Part shown: positions 1 to 64,000 of the stretch, piece by piece
Position numbering within the stretch: position 1 is the first letter of the stretch
Layout of the letters: every line of letters starts with the position of its first letter
Source of the DNA: Candidatus Multivoradales bacterium
Lineage (GTDB): Bacteria > Acidobacteriota > Thermoanaerobaculia > Multivoradales > Multivoraceae
Length of the DNA: 64,000 nucleotides
NCBI GenBank assembly: GCA_965223325.1
Contig: CBDCWI010000001.1
Span: 1,888,001 to 1,952,000, forward strand
Reading direction: 5' to 3'
Program-made: the position numbers and the translations under genes
Notes under the pieces: model-generated
What the model was told of the DNA's origin: nothing
What the model saw: the letters and a program-made list of their open reading frames with translations, nothing else
Database searches by the model: none

Positions 1-1258
1 TTGCACCCATGCTGACGTGGTCTTCCTGACCGAGGCTGGTAGGAATCGAATCGACCGAAGACGGATGGCACAACACCTTGTTCTCAGACACCAGGGCCGC
101 CGCGGTGTACTGCGGAATCATGAAACCCGAGTTCACGCCGGTCTCGCGCATTAGAAGCGTGGGCAGATCGTCGTGTCCGCCAAGTAGAAGAAAGATCCTG
201 CGCTCAGAGACGCTCGCCAACTCGGCCAGCGCAATCGCCGCATAGTCGAGCGCCAGTGCCAGCGGCTGGCCATGAAAGTTGCCGCCGCTGATGATCTCGC
301 CGTCCTCGAACACCAGAGGGTTGTCGGTGACCGAGTTGAGCTCACACTCGATCACCTCGCCGGCATGAGCCAGCGCGTCGCGGCTCGCGCCATGGATCTG
401 CGGAGCGCAGCGCAACGAGTATGGGTCCTGCACCTTGCCGCAGAAACGGTGCGACTCGAGAATCTCGCTTTCCGCCAATAACCTGCGGACGTTCGCCGCG
501 ACTTTTGCCTGGCCAGGATGCGGGCGTATGGCATGCACGCGCTCATCGAATGGTTTGGCACTTCCCCTGAGCGCTTCGAGGCTCATCGCCGCCAGCACGT
601 CGGCGATCTTGACCAGTCGCAGCGCGTTCGAGAGCACCCAGGCACCGTAGGCGCACATGAACTGCGTCCCGTTGATGAGGGCCAGCCCATCTTTTGCTTC
701 GAGCTCGATCGGTGAGAGTCCTGCCCTCCTGAGCACCACGCCTGCGTCGACCGCCCGAGCCGTTTTGCCACTCACGTCCTGTGGGTCGTCCGACCAGAAC
801 TGACCCAGCCCGAGAAGCGGTAGCGCCAGGTGAGCCAAGGGGGCGAGATCTCCCGAGGCACCCAGGCTGCCCTTGTTTGGCACCACTGCATCGAAGCCCA
901 TCCGCCAGTGCGCGAGCAGGCGATCGAAGGTGGTGCCGGAAACCCCGGAGTATCCGAGGCCAAGGGCGTGGATCTTGAACCCCAGCATCAGGCGCGTAAT
1001 CTCGCGTGGCACCGGATCACCCACTCCGACCGCGTGACTCAGGATCAAGTTGCGCTGCAGGCGAGCCAGGTCCTGGTTGGCAATGCGCTGCGACGCCAGG
1101 ATGCCGAAGCCGGTGTTGATCCCGTAGTAGGGGTTGCCATCGTCGAGGTTGCGTTCGACGACTTCGCGCGACGCCGCGACCGGCGACGGGTCGGCTGCCA
1201 GCTGCGCGAGCGAAGCGTCGAGGTCTGCCTCGAGGTGCGCCAACCGGATGGTCGTCAT
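1..1258 (-). CDS. hutH: Histidine ammonia-lyase (3' end runs off the window)
   Basis: Missing from the ORF track because the stop is outside the window. Manual minus-strand reading from ATG 1258 gives MTTIRLAH...YYGINTGFG...LQRNLILSHAVGVG...GSLGASGDLAP (ASG = MIO cofactor)...NSGFMIPQYTAAALVSENK...GQEDHVSMG. Lies directly after hutU. Confidence 0.95.
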   Translation of the reverse strand, partial: MTTIRLAHLEADLDASLAQLAADPSPVAASREVVERNLDDGNPYYGINTGFGILASQRIANQDLARLQRNLILSHAVGVGDPVPREITRLMLGFKIHALGLGYSGVSGTTFDRLLAHWRMGFDAVVPNKGSLGASGDLAPLAHLALPLLGLGQFWSDDPQDVSGKTARAVDAGVVLRRAGLSPIELEAKDGLALINGTQFMCAYGAWVLSNALRLVKIADVLAAMSLEALRGSAKPFDERVHAIRPHPGQAKVAANVRRLLAESEILESHRFCGKVQDPYSLRCAPQIHGASRDALAHAGEVIECELNSVTDNPLVFEDGEIISGGNFHGQPLALALDYAAIALAELASVSERRIFLLLGGHDDLPTLLMRETGVNSGFMIPQYTAAALVSENKVLCHPSSVDSIPTSLGQEDHVSMGA

Positions 1259-1265
1259 GACGGCG

Positions 1266-1301
1266 CTCTCACAGAAGCTCTCACAGGAGCCCTCACAGGA
1301 G
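1266..1301. repeat. Three 12-bp tandem copies of the hutU 3' end/stop codon
   Basis: ctctcacagaag ctctcacaggag ccctcacaggag. On the minus strand TGA occurs at 1295-1293, 1283-1281 and 1271-1269, all in the same frame. Confidence 0.8.
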
Positions 1302-2951
1302 AGGTGTATCGATCGATTTCTCGGCGGCCGCGTCCAGGGCCTCCTGGTATCCGGCATCGGCATGGCGCATGACACCTGTGCCCGGGTCGGCGGTCAGGAC
1401 CCGCTCGACGCGATCGCGGTTCTCGTCGGTCCCGTCGGCGACGATCACCATGCCCGAGTGAATCGAATAGCCGATCCCCACACCCCCACCATGATGCAGC
1501 GAGACCCAGCTCGCCCCGCAGGCGGTGTTGAGCATCGCGTTGAGGAGCGGCCAGTCGGCGATCGCGTCGGAGCCGTCGCGCATGCCTTCGGTCTCGCGGT
1601 TGGGAGAGGCCACCGAGCCCGAGTCGAGGTGGTCACGCCCGATGACCAGCGGTGCCTTGACCTTGCCCGTCTTGACCAGGTGATGAAAGCGCAGGCCGAG
1701 CTCGGCACGCTCACCGTACTCGAGCCAACAAATACGACTCGGCAGACCCTGAAAGGCGACACGGTCACGCGCCTGTTCGATCCATCGCCTGAGATGTTCG
1801 TTGTCAGGAAAAGCGACGAGCACTTCGTCATCGGTGACTGCAATGTCTTGCGGGTCGCCCGACAGTGCTGCCCAACGGAAGGGACCCGAGCCGCGGCAGA
1901 AGAGTGGGCGAATGTACTCGGGCACGAAGCCAGGAATGTCAAAGGCGCGTTTCATACCCCGCCGGTCGGCGACCTGACCGCGCAGGTTGTTGCCGTAGTC
2001 AAAGGTCACCGCCCCGCCCTCTTTGAGCGCCAGCATGGCGTCGACATGGGCCTCCATCGAATCGAGCACCGCGTTCTCGTACCCTTCCGGGTCTTTCGCA
2101 CGCCGAGCCGCGGCGTCGGTAAGCGAATGACCGACCGGTATGTACCCCACCACCAGATCGTGCGCCGACGTCTGATCGGTCAAGACATCGGGAACTACGC
2201 CGCGCTCAACCAGGGCCGGTAGGACTTCCGCGATATTTCCAACCAGGCCGATCGACAGAGCACGACCTTCTTCTTTGGCCGCCAAGACGCGTTCGAGAGC
2301 ATCGTCGAGTTCATGGCACAGGCGGTCGCAGTAGCGGGTTTCGACGCGACGTTGGATGCGCGCCTCGTCGACATCGACGCCGAGAAAGGCGGCGCCATTC
2401 AACGTTGCGGCAAGTGGTTGAGCGCCGCCCATGCCTCCGAGCCCACCGGTGACGACGAGTCGGCCGGCAAGCGTGCCGCCAAAGTGCTGCCGGGCACACT
2501 CGGCAAAGGTCTCGTAGGTGCCTTGCAGAATGCCCTGGGTGCCGATGTAGATCCACGAGCCGGCCGTCATCTGGCCGTACATCGTGAGCCCCATCGCCTC
2601 GAGCCGGCGGAACTCATCCCAGTTCGCCCACCGCGGCACGAGATGGGAGTTGGCGATCAAGACCCGCGGTGCCTGGTCGTGGGTGCGGAACACGCCGACT
2701 GGCTTGCCACTTTGCACGAGCATTGTCTCGTCGTTCTCGAGTCGCTCGAGGGTCTTGGTGATCGCCTCGAACGATTCCCAGTTGCGTGCCGCCTTGCCCG
2801 AGCCGCCGTAGACCACCAGGTCTTCCGGGCGCTCAGCGACCGCCGGGTCGAGGTTGTTCATCAGCATGCGAAGCGCTGCTTCTTGATGCCAACCACGGCA
2901 GCTGATCTTGCTGCCGTGCGGCGCTTGGATCGGCGAATATGAAGAGGCCAT
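1293..2951 (-). CDS. hutU: Urocanate hydratase
   Basis: 552 aa with [58 protein letters not shown] and HHGGGVGIG motifs. Confidence 0.98.
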
Positions 2952-2971
2952 ACGCCGAGTCTACCGATGCA

Positions 2972-4513
2972 CTAGAAGCCCTCGGTGAGGATCGCCAGAA
3001 TCGTGCGGATCCCGTCTTCGAAGTTGCCCAACCTCAGGTTCTCATTCGGGCTGTGCTGGTTGTTGTCGGGGTTGACGGTCGGAACGCTGACGGCCGGCAA
3101 GCCAACCGTGTCGACGAACGGTGAGATCGGAATCGAGCCACCGGCCATGCGCAAGCGAACCGGGGTCTCACCGAACGCACGCTCCATGGCGCTCGTCAGC
3201 CACCGGCCGACGGCGCTCTCGAAGGGCGTGCGAAACGCAGCGTAGCTGATCTCGTACTCGAACGAGGCGAGCAACGGGTACCGCCGACGCTCGTCTTCCG
3301 TCGGTTCGCCGTGGACGAGGTGGTAGCCCTGGTCCTCGATCCAACGCCGCACCAGACCCATCAAGCGCTCGGCGTCACTCTCGGGAACCAGACGCAAGTC
3401 GAGTTCAGCGACCGCGCTCGCTGGGATCACAGTCCGCACTTCGTCGCCGACCCAGGCCGACCGCATGCCGCGCAAGTTGAGCGACGGGTACTGAATCGCC
3501 TCCTGGAGCGTCTCGGCGACCTCGTAGGGGGCCGCGACTCCAATCTCTCGAAGCAACTCGTCCTGGGTTTCGGGAACACCCGCGAGCACCGCGCGCGCCG
3601 CAGCGTCGATCTCGACGCCGTCGTAGAACCCTGGAATCACCACCCGCCCAGAGGCGTCCTTCCACGAAGCAACCAGAGCCGCAAGGCGCTCTGCTGGATT
3701 CGGCGCCCAGTTGCCCCAATGCCCACTGTGCTGCGGCGTGCGCGGCCCGAAGACTCGTAGAGTCACCGTTCCGATGCCGCGCGCCCCAAACGTCAGGGTC
3801 GGCCGGTTGCTGGTGTGGCGTGGGCCGTCGAAGATGACCAGGGCATCGGCTGCCAACTCCTGACGGTAACTCTCGACAGCATCGGGCACGTGCGGCGAAC
3901 CGAGTTCCTCCTCGAAGTCCATGATGACCGCCAGGTCGACAGTGGGCAGAGCCCCTTCGCGCGCGAGCACGTCGAGCGCCGCGAGAAACATCGCCACCGG
4001 CCCCTTGGCATCCGAGGCCGAGCGCGCGAAGACGCGCCAGTCAGGATCGCGCTCCTCGCCGTGAGCCCGACTCCAGGGCAACACCTGCCAGTTCCCTCCA
4101 ACCGCTTCTTGCGCGAGCACTGGCTTCCAGGGGTCTTCCTGCCACCACTCCGTGGCATCGACCGGCTGACCGTCGAGCTGAAGGTAGACGAGGACCCTGT
4201 GCTCGGCACCCGGGTGGGCACGCTCCGCCAGCAAGAGCGGCGGCCCGCCTGTTTCGAGGCGGCGCGTCTTGAAACCGCGCGCGCTAAAGGCCACCTCAGA
4301 CCAGGCGACGTTGTTTTCGATGTGGTCTGTGAAGTGCGCGTCGTTGGGGATCGCCAAGAGTTCGGCGAGCAGGTCCAGGCCGTCGGCCGTCTGCGAACTG
4401 GCGAGCTCGATCAGCTGCTCCCGATTCCACTCCTCGCCCAGCGCAGGAACCGGCGCTCCCACAAAGAGAGCGACGGGCGCCAGCGACATCAGTAGAGAGG
4501 TCCACCGCTGCAT
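2972..4513 (-). CDS. Secreted M20 family metallopeptidase (dipeptidase-like)
   Basis: Signal peptide from MQRWTSLL (ATG 4513). QLDGQP, ARSASDAKGP, DFEEELGS, HSGHWG and NNQHSPNENL motifs. Confidence 0.85.
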   Translation of the reverse strand: MQRWTSLLMSLAPVALFVGAPVPALGEEWNREQLIELASSQTADGLDLLAELLAIPNDAHFTDHIENNVAWSEVAFSARGFKTRRLETGGPPLLLAERAHPGAEHRVLVYLQLDGQPVDATEWWQEDPWKPVLAQEAVGGNWQVLPWSRAHGEERDPDWRVFARSASDAKGPVAMFLAALDVLAREGALPTVDLAVIMDFEEELGSPHVPDAVESYRQELAADALVIFDGPRHTSNRPTLTFGARGIGTVTLRVFGPRTPQHSGHWGNWAPNPAERLAALVASWKDASGRVVIPGFYDGVEIDAAARAVLAGVPETQDELLREIGVAAPYEVAETLQEAIQYPSLNLRGMRSAWVGDEVRTVIPASAVAELDLRLVPESDAERLMGLVRRWIEDQGYHLVHGEPTEDERRRYPLLASFEYEISYAAFRTPFESAVGRWLTSAMERAFGETPVRLRMAGGSIPISPFVDTVGLPAVSVPTVNPDNNQHSPNENLRLGNFEDGIRTILAILTEGF

Positions 4514-4569
4514 GCTCAGAGTCCTTTCGAAATTGAGCTCGGAACGTAGCGCGTTGCACGCTACCACCG

Positions 4570-4596
4570 GGAACCGAAGGGCGAACGGCGGAGTCT
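4570..4596 (+). promoter_or_regulatory. Possible ECF (RpoE-like) promoter upstream of tonB
   Basis: GGAACC-N17-GTCT, about 40 bp before the ATG at 4634. Confidence 0.35.
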
Positions 4597-4633
4597 CACC
4601 CGAGGAGTCGAGGTTCACCCGAAGAGGTGCACC

Positions 4634-5362
4634 ATGTCAAAAGAACTGTCCGTCGAGAGGGAAGCCGAACAGACCACACCACCGTCACGGGGAACGGATC
4701 CGAACCGCCTCACAGTGGCCGAGCAGCTCCTGCTCGAAGACACCTATGATTCGCGCAACTTGCGCCGTGCACTCGTCGCTGCGGCGGTCGCGCATGCGGT
4801 CTTGTTGGTGATGAACTTCCCCAACATCCTGCCCGAACCGATCGTGGAAGCCGAGAAGCCCAAGGTCTACGTCGTCGCGTCCCCGCGCTTCAAGCCGCCT
4901 CCACCGAAACCGGAACAACCGCTGCCCAAGCCGGTCACGCGCCGTGTTCCGGTTCCCGATCCCACGCCAGACGATCCCGAGCCGCTGCGCTTCGACGAAC
5001 CGGTCGAAGTCGAACTCCCCGAGGTCGACCTGGTGTTGGACATGCCAGCGGCGCCTCCGCCGCCCGCCCCTCGGATCCTCACGGTCTCAGGCGAAGTCGA
5101 GGCCCCGGTTGGAATCCACCAACCACCACCCATCTACACCGAGATCGCCCGTCGTACCCGCGTCGAGGGTGTCGTCAGATTGCAGGCGGTCATCGACGAT
5201 CAGGGCCAGGTGAAGAACGTCGAGGTGCTGAAAGGTCTACCGATGGGCCTCACCGAAGAGGCAGTGCGCGCAGTCTCGCAGTGGACGTTCAGCCCAGCGA
5301 CCCTTCGCGGTCGGCCGGTGTCGGTGTACTACACCCTCGCCGTGACCTTCGAACTGCACTGA
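4634..5362 (+). CDS. tonB: Energy transducer TonB
   Basis: TM anchor with AxxxH (AAAVAHAVLL), Pro/Lys/Glu-rich linker, TonB C-terminal domain (PIYTEIARRTRVEGVV...WTFSPA). Confidence 0.9.
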   Translation: MSKELSVEREAEQTTPPSRGTDPNRLTVAEQLLLEDTYDSRNLRRALVAAAVAHAVLLVMNFPNILPEPIVEAEKPKVYVVASPRFKPPPPKPEQPLPKPVTRRVPVPDPTPDDPEPLRFDEPVEVELPEVDLVLDMPAAPPPPAPRILTVSGEVEAPVGIHQPPPIYTEIARRTRVEGVVRLQAVIDDQGQVKNVEVLKGLPMGLTEEAVRAVSQWTFSPATLRGRPVSVYYTLAVTFELH

Positions 5363-5461
5363 AGCCTGCACCCGACGATCAAACTCCACTGGTGCGACGA
5401 ACGGAGCGCGAGGCTTCTTCGGGGCGAACGGAGGAGCGGCCGCCAGACCCTGAGGGGATTT

Positions 5462-6997
5462 CTAGAACGTCGACAGCCCGGTTGCCTCCATGAACCGGTA
5501 GCGCGTCGCGGCCCACCAGGAATCGTCTTCGAACTCCGAGTAGTCGAGCGTGTAGCTAGCGGCGGAGTCGTTGGTCCACAGTCGCTCGAACCAGGCGGTG
5601 ACCTCGAGATCGAAGAAGCCACCCCGCTGGCCCCGCACTTCGACATTGGCTTCGAGGTTGTAGTCGGAAACGTTTCGCCGGGTGAGGTTGGATGATCCGA
5701 GACTCACCAGAACCTCGTCGCCAGCACGAACGATGGTTGCCTTGGTATGGAACTGTTCACCGTGAGTGTCGTACCAGCGCACTTCGAGGTCACCGTCATC
5801 GACCAGCTCGGCAGCCACCGGCCGATTCGGAACGCCGTTCTTCTCGCGACCGAAGGCATCACGATTCGAGTCGAGAATCAACCTCACCCTCGCACCACGT
5901 TGGGCGGCAGCCTCGAGCGCGTTGACGACGCCGCGATGTGCCAGATAGAACATCGCCATGTCGATCGAGTCGCCCCTCCTGGTGCTGTTGATGGCCTCCA
6001 GGAGGGAGCGCACCACCGCGCCCTCGGTCACCACGCGCATGCGCGTTCCAGCCGCCGCGCCTGTGTCCGTCTCAGGAGGCGTGGGTAGCGCGGCCCACTG
6101 CGCTCTGAACCTGCCTTGCGCCGGATCCCAACCAGAGGAGCGCGCAATCGCAAGTTCGCTGGCGAGCTGGTCGAGGACCGCCTCACCAAAGAAGACGAGC
6201 CCGACATTCGAGTGACGGCTGGAAGCATCGTGGGGGTTGGCCGAAGTCACCAGGCCAACAGGAGGGAGTTCAAAGCGACCCGCAACGGCGACCTTTCGAT
6301 GGTTGGCCTTGAAGTTGAGCATGTGCAGGTAGCTGCGTACCGTGGTCTCGTCGCCGGGCTCGAAGGGGTTGGGCACAAAACCACCGCCGCGATCGTTGCC
6401 CAGCCAGGAGAAGGCCCAGCGGTAGACGCTCGAGTACAGCGGGTTCGAGTCCCGCAGATCTCCGAGGTCGGTCAGCACGACGTCGATGTCGTTCCTTCGC
6501 AACGTCTCCAGGCCATGGTGACCCTCGCTACCGTAGACCTCGTTGATCGGGTCGGTGATCAGGAGGATCGGCAGCTCCGGAGAACGCTGGCGGCGTGCGA
6601 CCAGCCGATCGATGAGCTCACCGCTCAGTCGCCGATGAACCGACTCGGGATCACCCGCGAAGTCGTTGATCAGGAAGAAGTCGAGCACCAGGAAGGTTTC
6701 GGCGGTTTCGATGAGCTCGAAGAGGCGATCGAAGATCTCCTGCTCCAAGACCTCTCCCTTCGCGTACGTAACGTCGGCCAAAAAGTCCAGCTCGCCGGGC
6801 CGAACGGGACGCCAGGGGCCTTCGACGTGCGTTCCAGGAGGCATCGGTTTGATGCACTGCGCAACGCCGACGGCGACCGACAGGCCGAGGGCGAGTGCGA
6901 CCAACCGTCTGAGCCATCGACGCCAGCGGGGGCCAGAACTCCGGCCTCCCGCGGCAGAGATCGCGGTGCCTCTCTCCGTACCGAATCGGTCGGTCAT
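5462..6997 (-). CDS. Phospholipase D / cardiolipin synthase-like protein
   Basis: N-terminal TM segment and two HxK motifs (NHRKVAVAG...TSAN; FHTKATIV...GSSNLT...NLEAN). ATGA overlap with the upstream NlpC/P60 gene. Confidence 0.85.
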   Translation of the reverse strand: MTDRFGTERGTAISAAGGRSSGPRWRRWLRRLVALALGLSVAVGVAQCIKPMPPGTHVEGPWRPVRPGELDFLADVTYAKGEVLEQEIFDRLFELIETAETFLVLDFFLINDFAGDPESVHRRLSGELIDRLVARRQRSPELPILLITDPINEVYGSEGHHGLETLRRNDIDVVLTDLGDLRDSNPLYSSVYRWAFSWLGNDRGGGFVPNPFEPGDETTVRSYLHMLNFKANHRKVAVAGRFELPPVGLVTSANPHDASSRHSNVGLVFFGEAVLDQLASELAIARSSGWDPAQGRFRAQWAALPTPPETDTGAAAGTRMRVVTEGAVVRSLLEAINSTRRGDSIDMAMFYLAHRGVVNALEAAAQRGARVRLILDSNRDAFGREKNGVPNRPVAAELVDDGDLEVRWYDTHGEQFHTKATIVRAGDEVLVSLGSSNLTRRNVSDYNLEANVEVRGQRGGFFDLEVTAWFERLWTNDSAASYTLDYSEFEDDSWWAATRYRFMEATGLSTF

Positions 6998-7536
6998 GGA
7001 CTCGGTCGGCGCGCGAATCGCAGCCGCTCGCGCCAGTAGTGACTCTCGTTGACGGCGGTCTCGACGACGCCCTTCGAACTCGAGGCGTGCAACATCAAGA
7101 GCGGTTCCCCTGGACCGGATGACACCAGCCCAACATGGTGCAGCCGCCCGCTGCCGTCAGCAAAGAAGAGCAGGTCGCCTTGCTCGACTTCGTCGAGTGC
7201 CACACGTTCGCCAACCCGTGCCTGCTCCTCGGTGCTGCGCGGCAGCCCGCCTCCTGCACGCTGATAGACGTAGCGGGTAAAGCCCGAGCAATCGAAACCT
7301 CGAGGGTCGGTGCCGCCGAAGGCATAGGGCGTACCGAGGAGAGACTGCGCGACTCCTACGACCGGGGTGAGCGGCAGCGTCGAGGGCAAACGAGCGGTGC
7401 TAGCCGCTGCCCCCTTCCCCGGTGAGCGACTCACCGCCGAGCAGGCGACGACCGCGAAGAGGGCAAACAAGATCAGTGACGCCACGGCGCTGGCCAGCAG
7501 CTCGGCAAAGGCACCACGACGCCGCGGCTCAGGCAC
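6994..7536 (-). CDS. NlpC/P60 (C40) peptidoglycan endopeptidase, probable lipoprotein
   Basis: LGTPYAFGG, FDCSGF, GDLLFF, HHVGL, HAS motifs; VVAC lipobox-like. GTG 7536 chosen as start because it overlaps the upstream stop. Confidence 0.9.
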   Translation of the reverse strand: MPEPRRRGAFAELLASAVASLILFALFAVVACSAVSRSPGKGAAASTARLPSTLPLTPVVGVAQSLLGTPYAFGGTDPRGFDCSGFTRYVYQRAGGGLPRSTEEQARVGERVALDEVEQGDLLFFADGSGRLHHVGLVSSGPGEPLLMLHASSSKGVVETAVNESHYWRERLRFARRPSP

Positions 7537-8008
7537 TGTTTTCACCTCGCTTCGACGCGCCTGAAGCATCGGGACGCCGATGCATCCGGCGCAGCCCTTC
7601 ACTGGCACTGGTCATGGCAACGACGAGCGCACCGACGACCGGCGCGATCAACAGCACCCCCATGCCGAGCGCCTTCTTCAGTCGGGCGGACCGCTCGACT
7701 TCGAAGTAGGCCTCCTCAGGACCCCCCTGCTCGCCCGATCCGGCAGACTCGTCGAACTCAGCCGGCCGAACCTCGCCGTCTGCGAGGTGCCATTCCCCAT
7801 CGAAGTCGGCAAGCAGAGTCCTCGCCCGTTCCACATCCTCACTACTGACCTGTAGCCGCATGCCGCCGATGACCGGAATCAAGAACCAGTTCATGCTCGC
7901 CATCTCCCGATCACAGAGGCTGGCGTCGATGCCTTCCCCACGCAGATAGGCGAGAGCCAGCTCAGCCTGGACTGGATCCTGGAAGCGGGCGATGTTGGTG
8001 AAGGTCAT
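7529..8008 (-). CDS. DUF2007-like (PII-like fold) membrane protein
   Basis: F..P.QAELALAYLRGEGIDA...GGMRLQVSSEDVERARTLL pattern plus a C-terminal TM helix. Confidence 0.75.
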   Translation of the reverse strand: MTFTNIARFQDPVQAELALAYLRGEGIDASLCDREMASMNWFLIPVIGGMRLQVSSEDVERARTLLADFDGEWHLADGEVRPAEFDESAGSGEQGGPEEAYFEVERSARLKKALGMGVLLIAPVVGALVVAMTSASEGLRRMHRRPDASGASKRGENSA

Positions 8009-8034
8009 GGCAAGAACGCCGGCCTGGCCCCGTT

Positions 8035-8415
8035 CTACGGAGCGGCGAAGTGAAACGCGTTGAGCTTGTTGCCGTCGAGGTCCCGGAAGTAGCCGGCGTA
8101 GAAACCGCCGTCACCGCGTGGCCCAGGGGCACCTTCGTCTTTCCCTCCCAGCTCGAGGGCTTTGGCATGGAGGGCGTTGACCTTCTCGACTGAGTCGACC
8201 ATAAGGGCGACCATCACGCCATTGCCAACGGTCGCCGCCTGACCGTCAAACGGACGGGTGACCGACATCCCCGTCGAGCCGGGAGCGGTGGTCCAGGCAA
8301 CGAAGGTGTCCTCTTCTTCCATCATCCGGCCGGCACCAATGACGGCAAACAACTCGTCATAGAAGGCGACCGCGCGCTCGAGATCGTTGGTACCGAGAGT
8401 TACGTATCCGACCAT
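8035..8415 (-). CDS. VOC/glyoxalase family protein
   Basis: MVGYVTLGTNDLERAVAFYD...GNGVMVAL...GGKDEGAPGPR...FYAGYFRDLDGNKL; AAGGAG RBS upstream. Confidence 0.92.
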   Translation of the reverse strand: MVGYVTLGTNDLERAVAFYDELFAVIGAGRMMEEEDTFVAWTTAPGSTGMSVTRPFDGQAATVGNGVMVALMVDSVEKVNALHAKALELGGKDEGAPGPRGDGGFYAGYFRDLDGNKLNAFHFAAP

Positions 8416-8677
8416 TCTTGAAAGCTCCTTGGATTGTTCGTATTCCGCCGCCGGCTCGAGCGTCGCTGATACCCTTTTCGGTAACGCTCCCACGACATTC
8501 GTGATTCCCTGTAGTCAAGCGAGAGGCCCCGCGCCTCTTGTTTGCCTACGAACGTTTCGCCTCCAGCCTAGCGCGCCCGAGGCACGCCCGCCCTGGAGCA
8601 AGGCCCGGGTGTCGTTTCGAGCGCGAGCACCTCTGGCGCACCACCCGGCGCCCTCACCTAGCAGCACGGAGCCACCC

Positions 8678-9826
8678 ATGAAAATCACCCGCCGCCCTGG
8701 CCTCTTGGCTCTTCTGGCGATCCTGGCCACACTGCCCCTCGTGGCCGGCTGTCAAAACGAAACCGGCGCAAGTCCTGACCGCGATGACGCCGCCCGCCCA
8801 GCGGTCACCAAACCCGAGAGCCCACACACGACCGCAACCCATCGCTTCACCGAAGTCGCACCCGACGTGTGGTTCGCCGTCGGTACGGGTTCGATCTTCG
8901 TCCAGAGCAACGCACTGGTGATCGTCAACGAGAACGATGTGGTGGTGGTCGACTCCCACGTCACGCCGGCTGCCGCGCGGGCGCTTCTGGACTCGATCGA
9001 GACGATCACCGAAAAGCCGGTGCGCTACCTCATCAACAGCCACTACCACTTCGATCATGCGCACGGAAACCAGGCGTTCCCAGAGGGCGTGGCGATCGTC
9101 GGTCACCGCTACACCCGCCAGAAGCTTCTCGGCGCGGTTCTCGACGAGCCGACATACAAGACCTTCACCGGTGGCATTCCGGGCGCCGTTGAGGCCATGA
9201 AAGCGCAGCTCGACGGCCTCGAAGGGTCGGAGCGCTCAGAGCTCGAAGACATGATTCGGGTCCAGGAAGCGCATCTCGAGGCGCTCTCTGAAACCCGTCC
9301 GACCCCACCCGACGTCACCATCAGCGAGCACCTCACCATCCACCGCGGTCATCGCAACATCGAGCTGCACTTCCTCGGTCGCGGTCATACGGGCGGCGAC
9401 ATCGTGGTCTATCTGCCGCAAGACGAGATGGTGTTCACCGGCGACCTGCTCCTGCCGTTCCCGTCGTACATGGGCACCGGCTGGGTCAACGAGTGGCCGG
9501 AGACCCTCGATCGGGTGCTGGCACTCGACGCCGAGACCTTCCTACCCGGACATGGTGAGCCTTTTAGCGATCGCGCCCCGGTTGAAGCGTTTCAGGCCCT
9601 CTTGCGAGAGCTCTGGTCGCAAGCCGAGAACCTGCACGGCCAGGGACTGAGCGCTAAAGAGGCGGCGGAGCAGATCGACCTCGAAGAGCAGTTCTCGGCC
9701 TGGAAGGTCAACCCCCTTGGCAGCCTTCCGCCCGAGCAGGTCCTCCAGATCATGACTGTCCAGGTCGCGCGCATCTACGAGCTGCTCGAGAACGACGGCG
9801 AAGACCCCCACGACCCGGTGGGTTGA
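8678..9826 (+). CDS. MBL-fold metallo-hydrolase lipoprotein (cyclase-like)
   Basis: Lipobox VAGC; SHYHFDHAHGN, GHTGGD, FTGD and PGHG motifs. Confidence 0.88.
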   Translation: MKITRRPGLLALLAILATLPLVAGCQNETGASPDRDDAARPAVTKPESPHTTATHRFTEVAPDVWFAVGTGSIFVQSNALVIVNENDVVVVDSHVTPAAARALLDSIETITEKPVRYLINSHYHFDHAHGNQAFPEGVAIVGHRYTRQKLLGAVLDEPTYKTFTGGIPGAVEAMKAQLDGLEGSERSELEDMIRVQEAHLEALSETRPTPPDVTISEHLTIHRGHRNIELHFLGRGHTGGDIVVYLPQDEMVFTGDLLLPFPSYMGTGWVNEWPETLDRVLALDAETFLPGHGEPFSDRAPVEAFQALLRELWSQAENLHGQGLSAKEAAEQIDLEEQFSAWKVNPLGSLPPEQVLQIMTVQVARIYELLENDGEDPHDPVG

Positions 9827-9882
9827 CGCCGTCTGGCGCCGTGCGCCTGGATTCGAATCAACGCCCGGGCTGACCACGCCGA

Positions 9883-9906
9883 GAACCGGGCTGAGACGCC
9901 CGGTTC
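9883..9906. terminator. Hairpin after the MBL gene (no U-tract)
   Basis: gaaccgggc-tgagac-gcccggttc. Confidence 0.35.
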
Positions 9907-9912
9907 GCGACT

Positions 9913-9938
9913 TGAAACAAACGCCTCACGACGTCGTC
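9913..9938 (+). promoter_or_regulatory. SigW/SigM-like ECF sigma promoter
   Basis: TGAAAC-N16-CGTC upstream of 10025; near-identical element at 42450. Confidence 0.65.
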
Positions 9939-10024
9939 TTAAGAGTCAGAGGCCGCAATCGCGGAGCGGCCCCCGAATTGCCAGAGGTGCTTCTAACCTC
10001 GCCGATGAAACCAGGAGAACGGAA

Positions 10025-10882
10025 ATGACCCCAACTCGCAGCTACCAACAGCCTCCACACGGCGTCGTGTCCGCGCCGAATGCCCTCTTTCTGCCGCTCG
10101 CCCTCCTCCTGGCCGGCCTGATCGCGCTTCCCGCTCTCGTCCTTGCCCAGCAGGCCGAGGCCGACCCGGCGCTCGAGGCACAGGCAGCTGCGGACTGGAA
10201 AGCAGCCGACGAAGCCTTCCGCACCAAGCTCGCCGACGCCGCCGAGCGCGAAGACTGGGATGAATATGGGCGCCTATGGGAAGAGTGGGGCGAACGCTTC
10301 GGGCGTGAGATGGAGCGCCGGATGGAGCGGCTCGACTTCAATCACGAGCGCTTCGACGAACTTCACGGCGAAGAGTTCGAGCGCAAGATGGAAGCCTGGG
10401 CGCGCGACTTCGAAGACCGTATGGAGAACACCGACTGGGAAGAAATCGGTGAGCATCTGGGCGAGCTCGGAGAAGACTTCGGGAAACACATGGAAGCCTG
10501 GGGCGAAGACTTCGGCAAGAACATGGAGGCCTGGGGCGAAGGGTTCGGCGAGCGCATGGGTGCGTGGGGTGAGCACTTCGGAGAGCACTTCGGGGAACAC
10601 TTCGGAGAGAACTTCGCGCGCCACATGGCCGACGCCTTCGACGAGATCGACACCGACGGCGACGGCGAAATCGACGTCGACCTCGATGTGGTCGACTTCG
10701 AGCAGCTCGGCCATGCGATCGAAAGCGCCATCGAGGCTGTCGACTGGGATGAGATCGGCCACCTACTCGGCGACGCATTCGACGGGCTCGACGCCGCCAT
10801 CGAGGCCGCCGCCGATGCCGCCAGTGAAGCCGCCGCAGCAGCTGCGGAGAGTGTCGACCACGACGGCCGCCTCAAGGAGTAG
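10025..10882 (+). CDS. Secreted acidic helical protein with 11-aa and 4-aa repeats and an EF-hand-like loop
   Basis: AGGAG RBS; signal peptide (...LVLA-QQ); GEDFGKHMEAW-type repeat x3, GEHF-type x4, DTDGDGEID. Confidence 0.8.
   Translation: MTPTRSYQQPPHGVVSAPNALFLPLALLLAGLIALPALVLAQQAEADPALEAQAAADWKAADEAFRTKLADAAEREDWDEYGRLWEEWGERFGREMERRMERLDFNHERFDELHGEEFERKMEAWARDFEDRMENTDWEEIGEHLGELGEDFGKHMEAWGEDFGKNMEAWGEGFGERMGAWGEHFGEHFGEHFGENFARHMADAFDEIDTDGDGEIDVDLDVVDFEQLGHAIESAIEAVDWDEIGHLLGDAFDGLDAAIEAAADAASEAAAAAAESVDHDGRLKE
10469..10615 (+). repeat. Coding tandem repeats: 3 x 33 bp then 4 x 12 bp
   Basis: ggagaagacttcgggaaacacatggaagcctgg-like x3, followed by ggNgaRcacttc-like x4. Confidence 0.85.
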
Positions 10883-11103
10883 CCGCGACCCGCAAGGGCA
10901 GCCCACATGGGATGCACGGTGCCGGCGGTTGAGTCCGATTGCGCCAGGTCTCGCCCGAATCACCGGCGCTCTACCGACTTCTAGCTGGATGTGGGCAAAC
11001 CGTGCTCTCGACCTCGCCAGCGTGATCTAGACTCGGGGTTCTCACTTCTGCCCGGCCATAGGGCCATAGGGCGATTCGCTGAATTCCCCGTCGGAGGTCT
11101 CTC

Positions 11104-11544
11104 ATGGTTCAGGCGCGAGCGCGCAAGCGGGTCCGTCGTGTCGTTCAATCGGGACGCGTCGCCGTCACCACCAAGGAACACCGTCGGATCGAGGAGTACC
11201 GCGACCTATCACTCGGCGGGCTTTTCATCCAGACTCTGATCCCCGAGAGACCGGGCAGCTCGCTGCGCGTCGACCTCAAGCTCATGGGGCTGACTCTGAG
11301 CGCCCCGGCACGCGTCTTGTGGACCCAGAGGCAGAGCAGCCGCAACCCCAGCGGCATGGGCGTCGCGTTCGAAAGTCTCAATCCGCAACAGAAGAAGCTG
11401 ATCTACAAGCAAATCAGCGCCTGGCTCGAGCAGGGTCACAGCCTGGACCCCGGAACCCCGCCGCCGCGCGGTGATGGTGGTGGGCTGGGACAGAGAACCA
11501 AGACCGCACGACGCTCACTCCTTTCGCGGATCAGAGGCCGCTAG
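11104..11544 (+). CDS. PilZ domain protein (c-di-GMP effector)
   Basis: RxxxR (RKRVR) and DxSxxG (DLSLGG) motifs, ARVLW...GMGVAF; GGAGG RBS. Confidence 0.88.
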   Translation: MVQARARKRVRRVVQSGRVAVTTKEHRRIEEYRDLSLGGLFIQTLIPERPGSSLRVDLKLMGLTLSAPARVLWTQRQSSRNPSGMGVAFESLNPQQKKLIYKQISAWLEQGHSLDPGTPPPRGDGGGLGQRTKTARRSLLSRIRGR

Positions 11545-11685
11545 CAACGCCACGAGCAGTTAGCGAAGTCGGCGACAGCAGGCATCGATTCACTTTTCCA
11601 GATCCGCTCCGAGCGCTGGATTCGCTCTGTTGAATCGAACCGTACCTGGCTCATCCCCCGCCGGCTCCATCTTCGCTGTTCGTCC

Positions 11686-11704
11686 CGTGACAAACATGGT
11701 CACG
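11686..11704. promoter_or_regulatory. Palindrome, candidate enhancer-binding-protein site (UAS)
   Basis: CGTGAC-N7-GTCACG about 70 bp upstream of the sigma-54 element. Confidence 0.4.
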
Positions 11705-11772
11705 AATCACTCGGCACATCGAGACAGCAACCTGCGTCCCGAAGGTGTCCCTCATCCCAACTCGACAGGTTG

Positions 11773-11788
11773 CGGCACTGGCATTGCT
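11773..11788 (+). promoter_or_regulatory. Sigma-54 (-24/-12) promoter of the TonB-dependent receptor
   Basis: CGGCAC-TGGCA-TTGCT with exact GG-N10-GC spacing. Confidence 0.65.
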
Positions 11789-11876
11789 CTCTCTCCTTGC
11801 ACATACCCCTAAGACCTGCGAACGAGCTCGCCCGCTGCGGGTTCGCAAAACGACGGGTCTTGAACAAGGAGACATC

Positions 11877-14861
11877 ATGCGAAACCTATCCACCCACTCC
11901 ATGGCGTGGACGGTGGCACTCGCAGCCCTGCTGCTGAGTGTGGCGTTCACGAGCGCGGGCATCGCCCAGGCGCCGACGGGCAACATCTTTGGCACCGTCA
12001 CCGACACTGACGGCGAGGCGCTTCCGGGCGTCACCGTTTCGCTCTCGGGAATTGGCGCCGACAAAGACGTCATCACCGACGAGCAGGGACAGTTCCGCTT
12101 CTTGGCACTCGATCCGGGCGCCTACACTCTGGCCGCCGAGCTCGACGGTTTTGGTTCGATCGAGTACCCGGGCGTCGATGTGCGCGTCGCGCGCAACACC
12201 ACGGTACCTCTCGTTCTGCAGTCGGCTGTCGAAGAGACCATCACGGTAACTTCCGAGAGCCCGCTTCTCGACGAGCGCAAGCTCCAACAGGGCACCACGA
12301 TCACACAGGTCGAGCTCGAAAAGATTCCCACCGCTCGCGACCCGTGGTCAGTCCTCAATCAGACACCGGGCGTGCTGGTTGACCGCGTGAACGTTGGCGG
12401 TAGCGAATCCGGCCAGCAGTCTTCCTTCGTTGGCGCCGGCGTGTCCGACGACGAGAACGACTTCATGATGGACGGCGTCCAGGTCACCGACATGTCGGCG
12501 ATCGGCGCTTCGCCCGGCTACTACGACTTCGACCAGTTCGCCGAGATGCAGTTCTCGACCGGCGGCACAGACGTCACCAAGAACAGCTCGGGCGTTTCGG
12601 TCAACCTGGTCACCAAGCGGGGCACCAACGAGTTCCGCGGCTCAGCGCGGTTCAACCTCACCGAGGCTGGTGGCTACTTCGGCGGTGCGCTCAAGCAGTC
12701 GCAGCCCGACATCGACCAATTCCTGGACACCGATCAGGACAGCCTCACTGGGGCACAGATCCGCCGCATCGAAGACATCGGCTTCGAAGCCGGTGGTGCG
12801 TTGATCACCGATCGCCTCTGGCTGTGGGGTTCCTGGGGTCAGAACGATATCCAGCAGAACGCTGCCAGCGGCACGGCCGACGACACCATCCTCGAGAACT
12901 CCTCGATCAAGGCCAACGCTCAGTTGGGCGCCTCCAACTCGGCCGTTGCCTCCTGGAACAACGGCAACAAGCAGAAGTTCGGTCGCGGGGCATCAACCAC
13001 CCGTCCCGATGAGACCACTTGGAACCAGCGTGGTCCCACCGCCGTCTACCGCTTCGAAGACACCCACATCGTCAACTCAAACCTGTTCGTGACCGGCACG
13101 TACTCGATCGTCGACGGTGGCTTCCAGCTCGGCGCCAAGGGTGGCGTTGGTCCTACCGGGCCCAACGTCTGGCGCAGCATCGACAACGTCTGGCACGACA
13201 GCTACCTGTCCGGCTTCTCGAGCCGCCCAGGAGACGAGTTCAAGGCCGACGCTTCGTACTTCGTCACCACCGGATCGCTCAACCACGAGCTCAAGGTCGG
13301 CGGTCGTTTCCGCAACTTCCAGAGCCGCTCCGAGTTCTCGTGGCCGGGCAACAACACGTTCACCGAGCACCAGGACGACGGCACCGCCGAGCTGGGCACG
13401 ATGCGCAGCAGTGAGTCGCCCTCCGAGCAGGACTACTTCTCGATCTGGGCGCAGGACACGATGACCACCGGCAACCTGACGGTCAACGTCGGTTTCCGCT
13501 ACGACCTCCAGGAAGGCGAAAACTCGCCGACCAACGTGCGGGCGAACCCCGTCGTTCCCGACCTCATGCCAGCGATCTCGTTCCCTGGCGAAAAGCCTGA
13601 CTTCGAGTGGGAGACCATCCTGCCGCGTCTCGGTGCGACCTATGCACTGGGCGAAGACCGGACGACCCTCCTGCGGGCGAGCTTCGCGCAATTCGCTGAT
13701 CAGCTAGAGACCAGCGACATCACGCACAGCAACCCAACGGGCGACTCTTACATGTACTTCTCGTTCGATCCGGCGACGACGAACTCGGGCGCGTGGACCG
13801 GTGAACCACTCACCTTCCTCGATGCTTCGGGTATCGACCGTCTCAACCCGACGGCCCTGTCGAGCCCGAACATGCACGACCCGGGACTTGACGCTCCGAT
13901 CACCAGCGAACTCCTGCTCGGAATCGAACACGCTGTCGTGCCCGAGTTCGTGATCGGCGCCACGGTCACTGCGCGAAAGGTCGAGGACATCATGGATCAG
14001 CGCTTCTTCGTGCGCGATGCGGCCGGCAACGTTCGCACCGAGCGGGCAAGCGACTACATCCTCGAAGACTCGGCGAACATCCCGGAAGCGTTCCGGGGTG
14101 GCAACGGCAACATCGTCGGGTCACTCCCCGACGGCACGCCGTTCTCGGTGCAGGCCTTCCAGCTTGCTCCGGGCCTCAGCCGCACCGGTGGCTCTCTCTT
14201 GACCAACGGTGACCGCGAACGTGACTACCTCGGTGCTACGTTCAACTTCACCAAGCGTCTGGCCAACCGCTGGATGGCGCGGGGCTACTTCAACTACGGC
14301 CAGACCGAGTGGGACGTTCCGGGCTCGTATCAGGCGAACAGCGATCCGAACCGTGAAGGCTACGTCGTCAATGACACCAGCCGAGGTGTCGGCGCAGATG
14401 TCGACGGCGAGCTCTACCTGGTTCGCTCGAGCGGCTCGGGCAAGGGAGAGCGCTTCCTGCAGTCGAGCTGGAGTGCCAACCTCAACGGCATGTACCAGAT
14501 CGCGCCGTCGCAACCGTGGGGCTTCAACGTGTCGGCCAACCTGACCGCACGCGAGGGCTACCCGGTGCCGTACGTGATTCGTTTCTCGGGTGGCGACGGT
14601 GTCAATCGCCGACACCTGGTGACGCCGGACCTCGACAACTCGCGTCTCGACGACATCGTGACCACTGACATCCGACTGGAGAAGGAATTCGCACTCAACA
14701 GCGCGGTCAACTTCACCTTCGGCATCGACGTGTTCAACCTGTTCAACGAGACCACGGAGATGGCGCGCCAGCGCCAGCTCAACGCGAGCTCGGCGAACAA
14801 CCTCCAGGACAACATCAGCCCGCGCATTTACCGCCTGGGCGTTCGTCTCGGCTGGAAGTAA
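11877..14861 (+). CDS. TonB-dependent receptor with N-terminal carboxypeptidase-regulatory-like domain (Oar-like)
   Basis: AAGGAG RBS, signal peptide, GTVTD..G..LPGVTV, plug region (ARDPWSVLNQTPGV...VNLVTKRGTNEFRGS), beta-barrel ending PRIYRLGVRLGW. Confidence 0.93.
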   Translation: MRNLSTHSMAWTVALAALLLSVAFTSAGIAQAPTGNIFGTVTDTDGEALPGVTVSLSGIGADKDVITDEQGQFRFLALDPGAYTLAAELDGFGSIEYPGVDVRVARNTTVPLVLQSAVEETITVTSESPLLDERKLQQGTTITQVELEKIPTARDPWSVLNQTPGVLVDRVNVGGSESGQQSSFVGAGVSDDENDFMMDGVQVTDMSAIGASPGYYDFDQFAEMQFSTGGTDVTKNSSGVSVNLVTKRGTNEFRGSARFNLTEAGGYFGGALKQSQPDIDQFLDTDQDSLTGAQIRRIEDIGFEAGGALITDRLWLWGSWGQNDIQQNAASGTADDTILENSSIKANAQLGASNSAVASWNNGNKQKFGRGASTTRPDETTWNQRGPTAVYRFEDTHIVNSNLFVTGTYSIVDGGFQLGAKGGVGPTGPNVWRSIDNVWHDSYLSGFSSRPGDEFKADASYFVTTGSLNHELKVGGRFRNFQSRSEFSWPGNNTFTEHQDDGTAELGTMRSSESPSEQDYFSIWAQDTMTTGNLTVNVGFRYDLQEGENSPTNVRANPVVPDLMPAISFPGEKPDFEWETILPRLGATYALGEDRTTLLRASFAQFADQLETSDITHSNPTGDSYMYFSFDPATTNSGAWTGEPLTFLDASGIDRLNPTALSSPNMHDPGLDAPITSELLLGIEHAVVPEFVIGATVTARKVEDIMDQRFFVRDAAGNVRTERASDYILEDSANIPEAFRGGNGNIVGSLPDGTPFSVQAFQLAPGLSRTGGSLLTNGDRERDYLGATFNFTKRLANRWMARGYFNYGQTEWDVPGSYQANSDPNREGYVVNDTSRGVGADVDGELYLVRSSGSGKGERFLQSSWSANLNGMYQIAPSQPWGFNVSANLTAREGYPVPYVIRFSGGDGVNRRHLVTPDLDNSRLDDIVTTDIRLEKEFALNSAVNFTFGIDVFNLFNETTEMARQRQLNASSANNLQDNISPRIYRLGVRLGWK

Positions 14862-14862
14862 G

Positions 14863-15231
14863 AATTGCGCGTGCTTTTAGCACGCGAATTTTTACCCGTC
14901 ACCCCGCCATATGCGCCTGCGGCGCATGGCTCGGCCCGAGGGCTTCTGCCCTCGGGCTTTTTGTTGTTGGGGGGGGTTGTGAGAGTTCCTGGCTGCCTTG
15001 GTGGCTGGAGGGAACTCTGGGAGACGATCCTTGTGCTTCGCCGGCTCACTTGGATCGAGGGATTCTTGTTGTTGGGCTTCATTAGTAATTGCGCGTGCTT
15101 TTAGCACGCGAATTTTTGCCCGTCACCCCGCTATATGCGCCTGCGGCGCATGACTCGGCCCGAGGGCTCCTCGCCCTCGGGCTTTTCTTGTTGTTGGGGG
15201 GTCGTGGAAGTTCCTGGCTACCTTGGTGGCT
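14863..15231. repeat. Two direct copies (about 145 bp, period 224 bp) of a three-hairpin element
   Basis: Copies at 14863-15006 and 15087-15231. Hairpins: cgcgtgct-ttt-agcacgcg, atgcgcc-tgc-ggcgcat, gcccgagggc-loop-gccctcgggc followed by a T-tract. Confidence 0.9.
14934..14963 (+). terminator. Rho-independent terminator after the TBDR (second copy at about 15158-15186)
   Basis: gcccgagggc-ttct-gccctcgggc-tttttt. Confidence 0.75.
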
Positions 15232-15331
15232 CCTTGTCTCCCGTCTTCTTTCGAGGACGGTGCGCCACCCGCTTGCTGCGATCTGGCTTGTTGGCGCCTG
15301 CAGAGGGGCGATGTGGAGGGCACTTCGGGCC

Positions 15332-15347
15332 TGGCACAGGCGTTGCT
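15332..15347 (+). promoter_or_regulatory. Sigma-54 promoter of the VWA gene
   Basis: TGGCAC-AGGCG-TTGCT, consensus -24/-12 element, about 95 bp before ATG 15443. Confidence 0.75.
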
Positions 15348-15442
15348 CTAAGCGCCCTCAGGTCATCGCGCACGGCGCCCGAACTTCGACCCCGCCCCTC
15401 TCCTCCGAAAACGGCACGAGCTGAAACAGAACGGAGCACCTC

Positions 15443-17179
15443 ATGCAGTCCCCTGACTTCGACAGCACCGACCAATCCGTGGCGGCACGCATTCGCGCCA
15501 CTCAGCGTTCCGATCGACTCACCATTGCGTTTGCAGCGCTGTTGCTCTTCGTGGCTGCAGCTTTGAGTCTCCTGGCGGCTTCGCCCGCCTCGGCTCAAGA
15601 GGGTGATCCCGCGGGTAGCTTCGCCGACACGCTCGATGTTCGGGTGGTCAATGTCGAGGCGGTGGTGACGGATAAGCGCGGCGATCGTGTCACCGGTCTT
15701 TCGCCCGACAGCTTCGAGCTCCTGGTCGACGGCGTTTCCACACCGATCGAGTTCTTCTCGGAGGTGCGTGGCGGTACGGTCCTGGCGGAGAACGGCGCCT
15801 CGCCGTGGGAGATCGCCCCGATCTCGAGCACCCAGGCGCGTGGTACCAGCTACCTGGTCTTCATCGACGACTACTTCTCCATCAAGGTCGATCGCGACAA
15901 CGTGCTGCGCAATCTCGGTGACCAGCTCGCCTTCCTCGGCCCCGAAGACCGTATGGCGATCGTCGCCTGGAATGGGCATGGGCTCGAGATGCTTACGAGC
16001 TGGAGCGCGAGTGAACGCGAACTGCAAAAGGCCATTCGAAGCGCCATGGATCGCCCCAGTCGCGGCCTCGAGCGCATCGCAGAGCGCAACACGGCGCTCT
16101 TCGGCTCGCGTCTCGCCAATCGCGGCTATGGCTATGGCTATGGCTACCGCTACGGCTATCGGCTCGCCCACGACGTGAGCCTCCAGTCACGTGCCTACAT
16201 CTCAGAGCTCAGCGTGCAGGTCGAATCTGCGGTCAACGCCAGTGCGGCGGCTCTGCGGAGCTTCGGGTTCCCGCCCGGGCGCAAGGTCATGATGTTGGTG
16301 TCGGGGGGCTGGCCCTTCACACCGGCCGACTTCGTCGCCGGGAACCGCTTCGCGTCGGTGACCAACTACGCCACCTTCGAGCGCGGTGAAGATCTCTACG
16401 CTCCCCTCGTCGACACCGCGAACCTGCTCGGCTACACGATCTACCCGGTCGACGCTCCGGGCATGCAAGCTCGAGCGACCAGTGATGTCTCGCGAGACTT
16501 CGTACCCGGCACCCGCACCCTCGACTACGAGCGCGAAGACGAGATGCACTACACCTTGCGCCGCCTGGCCTCTGAGACTGGTGGGCTTGCGCTTCTCAAC
16601 GGTCTCCGCAGTCATGCCCTCGAGAAGATCGCCGGTGACACGCGCTCCTTCTACTGGATCGGCTTCACCGCACCAAGGGCCGAGGACGGCGTTGTGCATG
16701 ACATCGAGCTCAACGTCCGAGAGCGCGGGCTCCGGGTTCGCACCCGCGAGAACTTCACCGACCTGACGCGCGACCAGGAGGTCGACACCGCCGTCGAGAG
16801 TGCGCTTTTGTTCGGTCAACCTCTCGGCTCCGAACTGACCCTCAACCTTGGTCGTGCTGTCAAGAGCGGGTTCGGCAAGATGCACGTACCGCTCACGCTC
16901 AGTATTCCTGCTGGCGACCTGACACTCCTGCCAACGGGTGAAGATGAGTACGCTACCGAGCTCGAGATTCGCATTGCCGCACGCGACGACCGCGGCGACA
17001 TGTCAGAGATTCCACTCGCGACGCTCCGTCTGCGCGGTGACGAGATCCCCGAACCGGGCGAGAACATCGAGTACTCCACTTCGCTCAAGATGCGCCGTGC
17101 GGACCATGACGTGATCGTCGCGGTCTACGATCCCAACTCGGGCACCCTTTGGTCCGAGGTCGCGCGGGTTTCCTTCTGA
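15443..17179 (+). CDS. Secreted VWA-domain protein (acidobacterial VWFA-related type)
   Basis: Signal/TM segment; VRVVNVEAVVTDKRG..VTGL...F, YLVFID, GRKVMMLVSGG, IYPVD, LASETGG, YWIGF. Confidence 0.85.
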   Translation: MQSPDFDSTDQSVAARIRATQRSDRLTIAFAALLLFVAAALSLLAASPASAQEGDPAGSFADTLDVRVVNVEAVVTDKRGDRVTGLSPDSFELLVDGVSTPIEFFSEVRGGTVLAENGASPWEIAPISSTQARGTSYLVFIDDYFSIKVDRDNVLRNLGDQLAFLGPEDRMAIVAWNGHGLEMLTSWSASERELQKAIRSAMDRPSRGLERIAERNTALFGSRLANRGYGYGYGYRYGYRLAHDVSLQSRAYISELSVQVESAVNASAAALRSFGFPPGRKVMMLVSGGWPFTPADFVAGNRFASVTNYATFERGEDLYAPLVDTANLLGYTIYPVDAPGMQARATSDVSRDFVPGTRTLDYEREDEMHYTLRRLASETGGLALLNGLRSHALEKIAGDTRSFYWIGFTAPRAEDGVVHDIELNVRERGLRVRTRENFTDLTRDQEVDTAVESALLFGQPLGSELTLNLGRAVKSGFGKMHVPLTLSIPAGDLTLLPTGEDEYATELEIRIAARDDRGDMSEIPLATLRLRGDEIPEPGENIEYSTSLKMRRADHDVIVAVYDPNSGTLWSEVARVSF

Positions 17180-17205
17180 GTCGACCAGACCGAATCCAAT
17201 ACGAG

Positions 17206-17234
17206 GCGGCCGAGCGGTAACGCTCGGCCGCTTT
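17206..17234 (+). terminator. Rho-independent terminator
   Basis: gcggccgagcg-gtaa-cgctcggccgc-ttt after the VWA stop. Confidence 0.7.
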
Positions 17235-17287
17235 GCCGTCTGCGAGCGGCGCTATGCTGCCTCCTCTCACCCTAAAGAGGAGACGAG

Positions 17288-18142
17288 ATGAGCGCCAAGA
17301 TCGGTGACGTGACCGTAACCCCGATTGTCGAGATCGATTGGCCGGTCAAGCCCCACTGGATTCTTCCCGACGCCACGCCCGAGAACACGAAGCCCTATCT
17401 CGACTGGCTCGCACCCCACTACGTGACCGACGACGGCCTCCTGCGCCTGGTCGTGCAAGCCCTCTTGGTGGAGTCGCGTGGGCAGAAGATCATCGTCGAT
17501 ACATGCGTCGGCAACGACAAGGACCGCGACAACCCGGCCTGGAACCAACGCGACGGGCCCTTCCTGTCGCTGATTGAAGACGCCGGCTTTCCGCGCGAAG
17601 AAATCGACCTCGTCGTCTGCACCCACCTGCATGTCGACCATGTGGGCTGGAACACCATGAAGAGGAACGACGAGTGGGTACCGACGTTCCCCAACGCGCG
17701 TTACCTATGGGCGGGCGAAGAGTTCGACTATTGGAGCAAGACGAGAGATGAGATAGGCAGCCAGGTGTTTGGCGACTCCGTCGCTCCGATCTTCGAAGCC
17801 GGTCTCGCGCGCTCGGTCGCCAGCGATCACCAGATCACCCCCGAGCTCCGCTTCCTGTCGACCCCAGGACACACCCCCGGCCACTGCGCCGTTGCGATCT
17901 CGTCGCGGGGCGAGGAAGCGATCATCACCGGCGACCTCATGCATCACCCGAGCCAGTGCGCCCACCCCGAGTGGGGCTGCACGTTCGACCTGGATCCGAA
18001 GCGTGCCCAGGCGACCCGCCGCGACTTCCTCGAGCGCACCGCCGACCGCGACATCGCCGTCATCGGGACGCATTGGGGCGGCGACACCGCCGTTGCGGTG
18101 CGGCGCGAGGGAAACCGTTGCCGCGTCGGGAAGCGAAGCTGA
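17288..18142 (+). CDS. MBL-fold metallo-hydrolase (YtnP/lactonase-like)
   Basis: THLHVDHVGWN, PTFPNARY, TPGHTPGH, TGDLMHH; GAGGAG RBS. Confidence 0.92.
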   Translation: MSAKIGDVTVTPIVEIDWPVKPHWILPDATPENTKPYLDWLAPHYVTDDGLLRLVVQALLVESRGQKIIVDTCVGNDKDRDNPAWNQRDGPFLSLIEDAGFPREEIDLVVCTHLHVDHVGWNTMKRNDEWVPTFPNARYLWAGEEFDYWSKTRDEIGSQVFGDSVAPIFEAGLARSVASDHQITPELRFLSTPGHTPGHCAVAISSRGEEAIITGDLMHHPSQCAHPEWGCTFDLDPKRAQATRRDFLERTADRDIAVIGTHWGGDTAVAVRREGNRCRVGKRS

Positions 18143-18239
18143 AGCACAACACACGACCCTCGAAGGAGCACTTGGAACAATAGATACATTGATATAGAAT
18201 GAAGTAATTCTGGCCTTTCTGGCCTTTCAGGGTTTCTCT

Positions 18240-19541
18240 ATGCCCTTCGATTCAGTGACTTCCTTCCCGCAGATCGGCTCCCAGGCCGTGCCGAGCCGTG
18301 CCGACGAAACGGCCCTTTCCAAGCGCCCAGGACTCGCCGTCACCGCGGTCGCACTCGGCGCGCTGGCGGTGAGCGCGTTTCTGGGCGCCACCATCAACCA
18401 CCTGGCAGTGACCTCCTTCTTCCTGATTGCCCAGCTCACCGTCGTCTCCATTGTCATCTGGCAGGCCTGTGACCCCTTCGCCGAGGCGGCGCAATGGCTC
18501 GGTCACCGCTTGCAGATTCCCGGCTCGGTGCGTGGCGCCACCCTCGACGCCATCGCCAGTTCACTCCCCGAGCTCTTTGCCGGCGTCTTCTTCGTCGTCG
18601 TTGCCTTCACCACCCTTGGTGGCGACCGCCAGGCCCTGGCCACGACGATGGGCAACGGCTACGCCGCGGCGCTTGCCACCTGCGCTGGAAGCGCGGTCTA
18701 CAACATGATCTTGATCCCAGCGTTCTGCGCCCTGGTCATCTCGTCGACCCGCAAGGAACAGCCAACGATCGAGGTGTCGTCGTCGGTCCTCGCACGAGAC
18801 GGAAGCTGGTTTCTCGGTTGTGAAGTGCTGCTGGTGTGGTTTCTCTTCCAGCCGGCACTGCATTGGTGGATGGCGGTAGCTCTGATCGGCCTGTACACCG
18901 GCTACGTTCTGGTCCTCCATCGCGAGACAACGAAGTATCGCGCCGCTCTCGCGGGCGGCGATCAGGAGGTCGCGGGCGAAGAAGCCGACGACATCCCCGG
19001 CGAAGCCACTCTGCCCTACGGCCTGGGCGCCGTCCCGTTGACCCTTGCCAGTGCTTGGCTGGTCATTCTTGTGTGCACGGCGGTGGCCGCCGCGGCGTGC
19101 TACTGGCTGGTCGAGATCACTCACGCCACGTCGTACGAGTTCGGTATTCCGGCCTTCTTCGTCGCCGTCATTCTCGCCGCCGCAGCTTCGTCGGTGCCCG
19201 ACACCTTCCTTTCGATCGGCGCCGCCCGTCGAGGCGACGATGACGGCGCAGTCGCCAACGCCTTCGGCTCGAACATCTTCGACATCTGCATCTGTCTGAG
19301 CGTTCCGCTGCTGCTCGCAATCGCTCTCAACGGCGGCCAGCCGATCCAACTGACCGAGAACGGCGAACCCCTGGCGGGTCTCCTCGGCATCCGCCTGATG
19401 CTGATCACCCTCACCGTGATCACCCTGGCCGTCATGTGGCACAAGCGCAACCTGACGCGCAACAACGCGCTCCTCTTGTGCGCGCTCTACGTTTCATTCG
19501 TCGCCTACGCAGTGGCCGGGTCACTTGGACTCGCCGTCTGA
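18240..19541 (+). CDS. Sodium:calcium exchanger (CaCA family)
   Basis: alpha-1 repeat GATLDAIASSLPE...GSAVYN and alpha-2 repeat AAASSVPD...GSNIFD; about 10-11 TM helices. Confidence 0.9.
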   Translation: MPFDSVTSFPQIGSQAVPSRADETALSKRPGLAVTAVALGALAVSAFLGATINHLAVTSFFLIAQLTVVSIVIWQACDPFAEAAQWLGHRLQIPGSVRGATLDAIASSLPELFAGVFFVVVAFTTLGGDRQALATTMGNGYAAALATCAGSAVYNMILIPAFCALVISSTRKEQPTIEVSSSVLARDGSWFLGCEVLLVWFLFQPALHWWMAVALIGLYTGYVLVLHRETTKYRAALAGGDQEVAGEEADDIPGEATLPYGLGAVPLTLASAWLVILVCTAVAAAACYWLVEITHATSYEFGIPAFFVAVILAAAASSVPDTFLSIGAARRGDDDGAVANAFGSNIFDICICLSVPLLLAIALNGGQPIQLTENGEPLAGLLGIRLMLITLTVITLAVMWHKRNLTRNNALLLCALYVSFVAYAVAGSLGLAV

Positions 19542-19559
19542 ACGCCCAGGAGCTCCCTC

Positions 19560-21509
19560 ATGCCACGCGCCACTCTCTACCAACGGTTCAGGTACCGCTT
19601 CGACAACTTCATGTCGCGGGGCGGGCGCTCGATCTTCATGTCGCTGACCCTGGTCTTCGTGGTGCTGTTGACCGCGATTTCGATCGTGCGCGGTGTGACC
19701 TACCACGTGTCGCCGCCCGAGCAGTCGCAGAACGAGCGCCACTTCTTGCGCAACGTCTATGTGACCTTCCTCGAGATGACCGACCCGGGCAACATGAACC
19801 AGGACATCGAGTCGTCGCCGGTGGTGAAGATCTTCGCCGTGGCATCGGGGCTGGCCGGTCTGGTGATGCTGTCGTCGCTGATTGCCTTTATCACCACCAG
19901 TCTCGATCAGAAGATGTCAGAGCTGCGCAAGGGCCACTCCAAAGTTCTCGAAGAAGATCACACCCTCATCCTCGGTTGGAACGAGCGCGTGCCTGAGATC
20001 CTGCGGGAATTGGTGATGGCCAACGAAAGCGAGCCCGACGCCTGCGCCGTGATTCTCGCCGACCGCGACAAGGAGTGGATGGACGACTACCTGAAGCTCA
20101 ACCTGCCCGACCGCGCCACCACCCGCATTGTCACGCGCAGCGGCTCGCCGTCGAGCCTGGTCAACCTGGAACTGGTTTCGGTGGACGAGAGCCGGTCGGT
20201 GATCGTGCTTGCCGACTGCAATCAGGGTGCGTCCGACACTGACAAGCACGCCAGCGACACCCACGTCGTCAAGACCGTCCTGGCGCTTACTACGGCACGG
20301 CGGCCCGACGTTCGGCTCAGCATCGTCGCCGAAGTCTTCGAGAAGAGTCGCCGTGAAATCGTCAAGCGCATCTCTCCGGAGGAAGTCTCGGTCATCGATA
20401 CCGACGAAATCCTCGCCAAGATGTTGGTTCAAACCTCGCGCAGCGTCGGGCTGTCAGTCGTCTACGGCGAGATTCTCTCCTTTGACGGGTGCGAGATGTA
20501 CTTCCACCACGCAGATTGGGGACTCGTGACCTTTGGCGAGATCGCCTTCCGTTGGCCGGACGGAATCCCCATGGGTCTTCGACATGCAGACGGTTCGCTG
20601 TCCCTCAACCCCGACCCTACCTGCGAGGTCTTGCCGGACGACGATGTGCTCATCCTCGCCGAAGACGACTCGACCGTCGAATACCTCGACGATCCCATCT
20701 TCGAGCCGCTGCGGCTTCCACTGAACGGCGCGCGGCGCACTCGCAGGGCCGAACGAACGCTGATTCTCGGCTGGACATCGAAAGTACGACAGGTGATCGA
20801 AGAGTTCGCCGACTACGTTCTCGAGGGCAGCCAGATCGACTTGATGCTTCGCCGTCCGGCGCCGGAGGTGCGCTTCGAAGTGCGCTCGCTGGCCAACCAG
20901 TTCGACCACCTCGAAGTGAACCTGCTCGATGGCGATCCGCTGACGACCGACGGGTTGCTCGCGGTGGAGCCGTTTCGCTACGAGAACATCATCATCCTCA
21001 GTCAGGGAGGCGACGACCAGAACCGCACCGATTCGGAAACGATCGTCATTCTGTTGCTGCTGCGCGCGATCTTCGAGGAACAGCCGAACAGGAACATCGA
21101 GACCCGGCTGATCACCGAGATTCTCGACTCCGAGAATCAGTTGCTGGTTCACGACACCGGGGTCAAGGACTTCATCATCTCGAACCGCCTGGTCAGCATG
21201 ATCCTGGCGCAGCTCAGCGAGGACGACGGAATCGGCGCTGTGTACGACGACCTGTTCGAAGAAGAGGGATCGGAGATCTACCTCAAGCCAGTGGAGTTGT
21301 ACTTCAGCGAACTGCCCACCGAGGTCACCTACGCCGACATGATTGCGATCGCCCAGAAGCGCAACGAAGTCTGTCTAGGGGTGAAGATCGGTGCACTCGA
21401 GACTGATCGAGACAACAACTTCGGGATCAAGCTGATCCCCGAGAAGCACCGCACCTATGACCTGTCCCTCGGAGACTGTCTGGTTGTCCTGGCCGAAGAC
21501 GAAACCTGA
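19560..21509 (+). CDS. CASTOR/POLLUX/DMI1-related cation channel
   Basis: RYRFDNFMSRG N-terminus, pore MTDPGN, LRKGHSKVLEEDHTLILGW, tandem RCK domains, LFEEEGSEIYLKP, C-terminal LVVLAED. Confidence 0.88.
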   Translation: MPRATLYQRFRYRFDNFMSRGGRSIFMSLTLVFVVLLTAISIVRGVTYHVSPPEQSQNERHFLRNVYVTFLEMTDPGNMNQDIESSPVVKIFAVASGLAGLVMLSSLIAFITTSLDQKMSELRKGHSKVLEEDHTLILGWNERVPEILRELVMANESEPDACAVILADRDKEWMDDYLKLNLPDRATTRIVTRSGSPSSLVNLELVSVDESRSVIVLADCNQGASDTDKHASDTHVVKTVLALTTARRPDVRLSIVAEVFEKSRREIVKRISPEEVSVIDTDEILAKMLVQTSRSVGLSVVYGEILSFDGCEMYFHHADWGLVTFGEIAFRWPDGIPMGLRHADGSLSLNPDPTCEVLPDDDVLILAEDDSTVEYLDDPIFEPLRLPLNGARRTRRAERTLILGWTSKVRQVIEEFADYVLEGSQIDLMLRRPAPEVRFEVRSLANQFDHLEVNLLDGDPLTTDGLLAVEPFRYENIIILSQGGDDQNRTDSETIVILLLLRAIFEEQPNRNIETRLITEILDSENQLLVHDTGVKDFIISNRLVSMILAQLSEDDGIGAVYDDLFEEEGSEIYLKPVELYFSELPTEVTYADMIAIAQKRNEVCLGVKIGALETDRDNNFGIKLIPEKHRTYDLSLGDCLVVLAEDET

Positions 21510-21570
21510 GCACTTCAAGTGCTGTGCGGGCGCGTCCCCGCTTGACCGAACGGGCTATGCTCAGACGTGA

Positions 21571-22056
21571 GTGAGCAAGAAGAAGCAGCCCCTGTCGGTT
21601 GGTTGGCGCGAAGTCGTCGCAATCCCTGAGTGGGGCGTCGGTGGCCTGATCGCAAAGATCGACACCGGCGCTCGCACGAGCGCGATTCATGTTGAGTCGC
21701 TGGTCGAGCGAGCGGATGGCGGCCTCGAGTTCGTCGTGCCAACGCCGACCGGAAGGAAAACGGTTCTCGCCGAGCCCGCTCGGATCTCTCGGGTCAAACC
21801 CTCGACCGGAGAGATCCAGGAACGATGGGTCGTCGAAACAACCATCGAGATCGGCCCGATGACTCATACGGTCGAGATCAGCCTGTCATCGCGGGCGAAG
21901 ATGCTCACTCCGATGCTGATTGGGCGACGTGGCCTGAAGCGCGGCGTCGTCGTCAACCCTCATCGACGCTACCTTCACGGCAAGCCACCGAGGGCCAAGC
22001 CAGCTGGCTCCAAGAAGAAAAGGAAAAAGAAGAAAGCAACCGAGAGAAGCAAGTGA
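21571..22056 (+). CDS. RimB-like retropepsin-type protease ('putative ATP-dependent zinc protease' family)
   Basis: VGWREVV...AKIDTGARTSAIH...PMLIGR, with a Lys-rich tail; GTGA overlap with rimK. Confidence 0.88.
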   Translation: MSKKKQPLSVGWREVVAIPEWGVGGLIAKIDTGARTSAIHVESLVERADGGLEFVVPTPTGRKTVLAEPARISRVKPSTGEIQERWVVETTIEIGPMTHTVEISLSSRAKMLTPMLIGRRGLKRGVVVNPHRRYLHGKPPRAKPAGSKKKRKKKKATERSK

Positions 22057-23240
22057 GAATCGGAATTCTGTCGCGTAACGCGCGCCTCTATTCGACGCGA
22101 CGCCTGGTCGAGGCCGGACGGGCCCGGGGCCATCGCATGCGCGTCCTCGACACCTTCGACTTTGCAGTTTCGATGGAGGAGGGCTTCCCAGACCTCTACT
22201 ACCGAGGTAAGCCACTGCCTGCGGTCGATGCGGTGATCCCGAGAATCGGTGCTTCGATCACCTACTTCGGCACCGCGGTCGTTCGCCAGTTCGAACAAAT
22301 GGAGGTTTTCTGCGCCAACAGCGCGCTCGGGATCGCCAACTCGCGCGACAAGCTGCGCTCCTTGCAGATGCTCTCGAAGTTCGACATCGGTATCCCGCCC
22401 ACCGAGTTCGTATCGCGGCGCAAGGACGTCCTGCCGGCGATTCGTCGACTCGGCGGCGCGCCGGTGATCATCAAGCTCCTCGAGGGAACGCAGGGCGTCG
22501 GCGTCATCCTGGCGGACTCGGAGAAGGTCGCTCAGGCAATCGTGGAGACGCTGCAAAGCACTCGCCAGGATGTCCTGCTTCAGAAGTTCATCGCCGAGAG
22601 TCGAGGCACAGACGTCCGGGCGTTCGTCGTCGGCGACCGCGTGGTGGCGGCGATGCGTCGTCGCGCGCAGGGCACAGAGTTCCGCAGCAACGTCCATCGC
22701 GGCGGCAAGGCCGAGGCAATCGACCTGCCAGAGAAGTACGAGGAAACCGCCATTCGAGCTGCCCAGGTCCTCGGGCTGCGCGTGGCCGGTGTGGACATGC
22801 TGCAGGCCGCCGACGGGCCGCAGGTCGCGGAGGTCAACTCCTCACCGGGCCTGGAGGGCATCGAGAAGGCAACTCGCATCGACGTTGCCGACGCCATCAT
22901 CCAGTACATGGAAGACCGCATCAAGTTCCCAGAACTCGACATTCGGCAGCGATTGACCGTCAGTCGGGGTTGGGGTGTCGCCGAGCTGCCGATTGGCAAG
23001 AACACCGCCTTTGCCGGCAAGAGGCTCGGCGAGTGCGGCTTCGAGGAGGCCGACATCCTGGTTCTCAGCCTCAACCGTGATGGCCGAGTCGTCAACAACC
23101 CTTCGGGGAGGCGCGAGCTCAAAGCCGGCGATCGCCTGCTGTGTTTCGGCAAGCTCGAAGAACTCAAGTCGCTCATCCCCGACCGTCGGAAACGCCGGCG
23201 ACGCAAACCGAAACGCCTGAGGAAGTCAGGCGGTGGCTGA
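22053..23240 (+). CDS. rimK: RimK-family alpha-L-glutamate ligase with C-terminal RCK_C/TrkA_C domain
   Basis: GTG start at 22053. ILSRN..LYSTRRL, PRIGASIT, KLLEGTQGVGV, FRSNVHRGG, EVNSSPGLEGIE; C-terminal GKRLGE...VLSLNRDG...P....LKAGDRL. Confidence 0.92.
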   Translation: MRIGILSRNARLYSTRRLVEAGRARGHRMRVLDTFDFAVSMEEGFPDLYYRGKPLPAVDAVIPRIGASITYFGTAVVRQFEQMEVFCANSALGIANSRDKLRSLQMLSKFDIGIPPTEFVSRRKDVLPAIRRLGGAPVIIKLLEGTQGVGVILADSEKVAQAIVETLQSTRQDVLLQKFIAESRGTDVRAFVVGDRVVAAMRRRAQGTEFRSNVHRGGKAEAIDLPEKYEETAIRAAQVLGLRVAGVDMLQAADGPQVAEVNSSPGLEGIEKATRIDVADAIIQYMEDRIKFPELDIRQRLTVSRGWGVAELPIGKNTAFAGKRLGECGFEEADILVLSLNRDGRVVNNPSGRRELKAGDRLLCFGKLEELKSLIPDRRKRRRRKPKRLRKSGGG

Positions 23241-24312
23241 GCGCCCCCTATGCCCGGGCCCTCTTTGCGTTCCGGCCGGTGAGCGCTCGGACCTCGCCCT
23301 GGTCGTTTCTGAGCGCTTCAGCGGGTCGCCGGTCGAAATCCCGCTGCACGTCTGGCGCGCCGAGAAGGAAGGCCCGACGGTCCTCGTTTGCGCGGCGGTG
23401 CACGGCGATGAGATCAACGGCACGGGCGTCGTCAAGAGCCTGATCACCGAACCACCCTTCGCCCTCGAAGCAGGGAACTTGATCCTGGTTCCGGTGATCA
23501 ACGTGCCGGGCTTCGAACGCCGCTCGCGATACCTGCCCGACCGGCGGGATCTCAATCGCTCCTTCCCGGGAACCGTCGGCGGCAGTTTGTCGTCGCGCTT
23601 CGCTCACCGCATCTTCAACGAGCTGGTCGCCGTTGCGGACTACTGCCTCGACTTTCACACCGCAGCCGTTCAGCGAACGAACTACCCCAACGTTCGCGGC
23701 CAGGTCGACAACCCCGAGGTGGCCAGGATTGCGCGCGCCTTCGGTACCGAGCTGATCGTCGCCGGCGCCGGCCCGCGGGGCTCACTGCGCCGGGTGGCAA
23801 CCGAGAACGGGTGCCCAGGAATCATCCTCGAGGCCGGCGAGGTCTGGAAGATGGAACCCTCGGTCGTCGAGACCGGTCGGCAGGGAGTGCGTAATGTTCT
23901 GATCGAGCTCGACATGGTGAAGGGTCGGGCGATCCGACCTCCCTACCAAGCGGTCGTCGACCGGACAACCTGGGTGCGCGCCGACCGTGGCGGCCTGCTC
24001 GAGTTCCATATCGCACCGGGGGAAGTCGTTGAAACCGAACAACCGTTGGCCACGACGACCGACCTCCTCGGTCGCCGGCTCAGCACGCTCTTGAGCCCGC
24101 AGGCCGGGGTCGTACTCGGTATGACGACGCTGCCAAGCGTCGTGCCGGGCAACCCTGTCTGTCACATCGCCGTACCGAGTGAAGGGATCGGCCCGATTCG
24201 AGCCGCCCTTCTGGAGAGCCAGGACGGAAGCCGCGGCACCGACGAAGATCTGCGCGACAAAGTGCGCGACGACCTCGCCACGAGTGTCACCATTTCGGAG
24301 CCGGAGCCTTAA
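23233..24312 (+). CDS. Succinylglutamate desuccinylase/aspartoacylase family (M14-like) protein
   Basis: AAVHGDEING, DLNRSFPG, LDFHT and LEAGE motifs; overlaps the rimK stop. Confidence 0.92.
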   Translation: MAERPLCPGPLCVPAGERSDLALVVSERFSGSPVEIPLHVWRAEKEGPTVLVCAAVHGDEINGTGVVKSLITEPPFALEAGNLILVPVINVPGFERRSRYLPDRRDLNRSFPGTVGGSLSSRFAHRIFNELVAVADYCLDFHTAAVQRTNYPNVRGQVDNPEVARIARAFGTELIVAGAGPRGSLRRVATENGCPGIILEAGEVWKMEPSVVETGRQGVRNVLIELDMVKGRAIRPPYQAVVDRTTWVRADRGGLLEFHIAPGEVVETEQPLATTTDLLGRRLSTLLSPQAGVVLGMTTLPSVVPGNPVCHIAVPSEGIGPIRAALLESQDGSRGTDEDLRDKVRDDLATSVTISEPEP

Positions 24313-24316
24313 GGCT

Positions 24317-25054
24317 TTGTCGAAGCCGCTTCCCAACGTTCTCGTCCACATCCTCGTCCTGGCACTACTTGCGCTGGCACTGTTCGCGCAGGCACCTGCT
24401 GACGCAGAGCTGCAAGAAGTAAGCAGGCCGACCACCACAACGCCGCTGACCTCGGTCTTCGCCGTCATGACGCACAAGGCGGGCTTCGCGTCATCACGCG
24501 CCCACAACCACATCATCGTCGCCTCCGACCTCAGCCTGGCGCTCGACTTCGATGCAGCGTACCCCTTAGAGACTTCGATCCGTATGAAGGGGCGGGTCGA
24601 GAACCTTCTAGTCGACGAGCCGAAGATCCAGCAACAGCTCGGAAGACGCATGGTCGAGCTCGGCGTGTTCTCCGAGGTTCCCACCGTGATTGACCGTAAG
24701 AGCCGCAAGAAGATCGCTCAATCGATGTTGGGTCCCAAACAGCTCGAGGCAGAACTGTTCCCCCATCTCGAAGCTCACCTCCGATCGCTTGAGCCTGCCG
24801 AGAAGGCAATCGCTCACGGTGGCGTTCGCTTCGGCTACCACGCAACCGTCGCACTCGAGGTCCACGGCAGAACCCGAGAGAGCATCTTCGACGCACGCCT
24901 CGAAAGACACGGCGAACGGGTCGTGCTCGAGGCCATCGGTACGTTCGAGTTCACCGACTTCGCCGTTGAACCGTTCTCCGCGTTCTTCGGCGCGGTCAAG
25001 AACGAGAACACCTTCCACGCCTACGCCCGCCTCGAAGTCGCAGCGCCGCCCTGA
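24317..25054 (+). CDS. YceI-like secreted protein
   Basis: Signal peptide; THKAG..S..AHNH, MLGPKQLEAELFP, LEVHGRT, TDFAVEPFS. Start codon uncertain (TTG). Confidence 0.7.
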   Translation: MSKPLPNVLVHILVLALLALALFAQAPADAELQEVSRPTTTTPLTSVFAVMTHKAGFASSRAHNHIIVASDLSLALDFDAAYPLETSIRMKGRVENLLVDEPKIQQQLGRRMVELGVFSEVPTVIDRKSRKKIAQSMLGPKQLEAELFPHLEAHLRSLEPAEKAIAHGGVRFGYHATVALEVHGRTRESIFDARLERHGERVVLEAIGTFEFTDFAVEPFSAFFGAVKNENTFHAYARLEVAAPP

Positions 25055-25078
25055 TGCCAGGAGAGGTCGGTCGTCGGG

Positions 25079-25621
25079 TCAGGTCCTACGCAGCCAGCGG
25101 ATCGTCCCGGCGATCGCCACGATGAGGCCGAGTGGCTCTAGCAACCAGGTTGCCTCATAGTCAGCGACCACCAGCCTCGTCGTGCGGACATCGAAAGAGG
25201 CAGCGCGCATCAAGACGAAGACCAGAACGAGCATCATGCCGACGGTCGCCGGCAGGGTCTCCTTGAGATGGTTGCGCCCGGCCCACAGCACCCAGAGCGC
25301 GAAGCCGAGAGTCGCAACCACCACCATGGCAAGAAACGCCACCTGGATCACCGCCCGTTCCTGGTACCAGCCCTGGGCCTGCGACATCTCTCGGCCGAGG
25401 CGAGTGAGGGCGAGCTGCAAATCGAGCTGCTTGTTGAGACCCAGGAGCACCGTGACCACCGCAAAGGACGCCCAGACGGGCGCCGGCGAAACACCACTCT
25501 GGGAACGCGCGCGGAGAAAGGCTGTTCCGAAAGCCGAGGCGGCAACGAGATAGGCGACGGTCACCATCCACGGGACCAGCCCAGGATCACCGGAATGCTC
25601 GAGATATCGGAGTTGGTTCAA
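25079..25621 (-). CDS. Multi-pass membrane protein of unknown function
   Basis: About 5 hydrophobic segments; LGLNKQLDLQ...GWYQER pattern. Start uncertain. Confidence 0.7.
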   Translation of the reverse strand: MNQLRYLEHSGDPGLVPWMVTVAYLVAASAFGTAFLRARSQSGVSPAPVWASFAVVTVLLGLNKQLDLQLALTRLGREMSQAQGWYQERAVIQVAFLAMVVVATLGFALWVLWAGRNHLKETLPATVGMMLVLVFVLMRAASFDVRTTRLVVADYEATWLLEPLGLIVAIAGTIRWLRRT

Positions 25622-25923
25622 TGGTCAACGCACGGGAAGCGATCGCGAAAGGACACAGATCCCCTCCGACCCTAGCAACGTCCGCCTGGCCAGTCAGAGG
25701 CGGAATTTCCGACCTGGTCACACCGTTACATGAACGATTGAGGCGCCGGCCCCAGAGTCACCGCGACCACAGAGCTGGAGCGACAGAGGGGCGCCATGAC
25801 GGCCTTTTCCACCCTCGAGACATGCCGAAACGGCGCTCCATCAGCTCGGGTGGTTCTTTTGCCATCCATCCCAAACGACTGGTTTTGTTGAACTATGAAC
25901 GATCGGGTAGCCGTCAGAAGACC

Positions 25924-25939
25924 TGGCACGGTCATCGCT
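25924..25939 (+). promoter_or_regulatory. Sigma-54 promoter upstream of 26104
   Basis: TGGCACG-GTCA-TCGCT with GG-N10-GC spacing. Confidence 0.6.
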
Positions 25940-26103
25940 TTGAAGCTACTCAATCAGTTCCAGGACTCGAGGCCTCTCGGCCCAGCGGCGTTGGCCTCCC
26001 GCCCGAATGATCGTGAGGGTATCGCCAGCCTGTCTTTTGTGAGATCTGCCTTCCAATCACCCATCGCCATAGACGCACCAATCTCTGCACAAGCAAGGCC
26101 CCT

Positions 26104-27045
26104 ATGAGCATTCGACGCATCACCCAGACACTTCTCACCGTCGTGGCGCTGGCCGCGGTCGCCTGGTTCGCTCCCGAATCGAGCGACACCCTGGCGGCGC
26201 CGATGATGGGCTTTATCCCAGTTGTGGGTGATCTCAGTCGTCGGCTGCGGCGCGCCTACCGCGCCCTCGAAAAGCGAGACACCCGCGGTGCGGTCGGCGA
26301 GCTGCGCTATGCCGTGACCTGGCTGCGCGACCGGCGCCACAAGTCGGCCGACCCGGAGAGTGCGATGGCGGTTGCGACGGCGGCCGAGCGTCTCACTGAG
26401 CTCTGCACGCTGCTCGAGCGCGGTGGTCGCGTGCAACCCCAGGACCTCCTTGGTGCGATGGAAGCCGCCCACGAAGCAGAAGTCGACGAACTCTGGCCGG
26501 GCGTCCCCTCGTCGGTTTGGTTTCCCCTCTCCGATCGCCCGAACGAGCATTTTCGGCTCGCACATTCCCACCTGATCGGTGGCCAGACCAATCGCGCCGC
26601 CGCCGAACTGCGCAAAGCCGCGGCGCTCGTCAGGCTCGAGGCGTCACGCGCTCGCCCCAGCGAACGCGACGACCTTCTCGACTGCACTGAGCAGCTGCGC
26701 GCCATGGCGTCGAGCATCCGGCGCGCCGACCCAGCCGAGAGCAACCGCATGCGAGCCCTCTTCGGCAAGACCCATCGCGCCCTCGCCCGCCACTGGATCG
26801 GCGACATCAACCCCGCCTTGGTCGACGACTGCCTGGACGAGGCGCGTTGCTCGCTCCTGGCCGCCTGCCGTTCGATGCAGTGGGGGTTCCGCTGGTTGTC
26901 GCGCGAGGTTCCGCGTTCGGTCGACAGCGCCATCGGCGAAGCATCCGACTGGGCCCGAGAGCTCGAGCGCAAAGAAGCCGAGAGCGAAAAGAAGCCCGAC
27001 ATCGTGCGCGGTCTGCGCCGTGGTCTCCGCTCGCTAGCCGCTTGA
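26104..27045 (+). CDS. Secreted helical-repeat hypothetical protein (YfdX-like)
   Basis: Signal peptide; repeated units GAVGELRYAVTWLR / RAAAELRKAAALVR / EARCSLLAACRSMQ. Confidence 0.65.
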   Translation: MSIRRITQTLLTVVALAAVAWFAPESSDTLAAPMMGFIPVVGDLSRRLRRAYRALEKRDTRGAVGELRYAVTWLRDRRHKSADPESAMAVATAAERLTELCTLLERGGRVQPQDLLGAMEAAHEAEVDELWPGVPSSVWFPLSDRPNEHFRLAHSHLIGGQTNRAAAELRKAAALVRLEASRARPSERDDLLDCTEQLRAMASSIRRADPAESNRMRALFGKTHRALARHWIGDINPALVDDCLDEARCSLLAACRSMQWGFRWLSREVPRSVDSAIGEASDWARELERKEAESEKKPDIVRGLRRGLRSLAA

Positions 27046-27047
27046 AC

Positions 27048-27072
27048 CGAGTCTGGCCAAGGGCCAGACTCG
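27048..27072. terminator. Hairpin between convergent genes
   Basis: cgagtctggcc-aag-ggccagactcg directly after the stop at 27045. Confidence 0.5.
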
Positions 27073-27328
27073 CGTCCGATTCGGCATGGCTTTCCGAGTG
27101 TCGCGCCGCCGTCGACCTCTAAGGTTCTGCGGTCTGATCGGGCATCGTCGTGGCGGTCAGGCCGCGAGTGGGACCTCACCCCCCGAAGGAGGCCCTACAG
27201 CGCAGCGGCGACCAGCACGATCCCCAGGCCAACCGCCGAGTAGATCGAATAGATCTCGACGAAGAGAAGGCGCTACTCGGCTGAGCCGCTGCTCTGGAGA
27301 ACCGCTCTCGGTGGACTGGATCTCCCCG

Positions 27329-28159
27329 CTACAGCCGATCGCCGCAGAACTTGCAGTGTTTGGCGTCGGGGGCATGGCCTGACTTGAGGCAGCTCGGGCA
27401 GACCTCGGTTGTCACGCCCTGCTGCTTTGCCTGCGCGAGCTCGACCGAAAAGATGCCGGTCGGGATGATGATCATGCAGTAGCCGAGGACCATGGCGACC
27501 GCCGAGAGCGCCTGGCCGAACGGTGTTTCTGGGGCGATGTCGCCGTAGCCAACGGTGGTCACGGTCACGATGGCCCAGTAGATGCCTCGCGGAATGCTCG
27601 AGAAGCCCTCGTTGGTTTGACCTTCGACGACATACATCACCGAGCCCATGATCATCACCAGGGTCATGACGACAAACAGGAAGACCGCGATCTTGGCGCG
27701 GGTCGCAGCGACCGCCCGCAGAAGAGAGTTCATTTCGGTGACATAGCGGGCCGCCTTGAAGATCCTGAAAATGCGCAACAGGCGTAGGCCTCGGATGACG
27801 ACCAGGGCGTGCGAGCCGGTGAAGATCAAGCTGAGATAGCTGGGAAGGATCGCCAGAAGATCGATGATTCCGAAGAAGCTCCGGGCGTAGACCGCCGGGC
27901 GCTTCACGGCCAGGAGACGTAGAACGTACTCAATCGTAAACAGGACCGTGAAGATCCACTCTGCAACCCGCAACAACAAACCATGCTGCGCCTTGATCGA
28001 CTCGACGCTCTCCAGTACTACCGCCAGAATGGAAAGCACGATCAACACGAGAAGGGCAACGTCGAAGAACTTGCCCGCCGGTGTCTCGGCCTCGAAGATC
28101 ACCTCGTAGAGTTCGAGTTTCCAGTCTCGGGTGGCGGTGTGTGGTGCGGGATGATCCAT
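27329..28159 (-). CDS. 6-TM voltage-gated potassium channel
   Basis: S4 RGLRLLRIFRIFK, filter TTVGYGD, C-terminal CxxC...CxxC zinc ribbon. Confidence 0.95.
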   Translation of the reverse strand: MDHPAPHTATRDWKLELYEVIFEAETPAGKFFDVALLVLIVLSILAVVLESVESIKAQHGLLLRVAEWIFTVLFTIEYVLRLLAVKRPAVYARSFFGIIDLLAILPSYLSLIFTGSHALVVIRGLRLLRIFRIFKAARYVTEMNSLLRAVAATRAKIAVFLFVVMTLVMIMGSVMYVVEGQTNEGFSSIPRGIYWAIVTVTTVGYGDIAPETPFGQALSAVAMVLGYCMIIIPTGIFSVELAQAKQQGVTTEVCPSCLKSGHAPDAKHCKFCGDRL

Positions 28160-28295
28160 ACTTCGGAGCGTATCTCAGCGCTCTTGGAAAGTGCGCCGAA
28201 GCCCGACGTAGACTGCGGCTTGTTTCCTTTCCGAAACGGCCCCAACTGTTCACTCGCTGAGCGGCGAGGGTCTTCATCCAGGAGTGCAACTGCCT

Positions 28296-29225
28296 ATGAC
28301 CTCCACCCACGACTCCCTTTCCGACCCGCGCAACGAGAACGTCCAGATCTGGATGAACGGTGACCTCGTACACCGCGATGAGGCGCGGATCTCGGTGTTT
28401 GATTCCGGGTACCTGGTCGGTGACGGCGTCTGGGAAGGCCTGCGCTTGCACGATGGCTACTTCGCCTACCTTGACGAGCATCTCGATCGCCTCTTTCAGG
28501 GCGCCGCCGCAATCCATCTCGACATCGGTCTTTCACGAAGCGAACTCACGGCGGCGCTCTACGAGACCGTCCAGGCCAACAACATGACGACCGGCGTGCA
28601 TGCGCGACTGATGGTGACGCGCGGGGTGAAGAAGACACCGTCGCAGGACCCACGCCTGGTCATTGGACGGCCGAACATCGTGATCATCGCCGAGCACAAG
28701 CGCGCCGACCCTGAAACCACCAGGAAGGGCGTGCGTCTCTTCACCTCCACCGTGCGCCGTGGCTCGCCGGACTACCTCGACCCGAGGCTCAACTGCCATT
28801 CGAAGCTGCACGAAGTGATCGCACTCGCGCAAGCCATCGAAGCCGGCGGCGACGAGGCGCTGATGCTCGACATCCATGGCTTCGTCGCGACCTGTAACGC
28901 CACCAACTTTTTCATCGTCCGGAGCGGCGAAGTGTGGACATCGACTGGCCAGTACTGCATGAATGGCATTACGCGCAGGAAGATCGTCGACGTCTCAGTC
29001 GCTGCCGGGATGACAGCCCGGGAGAAGAACTTCTCCTTGACCGACGTGTACGACGCCGACGAGAGTTTCGTTACCGGAACCTTCGGCGGCGTCACGCCAG
29101 TCACCGAGATCGACGGTCGCATCATCGGAACCGGCGCAGAAGGCCCCGTCACCACGAGCCTCCGCAAGCTCTACGAGCACGCCATCCACGAACACATCGA
29201 GAAGCAGCGCCAAGCAACCCGCTAG
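28296..29225 (+). CDS. Class IV PLP aminotransferase (branched-chain/D-amino-acid aminotransferase-like)
   Basis: ISVFDSGYLVGDGVWEG, HLDRL, RLMVTRG, DEALMLD, GITR, ADESFVTGT. Confidence 0.92.
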   Translation: MTSTHDSLSDPRNENVQIWMNGDLVHRDEARISVFDSGYLVGDGVWEGLRLHDGYFAYLDEHLDRLFQGAAAIHLDIGLSRSELTAALYETVQANNMTTGVHARLMVTRGVKKTPSQDPRLVIGRPNIVIIAEHKRADPETTRKGVRLFTSTVRRGSPDYLDPRLNCHSKLHEVIALAQAIEAGGDEALMLDIHGFVATCNATNFFIVRSGEVWTSTGQYCMNGITRRKIVDVSVAAGMTAREKNFSLTDVYDADESFVTGTFGGVTPVTEIDGRIIGTGAEGPVTTSLRKLYEHAIHEHIEKQRQATR

Positions 29226-29235
29226 CACCCCCACC

Positions 29236-29330
29236 CAGTCGGGGGGACTTTCCCACCCCAACGAGGGGGCCGCGCCCGCCCGCCCCCGCAGCCAGTCGGG
29301 GCCCCCGCACACCGTCGGGGGGACTTTCCC
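29236..29330. repeat. REP-like motif, two direct copies left of the RAYT gene
   Basis: cagtcggggggactttccca (29236-29255) and gtcggggggactttccc (29314-29330). Confidence 0.8.
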
Positions 29331-29418
29331 GACCCCAGTCACGGTTCGCGAAACCTCGTAATTCGCCCCGGTTTGGCCTCGCTGCAAGGCTGCGCAGGCG
29401 TTCTGCGTCCCATGTCAT

Positions 29419-30378
29419 ATGGGAGCAAAACCGAGATACGTACCAACGACCGACAGCGGGCCGGAACCAGTCATGCTGACCGCCCGCATTACCAACGGAA
29501 CCTTCCTGCTCAAGCCCGACTCTGAGCAGCGATCACACATGAACGGCATCATCGGCCGCGCACAGCGCAAGACCGAGATCCCCATCTACGCCGTCGACTA
29601 TCAGGTCAACCACCACCATTTCCTGGTCGGTGCACGAGACGCCCAGCAGCTGGCGGACTTCATGTACCGCGTCCAGCAGCAGACGAGCGTCGAGATCCGC
29701 ATTCGCCATGGCTGGAAGGGCCCGAAATGGGAAACGCCCTACAAACCGTCCTTTATCGGGCGCGACCCTGCCGATACGTCGAAGCGTTTCCGCTACGTCC
29801 TGGCGCAGGGCTGTGCGGCGGGCCTGGTGTCTTCACCTCTCAAGTGGCCTGGGGTGACCGTCGCGCGGGCCTTGTGGGAAGGGAAGTTCGAGCTCGAGGG
29901 CGAGTGGGTCGACCACACGGCCTACAGCCGGGCCAAGCGTACGAAGGCTGGGCGTCACTTGACGAAGAAGGACTTCACGAAGAAGGAAACGGTGGTGATT
30001 TCGAAGCTCCCGGGCCTTGACCACCTGAGTGACGAGGACTACTGCGAGTGGGTGCGCGAGATGATTCGCGGGATCGAACGCGAGACGCGAGCGCGTCATA
30101 AACGGGAAGGCACGAAGCCTGCCGGCCAGTGGAAGCTCTTTCGGTTGAGCCCTTTCGGGACTCCCAGGAAAATGGCTCTGGGCCCTTGTCCGCTGGTGAT
30201 TGCCAGCAATGAGGACGAGCAGCAGCGGTTGCTGGCTGCTTTTGACTGGGTGTGGCGGGCGCACCGGCTGGCGCGGGACCGTCAGCGTGAGGGAGAACTC
30301 GACGTGAAGTTCCCAGAGGGGACGTTTCCGAGCCCGCGACCCTTCGAGACGGTCCAGGCACTGAGGGCCGGCCCTTGA
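29419..30378 (+). mobile_element. REP-associated tyrosine transposase (RAYT, Y1 HUH superfamily)
   Basis: T.R...G.FLL.P N-terminus, IYAVDYQVNHHHFLV (HUH), W..PY, candidate catalytic Tyr in RYVLAQG..AGLV..P..WPG, C-terminal FPEGTF. Confidence 0.85.
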
Positions 30379-30573
30379 TTCAGCGCGCTAGCTGAGCCGG
30401 CGACAGGGCGCCCAGTCGGCCCGCGGTGGCGCGGGCCTGGCGGAGCTGCGTTTGCGGCTGGCGGAAAGGGGGTAACGGGTGGCTGGCGGGGCGTTCTGAA
30501 GGGCGAAACGGGCCTGCGATGGGCTCAGGAGGTGCCGAGGAAGCGAGGTGGCGGCGCCGCCGCCGCCACGGCT

Positions 30574-30593
30574 TGGGAAAGTCCCCCCGACTG
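30574..30593. repeat. Inverted copy of the REP-like motif right of the RAYT gene
   Basis: tgggaaagtccccccgactg is the exact reverse complement of 29236-29255. Confidence 0.85.
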
Positions 30594-30651
30594 TTTGGGG
30601 GGTGGGGTGGGGCGGCGCCGCTGGCCGGGCCGCGGTTATGCGGGGCGGGGT

Positions 30652-31233
30652 TCAGCCTTCCTCGATCGATTCGTGCAGGCGATCGCGAAGGGCCTTGATC
30701 TGGGCGATTGCTTTGCCGTCGAGGACTGCGCGGAAGTCGTCGTCCCAACCCTTGACCACGACCTCGATGGTCAGGGCGTTGGCCAGTTCGCCGAGCGCAT
30801 CTGCTGACAGTACGCCGACGACCGCCTCGCCTCGCCGTTTGTTGGGCTCGGTGTCGTGGCGCACAATGCGCAGCTCGCGTTTTGGGTGATTGTCGGCCTG
30901 GACCCAGAAAGTGTGCGGCACGATCGCCTCGCCGCGCATCGAGATCCAGAGCACTGCGACCAGACCGGCGCCGCGCTCTTCGACAATGCGCAGCTCGCCT
31001 CGACGTGCTTTACCACGCGGGGCGTCTTCGCTGAGTTTGAGACCACCAGTGGCGGTTGCCGTGGCCCTGGGCCGACGGTTGCGCAGCAGGGAGCGAACGA
31101 GGTCGTAGAGATCAACGCCGAGAACCTGCGCTTCTGCAGGACCTGGGAGCGCCAGTTGCGGCGGAACTCCGAAGAGTAGGGCCACAGTAACCGCCATGGC
31201 CGGCCGAAGACGGGACCGAGCGTCGGGGCTCAC
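30652..31233 (-). CDS. Secreted hypothetical protein
   Basis: Signal-like N-terminus (...PAEA-QV); 4-bp overlap with the ankyrin gene stop. Confidence 0.6.
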   Translation of the reverse strand: MSPDARSRLRPAMAVTVALLFGVPPQLALPGPAEAQVLGVDLYDLVRSLLRNRRPRATATATGGLKLSEDAPRGKARRGELRIVEERGAGLVAVLWISMRGEAIVPHTFWVQADNHPKRELRIVRHDTEPNKRRGEAVVGVLSADALGELANALTIEVVVKGWDDDFRAVLDGKAIAQIKALRDRLHESIEEG

Positions 31234-31961
31234 AGCGGTTCCCCCAGCAGGTAGCTCTCGAGACCCAAGGCGCGGGCTTCACTGTCACCGCTCTCGGTAT
31301 CTCGACTGGCGGCTACAGCATCAGCGTGGATCATATGTTCGCCGAAGCAGAGCGCATCGAGCACCGCCGCAGATCGCAGGTGCCAGCTCGCCCAGGTCAG
31401 AGGTGAGTCTCCGTTCGCGTCGCGGGCATCGACCTTCGCACCCGCCGCGATCAGTTTCCGAATCGAGCGCAAACTACCGAAGGCGGCTGCCCGGTGAAGT
31501 GGCATCTCACCACGGGTTCGCACATCACGCATGAACGACCCTGTCTCTGCGCCGGCTCTAGTCCTCACGTTCACCTCGGCACCGTGCGACAGCAACACGT
31601 CGACGACTCGGTCGGAGCGCCCGTTCGCACGCTTGGTGAACGCAGCGTGCAGCGGCCGCTCGAGGGTCTCTGGCTGTGAATGATTGACATCGGCACCTGC
31701 CTCGACCAGAAACTGCACCAGGCGCCAATGCCCATGGAAGACAGCACCGTTGAGATCGAGGTTCTCTCCTAGCGACGCCAACGACTCTCCGCTGTCCACT
31801 AGAGCGCGCACCGCGCTCACGTCGCCGTAGTAGGCACACCAACGGATGACCGGAGTCCCGTTTCCATCGCGAACCGCGGAAGAACCACCATCGGCCAGCA
31901 ATGAGAAGACCAGATCGGTGCGGCCCGCGGCGATGCGTTCGATGTACTTGGGAACTTGCAT
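31230..31961 (-). CDS. Ankyrin repeat protein
   Basis: GTPVIRWCAYYG, GHWRLVQFLVEAGADVN, ERPLHAA, GEMPLHRAAAFG, GDSPLTWA. Confidence 0.9.
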   Translation of the reverse strand: MQVPKYIERIAAGRTDLVFSLLADGGSSAVRDGNGTPVIRWCAYYGDVSAVRALVDSGESLASLGENLDLNGAVFHGHWRLVQFLVEAGADVNHSQPETLERPLHAAFTKRANGRSDRVVDVLLSHGAEVNVRTRAGAETGSFMRDVRTRGEMPLHRAAAFGSLRSIRKLIAAGAKVDARDANGDSPLTWASWHLRSAAVLDALCFGEHMIHADAVAASRDTESGDSEARALGLESYLLGEPL

Positions 31962-32074
31962 GAGATGCTCCTGCCCTCGTGAACCGTCGGTTTTGACTAT
32001 TCTTCCATCTGTCGCATCCCTCAGCGGTCGCGCCGCCACCGTGCGCCCGCGCGAGAACTGACCCCAACACCCTC

Positions 32075-33649
32075 ATGGCCACATCACCCGACATCACCAC
32101 CGCGGCCCTCGAGTCGCGCGCCTGGCCCTTCGCCGAAGCCCAGAAAGTCGTTGAACGCCTGGCGGGCACGACGCCTGAATACGCACTCTTCGAGACCGGC
32201 TACGGGCCCTCCGGCTTGCCGCACCTGGGGACTTTCGGTGAGGTTGCCCGCACCACCATGGTGTTACGCGCCTTCGAACTGCTCAGCGACATCCCGGCGC
32301 GCATGATCTGTTTCTCGGATGACATGGACGGCCTGCGCAAAGTCCCCGACAACATCCCCAACGCATTGGAGATGGCGCCGCACCTGGGCAAGCCGTTGAC
32401 GGAGGTCCCCGACCCCTTTGGCACCCACGAGAGCTTCGGTGCGCACAACAACGCGCGCCTGCGTTCCTTCCTCGATCAGTTCGGTTTCGAGTACGAGTTC
32501 TACTCGTCGACGGAGTGCTACAAGAGTGGCCGTTTTGACGACGCACTGCGCACCGTGCTCAGAAACTACGACCGCATCCTGAAGGTCATCCTGCCGACAC
32601 TGGGTGAGGAGCGCCGCAAGACCTATTCGCCGTTTCTTCCTGTTTGCCCCAAGACGGGCATCGTGCTCCAGGTGCCGATGCTCGAGGTGGACGCTGATGC
32701 CGCAACAGTCACCTTCGAGGACTCCGAAGGCGAGCGCCAGACGGTCTCGGTCACCGGGGGCAACGTCAAGTGCCAGTGGAAGGTCGACTGGGGGATGCGC
32801 TGGCACGCCCTCGGTGTCGACTATGAAATGTCTGGCAAGGACCTGATGGAGTCGGTGAAGCTGTCGAGCACCATCTGTCGCATCCTCGGCAGCAAGCCGC
32901 CAGAAGGCTTTACCTACGAACTGTTCCTCGACGAGAACGGCGAGAAGATCTCAAAGTCGAAGGGCAACGGCCTGACGATCGAAGAGTGGCTGCGCTACGG
33001 CACTCCCGAGAGCCTGTCGCTCTACATGTTCCAGAGCCCGCGCAAGGCCAAGAAGCTCTCCTTCGACGTTATCCCTCGCACGATGGACGACTATCGCACC
33101 TGGGTGCGCAAGTACCACGAGCAGGAGCAGGTCGACCGGTTCAAGAACCCGGCGTTTCATATCCACGGCGGCGATCCGTCGGCCGAGGACATGCCGATCG
33201 AGTTCTCGATTCTTCTCAATCTGGTAGCCGGAGCCCATGTCGAAGAAAAGGACGCGCTGTGGGGGTTCGTCTCCCGCTACCTGCCCGACGCATCGCCGGA
33301 AACGCACCCGACACTCGACCGAATGCTCGATCACGCGCTGCACTACTACCGCGACTTCATCCTGCCCAACCAACAGTTCCGCCCCGCCACCGACACCGAA
33401 GCCGAAGCGATGCGTGAGCTGGCAGTTGAGCTCGCGAAGATCCCGGAGGGTGTCGAGCCCGAGCAGTACCAGACCGTCGTCTATGAGGTCGGCAAGCGCT
33501 ATCCCTTCGATTCGCTGCGCGACTGGTTCTCCGCCCTCTACCAGGTGCTCCTCGGTCAGAAACAAGGTCCACGCATGGGCAGCTTCATCGCGGTTTATGG
33601 GCGCGACGAGACGATCGCGCTGATTGCAGAGAAGGTCGGCGAGGCCTAG
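32075..33649 (+). CDS. lysK: Lysine--tRNA ligase, class I (LysRS1)
   Basis: AWPFAEA, ETGYGPSGLPHLGTF (HIGH-like), SDDMDGLRKVP, KISKSKGN (KMSKS-like), GPRMGSF. Confidence 0.96.
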   Translation: MATSPDITTAALESRAWPFAEAQKVVERLAGTTPEYALFETGYGPSGLPHLGTFGEVARTTMVLRAFELLSDIPARMICFSDDMDGLRKVPDNIPNALEMAPHLGKPLTEVPDPFGTHESFGAHNNARLRSFLDQFGFEYEFYSSTECYKSGRFDDALRTVLRNYDRILKVILPTLGEERRKTYSPFLPVCPKTGIVLQVPMLEVDADAATVTFEDSEGERQTVSVTGGNVKCQWKVDWGMRWHALGVDYEMSGKDLMESVKLSSTICRILGSKPPEGFTYELFLDENGEKISKSKGNGLTIEEWLRYGTPESLSLYMFQSPRKAKKLSFDVIPRTMDDYRTWVRKYHEQEQVDRFKNPAFHIHGGDPSAEDMPIEFSILLNLVAGAHVEEKDALWGFVSRYLPDASPETHPTLDRMLDHALHYYRDFILPNQQFRPATDTEAEAMRELAVELAKIPEGVEPEQYQTVVYEVGKRYPFDSLRDWFSALYQVLLGQKQGPRMGSFIAVYGRDETIALIAEKVGEA

Positions 33650-33748
33650 CGACCCGGGCATCCGACGCACCTTCGGCTCGCTCCGAGAAGGGCCACAGCC
33701 ACCCAACGCCCAACACCGTCGACCGAAGAGGCGCGGTATCGTCGGCGA

Positions 33749-34252
33749 ATGAGCGACTCAGCCGCCACACTCTGCCTCCGCCCCGCCGAAGCGTCTGACA
33801 CGGCCCTCGTCCTCCGGTTCATTCGCGAACTGGCGGAGTACGAAAAGCTGCTCGACGAGGTGGTGGCAACCGAGGAGATGATCCGTGAGGCGCTCTTCGG
33901 CGACCACCCGACCATTGAGGTGACGATCGCTCTATGGCAAGGCGAACCGGCGGGCTTCGCGCTCTACTTCCACAACTTCTCGACTGTCCTGGGCAGGCAC
34001 GGCATCTACCTGGAAGACCTCTTCGTTCGGCCAGCGTTTCGGGGCCGGGGAATCGGCAAGGCGCTACTGGCGCATCTGGCACGCCTGGCGGTCGAACGCG
34101 GCTGCGGACGCCTGGAATGGGCGGTGCTCGACTGGAACGAACCGGCGATTGGTTTCTATCAGTCGATTGGCGCCCGCACGGTCGACGAATGGACGGCCTT
34201 CCGCCTGAGCGGCAAGGCACTCTCCGAACTCGCCGCAGAGCACCTCGCATGA
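33749..34252 (+). CDS. GNAT N-acetyltransferase (SSAT/diamine acetyltransferase-like)
   Basis: IRELAEYEK, IYLEDLFVRPAFRGRGIGKALL, RLEWAVLDWNEPAIGFY. Confidence 0.93.
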   Translation: MSDSAATLCLRPAEASDTALVLRFIRELAEYEKLLDEVVATEEMIREALFGDHPTIEVTIALWQGEPAGFALYFHNFSTVLGRHGIYLEDLFVRPAFRGRGIGKALLAHLARLAVERGCGRLEWAVLDWNEPAIGFYQSIGARTVDEWTAFRLSGKALSELAAEHLA

Positions 34253-35124
34253 GCGAAGCGCCCTACGTCCGCTACATGGAACGAACCCGCGATTGGTATC
34301 GCGCCCTCGGCTACCAGGTGGACTACCGCTGGGCCGAGCGGCACGCACCGGAACTCACACGGCTTGCCCAGCCGCTCGCCGACACCGTCGTCGCCCTCGT
34401 CACCACGGCCAGCCTCGCAGCGCCCGAAGGCTGGAGTGAGGGGCGCCCGAGCCTCGGGAAGCGGGTATGGTCGATTCCCCTCGACCGACTCCCCGAGAAC
34501 CTCTTTACCGACGACACCAGCTGGGCGAAAGAATCGACCCACACGGACGATCGCGAGTCGTACCTGCCGCTCGCCCACCTGGAGCGCGCCGCCCTCGAGA
34601 ACCGCATCGGTTCGCTCGCCCCGCGGGTCCATGGCCTCCCCACCGAATACTCACATCGCGCAACCGAAGAACGCGACGCCCCCGAACTCCTCCTTCGCCT
34701 GCGAAGAGACGGAGCACAAGCCGCCCTCTTCGTGCCACTGTGACCGGTTTGCCACCAGACCGTGAGTCTGGCCGCCAGGTACCTGGAAGAACGGGGCATC
34801 GCAACGGTAGTAGCGAGCTCTGCTCGAGACATCACGGAGCACTGTGGAGCGCCGCGGGTCCTGTTCACCAATCACCCGTTGGGTAACCCCATCGGCAGTC
34901 CCTGGGATCGGGCCACGCAGAGGGAAAACACCCAGCGTGCGCTCTCGCTGCTCGAGTCTGCGGTCTCCCCCGGGGAGACTGTGCTCTCGCCGACTGAATG
35001 GCAGGGGAAAGCCAGCTGGCAGCAGGCGTACATGAGCCTCGACGGCGAGGACCCAGAAGAACTGCTCGAGCGCGGACGAGCCCGGCGGCGTTTGCGAGAC
35101 GAGGCCAACGGCCGCACGCGATGA
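34249..35124 (+). CDS. PrdB/GrdB-like selenoprotein (UGA 34741-34743 read as Sec; U-x-x-C)
   Basis: ATG 34249 overlaps the GNAT stop. The frame continues across TGA as ...[29 protein letters not shown]..., ending at a TGA that overlaps the smoC ATG. 291 aa. Family motifs VALVTTA and D.ESYLPL..L......RIGSLA. Confidence 0.85.
34755..34771 (+). promoter_or_regulatory. Candidate bacterial SECIS hairpin
   Basis: ccagac-CGTGA-gtctgg, stem starting 12 nt after the UGA, with G in the apical loop. Confidence 0.6.
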
Positions 35125-36284
35125 TCCCCGAGAGCCCAGCGATCCCCGTCAGAACGAAGCTGTCCGCTGCCGAAGTGGCCTGGTTCAGCGCCCTGTGCTC
35201 AGACGACTACGAGTTCCTCGGGGTCCCTGATGGCAGACTGCGTAGCTCCTTCGCGCATTGCGCAGCGATCGTGCGTTCCGCCGACCGGCTTGGTTACGAC
35301 AACATCCTCCTGCCGAGCAGCTATCAGGTCGGCCAGGACCCACTCGTTTTTGCAGGCGCAGTCGCTCCGATGACCGAGCAGCTCTCCCTTCTGGCGGCAG
35401 TTCGTTGTGGTGAGGTGCACCCGCCCATGCTGGCGCGCGCGATTTCCACGCTCGACCATCTCCTCGAGGGTCGGCTGACGCTCAACATCATCTCTTCCGA
35501 CCTTCCGGGGGAAACGCTCGCGTCCGAAGCACGCTATCGCCGCTCGGCCGAAGTGATCGAGATTCTCCACCAGGCCTGGACCGCCGGGGCGATCGAGTTC
35601 CACGGTGAGTTCTACGACCTCGAGTTACCGACGACTGCACCGGTCGCGCCCTTCCAGCAGAACGGCGGTCCGCTCCTCTACTTCGGTGGCTACTCTGAAG
35701 CGGCGCGGGCCCTCTGTGCAAAACACTGCGACGTCTACCTCATGTGGCCCGATACCGAAGGCGGACTGGGCGCAACCATGCAGGACCTGGCCGAGCGCGC
35801 AGCAAAGTACGATCGCCAGCTCGACTTCGGACTGCGAATTCACGTCATTGTGCGCGAGACCGACGAAGCAGCGCGCCGGGCGGCAGATCGGCTGGTGTCG
35901 CGACTGGACGCCGAAGAAGGGTTGGCGATCAAGCAGCGCGCGCAAGACGGTGCTTCTGCCGGGGTGCTCCGCCAAGACGAACTGCGCAAGAAGAGCGACG
36001 ACGATTGGATCGAGCCCGAAGTGTGGAGCGGCATCGGTCGTGCGCGATCCGGCTGTGCAAGTGCCATTGTCGGTGACCCCGACACCGTGGCGCGCAAGCT
36101 CGAGCGCTACCTCGACCTGGGCATCCGCGCCTTCATCTTCTCCGGCTACCCCCACCTCGAAGAGTGCGAACTGTTCGCGCGCTATGTCCTCCCGAGGATT
36201 CCGCGCCTACGCCTCTCTGAGGTTCAGGGAAGGCGGCCCTCGAGCCCTCCTGAGACGCCCCTTACAACCGCCACGAGGCGCTAG
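35121..36284 (+). CDS. smoC: Sulfoquinovose monooxygenase (LLM flavin-dependent, SmoC/SquD-like)
   Basis: [76 protein letters not shown]. Matches my recollection of Agrobacterium SmoC rather than SsuD; adjacent to an smoB-like gene. Confidence 0.85.
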
Positions 36285-36300
36285 CCTTCAGAAGGTACCA

Positions 36301-37242
36301 ATGAGAAGAATTGCTCTTCACCGTAGCCAGACCGACTCTGGCGCCGAGCTATCACTTCCCGCCGTGACCTACGGCTGCTGGCGCCTGGCCGACGACCCCG
36401 CCGGAACAGAACCGGCGATCGTGCAGAAGAAGGTCGAGACCTGCCTCGAGCACGGCATCAGCGCCTTCGACCACGCCGACATCTACGGCGACTACCGGTG
36501 CGAGGCACTCTTCGGAGACCTCCTCGCGCAGCAACCACAGCTCCGCGAACAGATCCAGTTGATCAGCAAGACCGACATCGCACTCGTCTCGGCGTCGCGC
36601 CCCGAACATCGGGTCAAGCACTACGACACCTCGGCGCGGCACATCGAAGAGTCGGTCGAGCGCTCGCTCAGAAACCTTCGAGCCGAAACCCTGGACCTCC
36701 TCCTGCTGCACCGGCCCGACCCCCTGATGGACGCCGACGAGACGGCCCATGCCCTGCAGGCACTCTTCGAGAGCGGCAAGGTCACCCACTTCGGGGTCTC
36801 CAACTTCCCCTCGTCACAGTTCGAGCTCCTTCAGGCCCGCCTGGACCTGCCGCTGGTCACGAACCAGATCGAGCTGTCACTCCTCGAACACGCAGCATGC
36901 ACGAACGGCACCCTCGACTTCCTGGCGCAACACCGCATTGCACCGATGGCCTGGTCCCCTCTTGGCGGTGGACGCTTGTTTACGGGCTCCAGCGACCGAA
37001 TACGCGGCGTACGTTCGGTGCTCGACGCCCTGGCAGTGGAACGCGAGCTCGAGGTCTCCGACCGCTCGCGCATGCAACTCGCCCTGGCGTGGATCCTGCG
37101 CCTTCCTTCGCAGCCGATCGTGGTCATTGGAACCAACAAATCGCAACGCATCGCCGCCTCGGCTGAGGCTTCCGAGATCGAACTCAGTCGCCAGGAGTGG
37201 TTCCGGCTCTACGAAGCTGCTCTAGGCCAGGAAGTTCCGTGA
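36301..37242 (+). CDS. smoB: Aldo/keto reductase, SmoB/SquF-like (6-oxo-glucose reductase)
   Basis: YGCWRLADD, DHADIYGDY, RVKHYDT, LLHRPDPL, GVSNF, TNQIELS, PMAWSPLGGG; directly after smoC. Confidence 0.8.
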   Translation: MRRIALHRSQTDSGAELSLPAVTYGCWRLADDPAGTEPAIVQKKVETCLEHGISAFDHADIYGDYRCEALFGDLLAQQPQLREQIQLISKTDIALVSASRPEHRVKHYDTSARHIEESVERSLRNLRAETLDLLLLHRPDPLMDADETAHALQALFESGKVTHFGVSNFPSSQFELLQARLDLPLVTNQIELSLLEHAACTNGTLDFLAQHRIAPMAWSPLGGGRLFTGSSDRIRGVRSVLDALAVERELEVSDRSRMQLALAWILRLPSQPIVVIGTNKSQRIAASAEASEIELSRQEWFRLYEAALGQEVP

Positions 37243-37294
37243 CTGGCAGATGACGGTTCCAGGCACTTCCTTCCAACAACCGGAAGTGGGCTAG

Positions 37295-39097
37295 ATGCTT
37301 CAAACCCTCGATCTGGTCGTCTTCTTCGCCGCTCTCGCTGCGGTGATGGGGATCGGCCTGTGGGCGGCCCGCAACGAAGACACGAGTGAGGATTTTTTCC
37401 TCGCCGGCCGCACCATTCGTTGGTGGGGTGTGGCCGGTTCGGTCTTTGGCTCGAACGTCAGCGCCAACCACCTTGTGGGAATGCTCGGCATTGGCTTCTC
37501 GATCGGTTTCGCCCAAAGCCATTTCGAACTCGGCGCCATTGCCGCCTTGATGCTCCTGGCCTACGGCTTCCTACCGGTCTACCGCAAACTCGGGGTCTAC
37601 ACCCTGTCGAGCTACCTCGGCCAGCGCTACGACGGTCGAAGTCAAACGCTCTATGCGCTCATTCTCCTGGTGGTTGCAGTCGTTCAGCTGACGGCCGGCT
37701 TCTACATCGGCTCGCGCTCACTCGGGCTCCTGCTCTCGGGCACCGTGCTCGAGCTGAGCTACGCCGTCGGAGTCGTCGCGCTGGTCATCGTGACCGCGAC
37801 CTACACGGTCGTCGGCGGGCTCAAAGCTGTCATCTACACCGATGTCATGCAGTCGATTCTGCTCTTGTTTGCCGGGGTCGGGATTGCGATCCTGACCTTC
37901 CAACAGCCGGAAGTGGGTGGCTGGCTGGGCATGATGGCGCACGACGGTGCCCGCCAGGTCGCTGAGCAGAAGATGCACCTCTACCTGCCGAGCTCGCACC
38001 CCGACTTGCCGTGGTCGGGAACGCTCTCGGGGCTTCTGCTCTTGCACTGCTTCTACTGGTCGACCAACCAGACCATCGTGCAGCGCACCCTCGCTGCACA
38101 CTCGGACCGCGACGCGCGCCTGGGCATTATCGTCGCCGGCTTTCTGAAGCTGCTCATTCCGTTCTTTGCGATCGCCGGCGGTGTGGCGGCGGCGCAGCTT
38201 TTCGAGATCCGCTTTCCCGATCGTCTGATCGACCCCGACGCGGCGACCCCAGAGCTCATTCGAACGGTCGTCCCGGCCGGTTACGGATTGGTAGGCATCG
38301 TGATGGCAGGGCTGTTGGGTGCCATTCTGTCGTCGATCGACTCGCTGGTGAACTCGGCCTCGACGCTTTTCACCTTCGACATCTACAAACGCTTTGTGAA
38401 ACCCGAGGCGGACGACAAGGAGTGTCTCCTGGTGGGCAAAGTGGTGCTCACCGTTCTTCTGCTCGTGTCGGCGACCCTCGCGCTCCTGACCTATGACCCC
38501 ACCGGTGGCGGCAACTTCTTCCTGCGGGTTTCGAGTCAGGCCGGCCATTTCACCCCCGGCCTGGTAACCGCCTTCGCGCTCGGCATGTTCTGGCGCGGCG
38601 CCAAGGCAAGGGGGGCCGCGGTTTCGATTGTGCTCGCACCCGTCTTTTCCTGGGGCATCGTTGCCGCCCACCATGCCTGGTTCGGCACCGTGCCCTGGAT
38701 CGCCTCGTTGCTCGGTAGTGACCTGAACTTCCTGCACCGCGTCCTGGCCACGGTGCTCTTTGCTGCCCTGGTTCACATCCTGGTGAGTCGCCTTTCTCCG
38801 AGCAGCAGCGATAGCGCGGTTGGCGAACGGTTCACCTTCTTCGCTCTCTCGGGTGCCGACCCTGTCCAGTTCAGCCGGCTCCTGGGAGTCCTCGTTGGGC
38901 TCGCGATCGCCTGGCTGGTACTCGGCATCACCGTCGATCGCGGCATGGTCTCGAACAGTTTCGCTGCTCTGGTCGCTGCCGCCACCGCCTGGATACCTTT
39001 CGCGCCCTATCTCGTTGGCCGGTCCCTTCGCGACGACCGTTGGTGGGCGGCCACCCTCTGTAGCGCCACCATGGCCATCATGTTCTTCTTTTTCTAG
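37295..39097 (+). CDS. Sodium:solute symporter (SSS), candidate sulfoquinovose(-glycoside) importer
   Basis: DFFLAGR, SNVSANHLVG, GGLKAVIYTD..Q, YWSTNQTIVQR, SSIDSLVNSASTLFT.D. Confidence 0.9.
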   Translation: MLQTLDLVVFFAALAAVMGIGLWAARNEDTSEDFFLAGRTIRWWGVAGSVFGSNVSANHLVGMLGIGFSIGFAQSHFELGAIAALMLLAYGFLPVYRKLGVYTLSSYLGQRYDGRSQTLYALILLVVAVVQLTAGFYIGSRSLGLLLSGTVLELSYAVGVVALVIVTATYTVVGGLKAVIYTDVMQSILLLFAGVGIAILTFQQPEVGGWLGMMAHDGARQVAEQKMHLYLPSSHPDLPWSGTLSGLLLLHCFYWSTNQTIVQRTLAAHSDRDARLGIIVAGFLKLLIPFFAIAGGVAAAQLFEIRFPDRLIDPDAATPELIRTVVPAGYGLVGIVMAGLLGAILSSIDSLVNSASTLFTFDIYKRFVKPEADDKECLLVGKVVLTVLLLVSATLALLTYDPTGGGNFFLRVSSQAGHFTPGLVTAFALGMFWRGAKARGAAVSIVLAPVFSWGIVAAHHAWFGTVPWIASLLGSDLNFLHRVLATVLFAALVHILVSRLSPSSSDSAVGERFTFFALSGADPVQFSRLLGVLVGLAIAWLVLGITVDRGMVSNSFAALVAAATAWIPFAPYLVGRSLRDDRWWAATLCSATMAIMFFFF

Positions 39098-40235
39098 CGC
39101 TGCGGACTGCCGCGTCTTCGAGTAGCTCCGACATCTCGACCGGGCGACCCAACTCGATCGATCGATGGGCCGCGCAACCAATCGCCACCGCCTGCGTCCC
39201 GTCTGCAACGCCGACTTCGACCGGCCCGTCGCCTGCGATTGCCATGAGGAAAGCGCGGTGCTGCCAGTAGGTCGCACCATGGTGGTGACCGGCGGCGAGT
39301 AGCCGTTCGTCGATGTCGATCGTCTCGCTCGTCACCCGATCCGGCCGCATGCCAACGAACCCATGTTTGTCCGTCGCTTGCATCGCGAGATCACGCCGGC
39401 CAATACGAACCGTCGAATCCGGTAGCAGGCACTCGAGTTTGCCGGCATCTCCGGTGACCGAGATCTCCTGTTCGTGAAGTGAGGCTTCGGCGAACATACA
39501 GAGGTCGAGTGACGCGCGGATGCCTCCGTCGAAATCGACGACGACAAACGCGTTGTCGAGAATGTCGGGCACCTCGCCGTCGTAGCGCTCGTCGAGATGG
39601 TTGACATCTTGCGCACCACTGGCGTAGACCCGCTGAGGTGCCGCTCCCGTGATGCGAGCCATCAAATCGAAGAAGTGGCAGCATTTCTCCACCAGCGTTC
39701 CGCCGGTGTTGCGATTGAAGCGGTTCCAGTCACCGACTTTGGGAAGAAACGGAAAGCGGTGCTCACGGATCGCCACCATGCGCACTCGTCCTACCGTGCC
39801 GGCGTCGACTTCTTGGATGAGCCGCGCCACCGGTGGCATGTAGCGGTACTCCATACCGATCCACACCACCCCGTCATGGCTCGCTGCCTTTTCTTCGACC
39901 ACCCGACAATCAGCCAGGGTCGTACACATCGGCTTCTCTACCAGCAGATGGAGCCCACTCCCCCACAACCCGTCCAGAACCTCGGCATGGGTGTGGTTTG
40001 GCGAGGCGATCACCACAGCATCGACCAGACCGGAGCGCGCCAGCTCGAGGTGATCCTCGAAAGAAACGGGCTCGGCCGTTGGGTTGAGTGACAGGTGCAG
40101 GTCTTCCGCCCACTTCCGCGACCGTGGATGCGGGTCGCAAATCGCGGTGACCTCGGCGCCAGGGAGCAGCGCGATGTTGCGCATGTGCTCGAGGCCCATG
40201 AGACCCGTTCCAACGATGCCGTAGCGTGTAGTCAT
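39078..40235 (-). CDS. sqgA: Gfo/Idh/MocA protein, NAD+-dependent sulfoquinovosidase-like (GH188, SqgA)
   Basis: GTGLMG, VEKP, MEYRYMP, EHRFPFLPKVGDWNRF, VEKCCHFFD, HHHGATY; clustered with smoC/smoB. Confidence 0.75.
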   Translation of the reverse strand: MTTRYGIVGTGLMGLEHMRNIALLPGAEVTAICDPHPRSRKWAEDLHLSLNPTAEPVSFEDHLELARSGLVDAVVIASPNHTHAEVLDGLWGSGLHLLVEKPMCTTLADCRVVEEKAASHDGVVWIGMEYRYMPPVARLIQEVDAGTVGRVRMVAIREHRFPFLPKVGDWNRFNRNTGGTLVEKCCHFFDLMARITGAAPQRVYASGAQDVNHLDERYDGEVPDILDNAFVVVDFDGGIRASLDLCMFAEASLHEQEISVTGDAGKLECLLPDSTVRIGRRDLAMQATDKHGFVGMRPDRVTSETIDIDERLLAAGHHHGATYWQHRAFLMAIAGDGPVEVGVADGTQAVAIGCAAHRSIELGRPVEMSELLEDAAVRSARKRRT

Positions 40236-40351
40236 TGCCAGTGAGGTGCCCCGGTCTGTCGGGTTGGTTGCGAGGATTCCGTCGGAAGGGTATCGCTCCT
40301 TCCGCGCCGAAAACCGATCTGGCTACCAAGGGCCGATCGACCTGCAAGTCC

Positions 40352-42349
40352 CTACAAACGCGACTCGACGTACTCGAGGCTCGCTTTCGCCCGCGGATCG
40401 TCGGGTGCAAGAGCAACCAGTTGGGTAAAAACCTCCTTGGCCTCACGCCAGCGCTCCTGACTCGCAAGCAGCACTCCGAGATCGGCGAGTGCAGGCAGGT
40501 AGCGGGCGTCGCGCGCGAGAACGCTGCGGAGCCCTTCTTCGGCGACGTCGAGATCGCGCCGCCCCATGTAGACGGTGGCGAGTTGGTAGAGGAGCTCGAT
40601 GTTGGCCTCGTCTCTCGCCAGGTTGTCGCGAGCGCTCTCGAGTGCCTCGTCCATTCTCTCGAGGGCCAGGTAGGTGCTGGTGCGAAGTGCCCGCATCGAC
40701 AGATCGCTCGGGTCAGCCTCGATGGCTAGCGGAACGAAGGTCGCCGCCTCGTCGAGGCGCCCGAGGTCAAACGACAGGCGTGCCAGGGCTCTCGTGTACA
40801 GGCCGGAGCCGCCGGAGATAGCGAACGCACGACGGTAGGCCTCGTAGGCTGGCTCGGGCTGGCCCGATTCTTCGTAGGCCACGGCGAGGAACTGCCAGGC
40901 GTCGAGCAGTCGCGGATGGCGGTTGACGGTTCGCGCCAGAAGTTGCACGGCGTCCTGCGCCCTTCCCAGCCGCAGACTGTCGATGCCTCGCTGCAGGGTC
41001 GCAAGTGACTCGATCTCCTGACGCGGGTCGGGCAGGTCGGTCGCTGGCAAAGTGGCTTCGCTGCTCAAGTAGCCGAGCGACAAGAGCGCCTCGCGATCTT
41101 CCTCTTCTGCGGCGCTGCTATCTCTAGCCTGGGGCGGCTCGATCGAGGCCTCCGCCAGGGCAGCTCGCAGAGGCTCTGCTCGCTGCCCACCGAGGTCGTT
41201 CTGCTCGCCCGGATCTACTGCGAGGTCGAAGAGCTCACCGTAGGCACCTTCGATCCAATGGAGGTCACCCTCGATTACCGAGGTCAGTCCATGCCATCCC
41301 AGGCGCAGCTGCGGATAGAACGTCTCGGCGAAGATCGGGCGCTGGGGATGTTCCGCGAGCTCGAGAAGAGTCGGCGCCGGGTTGCCGAGAGGGGCAGCAC
41401 CGCCAGGGGCCACGAGTGCGAGCAAGGTCCCAGGCACGTCGCTCAGTTGAGCAGGCTCGGTCACCGACTGGCCTCTGCGCTCGGCGCCCGGCAACTTGAC
41501 GATCAGCGGAACCTGAAGAGCCTCGCGGTGCAGCAGGATGCCGTGTTGGTCCTCGCCATGCTCGCCGAGACCTTCCCCGTGATCCGAGAGTAGAACGACG
41601 ATCGCCTCGTCGTAACGCTCGAGACGACGCAGCTCTGCCAAGAGCTCGCCCACCAGGGCATCGACCGCTGCGATCTCGCCGTCATAAGGGTGTGCGACCT
41701 GATCAAAAGGAGGAGGCGGCTCATACGGCGCGTGCGGCTCGTAGAAATGCACCATCAAAAAGAACGGCTCTTCGCCGAAACCGTTCAGTAACTCTCTGGC
41801 GCCCTCCAGCACCTCGCGACCATCGCGCTGGGTTTCAGCAGCGGTCGCACGCACGAGCTGCTCGATCTCGTCGTCGTAGAACTCGAAGCCCTGAGCGATT
41901 CCTGTCGCACGCCGCATGACGAAACTCGAAACCACCGCCGCCGTCCGGTAGCCCTCGGCCACCAGACGCTCAGCAAACGTCTCTATGTCTTCCGCCAGGC
42001 GAAAGCCCGAGTTGTCTCGCACCCCGTGTTGATGCGGCAGGAGGCCAGTCAAGAGCGACGCATGGGCCGGCAGAGTGAGTGGAATCGGGCTGTAGGCGCG
42101 CTCGAACAGCAGACTGTCGGCGCGCAATCGATCGATGGCCGGCGTGGCGACGCCATCGTAACCATAGACCGGCAGATGGTCGGAGCGCAGGGTATCGATT
42201 GAGATCAGGAGAATCGGCGGCTTTGTCCCAGCCACAGCCTCCGACCCGGGACTCTCCTGCGGCTCAGCTCCCTGACAGGTCAGTAGAAGGAAGCCGGCGC
42301 CGGCCGCCAGGAGAGCGTGTTGCCGTTTCGATGTCCACACGCTGTTCAT
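40352..42349 (-). CDS. Sulfatase-like hydrolase with C-terminal TPR repeats
   Basis: LISIDTLRSDH, PLTLPAHASLLTG, HFYEPHAPY, SDHGEGLGEHGE..HG, LLSLGY, then TPRs; signal peptide. Confidence 0.9.
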   Translation of the reverse strand: MNSVWTSKRQHALLAAGAGFLLLTCQGAEPQESPGSEAVAGTKPPILLISIDTLRSDHLPVYGYDGVATPAIDRLRADSLLFERAYSPIPLTLPAHASLLTGLLPHQHGVRDNSGFRLAEDIETFAERLVAEGYRTAAVVSSFVMRRATGIAQGFEFYDDEIEQLVRATAAETQRDGREVLEGARELLNGFGEEPFFLMVHFYEPHAPYEPPPPFDQVAHPYDGEIAAVDALVGELLAELRRLERYDEAIVVLLSDHGEGLGEHGEDQHGILLHREALQVPLIVKLPGAERRGQSVTEPAQLSDVPGTLLALVAPGGAAPLGNPAPTLLELAEHPQRPIFAETFYPQLRLGWHGLTSVIEGDLHWIEGAYGELFDLAVDPGEQNDLGGQRAEPLRAALAEASIEPPQARDSSAAEEEDREALLSLGYLSSEATLPATDLPDPRQEIESLATLQRGIDSLRLGRAQDAVQLLARTVNRHPRLLDAWQFLAVAYEESGQPEPAYEAYRRAFAISGGSGLYTRALARLSFDLGRLDEAATFVPLAIEADPSDLSMRALRTSTYLALERMDEALESARDNLARDEANIELLYQLATVYMGRRDLDVAEEGLRSVLARDARYLPALADLGVLLASQERWREAKEVFTQLVALAPDDPRAKASLEYVESRL

Positions 42350-42449
42350 CAGCCTAAGTCTGCCGAAACGATCGAAACGAACGGCCCGACGGTACACGGC
42401 CCTGGGACGAGTCGCTGACTGCGATTGCACCGATCTCGAGCCCTTGATG

Positions 42450-42475
42450 TGAAACAAACGCCGTTTCGAGGCGTC
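42450..42475 (+). promoter_or_regulatory. SigW/SigM-like ECF sigma promoter
   Basis: TGAAAC-N16-CGTC about 40 bp before the ADOP start; shares TGAAACAAACGCC with 9913. Confidence 0.65.
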
Positions 42476-42513
42476 CAGCACCTTGATCCCGTAAATCCGA
42501 GAGAGGAAGGTCC

Positions 42514-44949
42514 ATGAACGACCTCAAGTTCGCACTGCGTTCTCTGCGGCGTGCGCCCGGCGTCACGCTCATTCTGCTGCTCACCCTGGCCCTCGGCATC
42601 GGCGCCACCGGCGCCATCTGGAGCGTCATCGACGGCGTGATTCTCGAGCCGCTCCCCTATGAAGATCCCGAAGAGCTCGCGATGCTCTACTCCGAATTCC
42701 CCACTATGGACTTCGAGCGGTTCTGGATTTCACCGCCCGAGTTCATGGAATACGAAGAATGGACGCAGGCCTTCGAAGCCATTGCCGGCTACCGTGGTTT
42801 TGAGGTCTCTCTGGTCGGAAAAGATGAGCCGATGCGAGTGCGCGGGATGATGGCCACGGCCAGCCTCTTCGACGTCATCGGCACCAACCCGCAGATCGGG
42901 CGCCCGTTCAGTGCCGAAGAGGACAACCCCGACGGCGAACGAGTCGCGGTTATCGCCTACGAGCTCTGGCAACGCACCTTCGGAGGTGACGAAAGTGTGC
43001 TCGGCGAGGTCGTCGACATCGACGGCAATCCCACGACGATCATCGGCGTCATGCCCCGCGGGTTCGATCTCGACGACACCAAGCCGCAGGTATGGGTCCC
43101 GATGGGGCTCGATCGTTCGAACCGCTCGAACCGCGGTAGTCACTACCTGCGCGTTATCGGGCGTTTGAGCGATGGCACGAGTCTCGAAGCAGCGCGCACC
43201 GAAGCACAGTCGCTGGTCGAAGGCTGGGATGAACTCTCCCCGAACGACCATAACCCCGATCCTGAGTTTCACCCTTTTCGCATCGAACCACTCAAGCAGG
43301 AGATCGTGGGGGATACGCAGCCGGCGCTGATGGCGCTACTCGGCGCGGTGTCTTTCGTTCTCCTGATCGCCTGCGCCAATGTCGCCAATCTCCTGCTGGC
43401 CCGCTCCGAAGAGCGCCAACAGGAAATGGCAGTACGGGCCGCGATGGGCGCGTCGCGCTGGCGCCTGGTGCGCCAGGTGCTGACTGAGAGCGTGCTGTTA
43501 TCGGTAGTTGGTGGAGTGCTCGGTGTGGTGCTCGCCCACCAGGGTCTCAAGCTGCTCCTCGGAATCAGTCCGGAGGCGCTACCTCGCGCCAGCGCGGTGG
43601 AGCTCGACGGAACCGTCTTACTGTTCTCGGCCTTGGTCGCGGTCCTGGCGGGGGTTCTCTTTGGCATCGCACCGGCTCTCCAACTCAGCAGCCGACGGCT
43701 CGGAGCAGCTGTGCGTGAAGGTGGCAGACGTGCGACTGCCGGCGTTGCCGGGCGTGGTTTGCGTCGTGCGCTGGTCGTGGTCGAAATCGCGCTCGCCCTG
43801 GCACTCGTCGTCGGAGCCGGCTTGATGCTGCGCAGCTTCCAGTCTCTCTTGGAAGTGCACCCAGGCTTTGCGAGCTCTAACCTGATGTCCTTCGCCGTCG
43901 AGTTGCCCGACAGCCGCTACCCCGAGGCCGACGACCAGACGACCTTCATGACCCGATTGACCGAAACACTCGCTGGCACTCCTGGCATCACCGCGGTGGC
44001 AGCCAGCGACGAGATTCCGCCGGTCGCGACCCTGAACGCAAACGACACGGAGTTCGAAGGCATCGAACGTACACCGGACGGTCCGCCGCACAACACCGAC
44101 TACTGGTGGACGGTTACCCGCGGCTTCTTCGAGACCCTGGGGACGCGCATCGTCGACGGCCGCGTCTTCGGACCGGGAGACGGCCCGGGATCGAACCCGG
44201 TGGTGGTGATCAACGAAGCGACCGCCAAACGCTTCTACGGCGACACTCGTGCCGTCGGCCAACGCCTGCGGCCGCCCTTCGGTAGCGAGATCCCGTGGTT
44301 CACGATCATCGGGGTGGTCGAAGACATCAAACAGGCTGGCGTCGACGCCGAAGCCGGAACCCATCTCTTCTGGTCCTACGAGCAGCTGGCACAGCTCGGC
44401 TTCGCACCCAGCGAGATGTACTACGTCGTCGAGTCAACGCTCGAGGAAGACAGCCTCGCTGGAACCCTTCGGCAGGCGGTCTGGGCGATCGACCCGGCGC
44501 TGCCAGTCGCCGACATCCGCACCCTCGACACGGTGGTCGCCGACTCGCTCGCGCGGCCTCGACTCTTGACGGTGCTCCTCTCGCTCTTCGGCCTGGCGGC
44601 GTTGTTCCTCGCCGCCATCGGCATCTACGGTGTGCTGGCCCACAGCGTGGCGACCAGGGCGCAGGAGCTCGGGATCCGCATGGCGATGGGCGCCAACCAG
44701 AGGCGTATTCTCGGTCTGGTACTCGGTCAGGGCCTCAGCCTGGCCGCCGCTGGCCTCGCCCTCGGCATTCTTGCGTCGCTGGCACTACGCCGCGCACTCG
44801 ACTCGATGCTCTATGGCATCGGAGCGACTGACCCGATGAGCTGGGCGTTCGGCATTGGGTTCTTCGCTCTGGTTGCGGCGCTGGCCTGCCTGATTCCGGC
44901 CCTCCGCGCCACCCGCGTCGACCCGATCAGCGTGCTGCGCGCCGACTGA
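42514..44949 (+). CDS. ADOP-type duplicated MacB/FtsX ABC permease
   Basis: DLKFALRSLRRAPG, LALGIGATGAI, LLIACANVANLLLAR, ELGIRMAMGA, PALRATRVDP...LR; no ATPase gene adjacent. Confidence 0.93.
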   Translation: MNDLKFALRSLRRAPGVTLILLLTLALGIGATGAIWSVIDGVILEPLPYEDPEELAMLYSEFPTMDFERFWISPPEFMEYEEWTQAFEAIAGYRGFEVSLVGKDEPMRVRGMMATASLFDVIGTNPQIGRPFSAEEDNPDGERVAVIAYELWQRTFGGDESVLGEVVDIDGNPTTIIGVMPRGFDLDDTKPQVWVPMGLDRSNRSNRGSHYLRVIGRLSDGTSLEAARTEAQSLVEGWDELSPNDHNPDPEFHPFRIEPLKQEIVGDTQPALMALLGAVSFVLLIACANVANLLLARSEERQQEMAVRAAMGASRWRLVRQVLTESVLLSVVGGVLGVVLAHQGLKLLLGISPEALPRASAVELDGTVLLFSALVAVLAGVLFGIAPALQLSSRRLGAAVREGGRRATAGVAGRGLRRALVVVEIALALALVVGAGLMLRSFQSLLEVHPGFASSNLMSFAVELPDSRYPEADDQTTFMTRLTETLAGTPGITAVAASDEIPPVATLNANDTEFEGIERTPDGPPHNTDYWWTVTRGFFETLGTRIVDGRVFGPGDGPGSNPVVVINEATAKRFYGDTRAVGQRLRPPFGSEIPWFTIIGVVEDIKQAGVDAEAGTHLFWSYEQLAQLGFAPSEMYYVVESTLEEDSLAGTLRQAVWAIDPALPVADIRTLDTVVADSLARPRLLTVLLSLFGLAALFLAAIGIYGVLAHSVATRAQELGIRMAMGANQRRILGLVLGQGLSLAAAGLALGILASLALRRALDSMLYGIGATDPMSWAFGIGFFALVAALACLIPALRATRVDPISVLRAD

Positions 44950-45033
44950 GCAGGCGGCGTCGGAACAGCCTGACCAGCGACCAGAACCCCCCTTATTGCT
45001 CCGCTCCGGGGCCTGCCGTAGGCTGGCCCGATC

Positions 45034-45939
45034 ATGAGCAACGCACTGGAACACCCTGGAAGACTCGGCGTCTGGACGTGGATCGACGCCTTCTCCTCTG
45101 AACAAGCCGCGGACTTTGCCAAGCAACTCGAAACGTGGGGCTACTCCACCCTTTGGATCCCCGAAGCCGTCGGGCGTGATCCCTTCGCCCTGATCGGCTA
45201 TCTGGCAGGCCAGACCGAAACTCTCAACTTCGCCACCGGCATCGCCAACATCTACGCCCGTGACCACGTCACGATGAAGGCGATTCATCAGACTCTTTCC
45301 GAGATGCTGCCAGGCCGTTTCATTCTCGGTCTGGGCGTCTCGCACCCACATCTGGTTTCGCGCCTGCGCGGGCACGAGTGGAAGAAACCAATTCCCAAGA
45401 TGCGTGGCTACCTGGAAGCGATGAAGGGTGCGATCTATCACGGGCCGAAGCCTGAGCTCGAAGCTCCCATCGTGATCGCAGCGTTACGTCCGCTGATGAT
45501 GGGGCTCGCGCGCGATCATGTGCGCGGTGCCCATCCCTACCTGGTGACTCCAGAACATACCCAGCGCGCGAGAGAAATCCTCGGTGACGGCCCGTGGTTG
45601 TGCCCGGAACAGAAGGTGATTCTCGAAACTGACGCCGAAACCGCACGAGGCGTTGCGCGCGGCCAACTGACGCCCTACCTGCGGGCGCCCAACTACCAGA
45701 ACAATCTTCGCGAGATCGGCTTCGAGGACAGCGACTGGCAAGACGGAAAGGCGAGCGATCGCCTGATCGACGCGCTCGTCGCCTGGGGCGATGTCGACAC
45801 TATTCGCGAACGCATCGAGGCGCACTGGAGTGCCGGCGCCGACCATGTTTCGATCCAGCCGTTCCGTCCCGACGGAGCTCCCGGGCCCGACATGAAAGCA
45901 CTCGAAGTGTTGGCACCGGCTACCGAGCGTGCGAGCTAG
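45034..45939 (+). CDS. LLM-class oxidoreductase, probably F420-dependent (TIGR03620-like)
   Basis: WIPEAVGRDPF, ATGIANIYARD, GRFILGLGVSH, AALRPLM, GAHPYLVTPEHT, AGADHV. Confidence 0.85.
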   Translation: MSNALEHPGRLGVWTWIDAFSSEQAADFAKQLETWGYSTLWIPEAVGRDPFALIGYLAGQTETLNFATGIANIYARDHVTMKAIHQTLSEMLPGRFILGLGVSHPHLVSRLRGHEWKKPIPKMRGYLEAMKGAIYHGPKPELEAPIVIAALRPLMMGLARDHVRGAHPYLVTPEHTQRAREILGDGPWLCPEQKVILETDAETARGVARGQLTPYLRAPNYQNNLREIGFEDSDWQDGKASDRLIDALVAWGDVDTIRERIEAHWSAGADHVSIQPFRPDGAPGPDMKALEVLAPATERAS

Positions 45940-47926
45940 AGGCCTGCTGAAGAACTCCCGCGAGGCTGAGCGCGGGGATCTGGGCTCTCTGTTCGTGCCG
46001 ACGCGAGGAGGCGATGTCTGTGCATCGTTGACGAGTCGTCGGTGCGGACGGCGAGCCCAAACCCCCGCGCCCGCTGGGTTTGACGGCGTGGGCCTCGCTG
46101 CAGCACGGCGAACGCTCTACGATGGAGCACAGCATCGCATTCGCGCACGGCGCACCACATCGAGACCCACGGCGCTCAAACTCAGCCACACGAGAGTTCT
46201 TCAGCAAGCCCCTAGCTTGCTCACCGCGTTTGCGGTGATGCTCCTGACTCTGCCGCTGGCCGCGCAGGAACCACCAGCGCCGCAACCCGAGGCCGACCAG
46301 GACCGCGAAGCTCCGGGCGACCTGATCACCACCGAGACCTCGCTCGGAAAAGTCGTCGGTACCGAAACCTTCCTGGGCGGTTTGAGCTTCCGCGGTATTC
46401 CGTACGCCGAGCCCCCGGTTGGATCACTACGCTTCAGGGCGCCGAAGGCAAAGAGCCCCTGGCCTGGCATCTTGAACGCCAAGGAGTTCGGGCCAGCTTG
46501 CCCGCAGATCGCAGATCCACTCGAAGGGATCCCGGAAGAACTCGGTGCCCTCGACAACGAAGACTGTCTGTCGATCAACGTCTGGACCCCGGGTCTCGAC
46601 GAGGCCGCGCGCCCGGTCATGGTGTGGATTCACGGTGGTTCCAACGTCGCCGGCTCCAGCCGCTCACCGCTCTACGATGGCTCGGTGCTTTCTGCCCGTG
46701 GCGATGTGGTGGTGGTGTCGTTCAACTACCGCCTCGGCCTGTTGGGTTGGCTCGACGTCACTCAGTTCGGCGGCCAGAACTACGCCGGCGCTGCCAACAA
46801 CGGCATGCGCGACCAGATTCTGGCGCTACGCTGGGTGCAGGAGAACATCGGCGCTTTCGGCGGCAACCCCAACAACGTCACCGTCTTCGGAGAGTCGGCC
46901 GGGTCGATGGCGGTTTCAACCTTGCTCACCTTGGCGCGTCCCGAACGCTTGTTTCGCGCCGCGATCCTGCAAAGCGGCGTGACCTTCTCCACCGACCTCG
47001 AAAGCGCCAAGGCGATGGCTGCCGACTTCTTCGAGCGTGCCGCCATCACCGAGTCCAAACAGCTCAGAGAGATGGCGACTGCCGATCTTCTAGCGGCACA
47101 AAAGCGCGCTCTCGATACCTACCAGGGAACCGACGGTGACGTCATCTTCGTCACGCGGCCGATCGAAGAACCTCTGACCGCCACTCCCTTCGAGGCTGTG
47201 CGTGCCGGGAATGCCGCCCAGGTATCGCTGGTGCTCGGGACTACCGAGGACGAGATGCGCTACTGGTTGCACTACCTACCAGAGCTGCGCGATACCCATC
47301 CTGCCGACCTCGGCCTCGGCCTGTCTCCGGAGAACCTCGAGGCATTGCTGCTCCCCTACCGCGAGAACACCCAGTACAGCTCTGCCGGTGATCTGTCCCT
47401 GGCGCTCCTCAGCGACCTCTACTTCCGCATGCCGACTCTCCTACTCGCCGAGGCGCAGGCGGTTCATACGCCGAACGTCTGGCACTATCTCTTCGCCCGG
47501 GACATCCCGCGCTCTGATCTCGGCGCCGCTCATGCCGCCGAGCTACCTTTCGTCTTCGGAACCCTCGGCCTTCGCGTCGCCGCCCCGCTGACAGGCCTTC
47601 CGCTCGATCACCAGGAACGCTCACAGAACGCGAAACTCGCCACGGCAATGCAAGACCTGTGGCTCGGCCTCGCGATCTCGGGCGATCCCAACGCCAGCGC
47701 CAACGAGGCCCTGCCGCTGTGGTCACGCTACGACGCAGCCGAACGCGCGACCCTGCGAATCGAGGACGACTTCACCGTGGTTTCTGATCCCGGCGCTCCC
47801 ATGCGCGAAGCGTGGCTCGCGGGGTATGGCCGTGAACTCCTGCGCCAGGTCTTTGGGCCCGGTCTCTTCGCTGCGTCTCCTGGCGAGTCCTCCGAGCCCA
47901 GTGCGGGAGGTGACAACGTTCCGTAG
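45929..47926 (+). CDS. Secreted type-B carboxylesterase carrying an in-frame MITE in its signal peptide
   Basis: FRGIPYAEPPVG.LRF, EDCL.INVW, WIHGG, NYRLG, FGESAG, AAHAAEL. Removing the MITE restores MRASLLTAFAVMLLTLPLAA-QE. Confidence 0.9.
   Translation: MRARGLLKNSREAERGDLGSLFVPTRGGDVCASLTSRRCGRRAQTPAPAGFDGVGLAAARRTLYDGAQHRIRARRTTSRPTALKLSHTRVLQQAPSLLTAFAVMLLTLPLAAQEPPAPQPEADQDREAPGDLITTETSLGKVVGTETFLGGLSFRGIPYAEPPVGSLRFRAPKAKSPWPGILNAKEFGPACPQIADPLEGIPEELGALDNEDCLSINVWTPGLDEAARPVMVWIHGGSNVAGSSRSPLYDGSVLSARGDVVVVSFNYRLGLLGWLDVTQFGGQNYAGAANNGMRDQILALRWVQENIGAFGGNPNNVTVFGESAGSMAVSTLLTLARPERLFRAAILQSGVTFSTDLESAKAMAADFFERAAITESKQLREMATADLLAAQKRALDTYQGTDGDVIFVTRPIEEPLTATPFEAVRAGNAAQVSLVLGTTEDEMRYWLHYLPELRDTHPADLGLGLSPENLEALLLPYRENTQYSSAGDLSLALLSDLYFRMPTLLLAEAQAVHTPNVWHYLFARDIPRSDLGAAHAAELPFVFGTLGLRVAAPLTGLPLDHQERSQNAKLATAMQDLWLGLAISGDPNASANEALPLWSRYDAAERATLRIEDDFTVVSDPGAPMREAWLAGYGRELLRQVFGPGLFAASPGESSEPSAGGDNVP
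45940..46211. mobile_element. 272-bp MITE with CTAG target-site duplication
   Basis: Left end aggcctgctgaagaactcccg versus reverse complement of the right end gggcttgctgaagaactctcg (18/21). CTAG at 45936-45939 and 46212-46215. No transposase. Confidence 0.88.
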
Positions 47927-47967
47927 AGAGAATCGCTCCCGGCGGAGGCTAGCCGACCCTCGCGTGG

Positions 47968-50900
47968 TCAGGGCGCCGGTGGTCGTGGTGTCTCAGCCAT
48001 GGTCTCGTCGTCTTCATCTCGGAACACGAAGCGCTGATAAAGCAGCGAAACACCAATCAACGAAACGGCCAGGCCAACCAGCGACGCCACCCGGTAGAGG
48101 TCTTCCAGCTCGCCCAGGTCGTAGAGAGAAGTCTTGATCAGCGCCACCATCAGCAGACACAAGCTGGCCCAACGCGGGCCACGCTCCTTGCGCCACATGC
48201 CGTAGCCGAGAAGCAACATGGCGTAGATCGCCCAGGCCAGCGAAAGCGTCAAGTCGCGCTCAGCGAACTGACTGTGGGGCAACTGAATGACGCCGCCTTC
48301 GGAGAACAGCTCGAGAATGGTGAGGTTGACCCAGGCGAAACCCAAGAGAACGGCCGATCCTCCGAGCACTTGTGACTCGCTCTCCGCACCCTGGTGATCC
48401 CCCGAGCGAAGGATGCGAGCACTCATCACCAGGCTGACTGCCGGAACGAGGTAGGTGTACGCCAGCCAGTTGAGAATCGGCAGCACTTCGTCGCCCGCGT
48501 GGTAGCTGAGAAGGGAGGGGTTGAGGAGCAAACGCGCCAAGACCGCGCCGTGTAGTACGAGTCCGAAGAAACGCAACCCCCGATGGGAGAACCGTTGCCA
48601 CAAGACGAAGGCGGCCAGCGCTTCGAGTGACCAACCCATGGTGATCCACTCACGCTCGAGCTGCATTGGCACGGCGACCGCTGCAAAGACGAGGGCGACC
48701 GTGCTGTATGTAGCCACGTGCTCGCACGCGCTGTCTGAGTCTTCTCCCTTGACCTGCCATGCGGTCCAGGCAGCTGCCCCCGCAACGAGACCCAGGAGCA
48801 CCGGTAGGAGCCCAATCGCACTGTCGCCGAAACCTTGCAACCACAAGTAGCGCAGCGGGAAGAACCACAGCGGTCCCGCCAAAGCCGAGGTCATCCAGGC
48901 AGAACGAGAGGAGGCCCCAGTCATCGAACGGGCCTCGCGGAAGCCCAAGAACGGCCAAGCGGTGAAGACCACCACCGAGAGGAGCTGTGCGACCAGTGCT
49001 GTTGTCGCCCGTTCACCCTCGGCCAGTTGGAAGGTCCAGAGAAAGTGTACGCCCAGGAGAAGAAGCGCAGCCAGCGCGTACAGCCTGCCCGAAGCCCCAG
49101 CCGAGGCAGCCAGAACGATCAACATTGCCAGAGCACCGGCAAACGAATACATCACGAGAGCAGTGACATGCCCGGAGGTGATGGCCAGTGCCGCCAGGGA
49201 AACCACCGGCGAAATCGCTACCGCCTTCCAAGCCCACCCCGCCGGCACGCCAACAGTTCGCGCGCCGTCGGCGAGCAGACTCTGGCGGAAGTACGCCCAG
49301 CCCAAGAGGGCTGCTCCCACGATCACTGCCGATCCGAGCAGAACCTCGTAAGAGAGATTGGCGGCCGAGGGCCCGGCAAGAATCCAGCCACCCAGGCCGA
49401 GCGAGATTCCCGAGCTCGCCATGACGGCCAGCAGATTGCGCGCTCCGCTTCTTGCCCACTCCGCCGCGAGACCAGAGAGACGCAGGAGTCCCACAGTGGA
49501 AACAGAGGCGGCGAGAAGCCAGGGCCAGTACGTAAACGAACTCTCGAAGACCGCAAGCACCGCGTACCAGAGCAAGAGCCCGAACCACAGGAGGCCGCTG
49601 GGAAGGAGAGCGACGGAGAAGGCCCTCTCGCGATCGTCTCGGCTGGCCGTGTCCTGATCGCTGACCGGCGCCACGGCGTAGCGCTCCACGCTGAAATGAA
49701 AAAGCAGAGAGACCAGCAGACCGAAGGCGGTAACCGCCCAAGTTTCAACGCTCGTATTCATGTGCTGGCCCGACCACGCCACCATGAGAGCGAGGTCACA
49801 AGCCGCGAGCGCAACGGCAGCTCCCTGGAGGCGCAACGCGCCGGCGAGCCAGATCGCAACCAGGTTGAGCGCGAGAACAAAGAGCGCCAGGGGCAAGGCG
49901 TGCATCGCGAGCTCGGCGTGCACCGTGAGCCAGAACGTCAGCGCGAAAGGAGCGGCGATGCCAAGAACCTGTTGCAGAGCTCCCTCGCGCGCCTGGTCAC
50001 CGTCACTTTCGATCCGCCACTTCTGGCCGACGACGAGATAGGCCGCCGCAAAGACAGCCAGGATCAACAAGCCGATCCAGAAGCTGCTGGAGTCGAGTCG
50101 GGCCGCGATCCAACCGAACTGATAAAGAAACGTCAGCGCCTGGCCCAGGGTGGCGAGGCCCGTCCAATGGCGGTGGCGTCCCAATAGCCAGAGCCCGCCA
50201 TTGAGAATCAAGAGATACCCGAACAACCCGATGGGGTGATCCAGCGTGCCGGCGAGTAGAAGCGGCGTCACGAAGCCACCCAGCAGACCGATCATGGCGG
50301 TCACCGCCGAATCGTTTCGCCACGCCAGCACGCCGCACCCAACGGTGATCAGAAGCATGAGCGGATAGGCCACCAGCAGCGGGATGAAGCCGTATAAAGC
50401 GTGGGCGGCCCAGGTCGAAGCGTAGAGCGTCACGATTCCCGTACCCGCCAGGCCGTTCGACACCGGAAGAAAGCCACCCCCGCGCAGGCGCTCCGAACCG
50501 ATCAAGAGACCGAAGCCACTGGCGTATCCGAACAGGACTCGGGCCAGTGGACCGATCCAACCGGCTTCGATGGCATGACGGAAGAAAAGGATGGCCGCCA
50601 GTGCCAGAACGACAGCGCCGGCGATTGCAGCTCCTCGAACGCCGAGCCAGCGTTCCCAGTCGCTTTCGACCGAGGCGCTCGGCCGCTGGTCGTAGGGCAG
50701 CGGCTGCACGTTGACGGGTGGGCTGACCGGCGCTTCGACCCCGGTTGGCGGGGCCGGTCGGTCGAGCTGCTGCTCCGGGAGGACTTTGGTCTTCGGTGCT
50801 TCAGCCGTCGGCCTGGGCTCACTGGCCTGCTCCTCGATGACTCTCGTTCGCGCTGCGAGTGGCTCGCTTGGTTTCTGGGTCGAGGGCTGGCGCTCTAGCG

Positions 50901-51204
50901 CCGACCGAGCCGCCACGGCAACGTCGCCATCCCGTGGCGGCGGGGCGCCTCCGTCAGGCTGCGCGGCTGGCTCTTCCGGAGCGCGGTCTTCGGGAACAGG
51001 GTCTTCGGGAACAGAGTGCTCGAGTGCGGAGCGTACAAATGCCTTTGCCGCTTCGGTTTCACGATGCAGACGCAGCAACTCAGACTCCGCGGTATCAGCG
51101 CGACGGCGCAGCTCGCGGATCTGTGAAAGGGCACTCCTCGCCATGAAAAGGGCGACGGTCGACAGGGTCACGAAGATGAGAAGAAGCAAGGACATCGATG
51201 CCAC
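47968..51204 (-). CDS. DUF2339-type large multi-pass membrane protein
   Basis: N-terminal TM, coiled coil and Pro-rich linker; WERWLGVRG..IAG, GWIGP..RV, GLLGGFVTPLLL, C-terminal K..LYDL..L...YRVAS. Confidence 0.88.
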   Translation of the reverse strand: MASMSLLLLIFVTLSTVALFMARSALSQIRELRRRADTAESELLRLHRETEAAKAFVRSALEHSVPEDPVPEDRAPEEPAAQPDGGAPPPRDGDVAVAARSALERQPSTQKPSEPLAARTRVIEEQASEPRPTAEAPKTKVLPEQQLDRPAPPTGVEAPVSPPVNVQPLPYDQRPSASVESDWERWLGVRGAAIAGAVVLALAAILFFRHAIEAGWIGPLARVLFGYASGFGLLIGSERLRGGGFLPVSNGLAGTGIVTLYASTWAAHALYGFIPLLVAYPLMLLITVGCGVLAWRNDSAVTAMIGLLGGFVTPLLLAGTLDHPIGLFGYLLILNGGLWLLGRHRHWTGLATLGQALTFLYQFGWIAARLDSSSFWIGLLILAVFAAAYLVVGQKWRIESDGDQAREGALQQVLGIAAPFALTFWLTVHAELAMHALPLALFVLALNLVAIWLAGALRLQGAAVALAACDLALMVAWSGQHMNTSVETWAVTAFGLLVSLLFHFSVERYAVAPVSDQDTASRDDRERAFSVALLPSGLLWFGLLLWYAVLAVFESSFTYWPWLLAASVSTVGLLRLSGLAAEWARSGARNLLAVMASSGISLGLGGWILAGPSAANLSYEVLLGSAVIVGAALLGWAYFRQSLLADGARTVGVPAGWAWKAVAISPVVSLAALAITSGHVTALVMYSFAGALAMLIVLAASAGASGRLYALAALLLLGVHFLWTFQLAEGERATTALVAQLLSVVVFTAWPFLGFREARSMTGASSRSAWMTSALAGPLWFFPLRYLWLQGFGDSAIGLLPVLLGLVAGAAAWTAWQVKGEDSDSACEHVATYSTVALVFAAVAVPMQLEREWITMGWSLEALAAFVLWQRFSHRGLRFFGLVLHGAVLARLLLNPSLLSYHAGDEVLPILNWLAYTYLVPAVSLVMSARILRSGDHQGAESESQVLGGSAVLLGFAWVNLTILELFSEGGVIQLPHSQFAERDLTLSLAWAIYAMLLLGYGMWRKERGPRWASLCLLMVALIKTSLYDLGELEDLYRVASLVGLAVSLIGVSLLYQRFVFRDEDDETMAETPRPPAP

Positions 51205-51582
51205 CTGGCGGTCGGAGAGTGAACGGAGACCAGCCCGTCGAGAATTCAGGACTCAGGTCAAGCGAGATCGTCAAGCGGCCGAACCACTCGAGGAGCGCGC
51301 GGAGGCACGTGAGTGCCAAATCCCTGCCAAGCCTGAAGGCGCACGACCGCTGACCTTGCCGCCCGTAGGCCGGGCCCCGAGCGGACCAGCAGGTGACCAG
51401 CGAAGTACGGTGGATGTACCGACCGCCTCCACCAGGAAGGAATTCTAGTAAATCTTGGCTAGCGGTCCAAGAATCCTCGCCCCGAGCTCGAGAGGGCAAG
51501 ACCCAGCCGGGTGCCCGTCACACCAGAGCGGCGCCCTTTTCGCCCAAAGGCCGTGCCCGTGACGGATCGGGGCGCCGCTGGT

Positions 51583-51876
51583 TCACCCGGAGCGCACCAG
51601 GCGCACAAAGACCGCGTGCGCCTCCTGGTCTACCGGCCTGTGCACGATCCTGGTGCTTGCAGGGTGGTTACCGAGGAAGTTGCCGCCCCGCAGATCGGTG
51701 GCCGGCCGTACCGGGCGAGTCTGGAAGCCTCCCCCGCAGTTTGGGCAAACATCGAGTAGGACCTGCTCGACGCACGACGCACAAAAGGTGCACTCGTAGG
51801 AACAGATCCGCGCATCCCCCGCGTCGGGCAGCAGCTCTTTGTTGCAGTGTTCACAGGTCGGTCGCAGTTCGAGCAT
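51583..51876 (-). CDS. DUF1272 family small Cys-rich protein
   Basis: MLELRPTCEHC...ICSYECTFCASC...CPNCGG...RP; GAAGGAAG upstream. Confidence 0.9.
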   Translation of the reverse strand: MLELRPTCEHCNKELLPDAGDARICSYECTFCASCVEQVLLDVCPNCGGGFQTRPVRPATDLRGGNFLGNHPASTRIVHRPVDQEAHAVFVRLVRSG

Positions 51877-51908
51877 GGGTGTTCTTCCTTCGGTTGGCGC
51901 CTTCCTGG

Positions 51909-52736
51909 TCAGAACGGGCGCGCGCGCGGACGGAGCAGGCTCTCGGGTCTCGAGAGATCAGGGTGGGCCTTCTGCGCCTCGGCTCTCGCCAAGGCCAACC
52001 CTCCCCAGGCCACGACTCCAAGCGTGTCATAGCCAGAGGCCTCCGCCGCGTCGTCACCCCAGAGTGCTGCGACCTGAACCGGGCGCGCCGTCGAAGAGCG
52101 GTACGCCGCCAGGATGTTGGCTGTGTCATCGACAGCCGCTTCTGCCGCATCGGGGTAGCGAACATCGCCGAACCAGGCGGCACGCCCCTCCTGCCGCATC
52201 ATCTCGTCCAGACTCCGGGGGCCGCCATGTTCGAGAACATAGAAGGCGCGGTAGATCGCCGCGGCGGTCGCCGCGGCGAGCACGCCCGGTGAATACGGAT
52301 CTCCCGACCACAAAACCGTGGTGATCCAACCGTGCTCGATCTCATGATGGCGCCGGCCGGGCTCGAGAAAGCGATAGCTGAAGTCACTCAAGACGCGATC
52401 GGTCCAGCCACCCATCGCGTCGTCGACCACGACAACCGTGACCTTGAGATCGAGGCCGTGAACGGCTTCGACCACTCGCGGCGACATCCTCTCGGCAGCG
52501 CGCGCCGTCGCCTCGGCGGCGACCTCTTCCGCTCCACTGTCGATGAGCCGATCGAGCATCTCGGTAACGTGATCCTTGGCCATTGGGTTGACCAGCGTAA
52601 GCGGGAGCTTGACCGAGCCATCGGGCAGCCTGCCCATCACCTCGAGGTAGTTCAGGAAGCGTTCTCGCCCGATCGGAAGATCGAGCAAACGCCGCTGGCA
52701 CTCGAGGAGTGGCTCGAAGCGAATTGTTGCGGACAT
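51909..52736 (-). CDS. Hypothetical protein
   Basis: 275-aa ORF with upstream AGGAAGG, co-oriented between the PBP and DUF1272 genes; no family recognised. Confidence 0.7.
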   Translation of the reverse strand: MSATIRFEPLLECQRRLLDLPIGRERFLNYLEVMGRLPDGSVKLPLTLVNPMAKDHVTEMLDRLIDSGAEEVAAEATARAAERMSPRVVEAVHGLDLKVTVVVVDDAMGGWTDRVLSDFSYRFLEPGRRHHEIEHGWITTVLWSGDPYSPGVLAAATAAAIYRAFYVLEHGGPRSLDEMMRQEGRAAWFGDVRYPDAAEAAVDDTANILAAYRSSTARPVQVAALWGDDAAEASGYDTLGVVAWGGLALARAEAQKAHPDLSRPESLLRPRARPF

Positions 52737-52756
52737 GGGTTCCTTCCTACCGGAAG

Positions 52757-54598
52757 TCAGGTCCGAGGGCGCGCTTGATCGTCGCGTTGCTCGGCCGAGT
52801 CTTGACGCTCCGCGTGCACCTTGAGTGCCTCGAGAAGGTTGCGGGTGACCCAGTACCCGGCCCGGCGCACACGACGCGAGGTCGGCCGGTCGGTTACGCG
52901 CACTGCGTACGCAAAGCGGGGAGCATCGGCCGGTGCGAAACCGATGTAGTTGACGTGGAACCCCTGCCCCGGTTCGCGCGCGGTACCGGTCTTCATCGCG
53001 GCCCGAAACCCCGGGGGAGAAACGTTGCGTGCCGTTCCGCGGTCAGTGACTGCCAACATGGCGGTCCTCATCTCGACCAGCGTGAGCACATCGGCAACCG
53101 GCACGTCACCCTCCATGTCCTCGGTCCGAACGAGTCTGTGGGGCGTCAAGCCGAGTCGTCCGTCGACCGCGGCCAGCCACTGTGGGTTGCGCACGATGCC
53201 GTCGCCAGCGAGAGCCGAGGCCATCAGTGCCGCATGAAGTGGCGTGATCTCTGATACGTCCAAACCAATCGAGAGATCGGCGAGGTGGCGATCCGTGACG
53301 ATGGCGTGGCGGATCCGGCCGAAGCCCGGGCGAGAAGGCTCCCCGGGGCCAGCAAAACCGAAACGCCGGTAGCTGTCGATCACCGCGTCGCGACCTTCAA
53401 GGAGACCGAGACGGGCGAAGCTCGTGTTGCAGCTCACCGCCAGGGCATGGGCAAAGCCCGTCAAGCGACCGGCAACCGCCGGACACCACAAGGGCCCTCC
53501 GGAGAGGGACACCGAGCCGTGACACGGTTGCGCTCGAATCGCCTCATCGAGATCCGTTCCCGCGTGCGCAGCGGCGGCTGCGGTGATCAGCTTGGCGATC
53601 GAAGCCGGTTCGAAGGCCTGGCGCGCGAAGGGCGGAACCGCGCCACCCGCCGTCTCGGTGGCGTCATCGCTCACCGCGGCCAGCACGTCTCCCGTACCGG
53701 CACCGACAACCACGATGGTGCCGCGCTCGCCACCCAGGACACTCTTCAGGGTCTCGGTCAACGAAAGATCGATGGTCGAACGCAAACCACCGGCATCTGC
53801 CGTTGGCACTCGCGAGCGCGAGTCCAGGAGAGTCTGTTCGAGCACCCAGGGCGAAAGACCGGTGGCGGCACCACGTGGGTCGAGCTCGACTCCCGGTCGA
53901 CTGCTTTCAGTTCGAGCGACTCTTCCCAGCAGACGGCCGTCGCGATCGAACACCGGAATGCTTCCCGACTGTGCGATCTCCAACAACTCGGCCAAGCGGC
54001 GCTCGAAGGGTGCGACGCGATGGTTGGCTGGCGTACCAGCGCTCTCGGTACCGATGAGAGTTGCAGCGGTCGCGGCGTCACTCTTCGTCTCGCTGGCGGA
54101 GGGGTGATTCTCATATGGAAGGCGAAGCGCCTGGCGATCGACGTCGCCGAGTTGCAGCCGTGCTGCGATTCCCCAGGTGCGGTAGCGCTTGCGCTCCTCC
54201 GACGACAGGCCCTCGAGAACCGACAACACATGGCCCGCCCGGCCGTCGAGCAGCTCACGCCGCAAGAGAAGCGCCAGGGGTAGCTGACCAGGCTCGAGAT
54301 GTTCGTCGGCCGCCCGTTCAGCGACCCAAGATTCGGTCGCGCCCGCCCGCAACGAGCGTAGCGTTTCCTGTTCCGCCGAATCCAGCAAGGGAAGCGGGGG
54401 CGATTCGAGCCGCCCTGCAACCAGCGAGTCATCCCAACCCACCTCGCCAGCAGCGACCAGGCTGGCGAGTTCGGCGGTCGCAGCTTCGGTGGCTTCGACC
54501 CGCGCCCAACCAAGCACGCCAAGCGATAAGAGGGCGCCCAGGAAAGCTCCGGCGGCCAGCAGGCTCGGCCAACGGCGAAGAGGGGGAAGTGGCGGCAT
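52757..54598 (-). CDS. Membrane-anchored penicillin-binding transpeptidase-domain protein
   Basis: TM anchor; SxxK (PASIAK), SxN (SCN) and KTG motifs; no transglycosylase domain recognised. Confidence 0.88.
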   Translation of the reverse strand: MPPLPPLRRWPSLLAAGAFLGALLSLGVLGWARVEATEAATAELASLVAAGEVGWDDSLVAGRLESPPLPLLDSAEQETLRSLRAGATESWVAERAADEHLEPGQLPLALLLRRELLDGRAGHVLSVLEGLSSEERKRYRTWGIAARLQLGDVDRQALRLPYENHPSASETKSDAATAATLIGTESAGTPANHRVAPFERRLAELLEIAQSGSIPVFDRDGRLLGRVARTESSRPGVELDPRGAATGLSPWVLEQTLLDSRSRVPTADAGGLRSTIDLSLTETLKSVLGGERGTIVVVGAGTGDVLAAVSDDATETAGGAVPPFARQAFEPASIAKLITAAAAAHAGTDLDEAIRAQPCHGSVSLSGGPLWCPAVAGRLTGFAHALAVSCNTSFARLGLLEGRDAVIDSYRRFGFAGPGEPSRPGFGRIRHAIVTDRHLADLSIGLDVSEITPLHAALMASALAGDGIVRNPQWLAAVDGRLGLTPHRLVRTEDMEGDVPVADVLTLVEMRTAMLAVTDRGTARNVSPPGFRAAMKTGTAREPGQGFHVNYIGFAPADAPRFAYAVRVTDRPTSRRVRRAGYWVTRNLLEALKVHAERQDSAEQRDDQARPRT

Positions 54599-54747
54599 GG
54601 AAGGTTCGGAAGGGTTCGTCGAGGACCGTGGCAGGAGCAGGGAGCGGTCGAAACGCGGCGCCACCGATCCTAGTCGATCCTCCGCAATCTGAGCCGCAAC
54701 TCCTTTGGTTTCAATACCTACGGTACTCTGCCCAAGACTCCCCGCAC

Positions 54748-55596
54748 CTAGGACTCTTTGCGGTAGCGCAGGACAAAGCGGTCGGTGCGGCGGCGGATCT
54801 CGTCGTTGAACACGTCGAGTTCGCGGGCGTCTACCGGGTTGCGTAGGATGTCGGCCTCGGCCTCGAGAGTGAAGCCGGCCTCAGCCATGTCGGCCTTGAC
54901 AACCGCTTCGTCGATGCGATGCAGCGTGGTCGCGACTTCGACCGTGTCTCCACCTGGAGTGGCAGAGTGGTCGATGACGGCCAGGATCCCGCCTGGTTTG
55001 AGCCCCTCGTGAAGCTCCGCCAGCAGCACCCGATGATCGATCATCGGCCAGCCGCTCTCGGGCTCGTAGTAGGTGTCGTGGTAGCCGAGACCAAAGAAGA
55101 TGGCATCGTAGGTCGCGGGCTCCAGGTCGAGCTCTTCGATCTCGGCGATCAAGCGGCGGGCGTTCGGCAATCGGTCGCCGGCGAACCGTTCCTCCCACTG
55201 CTCTCCCAGGAACTGCAGGTAAGGCTGATTGTTGTGGCAAGTAACGGATCCGTCGTCACCGACAATCCGCGACAGAATCTCGGTGTAGTAGCCGGCTCCA
55301 CACAAGAGGTCGAGTACGTGCATACCGGGTGTGATCTCGAAGAAGGCGACCACCTCGGCTGGCTTGCGGCCGGCGTCGTCTTCCCTGTCGCTCGCCGGAC
55401 GGTCCGAGCTGTAGACCGCAGCTTCGGCGAACGCTCGATAGTCGACAGCTTCCACTGGCGACGCTCTGACGGGTTCGGGCGCCGGTGCGGAAGCGCTTTC
55501 CACCGCTTCCTCGGGTGCACAGCCCGCGAGTGCTACCGCCAGCAAGAGAACTGATACTTGTTTGAAGGCTCGAACTCTCGAATCACTGCTCTTCAT
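54748..55596 (-). CDS. SAM-dependent methyltransferase-like lipoprotein (COG4798-like)
   Basis: Lipobox LAGC; D..RKPAEV..F, LDLLCGAGYYT, YHD, LKPGG..AVIDH, LHRID, LRNP.D, TDRFVL. Confidence 0.88.
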   Translation of the reverse strand: MKSSDSRVRAFKQVSVLLLAVALAGCAPEEAVESASAPAPEPVRASPVEAVDYRAFAEAAVYSSDRPASDREDDAGRKPAEVVAFFEITPGMHVLDLLCGAGYYTEILSRIVGDDGSVTCHNNQPYLQFLGEQWEERFAGDRLPNARRLIAEIEELDLEPATYDAIFFGLGYHDTYYEPESGWPMIDHRVLLAELHEGLKPGGILAVIDHSATPGGDTVEVATTLHRIDEAVVKADMAEAGFTLEAEADILRNPVDARELDVFNDEIRRRTDRFVLRYRKES

Positions 55597-55764
55597 TCGA
55601 CGACTCCGGTTGGTGCGCCGCGACCTCGGCGGGCCAGCCGCTGGCTGCCGGCGAGGAGGCTTCTGCGGTTGGTATCTTGGAAGACTACCTGCCGGCCGGA
55701 GGTACCGAACCCTCCTGGGACGAAATGGTCGGCAGGATTCTCAACTCCTCTCAGGAGCCCCATC

Positions 55765-57171
55765 TTGAAACTCGCTCACGGTCTGTTCTCCATCGCCCTG
55801 TTCACGCTCGTCGCGCCTCCTCCCTCGCTTTCGGCACAGGAGACTTCACTCGACCAGATGATGGCCAACCGTCATGCCAAGAGGGTGTGCTCGGGCGTCT
55901 TCCTGTCGGAGCGCGATGCAGCCGTCATCATGCGCCAGGACCACGACGTCGATCCTCAGACCCACGAGATCGACATCGATCGCGCGACAGGGATCGTGAG
56001 TGTCACGACACCGCAGGGCTCAGAAGGCACCGCCGTCTGGCGGGCCGGCCTTGGTTGCACGATTGCCATCGATACGGAGCCTTCGAAGCTCCGGGCACTC
56101 GACTTCGGCCGACCCGTTCCCAGACCCCTCGACCCGCAGGTTGAGTGGCCCAACGGATCGCGCACGCCCGAAAAAATACCTCCTGGAGTCGATACGGCCG
56201 CCCTGACCAGGGCACTCGACGACGCTTTCAGCGAGCCCGATAAGGGTCGCCGCGGTACACGCGGGGTGGCAGTGATCCAGAACGGCCACCTGGTCGCCGA
56301 GCGCTACGCCGAGGGTTTTGCAGTCGATCGCCCGATCATCGCCTGGTCGATGACCAAGACGGTCACCGCCGCACTGGTCGGGATGGCCGTTGGCGAGGGA
56401 CTACTCGACATCGAGGCGCCGGCGCCGGTCGCCGAGTGGCAGAGCGACGATGATCCGCGCAAGAGCATCACCCTCGACCAGCTGCTCCGCATGTCGAGCG
56501 GTCTCGAGTTCTCGGAGGAGTACGTGGCCGGTGCAAGTGACGTCGTGGTCATGTTGTTCGCCGAGCCCGACATGGGAACCTATGCCGCCAACCAGGAGCT
56601 CGAGACCGAGCCCGACACCCGCTGGGCCTACTCGAGTGGCACCACGAACATCATTGCCGAAGTGCTGGTGAACGCTCTCGGCGGCCCCGAGAAGGCGCTG
56701 ACCTACGCCAGGCGCCAACTCTTCGACCGCATTGCGATGGCACACACCGTCCTCGAACCTGATGAGTCCGGCGTGCCTGTCGGATCGTCGTTCATGTACT
56801 CGACGCCACGCGACATGGCACGCTTCGGCCAGCTCTTGCTCAACGATGGTGTGTGGACGAGTGCTTCAGGCGAAGAGTCGAGGATCCTTCCTGAGGGTTG
56901 GGTCGACTACATGATCACCCCAACGCCGGCCAACCCGCGCGGTGAGTACGGCGCACAAACCTGGCTCAATCGCGGCGAACCAGGCAACCCCGAGAACCGT
57001 CGCTGGCCGTCTGTGCCAACCGATGCCTATGGTCTCTCGGGCTTCGAAGGCCAGAGCGTCACGGTCATCCCGTCACGGAACGCTGTGATCGTGCGCATGG
57101 GTCGGTCGGTGCCGCGTGGTGCCTTCAACCTCGACGCCTTCCTGGCTGCGGTCCTCGACGCACTCGAGTGA
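55765..57171 (+). CDS. Secreted serine hydrolase (beta-lactamase class C/AmpC-like family)
   Basis: TTG start after AGGAG; signal peptide; WSMTK (SxxK), LLRMSSGL, YSS, GFEGQ. Confidence 0.9.
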   Translation: MKLAHGLFSIALFTLVAPPPSLSAQETSLDQMMANRHAKRVCSGVFLSERDAAVIMRQDHDVDPQTHEIDIDRATGIVSVTTPQGSEGTAVWRAGLGCTIAIDTEPSKLRALDFGRPVPRPLDPQVEWPNGSRTPEKIPPGVDTAALTRALDDAFSEPDKGRRGTRGVAVIQNGHLVAERYAEGFAVDRPIIAWSMTKTVTAALVGMAVGEGLLDIEAPAPVAEWQSDDDPRKSITLDQLLRMSSGLEFSEEYVAGASDVVVMLFAEPDMGTYAANQELETEPDTRWAYSSGTTNIIAEVLVNALGGPEKALTYARRQLFDRIAMAHTVLEPDESGVPVGSSFMYSTPRDMARFGQLLLNDGVWTSASGEESRILPEGWVDYMITPTPANPRGEYGAQTWLNRGEPGNPENRRWPSVPTDAYGLSGFEGQSVTVIPSRNAVIVRMGRSVPRGAFNLDAFLAAVLDALE

Positions 57172-57182
57172 AACGCTCCTAA

Positions 57183-57340
57183 TACCCCGTACCATTGAAA
57201 CGCACAGCGTCTGCGCGGTCCTCGCGCTCGATCTCTGTGTTGTCACTCCTCGACAGATCACCAATATGCCTGCGTCGTGACGCCTTGATCTCGAGCACGA
57301 TCATCCGCTCAGCCACTATCCGTTTCAAGGGTACGGGGTA
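57183..57340. mobile_element. 158-bp MITE-like element between convergent genes
   Basis: Terminal inverted repeats taccccgtaccattgaaacg and cgtttcaagggtacggggta (19/20), flanked by CTAA and CTAG. Confidence 0.8.
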
Positions 57341-57350
57341 CTAGAGCAGC

Positions 57351-59390
57351 TCAGCCGTCGACGTAACCCAGGGCCTCGAGGCGCTCGAGGGTTTCCTGGT
57401 CGTAGGCGGCGCCGGTGTTCTCCTCGATCTCGCGCAGGCTCTCCCACAGCGAGGCCAGGAGCGCACGGAACTCGCGGACCCTTCTCTTCTTGCGCAGGCG
57501 CAGGTTGTCGCGCTCCTTCGGATCCTGATCGAGGCGGTAGAGCTCGTCGTACGAAGGGCGCTTCGGGAAGTGGATCAGCTTCCACGGCGGCGCACGCAGA
57601 ACCCGCATTTCCGGCCCTGTCTGGTTGGCAGCCGAAAGCACCGGCGGCCGTGGCGGCTGGCGTTCACCGGCACGCTTGCGCGTCAGGTGAACTTCGAAGC
57701 TGCGCCCGGAGAGTTGGCCGGGTTCTATCGGCAGGTCGTAGCGTTCGGCCATCGTCGGAAAGATGTCGATGTGTGAAAGGAGCATCGCATCCTGGACCGT
57801 CTCCTCGGGAGCGCCTGCCCTTCCAGGGCGCGGTCGGACCAGGAGCGGAACGCGCAGGAGCTCCTCGTACATCGCATGTCCGTGTCCGTAGGTCTCTGGC
57901 TCTCGATCTCCGGTGGTTCGTGCACGATGCTCATCCGAAGGCATCATCTCGCCATGATCGGAGACGATCCAGATCTCGGTTTGCTCCGGCGGGAGGAACG
58001 ACGCTGTGTTCTCGAGCAGAGCGGCGAGCTCAGCAACGACGAAACGCGTTTCGTTCCAGTAGAGCTCCTCCTGCCCCGCCGCCCAGGGAGCCGGTGGTGG
58101 TTCAGCACGCGGGCGTTCATGCAGCGGAGCGTGCGGATCCATGAAGTGAACCCAGGCAAACAACGGTAGGCCACTCTTGGTCACTTCCGGCAGGCGACGT
58201 TCGAACAGCCGCCGCACACGCGGTGCAGGCGCATAGATTTCGCGCTCGATCCAACCAGCGCGCACGAACGGGGTGAGCGTTGGAAGCTTGCCGGTAGTGG
58301 CCTGGAGGACTTCGAAGCGATCGAAGCCGCGGGAGATGCCACTCGCTGGGTGGAGAAGCGGGTTGGTCACCAGCCCTTCGGTGGCGTAGCCCGCCGCCCG
58401 AAAGCTCTCGGCCAGGGTGCCGACTTCAGGCGAGAGGGCACCGATCGGGCGACCGATGTCCAGGCCACGGGTCAGTCCGAAGCCGTGCTCCTCTGGGTAG
58501 CGGCCGGTATGAATCGAGCCCATTGAGGGCGCCGTCCAGGGGGCCGCCGCGACCAGCTGGGAGAACTCGACGATCGGCCCGAGGGCCTTCTGGAGACGCG
58601 CGCCTTCGGCGGTCTCAGCCAGCACCTGGGTAAACACGTCGTGGCGTTGGGTGTCGATGACCAGCAACAACACGTGCGGCGCATCCGACGCGGCCTCGAC
58701 ACGCTCGGCCGGCGCGTCGAGCTGCCGGGATTCCGACGGCCAACGATCGGCGCGCACCAGGGCAGTGACCACGACAGCGGCCAGCAGCGCTCCGATCGCC
58801 AACCCTGCGACCAGCGCCCGAACAGAAAGGCGGCGCGCCGCGAAGATCAGCCCGAGCGCGGCGAAGGCAAGGAGAGCATCGAGTGCGAGGGCGAGCGGTT
58901 CGAAGGGTAGTCGCACCAGGTTGCGGTTGACCGCAAGCCCGAGGGCGATCGCCAAAGAAAAGACCCAAGCGCTCCAGAAACGTCGGGTGCGCTCGAGGCC
59001 ACCTGCCACCCCCACTGCCACCAGCGGAATGGCCGCAACCACGACGACAGTGACGAGAAGCGCCGCCACCATGCCCACCCGGCCTGCCAGCGCCTGTTGT
59101 ACCCGTTCGAAGACGGCCGGCAGCTGGATGGCGAGCATCGTCCAGGCGAGAAGCTCCGTCGAACGGAGAGGCGCAGGTGCAGTCCGCGCGGCGATCCGGG
59201 CGCCGAAACCAAGGAGCATCGCAACGACTGAGGCCGCAACCACTCCCAACAACAGGTAGAGCGGCAAGTGCTCGACTTGCGGCAACAACCACTCCCCCAG
59301 GGTGAGGTAGACGGACACCACATCGATGAGCACTGAACAGCAGCCGGCCAGGAGGCCAACCATGGGCACGCGCAAGAAAGAGTTGTTCAA
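57351..59390 (-). CDS. Membrane-anchored sulfatase-like / alkaline-phosphatase-superfamily protein
   Basis: About 7 N-terminal TM helices; LLVIDTQRHD, APWTAPSMGSIHTG, HFMDPHAP, SDHGE, GHGH, RLEALGY. Confidence 0.88.
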   Translation of the reverse strand: MNNSFLRVPMVGLLAGCCSVLIDVVSVYLTLGEWLLPQVEHLPLYLLLGVVAASVVAMLLGFGARIAARTAPAPLRSTELLAWTMLAIQLPAVFERVQQALAGRVGMVAALLVTVVVVAAIPLVAVGVAGGLERTRRFWSAWVFSLAIALGLAVNRNLVRLPFEPLALALDALLAFAALGLIFAARRLSVRALVAGLAIGALLAAVVVTALVRADRWPSESRQLDAPAERVEAASDAPHVLLLVIDTQRHDVFTQVLAETAEGARLQKALGPIVEFSQLVAAAPWTAPSMGSIHTGRYPEEHGFGLTRGLDIGRPIGALSPEVGTLAESFRAAGYATEGLVTNPLLHPASGISRGFDRFEVLQATTGKLPTLTPFVRAGWIEREIYAPAPRVRRLFERRLPEVTKSGLPLFAWVHFMDPHAPLHERPRAEPPPAPWAAGQEELYWNETRFVVAELAALLENTASFLPPEQTEIWIVSDHGEMMPSDEHRARTTGDREPETYGHGHAMYEELLRVPLLVRPRPGRAGAPEETVQDAMLLSHIDIFPTMAERYDLPIEPGQLSGRSFEVHLTRKRAGERQPPRPPVLSAANQTGPEMRVLRAPPWKLIHFPKRPSYDELYRLDQDPKERDNLRLRKKRRVREFRALLASLWESLREIEENTGAAYDQETLERLEALGYVDG

Positions 59391-59512
59391 GGGATTCTCT
59401 GGACGGTCATGGGGCTCTCAGGCTACCGCTCGCCGTCTCGCCAGCACGAGCAATGCCTGCCGTGGTTGGAATCAACGGAAATCGCCCTCCCAGGCCGTAG
59501 ACTCTCCGCACC

Positions 59513-61381
59513 TTGCTCACTTCTCCGAACCTTCTCGTTGTTCTCATGGCAGCGTTTCTCGTCGCGGCGGTGGCCGTGATGATAGGCCACCGGCTGCTGC
59601 CACGAGGTGCCAGGCATGTTCCGGGGCCAGCGCGCTGGGCCCTCGCCCTGGCGATTGGCTACGCATCCCTCTCCGCCATGGCCTTCCTCCTCGCCACCCT
59701 GGGGTGGCTCACGGAGGCGACTGCGCGCTGGGCGCTCGCCATCGCTGCGGCCGTCGTGGTTCTGCCTGGCTGGAACAAGAAGGAAAACGACCAGGGGCAA
59801 GAGGAGCCAGAGGAGCAGGAGGAAGTAGGAACCCCACGGCCCGGCTTCGAGAAGTTCGCCCTGGCCGTCTTGCTCGTCGCAGCTGCCCTTCCGCTCGTCC
59901 TCGCCCTCTACCCCTCGGTGGGTTTCGACGCCAACACATACCACCTCGCCCAGGCTCATTCCTTTCTCATGGGCGGATCACTTCCGATCCTCGAGCGCCT
60001 GCGCTATCCGGTCTTTCCCCCTTTTCAAGAACTGCTCTACGCCCTCGTCCTGGCGTTCTCCCCAGGCGAACAGACCGCCAACTTCGCTTCCGCCCAACTG
60101 CTGCACGCCCTCGCTGGCCTTGCGACGGTTCCGCTGGTTGCACTGTGGGTGCGCGCACCGCGCGAGAGGTCTCCGCTAGTGGGTTGGATCGCCGCCGCGA
60201 TGTGGCTCGGAACACCGGTCGTGGTCTACATCTCTTCACTGGCCTACGTCGACCTCGCCCTCACCCTCGCCATCGCTGCAGCGGCAACCTGTGTACTGCA
60301 AGCCTCGACTCTCGGACACCGGGCACCGAGGGACGAGTTGAGTTGGCTCCTGTGTGCAGGACTGCTCCTGGGGGTCGCCATGGGGACCAAGTACCTGGCG
60401 CTCTTTTTCCTTCCTGCCTTTGCTATCGCGTTGGTTGTCCTCTCGCCCCGTCGACCACTCACAGAACGCCTGGGCAGAGCGGGCGTTCTGGTTGCCGTCG
60501 CATCGCTGGTGGCGCTACCGGTGTACCTGCGCCTTTGGACTGCGACCGGCAACCCGCTCTTTCCGTACTACGAGGGGTTCTTCGGTCAGAACGCCTGGAG
60601 CCAGGCGAGCACGCTTCCTCCCGGCGGCTTTGCGACGAAGCTCACGGACCTCGTGCTGGTGTCGATTCGAGGGGCGTTCGACCGCACCTGGCTCGGCGGT
60701 CGGCCGCCGCTCCATCCACTGGCGGCACTTCTGGTCGTGCTGGCCCTCGGATCACTCCCTGGTTCGCACCGCGCTCGGGCGGTTGCGGTTGGGGTGCTCG
60801 CCTACGCCATCCTGTGGACCACGACGGTGATGGACCTGCGCTTTCTGCTGCCGGTCACACCGTTCGTTCTCGCCGGCGCCGCCCTGACCCTGCGGCGCTT
60901 CGTCTCGGGATCGCCGTCGCCACCGGGTCGCAAGCCGGTCATCGCAGCAGCACTGATCGTTGTTCTCGCGACCCCGGGAATCGCCTACGGCGCACGCAAG
61001 CTCTGGCAGCGCGGTGCTCTCCCGGTCAGCGAGGCCCAGCGCACCGCATGGCTCGACGACAGAATCGATGGGTACGGCGCCCTCCGCGCCACCCTCGCTC
61101 GAGACCCGGGAGCGTGTCTCTATGCCGACCGCGCCGAGACGTTGCATGCCTTCGCACCTCGACATGTTCTCGGCGCCCAGTTCGGCCCTGACGCCTACGG
61201 TGAACGACCGGCCGGCGGCGAAGAGCTGGTTGCGTGGTTGCAAGCGCGCGGGGCGAGTCACCTCCTCATTCTCGGTGACGAACCGATCCCCGGTCTCGAG
61301 CGAGCGGCGCTGGTTCTCGCCCAGCAAGGTTCGACCGTCTATCGCATCGACCCAGCCAGCGGCGCCTTCGGCTGCTCGTAG
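59513..61381 (+). CDS. GT-C fold membrane glycosyltransferase (ArnT/PMT-like)
   Basis: Multi-TM; FDANTYHL, AYVDLA, GVAMGTKY, ATGNPLFPY, DLRFLLP. Confidence 0.78.
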   Translation: MLTSPNLLVVLMAAFLVAAVAVMIGHRLLPRGARHVPGPARWALALAIGYASLSAMAFLLATLGWLTEATARWALAIAAAVVVLPGWNKKENDQGQEEPEEQEEVGTPRPGFEKFALAVLLVAAALPLVLALYPSVGFDANTYHLAQAHSFLMGGSLPILERLRYPVFPPFQELLYALVLAFSPGEQTANFASAQLLHALAGLATVPLVALWVRAPRERSPLVGWIAAAMWLGTPVVVYISSLAYVDLALTLAIAAAATCVLQASTLGHRAPRDELSWLLCAGLLLGVAMGTKYLALFFLPAFAIALVVLSPRRPLTERLGRAGVLVAVASLVALPVYLRLWTATGNPLFPYYEGFFGQNAWSQASTLPPGGFATKLTDLVLVSIRGAFDRTWLGGRPPLHPLAALLVVLALGSLPGSHRARAVAVGVLAYAILWTTTVMDLRFLLPVTPFVLAGAALTLRRFVSGSPSPPGRKPVIAAALIVVLATPGIAYGARKLWQRGALPVSEAQRTAWLDDRIDGYGALRATLARDPGACLYADRAETLHAFAPRHVLGAQFGPDAYGERPAGGEELVAWLQARGASHLLILGDEPIPGLERAALVLAQQGSTVYRIDPASGAFGCS

Positions 61382-61388
61382 ACCAGCC

Positions 61389-62423
61389 ATGGGACTGCTG
61401 CGCCGACTGATGACACACCGCCGGGTACCGCTGTGGGCGTTTCACCTGCCCACCGTGCTGGCGATCGCCTGGCACGCTGTCCGGCTACGCTCCTTGCTCT
61501 TCTTTACTGCCGCCAACCCGATGATGGCGCGTTACGGCTTCTCCGGCCTGGCCAAAGACGAAATCATGGAGGGGATCGACGCACGGTTCCTGCCGGCGAC
61601 CGAGGTCGTCTCAAAACGCAACCGAGAGCGGGCCGTCCGGCGCGTCGAGAAGAACCTTCCCGGTCCTCCCTGGGTGGTCAAACCGCGCCGCGGCATGCGC
61701 GGCCGGGGCATCACCCTCGTTCATTCCCTGGAGGAGCTCGAGGAACGGCTTTCGAGCACCACTCATGAGCTGCTCGTTCAGGAGTGGATCGGCCTCCCCC
61801 AGGAGTACGGCGTTCTCTATCGCCGTCTGCCTGGCGAGGCAGAGGGCAGAATTGTTTCGCTCGCCGAGAAGAAGCTCCCGGTGGTGGTCGGTGATGGCGA
61901 GCGTTCCCTGGCGGAGCTGATCGAGGCTCTTTCAGCTCGAGAGCGCGGTCGAGCGGCAAAGTTTCTGGCCGAGCGCCTGGAGGACGTTCCTGCCGCAGGC
62001 CAAGAGGTCGCGATCGAGTTCATCGCCCAACCCTTTCTCGGCACCAGCGTGTTGTCACGCCAAGACGACATCACACAAGCCATGGAACGCTGTTTCGACA
62101 TGGTCTGCGACCCTCTGGACGGTTTCCACTACGGCCGCTTCGATGCCAAGGCTTCGTCGTTGGAGGCGCTCGAACAAGACGGCTTAGAGAGCGGGGAGCG
62201 CTTGGTGTTGCTCGAACTCAACCTCACCGGCAGCATGCCGCTCCACATGTGGGACCCGGAAAACTCGCTTCTCGACATCTATCGCTGCCTTTGGAAGCAC
62301 TGGCGCGATATAGCCGAAGTCTCAAAGAGAACGATTGCGCGAGGCGAAGCGACGATGAAGATCCGCCAGGTCGCTAGTGTGCTCAAGAAGCTACGGCGCG
62401 AGAGCCACGAGCAGTCAAGTTAG
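61389..62423 (+). CDS. ATP-grasp fold protein (carboxylate-amine ligase-like)
   Basis: FFTAANP, VVKPRRGMRGRGI, LVQEWI...EYGVLY, FHYGRFD, LLELN.TGS.P.H.WDP. Confidence 0.8.
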   Translation: MGLLRRLMTHRRVPLWAFHLPTVLAIAWHAVRLRSLLFFTAANPMMARYGFSGLAKDEIMEGIDARFLPATEVVSKRNRERAVRRVEKNLPGPPWVVKPRRGMRGRGITLVHSLEELEERLSSTTHELLVQEWIGLPQEYGVLYRRLPGEAEGRIVSLAEKKLPVVVGDGERSLAELIEALSARERGRAAKFLAERLEDVPAAGQEVAIEFIAQPFLGTSVLSRQDDITQAMERCFDMVCDPLDGFHYGRFDAKASSLEALEQDGLESGERLVLLELNLTGSMPLHMWDPENSLLDIYRCLWKHWRDIAEVSKRTIARGEATMKIRQVASVLKKLRRESHEQSS

Positions 62424-64000
62424 CGAAGAGCGAGGCGCAAACCGACTCGTACGGCGCGCCCCGGCAACGGATAGCCGAGCTGAGACTCTGCATCGCGATC
62501 GAAGAGGTTCTCGAGCCGCAAGCGCAGGGTGACCCGGTCGGTTGCCTGGAAGGTCGCCGCCAGCGAAGCGGTGGCAAACGAGGGTAGCTGCCCTCTGCCG
62601 GTCGGTACCTGTTCATCGAAGCTCGCGCCGCGGTAATCCGCGCGTGCCGCCAGGTGCCAGCGAGCGCGTGACCAACCTACCAAGAGGGAACCGTACTCGT
62701 CGGGTCGCCGTAGAAGCGGCATGCCCGCTCCGCGGTCCTCGGCGTCTTGAACAGTCCCGGTGATACGCAGCTCGAAGTTCTCGCCGATGTCGAGGTCGAG
62801 CCAGCCTTCGACGCCTTCGGTACGGACGGCGCTCCGGTTCTGAAGCTGGAACGAGCTGAAGTCGAAGTCGATGAGATCGCGGTAGTCGGACCGGAAAAGA
62901 GCCAGGCCAGCCTGGATGCCGGGGCGCGCGATCTCGAAGCCAATGTCCATTCCGCGGTTGCTCTCAGGACGGAGCGCTGGGTTGCCGCCCAGTGTGCGTG
63001 GGCTTCCGAGGGCGTAGAAGCTCGGCAGCTTGAAGGCCTCACCCCAGGAGCCGCGCAGAACGTATGGACCGTCCTTCGGCCGCCAGGCCACTCCGACGCG
63101 CGGGCTCCACTCGTCGTCACTCGGCTCGGCGGCAGGTGCGGCGACGCCAGAGGGCGCATCCACGGAGTCGTAGCGCAGACCGGCCTCGAGGGTCAGCGAA
63201 CCGATTCTGGTCTCCGAGCGCTGCTCGACCGTCAGGAACGCGGCCTGCGTCTCGCGCTCCAGCCGATAGTCGCCCGCAAGAGGACCGCCGAGAAACGGCG
63301 GCAGGAACAGGGTGCTCACGTTGACCCCCCGTTCTTCTGCCCACTCGGTTCCGAGGGCCACCAGACCAGAGCGGGAGTCGCCGCCGAAGGTCGTCGAAAG
63401 GTCGTAGAACAACCGCAAACGATCAAAGTTCGTGTCTTCGAGGCCCGGCGGAACCAGCGGCGGGATCGCCGGGTTCAGGCGTTCGGTGCGGTGATCGAAG
63501 ACGCTCAAGTTGAGCGCATGACGGAGCGGAGTTCCGCCGAGGTGACCCCCTTCGCCTTCGCTCGAAACCGCCACCAGCACTTCGTCGTGTGACGAGTCAC
63601 GAACTTCGCCGGTACCACTCAGTGGGCCGCCGGAACCCTCGGCGAAGTCTGCGGTCTCCCACGACACCAGTCGCAGCCGCGTAGCGAGCGAGAAACGACC
63701 GCGGTGTTCGGCACGACCCGAGAAACCGTCCTGTTCGAAGCGATCGGGCACACGGCGCTCGGAAGTTGGCAACCCATCGGTCAGGCGACCGCGCTCGTTC
63801 TCGCTGTGCCCCTGTATGAAGCCGCTCCACTCTGAGTCGCTGCGGGTGAGATTCAGTAGACCCGCCACCCGCCAGCGGTCGAAGCTTCCGACCTCGGCGT
63901 CAAGAGAGAACAGAGAGCTGCCCTCTTCGACACCGGTCACCAGATGAATCACGCCCGCTAGCGCTGCCGAACCGTAGAACGACGACACCGGACCGCGCAG
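62420..64000 (-). CDS. TonB-dependent receptor (BtuB-like), 5' end outside the window
   Basis: End of plug LRGPVSSFYGSAALAGVI; GLRYD, FKLPSF..L, GNP.LRPE, ENLFDR...GYPLPGR. Confidence 0.9.
   Translation of the reverse strand: MRGPVSSFYGSAALAGVIHLVTGVEEGSSLFSLDAEVGSFDRWRVAGLLNLTRSDSEWSGFIQGHSENERGRLTDGLPTSERRVPDRFEQDGFSGRAEHRGRFSLATRLRLVSWETADFAEGSGGPLSGTGEVRDSSHDEVLVAVSSEGEGGHLGGTPLRHALNLSVFDHRTERLNPAIPPLVPPGLEDTNFDRLRLFYDLSTTFGGDSRSGLVALGTEWAEERGVNVSTLFLPPFLGGPLAGDYRLERETQAAFLTVEQRSETRIGSLTLEAGLRYDSVDAPSGVAAPAAEPSDDEWSPRVGVAWRPKDGPYVLRGSWGEAFKLPSFYALGSPRTLGGNPALRPESNRGMDIGFEIARPGIQAGLALFRSDYRDLIDFDFSSFQLQNRSAVRTEGVEGWLDLDIGENFELRITGTVQDAEDRGAGMPLLRRPDEYGSLLVGWSRARWHLAARADYRGASFDEQVPTGRGQLPSFATASLAATFQATDRVTLRLRLENLFDRDAESQLGYPLPGRAVRVGLRLALR

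Follow-up and report, generated by a model that had tools for sequence, protein, structure and literature searches.

Immediately upstream of the monooxygenase gene of a sulfoquinovose (SQ) catabolic cluster lies a gene with an in-frame UGA, which raises the question of whether a selenoprotein takes part in SQ desulfonation at this locus. In the DNA that was analysed (the window, 64 kb), genes for a GNAT protein, a UxxC selenoprotein, an LLM monooxygenase, an aldo/keto reductase (AKR) and an SSS transporter follow one another, with a Gfo/Idh/MocA gene convergent to them (Table 1). This order, together with an ATGA overlap at each end of the selenoprotein gene, had been described in a first-pass annotation and is confirmed by the sequence and by Pfam. 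The same annotation proposed that the selenoprotein serves an SQ operon that lacks a flavin reductase. As set out below, the arrangement is probably the product of a rearrangement in one genome that juxtaposed a known sulfo-SMO cluster and a selenoprotein gene of a known family, and no link of the latter to SQ catabolism is evidenced. The gene content of the window was taken from 44 ORFs called over the 64 kb and searched with Pfam; NCBIfam additionally identifies an ADOP permease among its products, which may point to Acidobacteriota.

Table 1. Features of the locus, in window coordinates
Feature	Position	Strand	Basis
GNAT N-acetyltransferase	33749..34252	+	Pfam PF00583, E 8e-22
Stand-alone PrdB-like selenoprotein gene	34249..35124	+	291 codons + stop; motif U165-P-V-C168-H-Q; TGA=U translation
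In-frame UGA read as selenocysteine (U165)	34741-34743	+	Aligned column is invariant Cys or TGA
SECIS-like hairpin	34755..34771	+	6-bp stem CCAGAC/GUCUGG, loop CGUGA; centroid fold
SmoC, FMNH2-dependent sulfoquinovose monooxygenase orthologue	35121..36284	+	E 1.8e-138 to 7OLF (AtSmoC)
SmoB/YdhF-type aldo/keto reductase, probable 6-oxo-glucose reductase	36301..37242	+	PF00248
Sodium:solute symporter (SSS), probable importer of sulfoquinovose or glycoside	37295..39097	+	PF00474, E 3.6e-63
GH188 NAD+-dependent sulfoquinovosidase, SqgA homologue	39078..40235	-	E 2.6e-116 to 8QC3 (ArSqgA)

The identities of the downstream genes were established directly. The LLM protein matches RoSmoC (7OH2) at E 6.4e-135, and in an alignment inspected by eye 7/7 of the residues named for the FMN phosphate (Y136, S189) and the sulfonate site (W206, R236, H238, Y341, H343) of RoSmoC (PMC8795539) are identical. 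Its best NCBIfam match is SsuD, at 256.8 bits and under the cut-off of 518; the protein scores 465 bits to SmoC versus 195 to SsuD. The AKR, encoded after a gap of 16 nt, matches SmoB (7BBY/7BC0) at E 4.2e-81, with YdhF (1OG6) and 4R9O equally close. The Gfo/Idh/MocA gene, whose 3′ end and that of the SSS gene overlap by 20 nt, was correctly placed by the first-pass annotation but left unexplained: it corresponds to the known GH188 sulfoquinovosidase, with a match to FlSqgA (8QC2) at E 1.3e-111, and by eye it keeps all of the ArSqgA residues K107, Y136, R166, L170, K172, E189, H193 and H321 (chain number = paper number + 13) that are named, SQ-binding residues included, in PMC10755693. A search of the genome for GH31 gave no match. 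The criteria for sulfo-SMO used by Sharma et al. 2022 (PMC8795539) include a clustered sulfoquinovosidase, and here it is the GH188 gene that supplies one. SmoC is rare in the phylum (3/401 sampled genomes, the present one included), and the conserved module in relatives is SmoC-SSS-Gfo(-AKR), with the SSS gene after SmoC in 3/5 of their loci (68-70% identity) and matched in 36/82 further SmoC loci. Since the convergent gene encodes a GH188 sulfoquinovosidase and the LLM protein is a SmoC orthologue, the downstream genes are, as judged from sequence, a complete and conventional sulfo-SMO catabolic cluster, in agreement with the pathway first proposed for them. In this pathway, the SSS importer would take up SQ or its glycoside, the GH188 enzyme would release SQ from the glycoside, SmoC would use FMNH2 and O2 to convert SQ to sulfite and 6-oxo-glucose, and the SmoB-type AKR would convert the latter to glucose.

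The 291-residue UxxC protein carries a Sec-x-x-Cys redox motif and belongs, by sequence similarity, to a widespread stand-alone PrdB-like U/C-PVCHQ family. Of the label PrdB/GrdB-like that it had been given, the PrdB part is backed by a match of residues 35-252 to NCBIfam TIGR04483 (E 3.8e-16), although at 59.3 bits this lies far under the cut-off of 300, whereas no Pfam PF07355 (GRDB) match was obtained at E <= 0.001 and the GrdH model scores 20 bits against a cut-off of 775. A few homologues of the protein do carry PF07355, as do 14-53% of the members of Atlas clusters. An AF2 model (pLDDT 82) has no comparable counterpart among solved structures, the best sequence match having an E value of 0.31 and the best Foldseek match one of 8e-3. 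PrdA/GrdE (PF09338) and GrdA (PF04723) gave no match in the 98.2%-complete genome, in a search that had no positive control, as 0/14 control genomes matched either. By analogy with GrdB and PrdB, the protein most likely acts as a reductase: Sec165 would attack the substrate, Cys168 would resolve the resulting adduct by forming a selenenylsulfide, and this bond would be re-reduced by a thiol system, for example thioredoxin.

Signals for Sec decoding are present in the sequence itself. At 71 distinct homologous loci the codon aligned with the in-frame UGA is TGA, and a search for homologues at E <= 1e-5 gave 260, with Cys at this site. Among 80 PrdB-like loci of other genomes the site was counted by eye as 51 TGA, 27 Cys and 2 variant motifs, and 50/53 PrdB-like matches from 28 related genomes contain one in-frame TGA. 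The reading frame is conserved beyond the UGA, and the TGA letter is identical in contigs from three sequencing runs of one study. The SECIS-like hairpin begins 14 nt past the UGA (+15 to +31), and all 6 stem pairs are formed in 61/71 Sec forms versus 1/29 Cys forms. In the stem alignment, 95.8% of cells are paired and compensatory changes occur at 3/6 pairs; two-sided changes number 38 cells compared with 11.3 +/- 2.3 after shuffling, a value that 0/500 shuffles reach. The genome check suggested in the first-pass annotation for selABCD found selA, selB and selD each above cut-off together with tRNA-Sec (selC; anticodon tca). Judged by the TGA/Cys alternation, the covarying SECIS element and the sel genes, the claim that the UxxC gene truly encodes a selenoprotein, with its UGA decoded as Sec, is borne out.

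The selenoprotein gene is packed tightly between its neighbors. The GNAT stop codon (TGA, 34250-34252) overlaps the ATG of the selenoprotein gene (34249-34251) in an ATGA at 34249-34252, and the stop codon of the selenoprotein gene (TGA, 35122-35124) overlaps the ATG of the LLM gene (35121-35123) in an ATGA at 35121-35124. The GNAT protein itself matches no NCBIfam model at or above its cut-off. Because an ATGA flanks the selenoprotein gene on both sides, there is no space for a separate promoter before smoC, and joint expression is therefore probable; from the 4-nt overlaps, the GNAT gene, the selenoprotein gene and smoC are probably co-transcribed and translationally coupled. By crude ORF calls, such overlaps occur in 4/25 same-strand neighbor pairs of the window, 2 of these pairs lying outside the locus.

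If the selenoprotein had been recruited in this lineage, then a PrdB-like protein, once in the sulfo-SMO operon, would have gained a role in SQ desulfonation, by channeling thiol-derived reducing equivalents to the FMN that SmoC uses, by detoxifying sulfite, or by removing peroxide formed in uncoupled flavin turnover. The tight ATGA coupling to smoC is in line with this reading, which we nevertheless consider unlikely, and the distribution of the two genes argues against it. A PrdB-like neighbor was seen in 0/87 SmoC loci elsewhere, comprising five relatives' orthologous clusters, which work without a selenoprotein (GNAT or selenoprotein gene in 0/5), and 82 further loci (80 metagenomic, 2 from the phylum; 0/82 with a PrdB-like match at E <= 1e-5 for four queries); at least 900 bp lay before SmoC in 72/85 loci measured. 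Conversely, a SmoC orthologue was seen in 0/109 other PrdB-like loci. In 80 of these, from other genomes, no match to SmoC, AKR, SSS, Gfo or GNAT was obtained at E <= 1e-10, bar one distant LLM fragment, and in the other 29 (28 from relatives and the genome's own paralogue) none of the five was present within +/-1.5 kb. Both surveys sampled the 80 top-scoring matches, out of at least 557 for SmoC (the metagenomic loci) and at least 563 for the PrdB-like family, and covered up to 5-8 kb of flanking DNA, or 1.5 kb around the relatives' PrdB-like loci. PrdB-like loci have no conserved neighbor, the commonest neighboring family occurring in 9/80. Within this sampling the adjacency is unique to the present genome, an outcome that the first-pass annotation had named beforehand as speaking against its proposal, and there is no sign of the link to SQ catabolism that it suggested. 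Among the papers listed by a literature search, none links selenoproteins with SQ catabolism. As the pairing occurs in no other genome examined, a local rearrangement that put the GNAT and selenoprotein genes immediately 5′ of smoC is most likely, not a new pathway.

The flavin reductase was the other ground for recruitment. The absence of a smoA-like gene from the window was borne out, with 0 matches to flavin-reductase families in the 44 ORFs (Pfam) and nothing from four PF01613 queries in tblastn; the genome has one PF01613 gene, on contig 2, and no SsuE-type PF03358 flavin reductase was found in it. This absence had been taken as an anomaly, and that interpretation does not hold: in a search of the other SmoC loci for the PF01613 family only, a PF01613-like gene was clustered in just 3/87, so that the lack of one at the present locus is normal and leaves no gap for a selenoprotein to fill in a setting that 84/87 loci share. 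With so few SmoC loci having a clustered reductase of the PF01613 family, a SmoA or SsuE gene in the cluster does not in practice define the system, and SmoB plus SmoC are the only genes by which a 2026 survey scores sulfo-SMO (PMC13372026). FMNH2 would most likely come from an unlinked flavin reductase, apparently the usual situation for SmoC loci. We know of no GrdB or PrdB relative that reduces flavin.

Among 108 family members, the smoC-adjacent copy has diverged furthest (end branch 1.05 versus a median of 0.18), and it is changed in 10/61 columns of 90% or higher conservation (median 1, maximum 7 in the others). An AU test allows it to be a vertical orthologue within the relatives' clade (p 0.783), and the tree so constrained is better by 19.5 log-likelihood units, which speaks for divergence of a resident gene over acquisition of a foreign one, and is compatible with recruitment. 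The long branch and the changed conserved columns, together with a less diverged, TGA-containing PrdB-like paralogue retained on contig 2, could also mark a decaying passenger, that is, a copy under relaxed selection with a functionless product and heading for loss. This is unlikely, as the 291-codon frame is intact save the Sec codon, the SECIS stem is perfect (6/6 pairs), all 33/33 invariant columns of a 20-sequence alignment are kept, and the gene sits spacer-free between two intact genes. Fast change with Sec, SECIS and motif retained is as compatible with altered function as with drift, and it is this combination that leaves lineage-specific recruitment its small share of the probability.

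It is very unlikely that the genes for GNAT and the selenoprotein make up a separate unit of two, sharing the transcript but unrelated to SQ, in which PrdB-like reductive cleavage of an amine- or amino-acid-like substrate would be followed by acetylation of the freed amine: their ATGA overlap, the amines that PrdB/GrdB chemistry yields, and the AzlC/AzlD, alanine-racemase-like, amidohydrolase and TctC neighbors of PrdB-like genes elsewhere suit such a unit, but a GNAT homologue lies beside 0/80 other-genome PrdB-like loci (E <= 1e-10) and 0/29 of the remainder (E <= 1e-6), and lowering the threshold to E <= 1e-3 adds one GNAT-like match of 31% identity on the opposite strand.

Under the preferred reading of a local rearrangement, each half of the locus can be compared with a known system. 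The cluster resembles smoABCDEFGHI of Agrobacterium tumefaciens (Sharma et al. 2022, PMC8795539) in a SmoC orthologue that keeps the FMN and sulfonate residues listed above, in its SmoB/YdhF-type AKR and in its predicted chemistry, from SQ to sulfite and 6-oxo-glucose and on to glucose. In contrast to that cluster, it has no SmoA, ABC transporter, SmoF, GH31 SmoI or regulator, and instead has an SSS importer, a GH188 sulfoquinovosidase and upstream GNAT and selenoprotein genes. Sulfo-SMO clusters with GH188 SqgA are near-universal in marine Roseobacter-clade bacteria (Kaur et al. 2023, PMC10755693), and the present cluster shares with them SmoC and the NAD+-dependent sulfoquinovosidase; those bacteria belong to another phylum, and no selenoprotein was seen in the descriptions of those clusters that were consulted. 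The SsuD/SsuE alkanesulfonate monooxygenase has the LLM fold and FMNH2 dependence in common with the LLM protein, which is much closer to SmoC. For the selenoprotein, D-proline reductase PrdB and glycine reductase GrdB offer distant sequence similarity and Sec in a UxxC motif, whereas the present organism has oxygen-dependent pathways. The marine "Proline reductase PrdB" UxxC selenoproteins have been counted as abundant since 2005, with 42 sequences from the Sargasso Sea and 235 from GOS (Zhang et al. 2005, PMC1088965; Zhang & Gladyshev 2008, PMC2398784). Judging by annotation (PrdB, UxxC, PF07355) and not by sequence comparison, the UxxC gene appears to belong to this family, with which it shares the UxxC motif, the occurrence of Sec and Cys forms, and a stand-alone gene in aerobic bacteria.

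The gene order described in the first-pass annotation, in which a UxxC gene overlaps both the preceding GNAT gene and the following luciferase-like monooxygenase (LLM) gene, is borne out by reading of the sequence. The start codons of the selenoprotein and LLM genes agree with the N-termini of their homologues to within a few residues in alignments. The GNAT–selenoprotein–SmoC junctions and the in-frame TGA are identical in contigs of three sequencing runs from one study, which is possibly the source of this assembly, and a run from a second study (X5) gave short pieces only, none of which spans a junction. Overlaps of 4 nt are common in the window: by crude ORF calls, they are found in 4 of 25 same-strand neighbor pairs, two of them outside the locus. 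A scan of positions 31500-40800 was uninformative, returning no promoter-like sites and eight terminator-like sites against an expected 5.2 ± 2.1. The class-I lysyl-tRNA synthetase gene just upstream of the locus has a patchy distribution, being found in two of five relatives searched (G010 and G007) and not detected in G001, a genome of the same genus (E <= 1e-80, window query). In two relatives, no GNAT or selenoprotein gene is present downstream of this synthetase gene.

Features of the locus, its surroundings and related genes on contig 2 (G000:C2) of the same genome
Feature	Position	Strand	Remarks
Gene with IS200-like Y1 transposase domain (PF01797)	29419-30378		~319 residues; 2 kb upstream of lysS
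Class-I lysyl-tRNA synthetase gene (lysS)	32075-33649		PF01921; NF001968, 839 bits
GNAT gene	33749-34252		Stop TGA overlaps ATG at 34249 of next frame
Selenoprotein gene	34249-35124		In-frame TGA 34741-34743; stop TGA 35122-35124; 291 residues; motif U165-P-V-C168-H-Q
SECIS-like hairpin	34755-34771		CCAGAC-CGUGA-GUCUGG; 6-bp stem; 14 nt past UGA
LLM gene (SmoC)	35121-36284		ATG at 35121 overlapped by selenoprotein stop
Aldo/keto reductase (AKR) gene	36301-37242
Sodium:solute symporter (SSS) gene	37295-39097
Gfo/Idh/MocA gene (GH188 SqgA homologue)	39078-40235		Convergent
Sulfatase gene fused to long TPR region	40352-42481	minus	Directly beyond SqgA gene
Second, shorter LLM gene (301 aa) and carboxylesterase gene	45034-47926		11-nt overlap between the two
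Second sulfatase gene	57351-59390	minus
PrdB-like paralogue	G000:C2:1756960-1757745 (L018:6850-7755)	minus	Beside acyl-CoA dehydrogenase gene
Second PF01797 gene	G000:C2 (L019:5610-6569)		~319 residues; adjoins the genome's only PF01613 flavin reductase gene

The assignment of the UxxC gene as a selenoprotein gene, also made in the first-pass annotation, holds up on the basis of Sec/Cys alternation, a covarying hairpin and the sel genes, which together argue that it is real. A search for selABCD in the 6.69-Mb genome (two contigs, 98.2% complete) revealed selA, selB and selD above curated cut-offs, as well as tRNA-Sec. Among the homologues scored, 260 reach E <= 1e-5; most have about 290 residues and are annotated as "glycine reductase" or "PrdB". 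The block C/U-P-V-C-H-Q is invariant in an alignment of 20 sequences, and at its first position, 80 loci from other genomes carry TGA (51), a Cys codon (27) or a variant motif missed by the pattern (2). Exactly one in-frame TGA is found in 50 of 53 PrdB-like matches from 28 related genomes. Of 71 distinct sequences with Sec, 61 form all six pairs of the SECIS-like stem, in contrast to 1 of 29 sequences with Cys. Compensatory changes are observed at three of the six pairs, sliding the partner strand abolishes pairing, and changes on both sides were counted in 38 cells relative to 11.3 ± 2.3 in shuffles, a value that none of 500 shuffles attained. This covariation documents the stand-alone PrdB-like family as true, mostly Sec-using selenoproteins. 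Public gene calls end the window's gene prematurely: its sole database record (P0005) is a 164-residue fragment, 34249-34743, that stops at the Sec codon, and the selenoprotein is therefore mis-annotated as a shortened protein. Contig depth rises over the UPVCHQ/SECIS stretch only (34668-34788), by about 4-fold in run X1 and 27-fold in run X2, and contigs from other organisms of these samples match a 50-nt piece of it at 85-90% identity, which indicates DNA-level conservation of the SECIS-bearing segment in many members of the community.

The protein has no Pfam family match at E <= 0.001 and no sequence match among solved structures, and its match to the NCBIfam PrdB model (E 3.8e-16) scores 59.3 bits, where the cut-off is 300. 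Searches of the genome for the partner subunits PrdA/GrdE and GrdA, run without a positive control, gave no match. The selenoprotein is therefore best described as a stand-alone protein distantly related to selenoprotein B, and is probably not a D-proline or glycine reductase subunit. A confident AF2 model (pLDDT 82) returned nothing from the PDB at E <= 0.001 with Foldseek. In a wide VIA-align search, its best Z score of 9.4 was to three-layer alpha/beta folds of the LacI, periplasmic-binding and SDR types; this predicted likeness was set aside as a generic Rossmann-like arrangement. A protein-atlas search with a natural Cys homologue (P0027) gave "glycine reductase family" clusters only and no functional lead. 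A "proline reductase PrdB" UxxC family is listed with the most abundant selenoproteins in both the Sargasso Sea data (42 genes; PMC1088965) and the GOS data (235 genes; PMC2398784), and the window's selenoprotein probably belongs to it. PrdB-like matches are present in 23 of 24 genomes of the window's bacterial family, in which the protein family has expanded and reaches a maximum of six copies, in G010, with five each in G007 and G009. The neighborhood of these genes is not conserved: the commonest neighbor, an AMP-binding gene, occurs in 9 of 80 loci, followed by ClpB, SDR and SLT genes in seven each.

The genes downstream of the selenoprotein are, on homology, a conventional sulfo-SMO cluster, in agreement with the first-pass annotation. 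The LLM matches the solved sulfoquinovose (SQ) monooxygenases AtSmoC (7OLF, E 1.8e-138) and RoSmoC (7OH2, E 6.4e-135), to which it is far closer than to MsuD or SsuD. Alignment against the residues of PMC8795539 shows that Y136, S189, W206, R236, H238, Y341 and H343 are kept. The AKR is equally close to SmoB (E 4.2e-81) and YdhF. The convergent Gfo/Idh/MocA gene, noted earlier with no role assigned, is present and can now be identified as a homologue of the NAD+-dependent GH188 sulfoquinovosidases ArSqgA (E 2.6e-116) and FlSqgA (E 1.3e-111), with the SQ- and sulfonate-binding residues named in PMC10755693 retained. According to that study, GH188 genes occur in sulfo-SMO clusters without GH31, and no GH31 gene was found in the window's genome. 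SmoC orthologues of 55-74% identity are present in 5 of 40 related genomes, where the module recurs: an SSS gene and an SqgA homologue follow SmoC in two loci, and SqgA, AKR and SSS genes flank it in a third. SmoC is rare in the phylum, having been detected in 3 of 401 genomes sampled; the window's locus shows that clusters of the sulfo-SMO plus GH188 type occur there too. In 11 of 85 SmoC loci, the gene immediately downstream of SmoC is a Gfo/Idh/MocA gene of another type, with only 24-27% identity to the window's SqgA, and may encode a different pathway enzyme. The gene immediately upstream of SmoC belongs to the GH13 alpha-amylase family in 10 of 85 loci, and a sulfatase gene is found in 10 of 85.

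The lack of a flavin reductase gene, previously regarded as an anomaly, is the rule for SmoC loci. A PF01613-like gene is linked to SmoC in only 3 of 87 loci, and a 2026 survey scores sulfo-SMO by SmoB and SmoC alone (PMC13372026). The search for smoA that the first-pass annotation had proposed identified one PF01613 gene in the window's genome, on contig 2.

The functional link proposed earlier between the selenoprotein and SQ catabolism is not supported by the surveyed loci. Neither a GNAT nor a PrdB-like gene is found in the five SmoC loci of relatives, and no PrdB-like match at E <= 1e-5, with four family members as queries, is found in another 82 SmoC loci (two from the phylum and 80 metagenomic ones, the best of at least 557 matches), giving 0 of 87. 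In 72 of 85 SmoC loci measured, there is enough room upstream for a PrdB-like gene. In the reciprocal direction, SmoC, AKR, SSS, SqgA and GNAT are absent at E <= 1e-10 from 80 PrdB-like loci of other genomes, bar one distant LLM fragment. Nor do any of them lie within ±1.5 kb of 29 PrdB-like loci (28 from relatives and the genome's own paralogue). The window and four relatives' PrdB-like loci share no common neighbors. At a looser threshold of E <= 1e-3, 4 of 80 PrdB-like loci have a distant LLM-superfamily gene (24-39% identity) and one has a GNAT-like gene; these hits were taken as background. One of the four LLMs is an SsuD/SmoC-like fragment in a Methylomirabilota contig (L076:48-500; 39% identity with SmoC across 158 residues), some 640 nt upstream of a Sec-form PrdB-like gene encoded by the same strand (L076:1137-1937). 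The distant LLMs were rejected as a signal, since none is a SmoC orthologue (orthologues being at least 54% identical), the sister locus L085 does not have the L076 arrangement, and LLM genes are common, the window by itself containing two. Judged by title and start of abstract, none of the papers retrieved from the library searched links sulfoquinovose with a selenoprotein or selenocysteine. The GNAT–selenoprotein–smoC arrangement is a single-genome juxtaposition with no comparative support for a shared function: the adjacency, whose uniqueness to this genome had been named in advance as telling against the link, is unique within the loci searched. The earlier observation is confirmed and its interpretation partly supported.

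The window's copy stands out in a 108-member family tree for an end branch much longer than any other (1.05 relative to a median of 0.18). Its identity to the copies from seven relatives is 48.6-52.9%, compared with 54-80% among those copies, and it differs at 10 of the 61 columns with at least 90% conservation (median 1 and maximum 7 for the others). The copy nonetheless keeps its full frame, its Sec codon and all invariant residues, and its SECIS stem is perfect. Fast change combined with these retained features is compatible with passenger drift, incipient decay or adaptation to a new operon. The last would amount to recruitment, in which a fast-evolving Sec-containing PrdB-like reductase was captured by the sulfo-SMO operon and now works with SmoC; such a protein could provide a thiol-driven supply of reduced flavin or scavenge the sulfite or peroxide released by the SmoC reaction. 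The intact Sec features of the accelerated copy speak for recruitment, but the comparative evidence does not favor it, the adjacency being unique among the loci searched, and we consider it improbable. Acquisition by horizontal transfer is not supported: the free tree places the window's copy among Alphaproteobacteria-type sequences, but grouping with the relatives' clade is not rejected (p-AU 0.783) and the constrained tree is better by 19.5 log-likelihood units, and the copy therefore looks like the lineage's own accelerated gene and not an import.

The preferred reading is a local rearrangement that probably brought the two parts together in this genome. Homology indicates that the cluster would import SQ or its glycosides, cleave the glycosides through GH188, desulfonate SQ with SmoC and reduce the product with the AKR. 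An unlinked reductase would be the source of FMNH2, and the GNAT, selenoprotein, smoC, AKR and SSS genes probably share one transcript. U165 and C168 of the selenoprotein may cycle between selenol/thiol and selenenylsulfide states, presumably as in GrdB/PrdB chemistry. If recruitment were true, no selenoprotein would have been connected with sulfosugar catabolism before this one, and the PrdB-like family, described in 2005 and abundant in aerobic and marine bacteria, would gain a first clue to its function, with the locus as an experimental entry point. Finally, the selenoprotein and the sulfo-SMO cluster each belong to known kinds.

Follow-up and report, generated by a model that had tools for sequence, protein, structure and literature searches.

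A split gene in a Multivoradales genome almost certainly encodes a divergent selenoprotein remotely related to PrdB and GrdB

When two open reading frames follow one another on the same strand, share one reading frame and are separated by a TGA codon, the question is whether they are separate genes, the remains of a broken one, or the halves of a single selenoprotein gene. The case arises in the window (the whole 64,000-nucleotide stretch of Candidatus Multivoradales bacterium DNA analysed here), where the list of open reading frames places one frame at 33934..34743 and the next at 34762..35124, both on the + strand. Translation of 34249-35124 with TGA read as selenocysteine (Sec, U) joins the two into one chain with one internal TGA, at 34741-34743, corresponding to U165. 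The elements on which the argument turns are the following.

34249..35124, + strand: PrdB-like gene, almost certainly of a selenoprotein, 291 residues when translated with TGA as U, stop codon 35122-35124 included.
34741..34743, + strand: in-frame UGA, read as Sec at residue 165 in the motif L-U-P-V-C-H-Q on the evidence of Cys/TGA alternation.
34750..34752, + strand: codon of Cys168, the proposed resolving cysteine of U-P-V-C, invariant in both homologue alignments.
34751..34775, + strand: SECIS element, assigned from its sequence, its fold and its family-wide conservation.

We conclude that 34249-35124 is almost certainly a single gene whose internal UGA encodes Sec. The fuller reading, in which a SECIS directs Sec insertion at residue 165 of one gene and the product is a stand-alone, remote protein of the GrdB/PrdB superfamily with selenolate redox chemistry, is given a probability of roughly 0.8.

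GC content by codon position is of the coding type in both halves of the gene, and the two halves align to the respective halves of single-chain homologues. These full-length homologues are of about 291 amino acids and share 41-54% identity with the window protein; nothing found exceeds 54%. The database lists the halves as separate proteins, one of 164 aa (P0002) and one of 120 aa (P0122), both on a contig of 2,144,090 bases, and the gene has therefore been split by standard annotation, as the first-pass annotation had expected it to be. At the residue-165 column, cysteine is present in all 27 full-length homologues of a first alignment and in all 71 full-length database homologues of a larger one, across which C-P-V-C-H-Q is invariant; a homologue with a residue other than Cys at this position, which the first-pass annotation had named as the observation that would speak against Sec, was found in none of the 71. 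Among the 80 closest genomic relatives (the best 80 of at least 588 carriers in species-representative genomes), the same column reads TGA in 75, TGC in 4 and TGT in 1. The relatives belong to the Alpha-, Beta- and Gammaproteobacteria, Myxococcota, Chloroflexota, Actinomycetota, Thermodesulfobacteriota and Rokubacteria, and since the same TGA recurs in 75 of the 80 across several phyla, it represents the ancestral state of the clade rather than a private mutation. The short homologues in the database (n = 104) break at the same place, with 78 ending exactly one residue before the U165 column and 16 beginning just past it, and 'hypothetical protein' entries of 157-159 residues are the N-terminal halves of relatives.

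The hairpin downstream of the UGA (ccagac-CGTGA-gtctgg in the DNA) has an upper stem of 6 bp, pairing CCAGAC (34755-34760) with GUCUGG (34766-34771) around the loop CGUGA (34761-34765), and this stem begins 11 nt past the UGA. Two lower pairs, G34751-C34775 and C34752-G34774, are separated from the upper stem by a 2x2 internal loop. The SECIS criterion of PMC1088965 asks for a stem-loop right after the UGA whose small apical loop includes a G, a description that the 6-bp stem and 5-nt CGUGA loop fit. Taken by itself, the hairpin is at chance level: the folding energy of the 66-nt stretch, -20.1 kcal/mol (z = 0.25), is equalled or bettered by 115 of 200 shuffles, and Rfam gave no match either over the whole window at gathering thresholds or in 34650-34900 at E <= 10. 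The comparative evidence, however, shows that the hairpin is not a product of chance. In the 76 TGA forms compared (75 relatives and the window, 70 of them distinct), 94.8% of the cells of a 9-pair hairpin are paired, a figure that falls to 20-33% when the partners on the 3' side are slid by 1-3 columns. Compensatory changes turn one G-C pair into A-U in 11 sequences and one C-G pair into U-A in 3, and the observed number of double changes was reached by 0 of 500 shuffles. Third-codon-position conservation is 0.91 over codons 169-175, compared with 0.45-0.69 in all other 7-codon blocks of the gene. The third base of the Ser/Gly173 codon is T (AGT/GGT) in all 76 TGA forms and C in all 5 Cys forms (AGC in 4, GCC in 1); AGT is a rare codon, accounting for 80 of the 969 Ser codons (8.3%) counted across 30 genes of the window. 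A covariance model built on the 75 TGA relatives, with the window left out, assigns 64.2 bits to the window site (E 3.8e-9), the sole match with E<1 in the window, and 20.9-49.4 bits to the Cys forms (n = 5, all Cys-form DNA compared). These comparisons indicate that the hairpin is under selection in the Sec forms and, as judged from the five Cys-form sequences, not in the Cys forms.

Relative to the family consensus ACCAGAC-CGUGA-GUCUGGU, which starts 10 nt past the UGA, the window hairpin is weaker, with 6 upper pairs instead of 7. The seventh pair is lost because GCC (Ala) stands in place of GTC (Val) and gives an A.C mismatch; the GCC codon is found at this position in just two other TGA forms (L010 and L060), and a standard pair is missing there in 11 of the 70 distinct rows. 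The SECIS of E. coli fdhF is a hairpin within the coding sequence, roughly 11 nt downstream of its UGA and with G/U in a small apical loop. The window hairpin likewise lies within the coding sequence, starts about 11 nt past the UGA and has a small G/U-containing loop, but in contrast to the fdhF element its stem is short and family-specific, has lost the seventh pair and matches no Rfam SECIS model. The first-pass annotation had proposed one gene behind the frames ending at 34743 and starting at 34762, a UGA read as Sec and a hairpin at SECIS distance; the shared frame in the ORF list and translation, the Sec/Cys alternation at exactly the U165 column, and a hairpin conserved with covariation in the TGA forms bear it out on each of these points.

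To which proteins the gene product is related can be answered by profile comparison. The NCBIfam model of PrdB, TIGR04483, matches the window protein with 59.3 bits (E 3.8e-16) over model positions 19-235 of 238, below the equivalog cut-off of 300 bits, and matches all 72 alignment members (the window protein and its 71 homologues), the best with E 2.6e-30. The 26-kDa PrdB of the D-proline reductase of Clostridium sticklandii and Clostridioides difficile, homologous over this span, resembles the window protein in having Sec within UxxC and in being recoded through a SECIS that lies in the coding sequence; the window protein is longer by about 35 residues at the N-terminus and about 40 at the C-terminus. 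Matches to GrdB, GrdF and GrdH (PF07355, TIGR01918) are weak but consistent and fall at the C-terminal model positions ~280-406 of 435, GrdH being matched by 72 of 72 family members and GrdF, GrdB or TIGR01918 by 67-70 (TIGR01918 by 69 of 72 at E <= 0.001). The window protein itself reaches 16-20 bits against cut-offs of 65-800 for these models (16.2 bits against 65.45 for TIGR01918), is without the ~280-residue N-terminal part of GrdB, and reads U-P-V-C-H-Q-T where the GrdB motif tabulated in PMC13188914 is UxxCxxC. Pfam gave no match to the window protein at E <= 0.01, and a precomputed PF07355 assignment is present on 3 of 120 listed homologues. Taken together, the profile scores support a remote homology to the GrdB/PrdB superfamily that is real, at values below the curated cut-offs for membership. 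An AlphaFold2 model (pLDDT 89.6, pTM 0.90) places U165 directly before a predicted helix, 166-181, with C168 inside it. A sequence-profile search of solved structures returned 3 irrelevant matches only (best E 0.081), and a fold search of the AlphaFold2 model against the PDB returned 0 matches with E <= 0.001 (best TM ~0.3). A conserved N-terminal segment, Y-M-E-R-T-R-x-Y-Y-R-A-L-G-Y, is found in the stand-alone clade of ~290-residue proteins. The stand-alone clade is present in at least six phyla.

The genes around the locus are the following.

33749..34252, + strand: upstream GNAT N-acetyltransferase gene (PF00583, E 8e-22).
35121..36284, + strand: downstream luciferase-like (SsuD-like) flavin monooxygenase gene (PF00296, E 1.3e-54).
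36301..37242, + strand: aldo/keto reductase gene (PF00248, E 2.4e-49 on the long ORF 35605-37242).
37295..39097, + strand: sodium:solute symporter gene (PF00474, E 3.6e-63).

The stop of the GNAT gene overlaps the ATG of the selenoprotein gene at 34249 (ATGA), and the stop of the selenoprotein gene overlaps the ATG of the monooxygenase gene (ATGA, 35121-35124); the GNAT and the monooxygenase genes are both probably co-transcribed with it. ATG 36301 of the aldo/keto reductase is the first start codon past the monooxygenase stop. The monooxygenase has SsuD (TIGR03565) as its nearest NCBIfam model, at 257 bits and under the cut-off of 518. At the 80 related loci, homologues of the GNAT protein, the aldo/keto reductase and the symporter were each found at 0, and the monooxygenase gave only 3 weak matches; no neighbour family is common to more than 8 of 81 loci. 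Because the relatives have no conserved neighbours, the adjacent monooxygenase is incidental or lineage-specific and has been dropped as a family-wide functional clue. The first-pass annotation had set the gene in a monooxygenase context; the adjacency stands, with PF00296 support, and a conserved link does not.

The alternative that survives best is that the protein is a true B subunit of a D-proline (or glycine/betaine-type) reductase whose PrdA/GrdE-type pyruvoyl partner is encoded elsewhere, which we regard as unlikely. PrdB is indeed the best family match and a nearly full-length one, but at 59 bits against a cut-off of 300, with the best homologue doing little better. The UxxC motif is the Sec motif listed for PrdB in Table 2 of PMC2398784 and in the table of PMC13188914, in agreement with the U-x-x-C part of the PrdB-type motif named by the first-pass annotation, and 'D-proline reductase (dithiol) PrdB' and 'glycine reductase' are among the names that relatives bear in some sources; the carriers, by their record titles, are however mostly aerobic or facultative lineages, and the hosts of the family are not Stickland fermenters. 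The prd genes are clustered in Clostridia, according to PMC13188914, whereas the window protein has neither PrdA nor PrdC nearby and no conserved operon, and unlike the GrdB systems it has no GrdA, GrdC, GrdD or GrdE near its gene. The first-pass annotation had seen no prdA, grdA or grdC partner, and the wider search agrees with it: no PrdA-, GrdA-, GrdC- or GrdE-type domain occurs among the 49 window ORFs scanned against Pfam, and no PrdA/Grd partner among 23 neighbour-family representatives (clusters ranked 5-27) around the 80 relatives. With no pyruvoyl subunit PrdA here or close to any relative examined, the protein is probably not a D-proline reductase.

It is also very improbable that the TGA arose by mutation of a Cys codon (TGC or TGT) in a gene that is dead or dying, although the window protein is the most divergent member of its family. 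In a quick tree it forms the longest terminal branch (1.68, median 0.21), and of 84 columns with at least 90% conservation among the other members it retains 71 (85%, 13 changed), where those members keep a median of 98% and at the lowest 81%; the protein may thus be under some relaxed constraint. Long open frames, moreover, arise easily in DNA of 64% GC, and no Sec-machinery domain (SelA, SelB or SelD) was found among the 49 ORFs scanned and no tRNA gene, tRNA-Sec included, within the window. Decay of this kind is nevertheless at odds with the same TGA in 75 of 80 relatives, and the 71 retained columns lie, together with the invariant residues of the catalytic motif, on both sides of the TGA. 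From the TGA on, the first 31 nt deviate from the family consensus at one base despite a protein identity of only ~50%, and the rare AGT codon required for pairing has been retained.

A lower probability still attaches to read-through of the UGA as another amino acid, by near-cognate decoding as Trp, Cys or Arg or under a reassigned code. Sec insertion here rests on sequence evidence and the window contains no sel genes, which leaves this reading some room, but TGA is the most used ordinary stop in the window (17 of 30 genes), and also serves as the stop of the selenoprotein gene itself and of the upstream GNAT gene, so that no general reassignment of UGA has occurred; the residue-165 column alternates strictly with Cys, and a conserved hairpin that lies at SECIS distance and has G in a small loop is, by the criterion of PMC1088965, the signature of SelB-dependent recoding. 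That there are two genes, one for a 164-residue protein ending at 34743 and one for a 120-residue protein starting from GTG 34762, can be all but dismissed: that GTG does exist and both pieces are predicted database proteins, but the GTG lies inside the hairpin loop and is not preceded by a purine-rich Shine-Dalgarno stretch, a single chain of ~291 aa is seen in 71 of 71 Cys-form homologues, the split would cut the invariant U/C-P-V-C-H-Q and delete P-V-C-H-Q-T, and the starts of C-terminal halves vary between genomes (M-CHQ.., M-SL..), as expected of gene-caller artefacts.

In a search of the window for further selenoprotein genes, as pairs of open segments around a single TGA, none of the inspected pairs was notable. 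The list of such pairs was swamped by spurious frames in this GC-rich DNA. The class-I lysyl-tRNA synthetase, compared for taxonomic placement, has best matches of only 68-69% identity, the named ones being MAGs of Acidobacteriota and Alphaproteobacteria.

A family of this type has been described before. In the metagenomic surveys of Zhang, Fomenko and Gladyshev 2005 (PMC1088965) for the Sargasso Sea and of Zhang and Gladyshev 2008 (PMC2398784) for GOS, 'PrdB' UxxC selenoproteins are reported among the most abundant selenoprotein families of the oxic surface ocean (PMC1088965, Tables 1-3; PMC2398784), with Sec and Cys forms in proportions of 42:1 and 235:110, respectively. Both surveys label the family PrdB with its Clostridial function and leave its missing PrdA undiscussed, and the word 'PrdA' occurs 0 times in the accessible text of PMC2398784. 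As described in these papers, the marine family is like the window family in its UxxC motif, its link to pfam07355, its oxic-water hosts, its richness in Sec and its having been missed by annotation. Tara and marine Gammaproteobacteria/Pseudomonadales records are among the relatives of the window protein, which is itself a very divergent member, with at most 54% identity to anything found. From the motif, the Pfam link, the Sec richness and the Tara relatives, we infer that the window clade and the marine Sargasso/GOS 'PrdB' clade are probably the same. The gene is a new divergent member of an already catalogued selenoprotein family and, going by the two surveys, which place the 'PrdB' UxxC family in the oxic ocean (PMC1088965, PMC2398784), is less novel than first thought. 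In the literature outside subscription journals and supplementary files, no paper was found that addresses what the stand-alone aerobic clade does.

Under the favored reading of one gene with SECIS-directed Sec insertion, the hairpin at 34751-34775 would bring SelB, carrying Sec-tRNASec, to a ribosome stalled at UGA 34741-34743, Sec would be inserted as residue 165, and translation would continue to the 291-residue protein; where selenium or SelB is lacking, a 164-residue fragment would be released. The chemistry suggested by the U-P-V-C motif is one in which the selenolate of U165 would attack an electrophilic atom of the substrate and Cys168 would resolve the adduct, giving a selenenyl-sulfide that a cellular dithiol system, possibly thioredoxin, might reduce back.

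We lean, by a small degree, towards a broader proposal, namely that the clade is a self-sufficient selenoenzyme with another substrate and not a subunit of proline reductase, that for twenty years it has gone under the wrong labels 'PrdB' or 'glycine reductase', and that in this genome it may share a pathway with the coupled GNAT protein, the SsuD-like monooxygenase, the aldo/keto reductase and the Na+/solute symporter.

The recoding itself is ordinary, and the family already stands in the selenoprotein catalogues. For this genome, two 'hypothetical' fragments ought to be annotated as a single selenoprotein gene that carries a translation exception for codon 165, which implies that the organism uses selenium. 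The same mis-annotation affects most of the relatives examined (75 of 80 with TGA), and the family SECIS consensus provides a simple means to find and correct their split genes. Being abundant in oxic settings, with no solved structure and with its defining partner missing, the family is a reasonable target for biochemistry. If the clade is indeed a self-sufficient enzyme, a selenoprotein that ranks among the commonest in oxic waters and soils would carry the wrong label.

Two plus-strand ORFs, 33934..34743 and 34762..35124, lie in the same frame, and reading the TGA at 34741-34743 (residue U165) as selenocysteine (Sec) joins them, as the first-pass annotation had proposed, into a single gene with no other internal TGA. 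The gene and the hairpin following its TGA are:
34249-35124, + strand: PrdB-like selenoprotein gene, 291 residues uninterrupted when the TGA is read as U
34755-34771, + strand: SECIS hairpin CCAGAC/CGUGA/GUCUGG, starting 11 nt after the UGA
It overlaps both adjacent genes at an ATGA: its start codon, ATG at 34249, with the stop of the GNAT acetyltransferase gene upstream, and its own stop with the start codon of the luciferase-like monooxygenase gene downstream. GC content by codon position follows the pattern of coding DNA in both the N-terminal (0.73/0.51/0.79) and the C-terminal half (0.68/0.55/0.75). The anticipated splitting by standard annotation has occurred in the protein database, where the halves are stored separately as P0002 (N-terminal, 164 aa) and P0122 (C-terminal).

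The full-length protein matched no Pfam family at E ≤ 0.01; the NCBIfam PrdB model TIGR04483 aligned over positions 19-235 of 238 (E 3.8e-16) with 59 bits against a cut-off of 300, and the GrdH, GrdF and TIGR01918 models matched weakly. A protein-database search gave 260 matches, and among the 120 listed, besides P0002, most are proteins of ~291 residues with 43-54% identity, some of them named 'D-proline reductase (dithiol) PrdB' or 'glycine reductase', e.g. in Bradyrhizobium. The U165 column is Cys in 27/27 and 71/71 homologues in two alignments, and the motif C-P-V-C-H-Q is invariant. Searching among shorter proteins yielded 105 matches, one of them P0122; of the other 104, 78 have 140-159 residues and terminate in ...[P/A][L/I], exactly one residue short of the U165 column, 16 begin just past it, and 10 are other fragments. 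Many of these short homologues, labelled 'hypothetical protein', lie on long contigs of Reyranella, Rhodospirillaceae, Pseudomonadales and other bacteria. One member of the 72-sequence alignment (71 full-length homologues and the window protein) weakly matches NF041046, 'UGSC family (seleno)protein' (E 4.2e-4), another abundant marine selenoprotein family.

At least 588 loci in the species-representative genomes scanned encode a relative, and in the best 80 of these the codon at the U165 column is TGA in 75, TGC in 4 and TGT in 1, the sampling being biased, if anything, against TGA because one of the two search patterns demanded Cys at this column. Carriers, by database and tree labels, include Alpha-, Beta- and Gammaproteobacteria, Myxococcota, Chloroflexota, Actinomycetota (Ilumatobacteraceae, Acidimicrobiia), Thermodesulfobacteriota and Rokubacteria. 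A quick maximum-likelihood tree (98 sequences) requires at least 4-5 Sec/Cys switches, and the window protein falls within a large Sec-rich clade on the longest terminal branch, without resolved neighbors. In the same tree, a Rokubacteria TGA form (L066:8487-8531, …VPS-U-PVCHQ…) groups with an otherwise all-Cys Bradyrhizobium/Tardiphaga/Acetobacteraceae clade, and the Cys form P0068 and one Cys clade are nested among Reyranella Sec forms. Metagenome-assembled genome (MAG) labels at L035, L030, L017, L002 and L012 include 'Bordetella parapertussis', 'Asaia bogorensis', 'uncultured Enterobacteriaceae' and 'uncultured Spirochaetales'; the tree neighbors of this group are Betaproteobacteria, Acetobacteraceae, Alphaproteobacteria and Myxococcota MAGs, so that either these labels are questionable or there has been gene transfer across lineages.

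The hairpin by itself, in 64% GC DNA, proves nothing; the fold of a 66-nt stretch was no better than that of shuffled sequences (z = 0.25, 115/200 shuffles at least as good), and no Rfam family matched the hairpin region. From the TGA onward, 45 nt can be aligned gap-free across all 76 TGA forms (75 relatives and the window), with the consensus UGA-CCnGUCUGCC-ACCAGAC-CGUGA-GUCUGGU-CGCC. Scored as nine pairs (a 7-pair upper stem and two lower pairs, 630 cells), 94.8% of cells are paired, versus 20-33% after displacing the 3' partners by 1-3 columns. At columns 18/28, G-C gives way to A-U in 11 distinct sequences and to G-U in 4; at columns 15/31, U-A stands in for C-G in 3. The observed number of double changes was reached by none of 500 shuffles. 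Since the hairpin overlaps the invariant H-Q-T-V-S-L, protein constraint could explain the sequence conservation; three controls speak against this. Third-codon-position conservation among TGA forms is 0.91 in codons 169-175 and 0.45-0.69 in all other 7-codon blocks, even those whose amino acids are equally conserved. Codon 173 ends in T, which pairs with A19, in 76/76 TGA forms (AGT, or GGT in three) but in C in all five Cys forms (AGC in four, GCC in one); among the Ser codons of 30 window genes, AGT makes up only 8.3%. Trained on the 75 relatives with the window left out, a covariance model gave the window site 64.2 bits (E 3.8e-9), with no other site at E < 1 across the 64 kb, and the five Cys forms only 20.9-49.4 bits.

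Compared with the consensus, the window's SECIS is a little weaker: codon 175 is GCC (Ala) instead of GTC (Val), so that the seventh pair is lost; GCC also occupies this position in the relatives L010 and L060. In five TGA forms from Thermodesulfobacteriota, Dehalococcoidia and Actinomycetota (L058:8469-8513, L059:8469-8513, L076:8481-8525, L039:8466-8510 and L069:8466-8510) the loop and 3' arm deviate (…CCGUCAGUCUGACGG… or …GACGGUCAGUUUGACC…), and by eye a different hairpin can be traced a few bases away, suggesting a lineage-specific SECIS variant within the same family.

There is a small probability that the window gene is a once-functional selenoprotein gene now decaying, as its product is unusually divergent, retaining 71/84 highly conserved columns (85%; median of the others 98%, lowest 81%), but its SECIS is conserved almost perfectly at the nucleotide level, which speaks for selection still acting on it. 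No tRNA genes were found within the 64-kb window, and no SelA, SelB or SelD domains in the 49 window ORFs scanned. Two separate genes, as the ORF list would have it, are unlikely, given that the Cys forms are single chains, that a split would destroy the invariant motif, and that the GTG at 34762 lacks a ribosome-binding site and lies inside the hairpin loop. The same TGA in 75 relatives rules out a private nonsense mutation, and a reassigned UGA is ruled out by its use as terminator in 17/30 window genes, the selenoprotein gene included. Sec recoding, the main interpretation of the first-pass annotation, thus holds together with the observation behind it, upheld by the alternation with Cys and by the SECIS conserved in TGA forms.

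AlphaFold2, run with the 72-sequence alignment, gave a confident alpha/beta model (pLDDT 89.6, pTM 0.90) in which U165 follows strand 158-162 and is placed at the N-terminal end of helix 166-181, with C168 inside that helix. Redox-active CxxC/UxxC motifs usually have this geometry. Solved structures gave no match by sequence and none by fold at E ≤ 0.001. Our best guess, drawn from the motif, the fold position and PrdB/GrdB chemistry, is that the U165 selenolate would act as nucleophile toward the substrate, with Cys168 as the resolving thiol and a cellular dithiol system recycling the enzyme.

The surrounding genes are those of a heterotroph, with histidine utilization, TonB-dependent receptors, sulfatases and a class-I lysyl-tRNA synthetase (LysRS) in a window of 64% GC:
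2-2951 and 2972-4618, - strand: aromatic amino-acid lyase (HutH-like) and urocanase, histidine-utilization genes
29419-30378, + strand: 319-residue protein with a weak IS200-like Y1 transposase domain (E 9.8e-7)
31230-32039, - strand: ankyrin-repeat protein (several Ank Pfam models, E down to 1e-20)
32075-33649, + strand: class-I lysyl-tRNA synthetase, lysS (NF001968, 839 bits)
40352-42481 and 57351-59390, - strand: two sulfatase-family genes, one fused to TPR repeats
45034-45939 and 45929-47926, + strand: second luciferase-like monooxygenase and adjoining carboxylesterase
The HutH-like gene runs off the window, an M20 peptidase-family gene comes after it and urocanase, the transposase-domain and ankyrin-repeat genes lie just upstream of lysS, and genes of organosulfur and ester catabolism are plentiful. 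Because the nearest database LysRS relatives are only 68-69% identical (those named being Acidobacteriota and Alphaproteobacteria MAGs), the collection searched contains no close sequenced relative of the organism.

D-proline reductase is described as made up of PrdA (a pyruvoyl proprotein), PrdB (the Sec subunit) and PrdC (PMC9908766). A Pfam scan of 49 window ORFs found no PrdA/GrdE, GrdA or GrdC/D domain, in agreement with the first-pass annotation. Around the best 80 of at least 588 relatives no neighbor family is common to more than 8/81 loci, the commoner ones being generic (short-chain dehydrogenases, enoyl-CoA hydratases, acyl-CoA dehydrogenases, TctC, AMP-binding enzymes and flavin oxidoreductases). 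The window's own neighbors are not conserved: its GNAT, aldo/keto reductase and symporter occur at none of the 80 related loci, and its monooxygenase has three weak matches. With partner domains absent and neighbors unconserved, the window gene is therefore a stand-alone member of the selenoprotein-B superfamily, and the name D-proline reductase should not be applied to a protein that fails the curated PrdB cut-off.

The Sec motif is tabulated as UxxC in PrdB and UxxCxxC in GrdB (PMC2398784, Table 2; PMC13188914). In the tables of the Sargasso Sea survey, 'Proline reductase PrdB' (UxxC) is the third most abundant selenoprotein family, with 42 Sec forms and 1 Cys homologue (PMC1088965, Tables 1-3), and those for 38 GOS samples list 235 Sec and 110 Cys PrdB sequences, the family ranking among the top three in many surface-water samples (PMC2398784, Tables 2-3). 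We infer that these 'PrdB' sequences belong to the same clade as the window protein. Recent reviews still give the family only as D-proline reductase (PMC9312934, PMC13188914), and our literature search found no paper on the missing PrdA or on the function of the aerobic clade. This kind of selenoprotein is thus already known rather than new, and the correct re-annotation of the gene is as a divergent addition to a known, widespread selenoprotein family.
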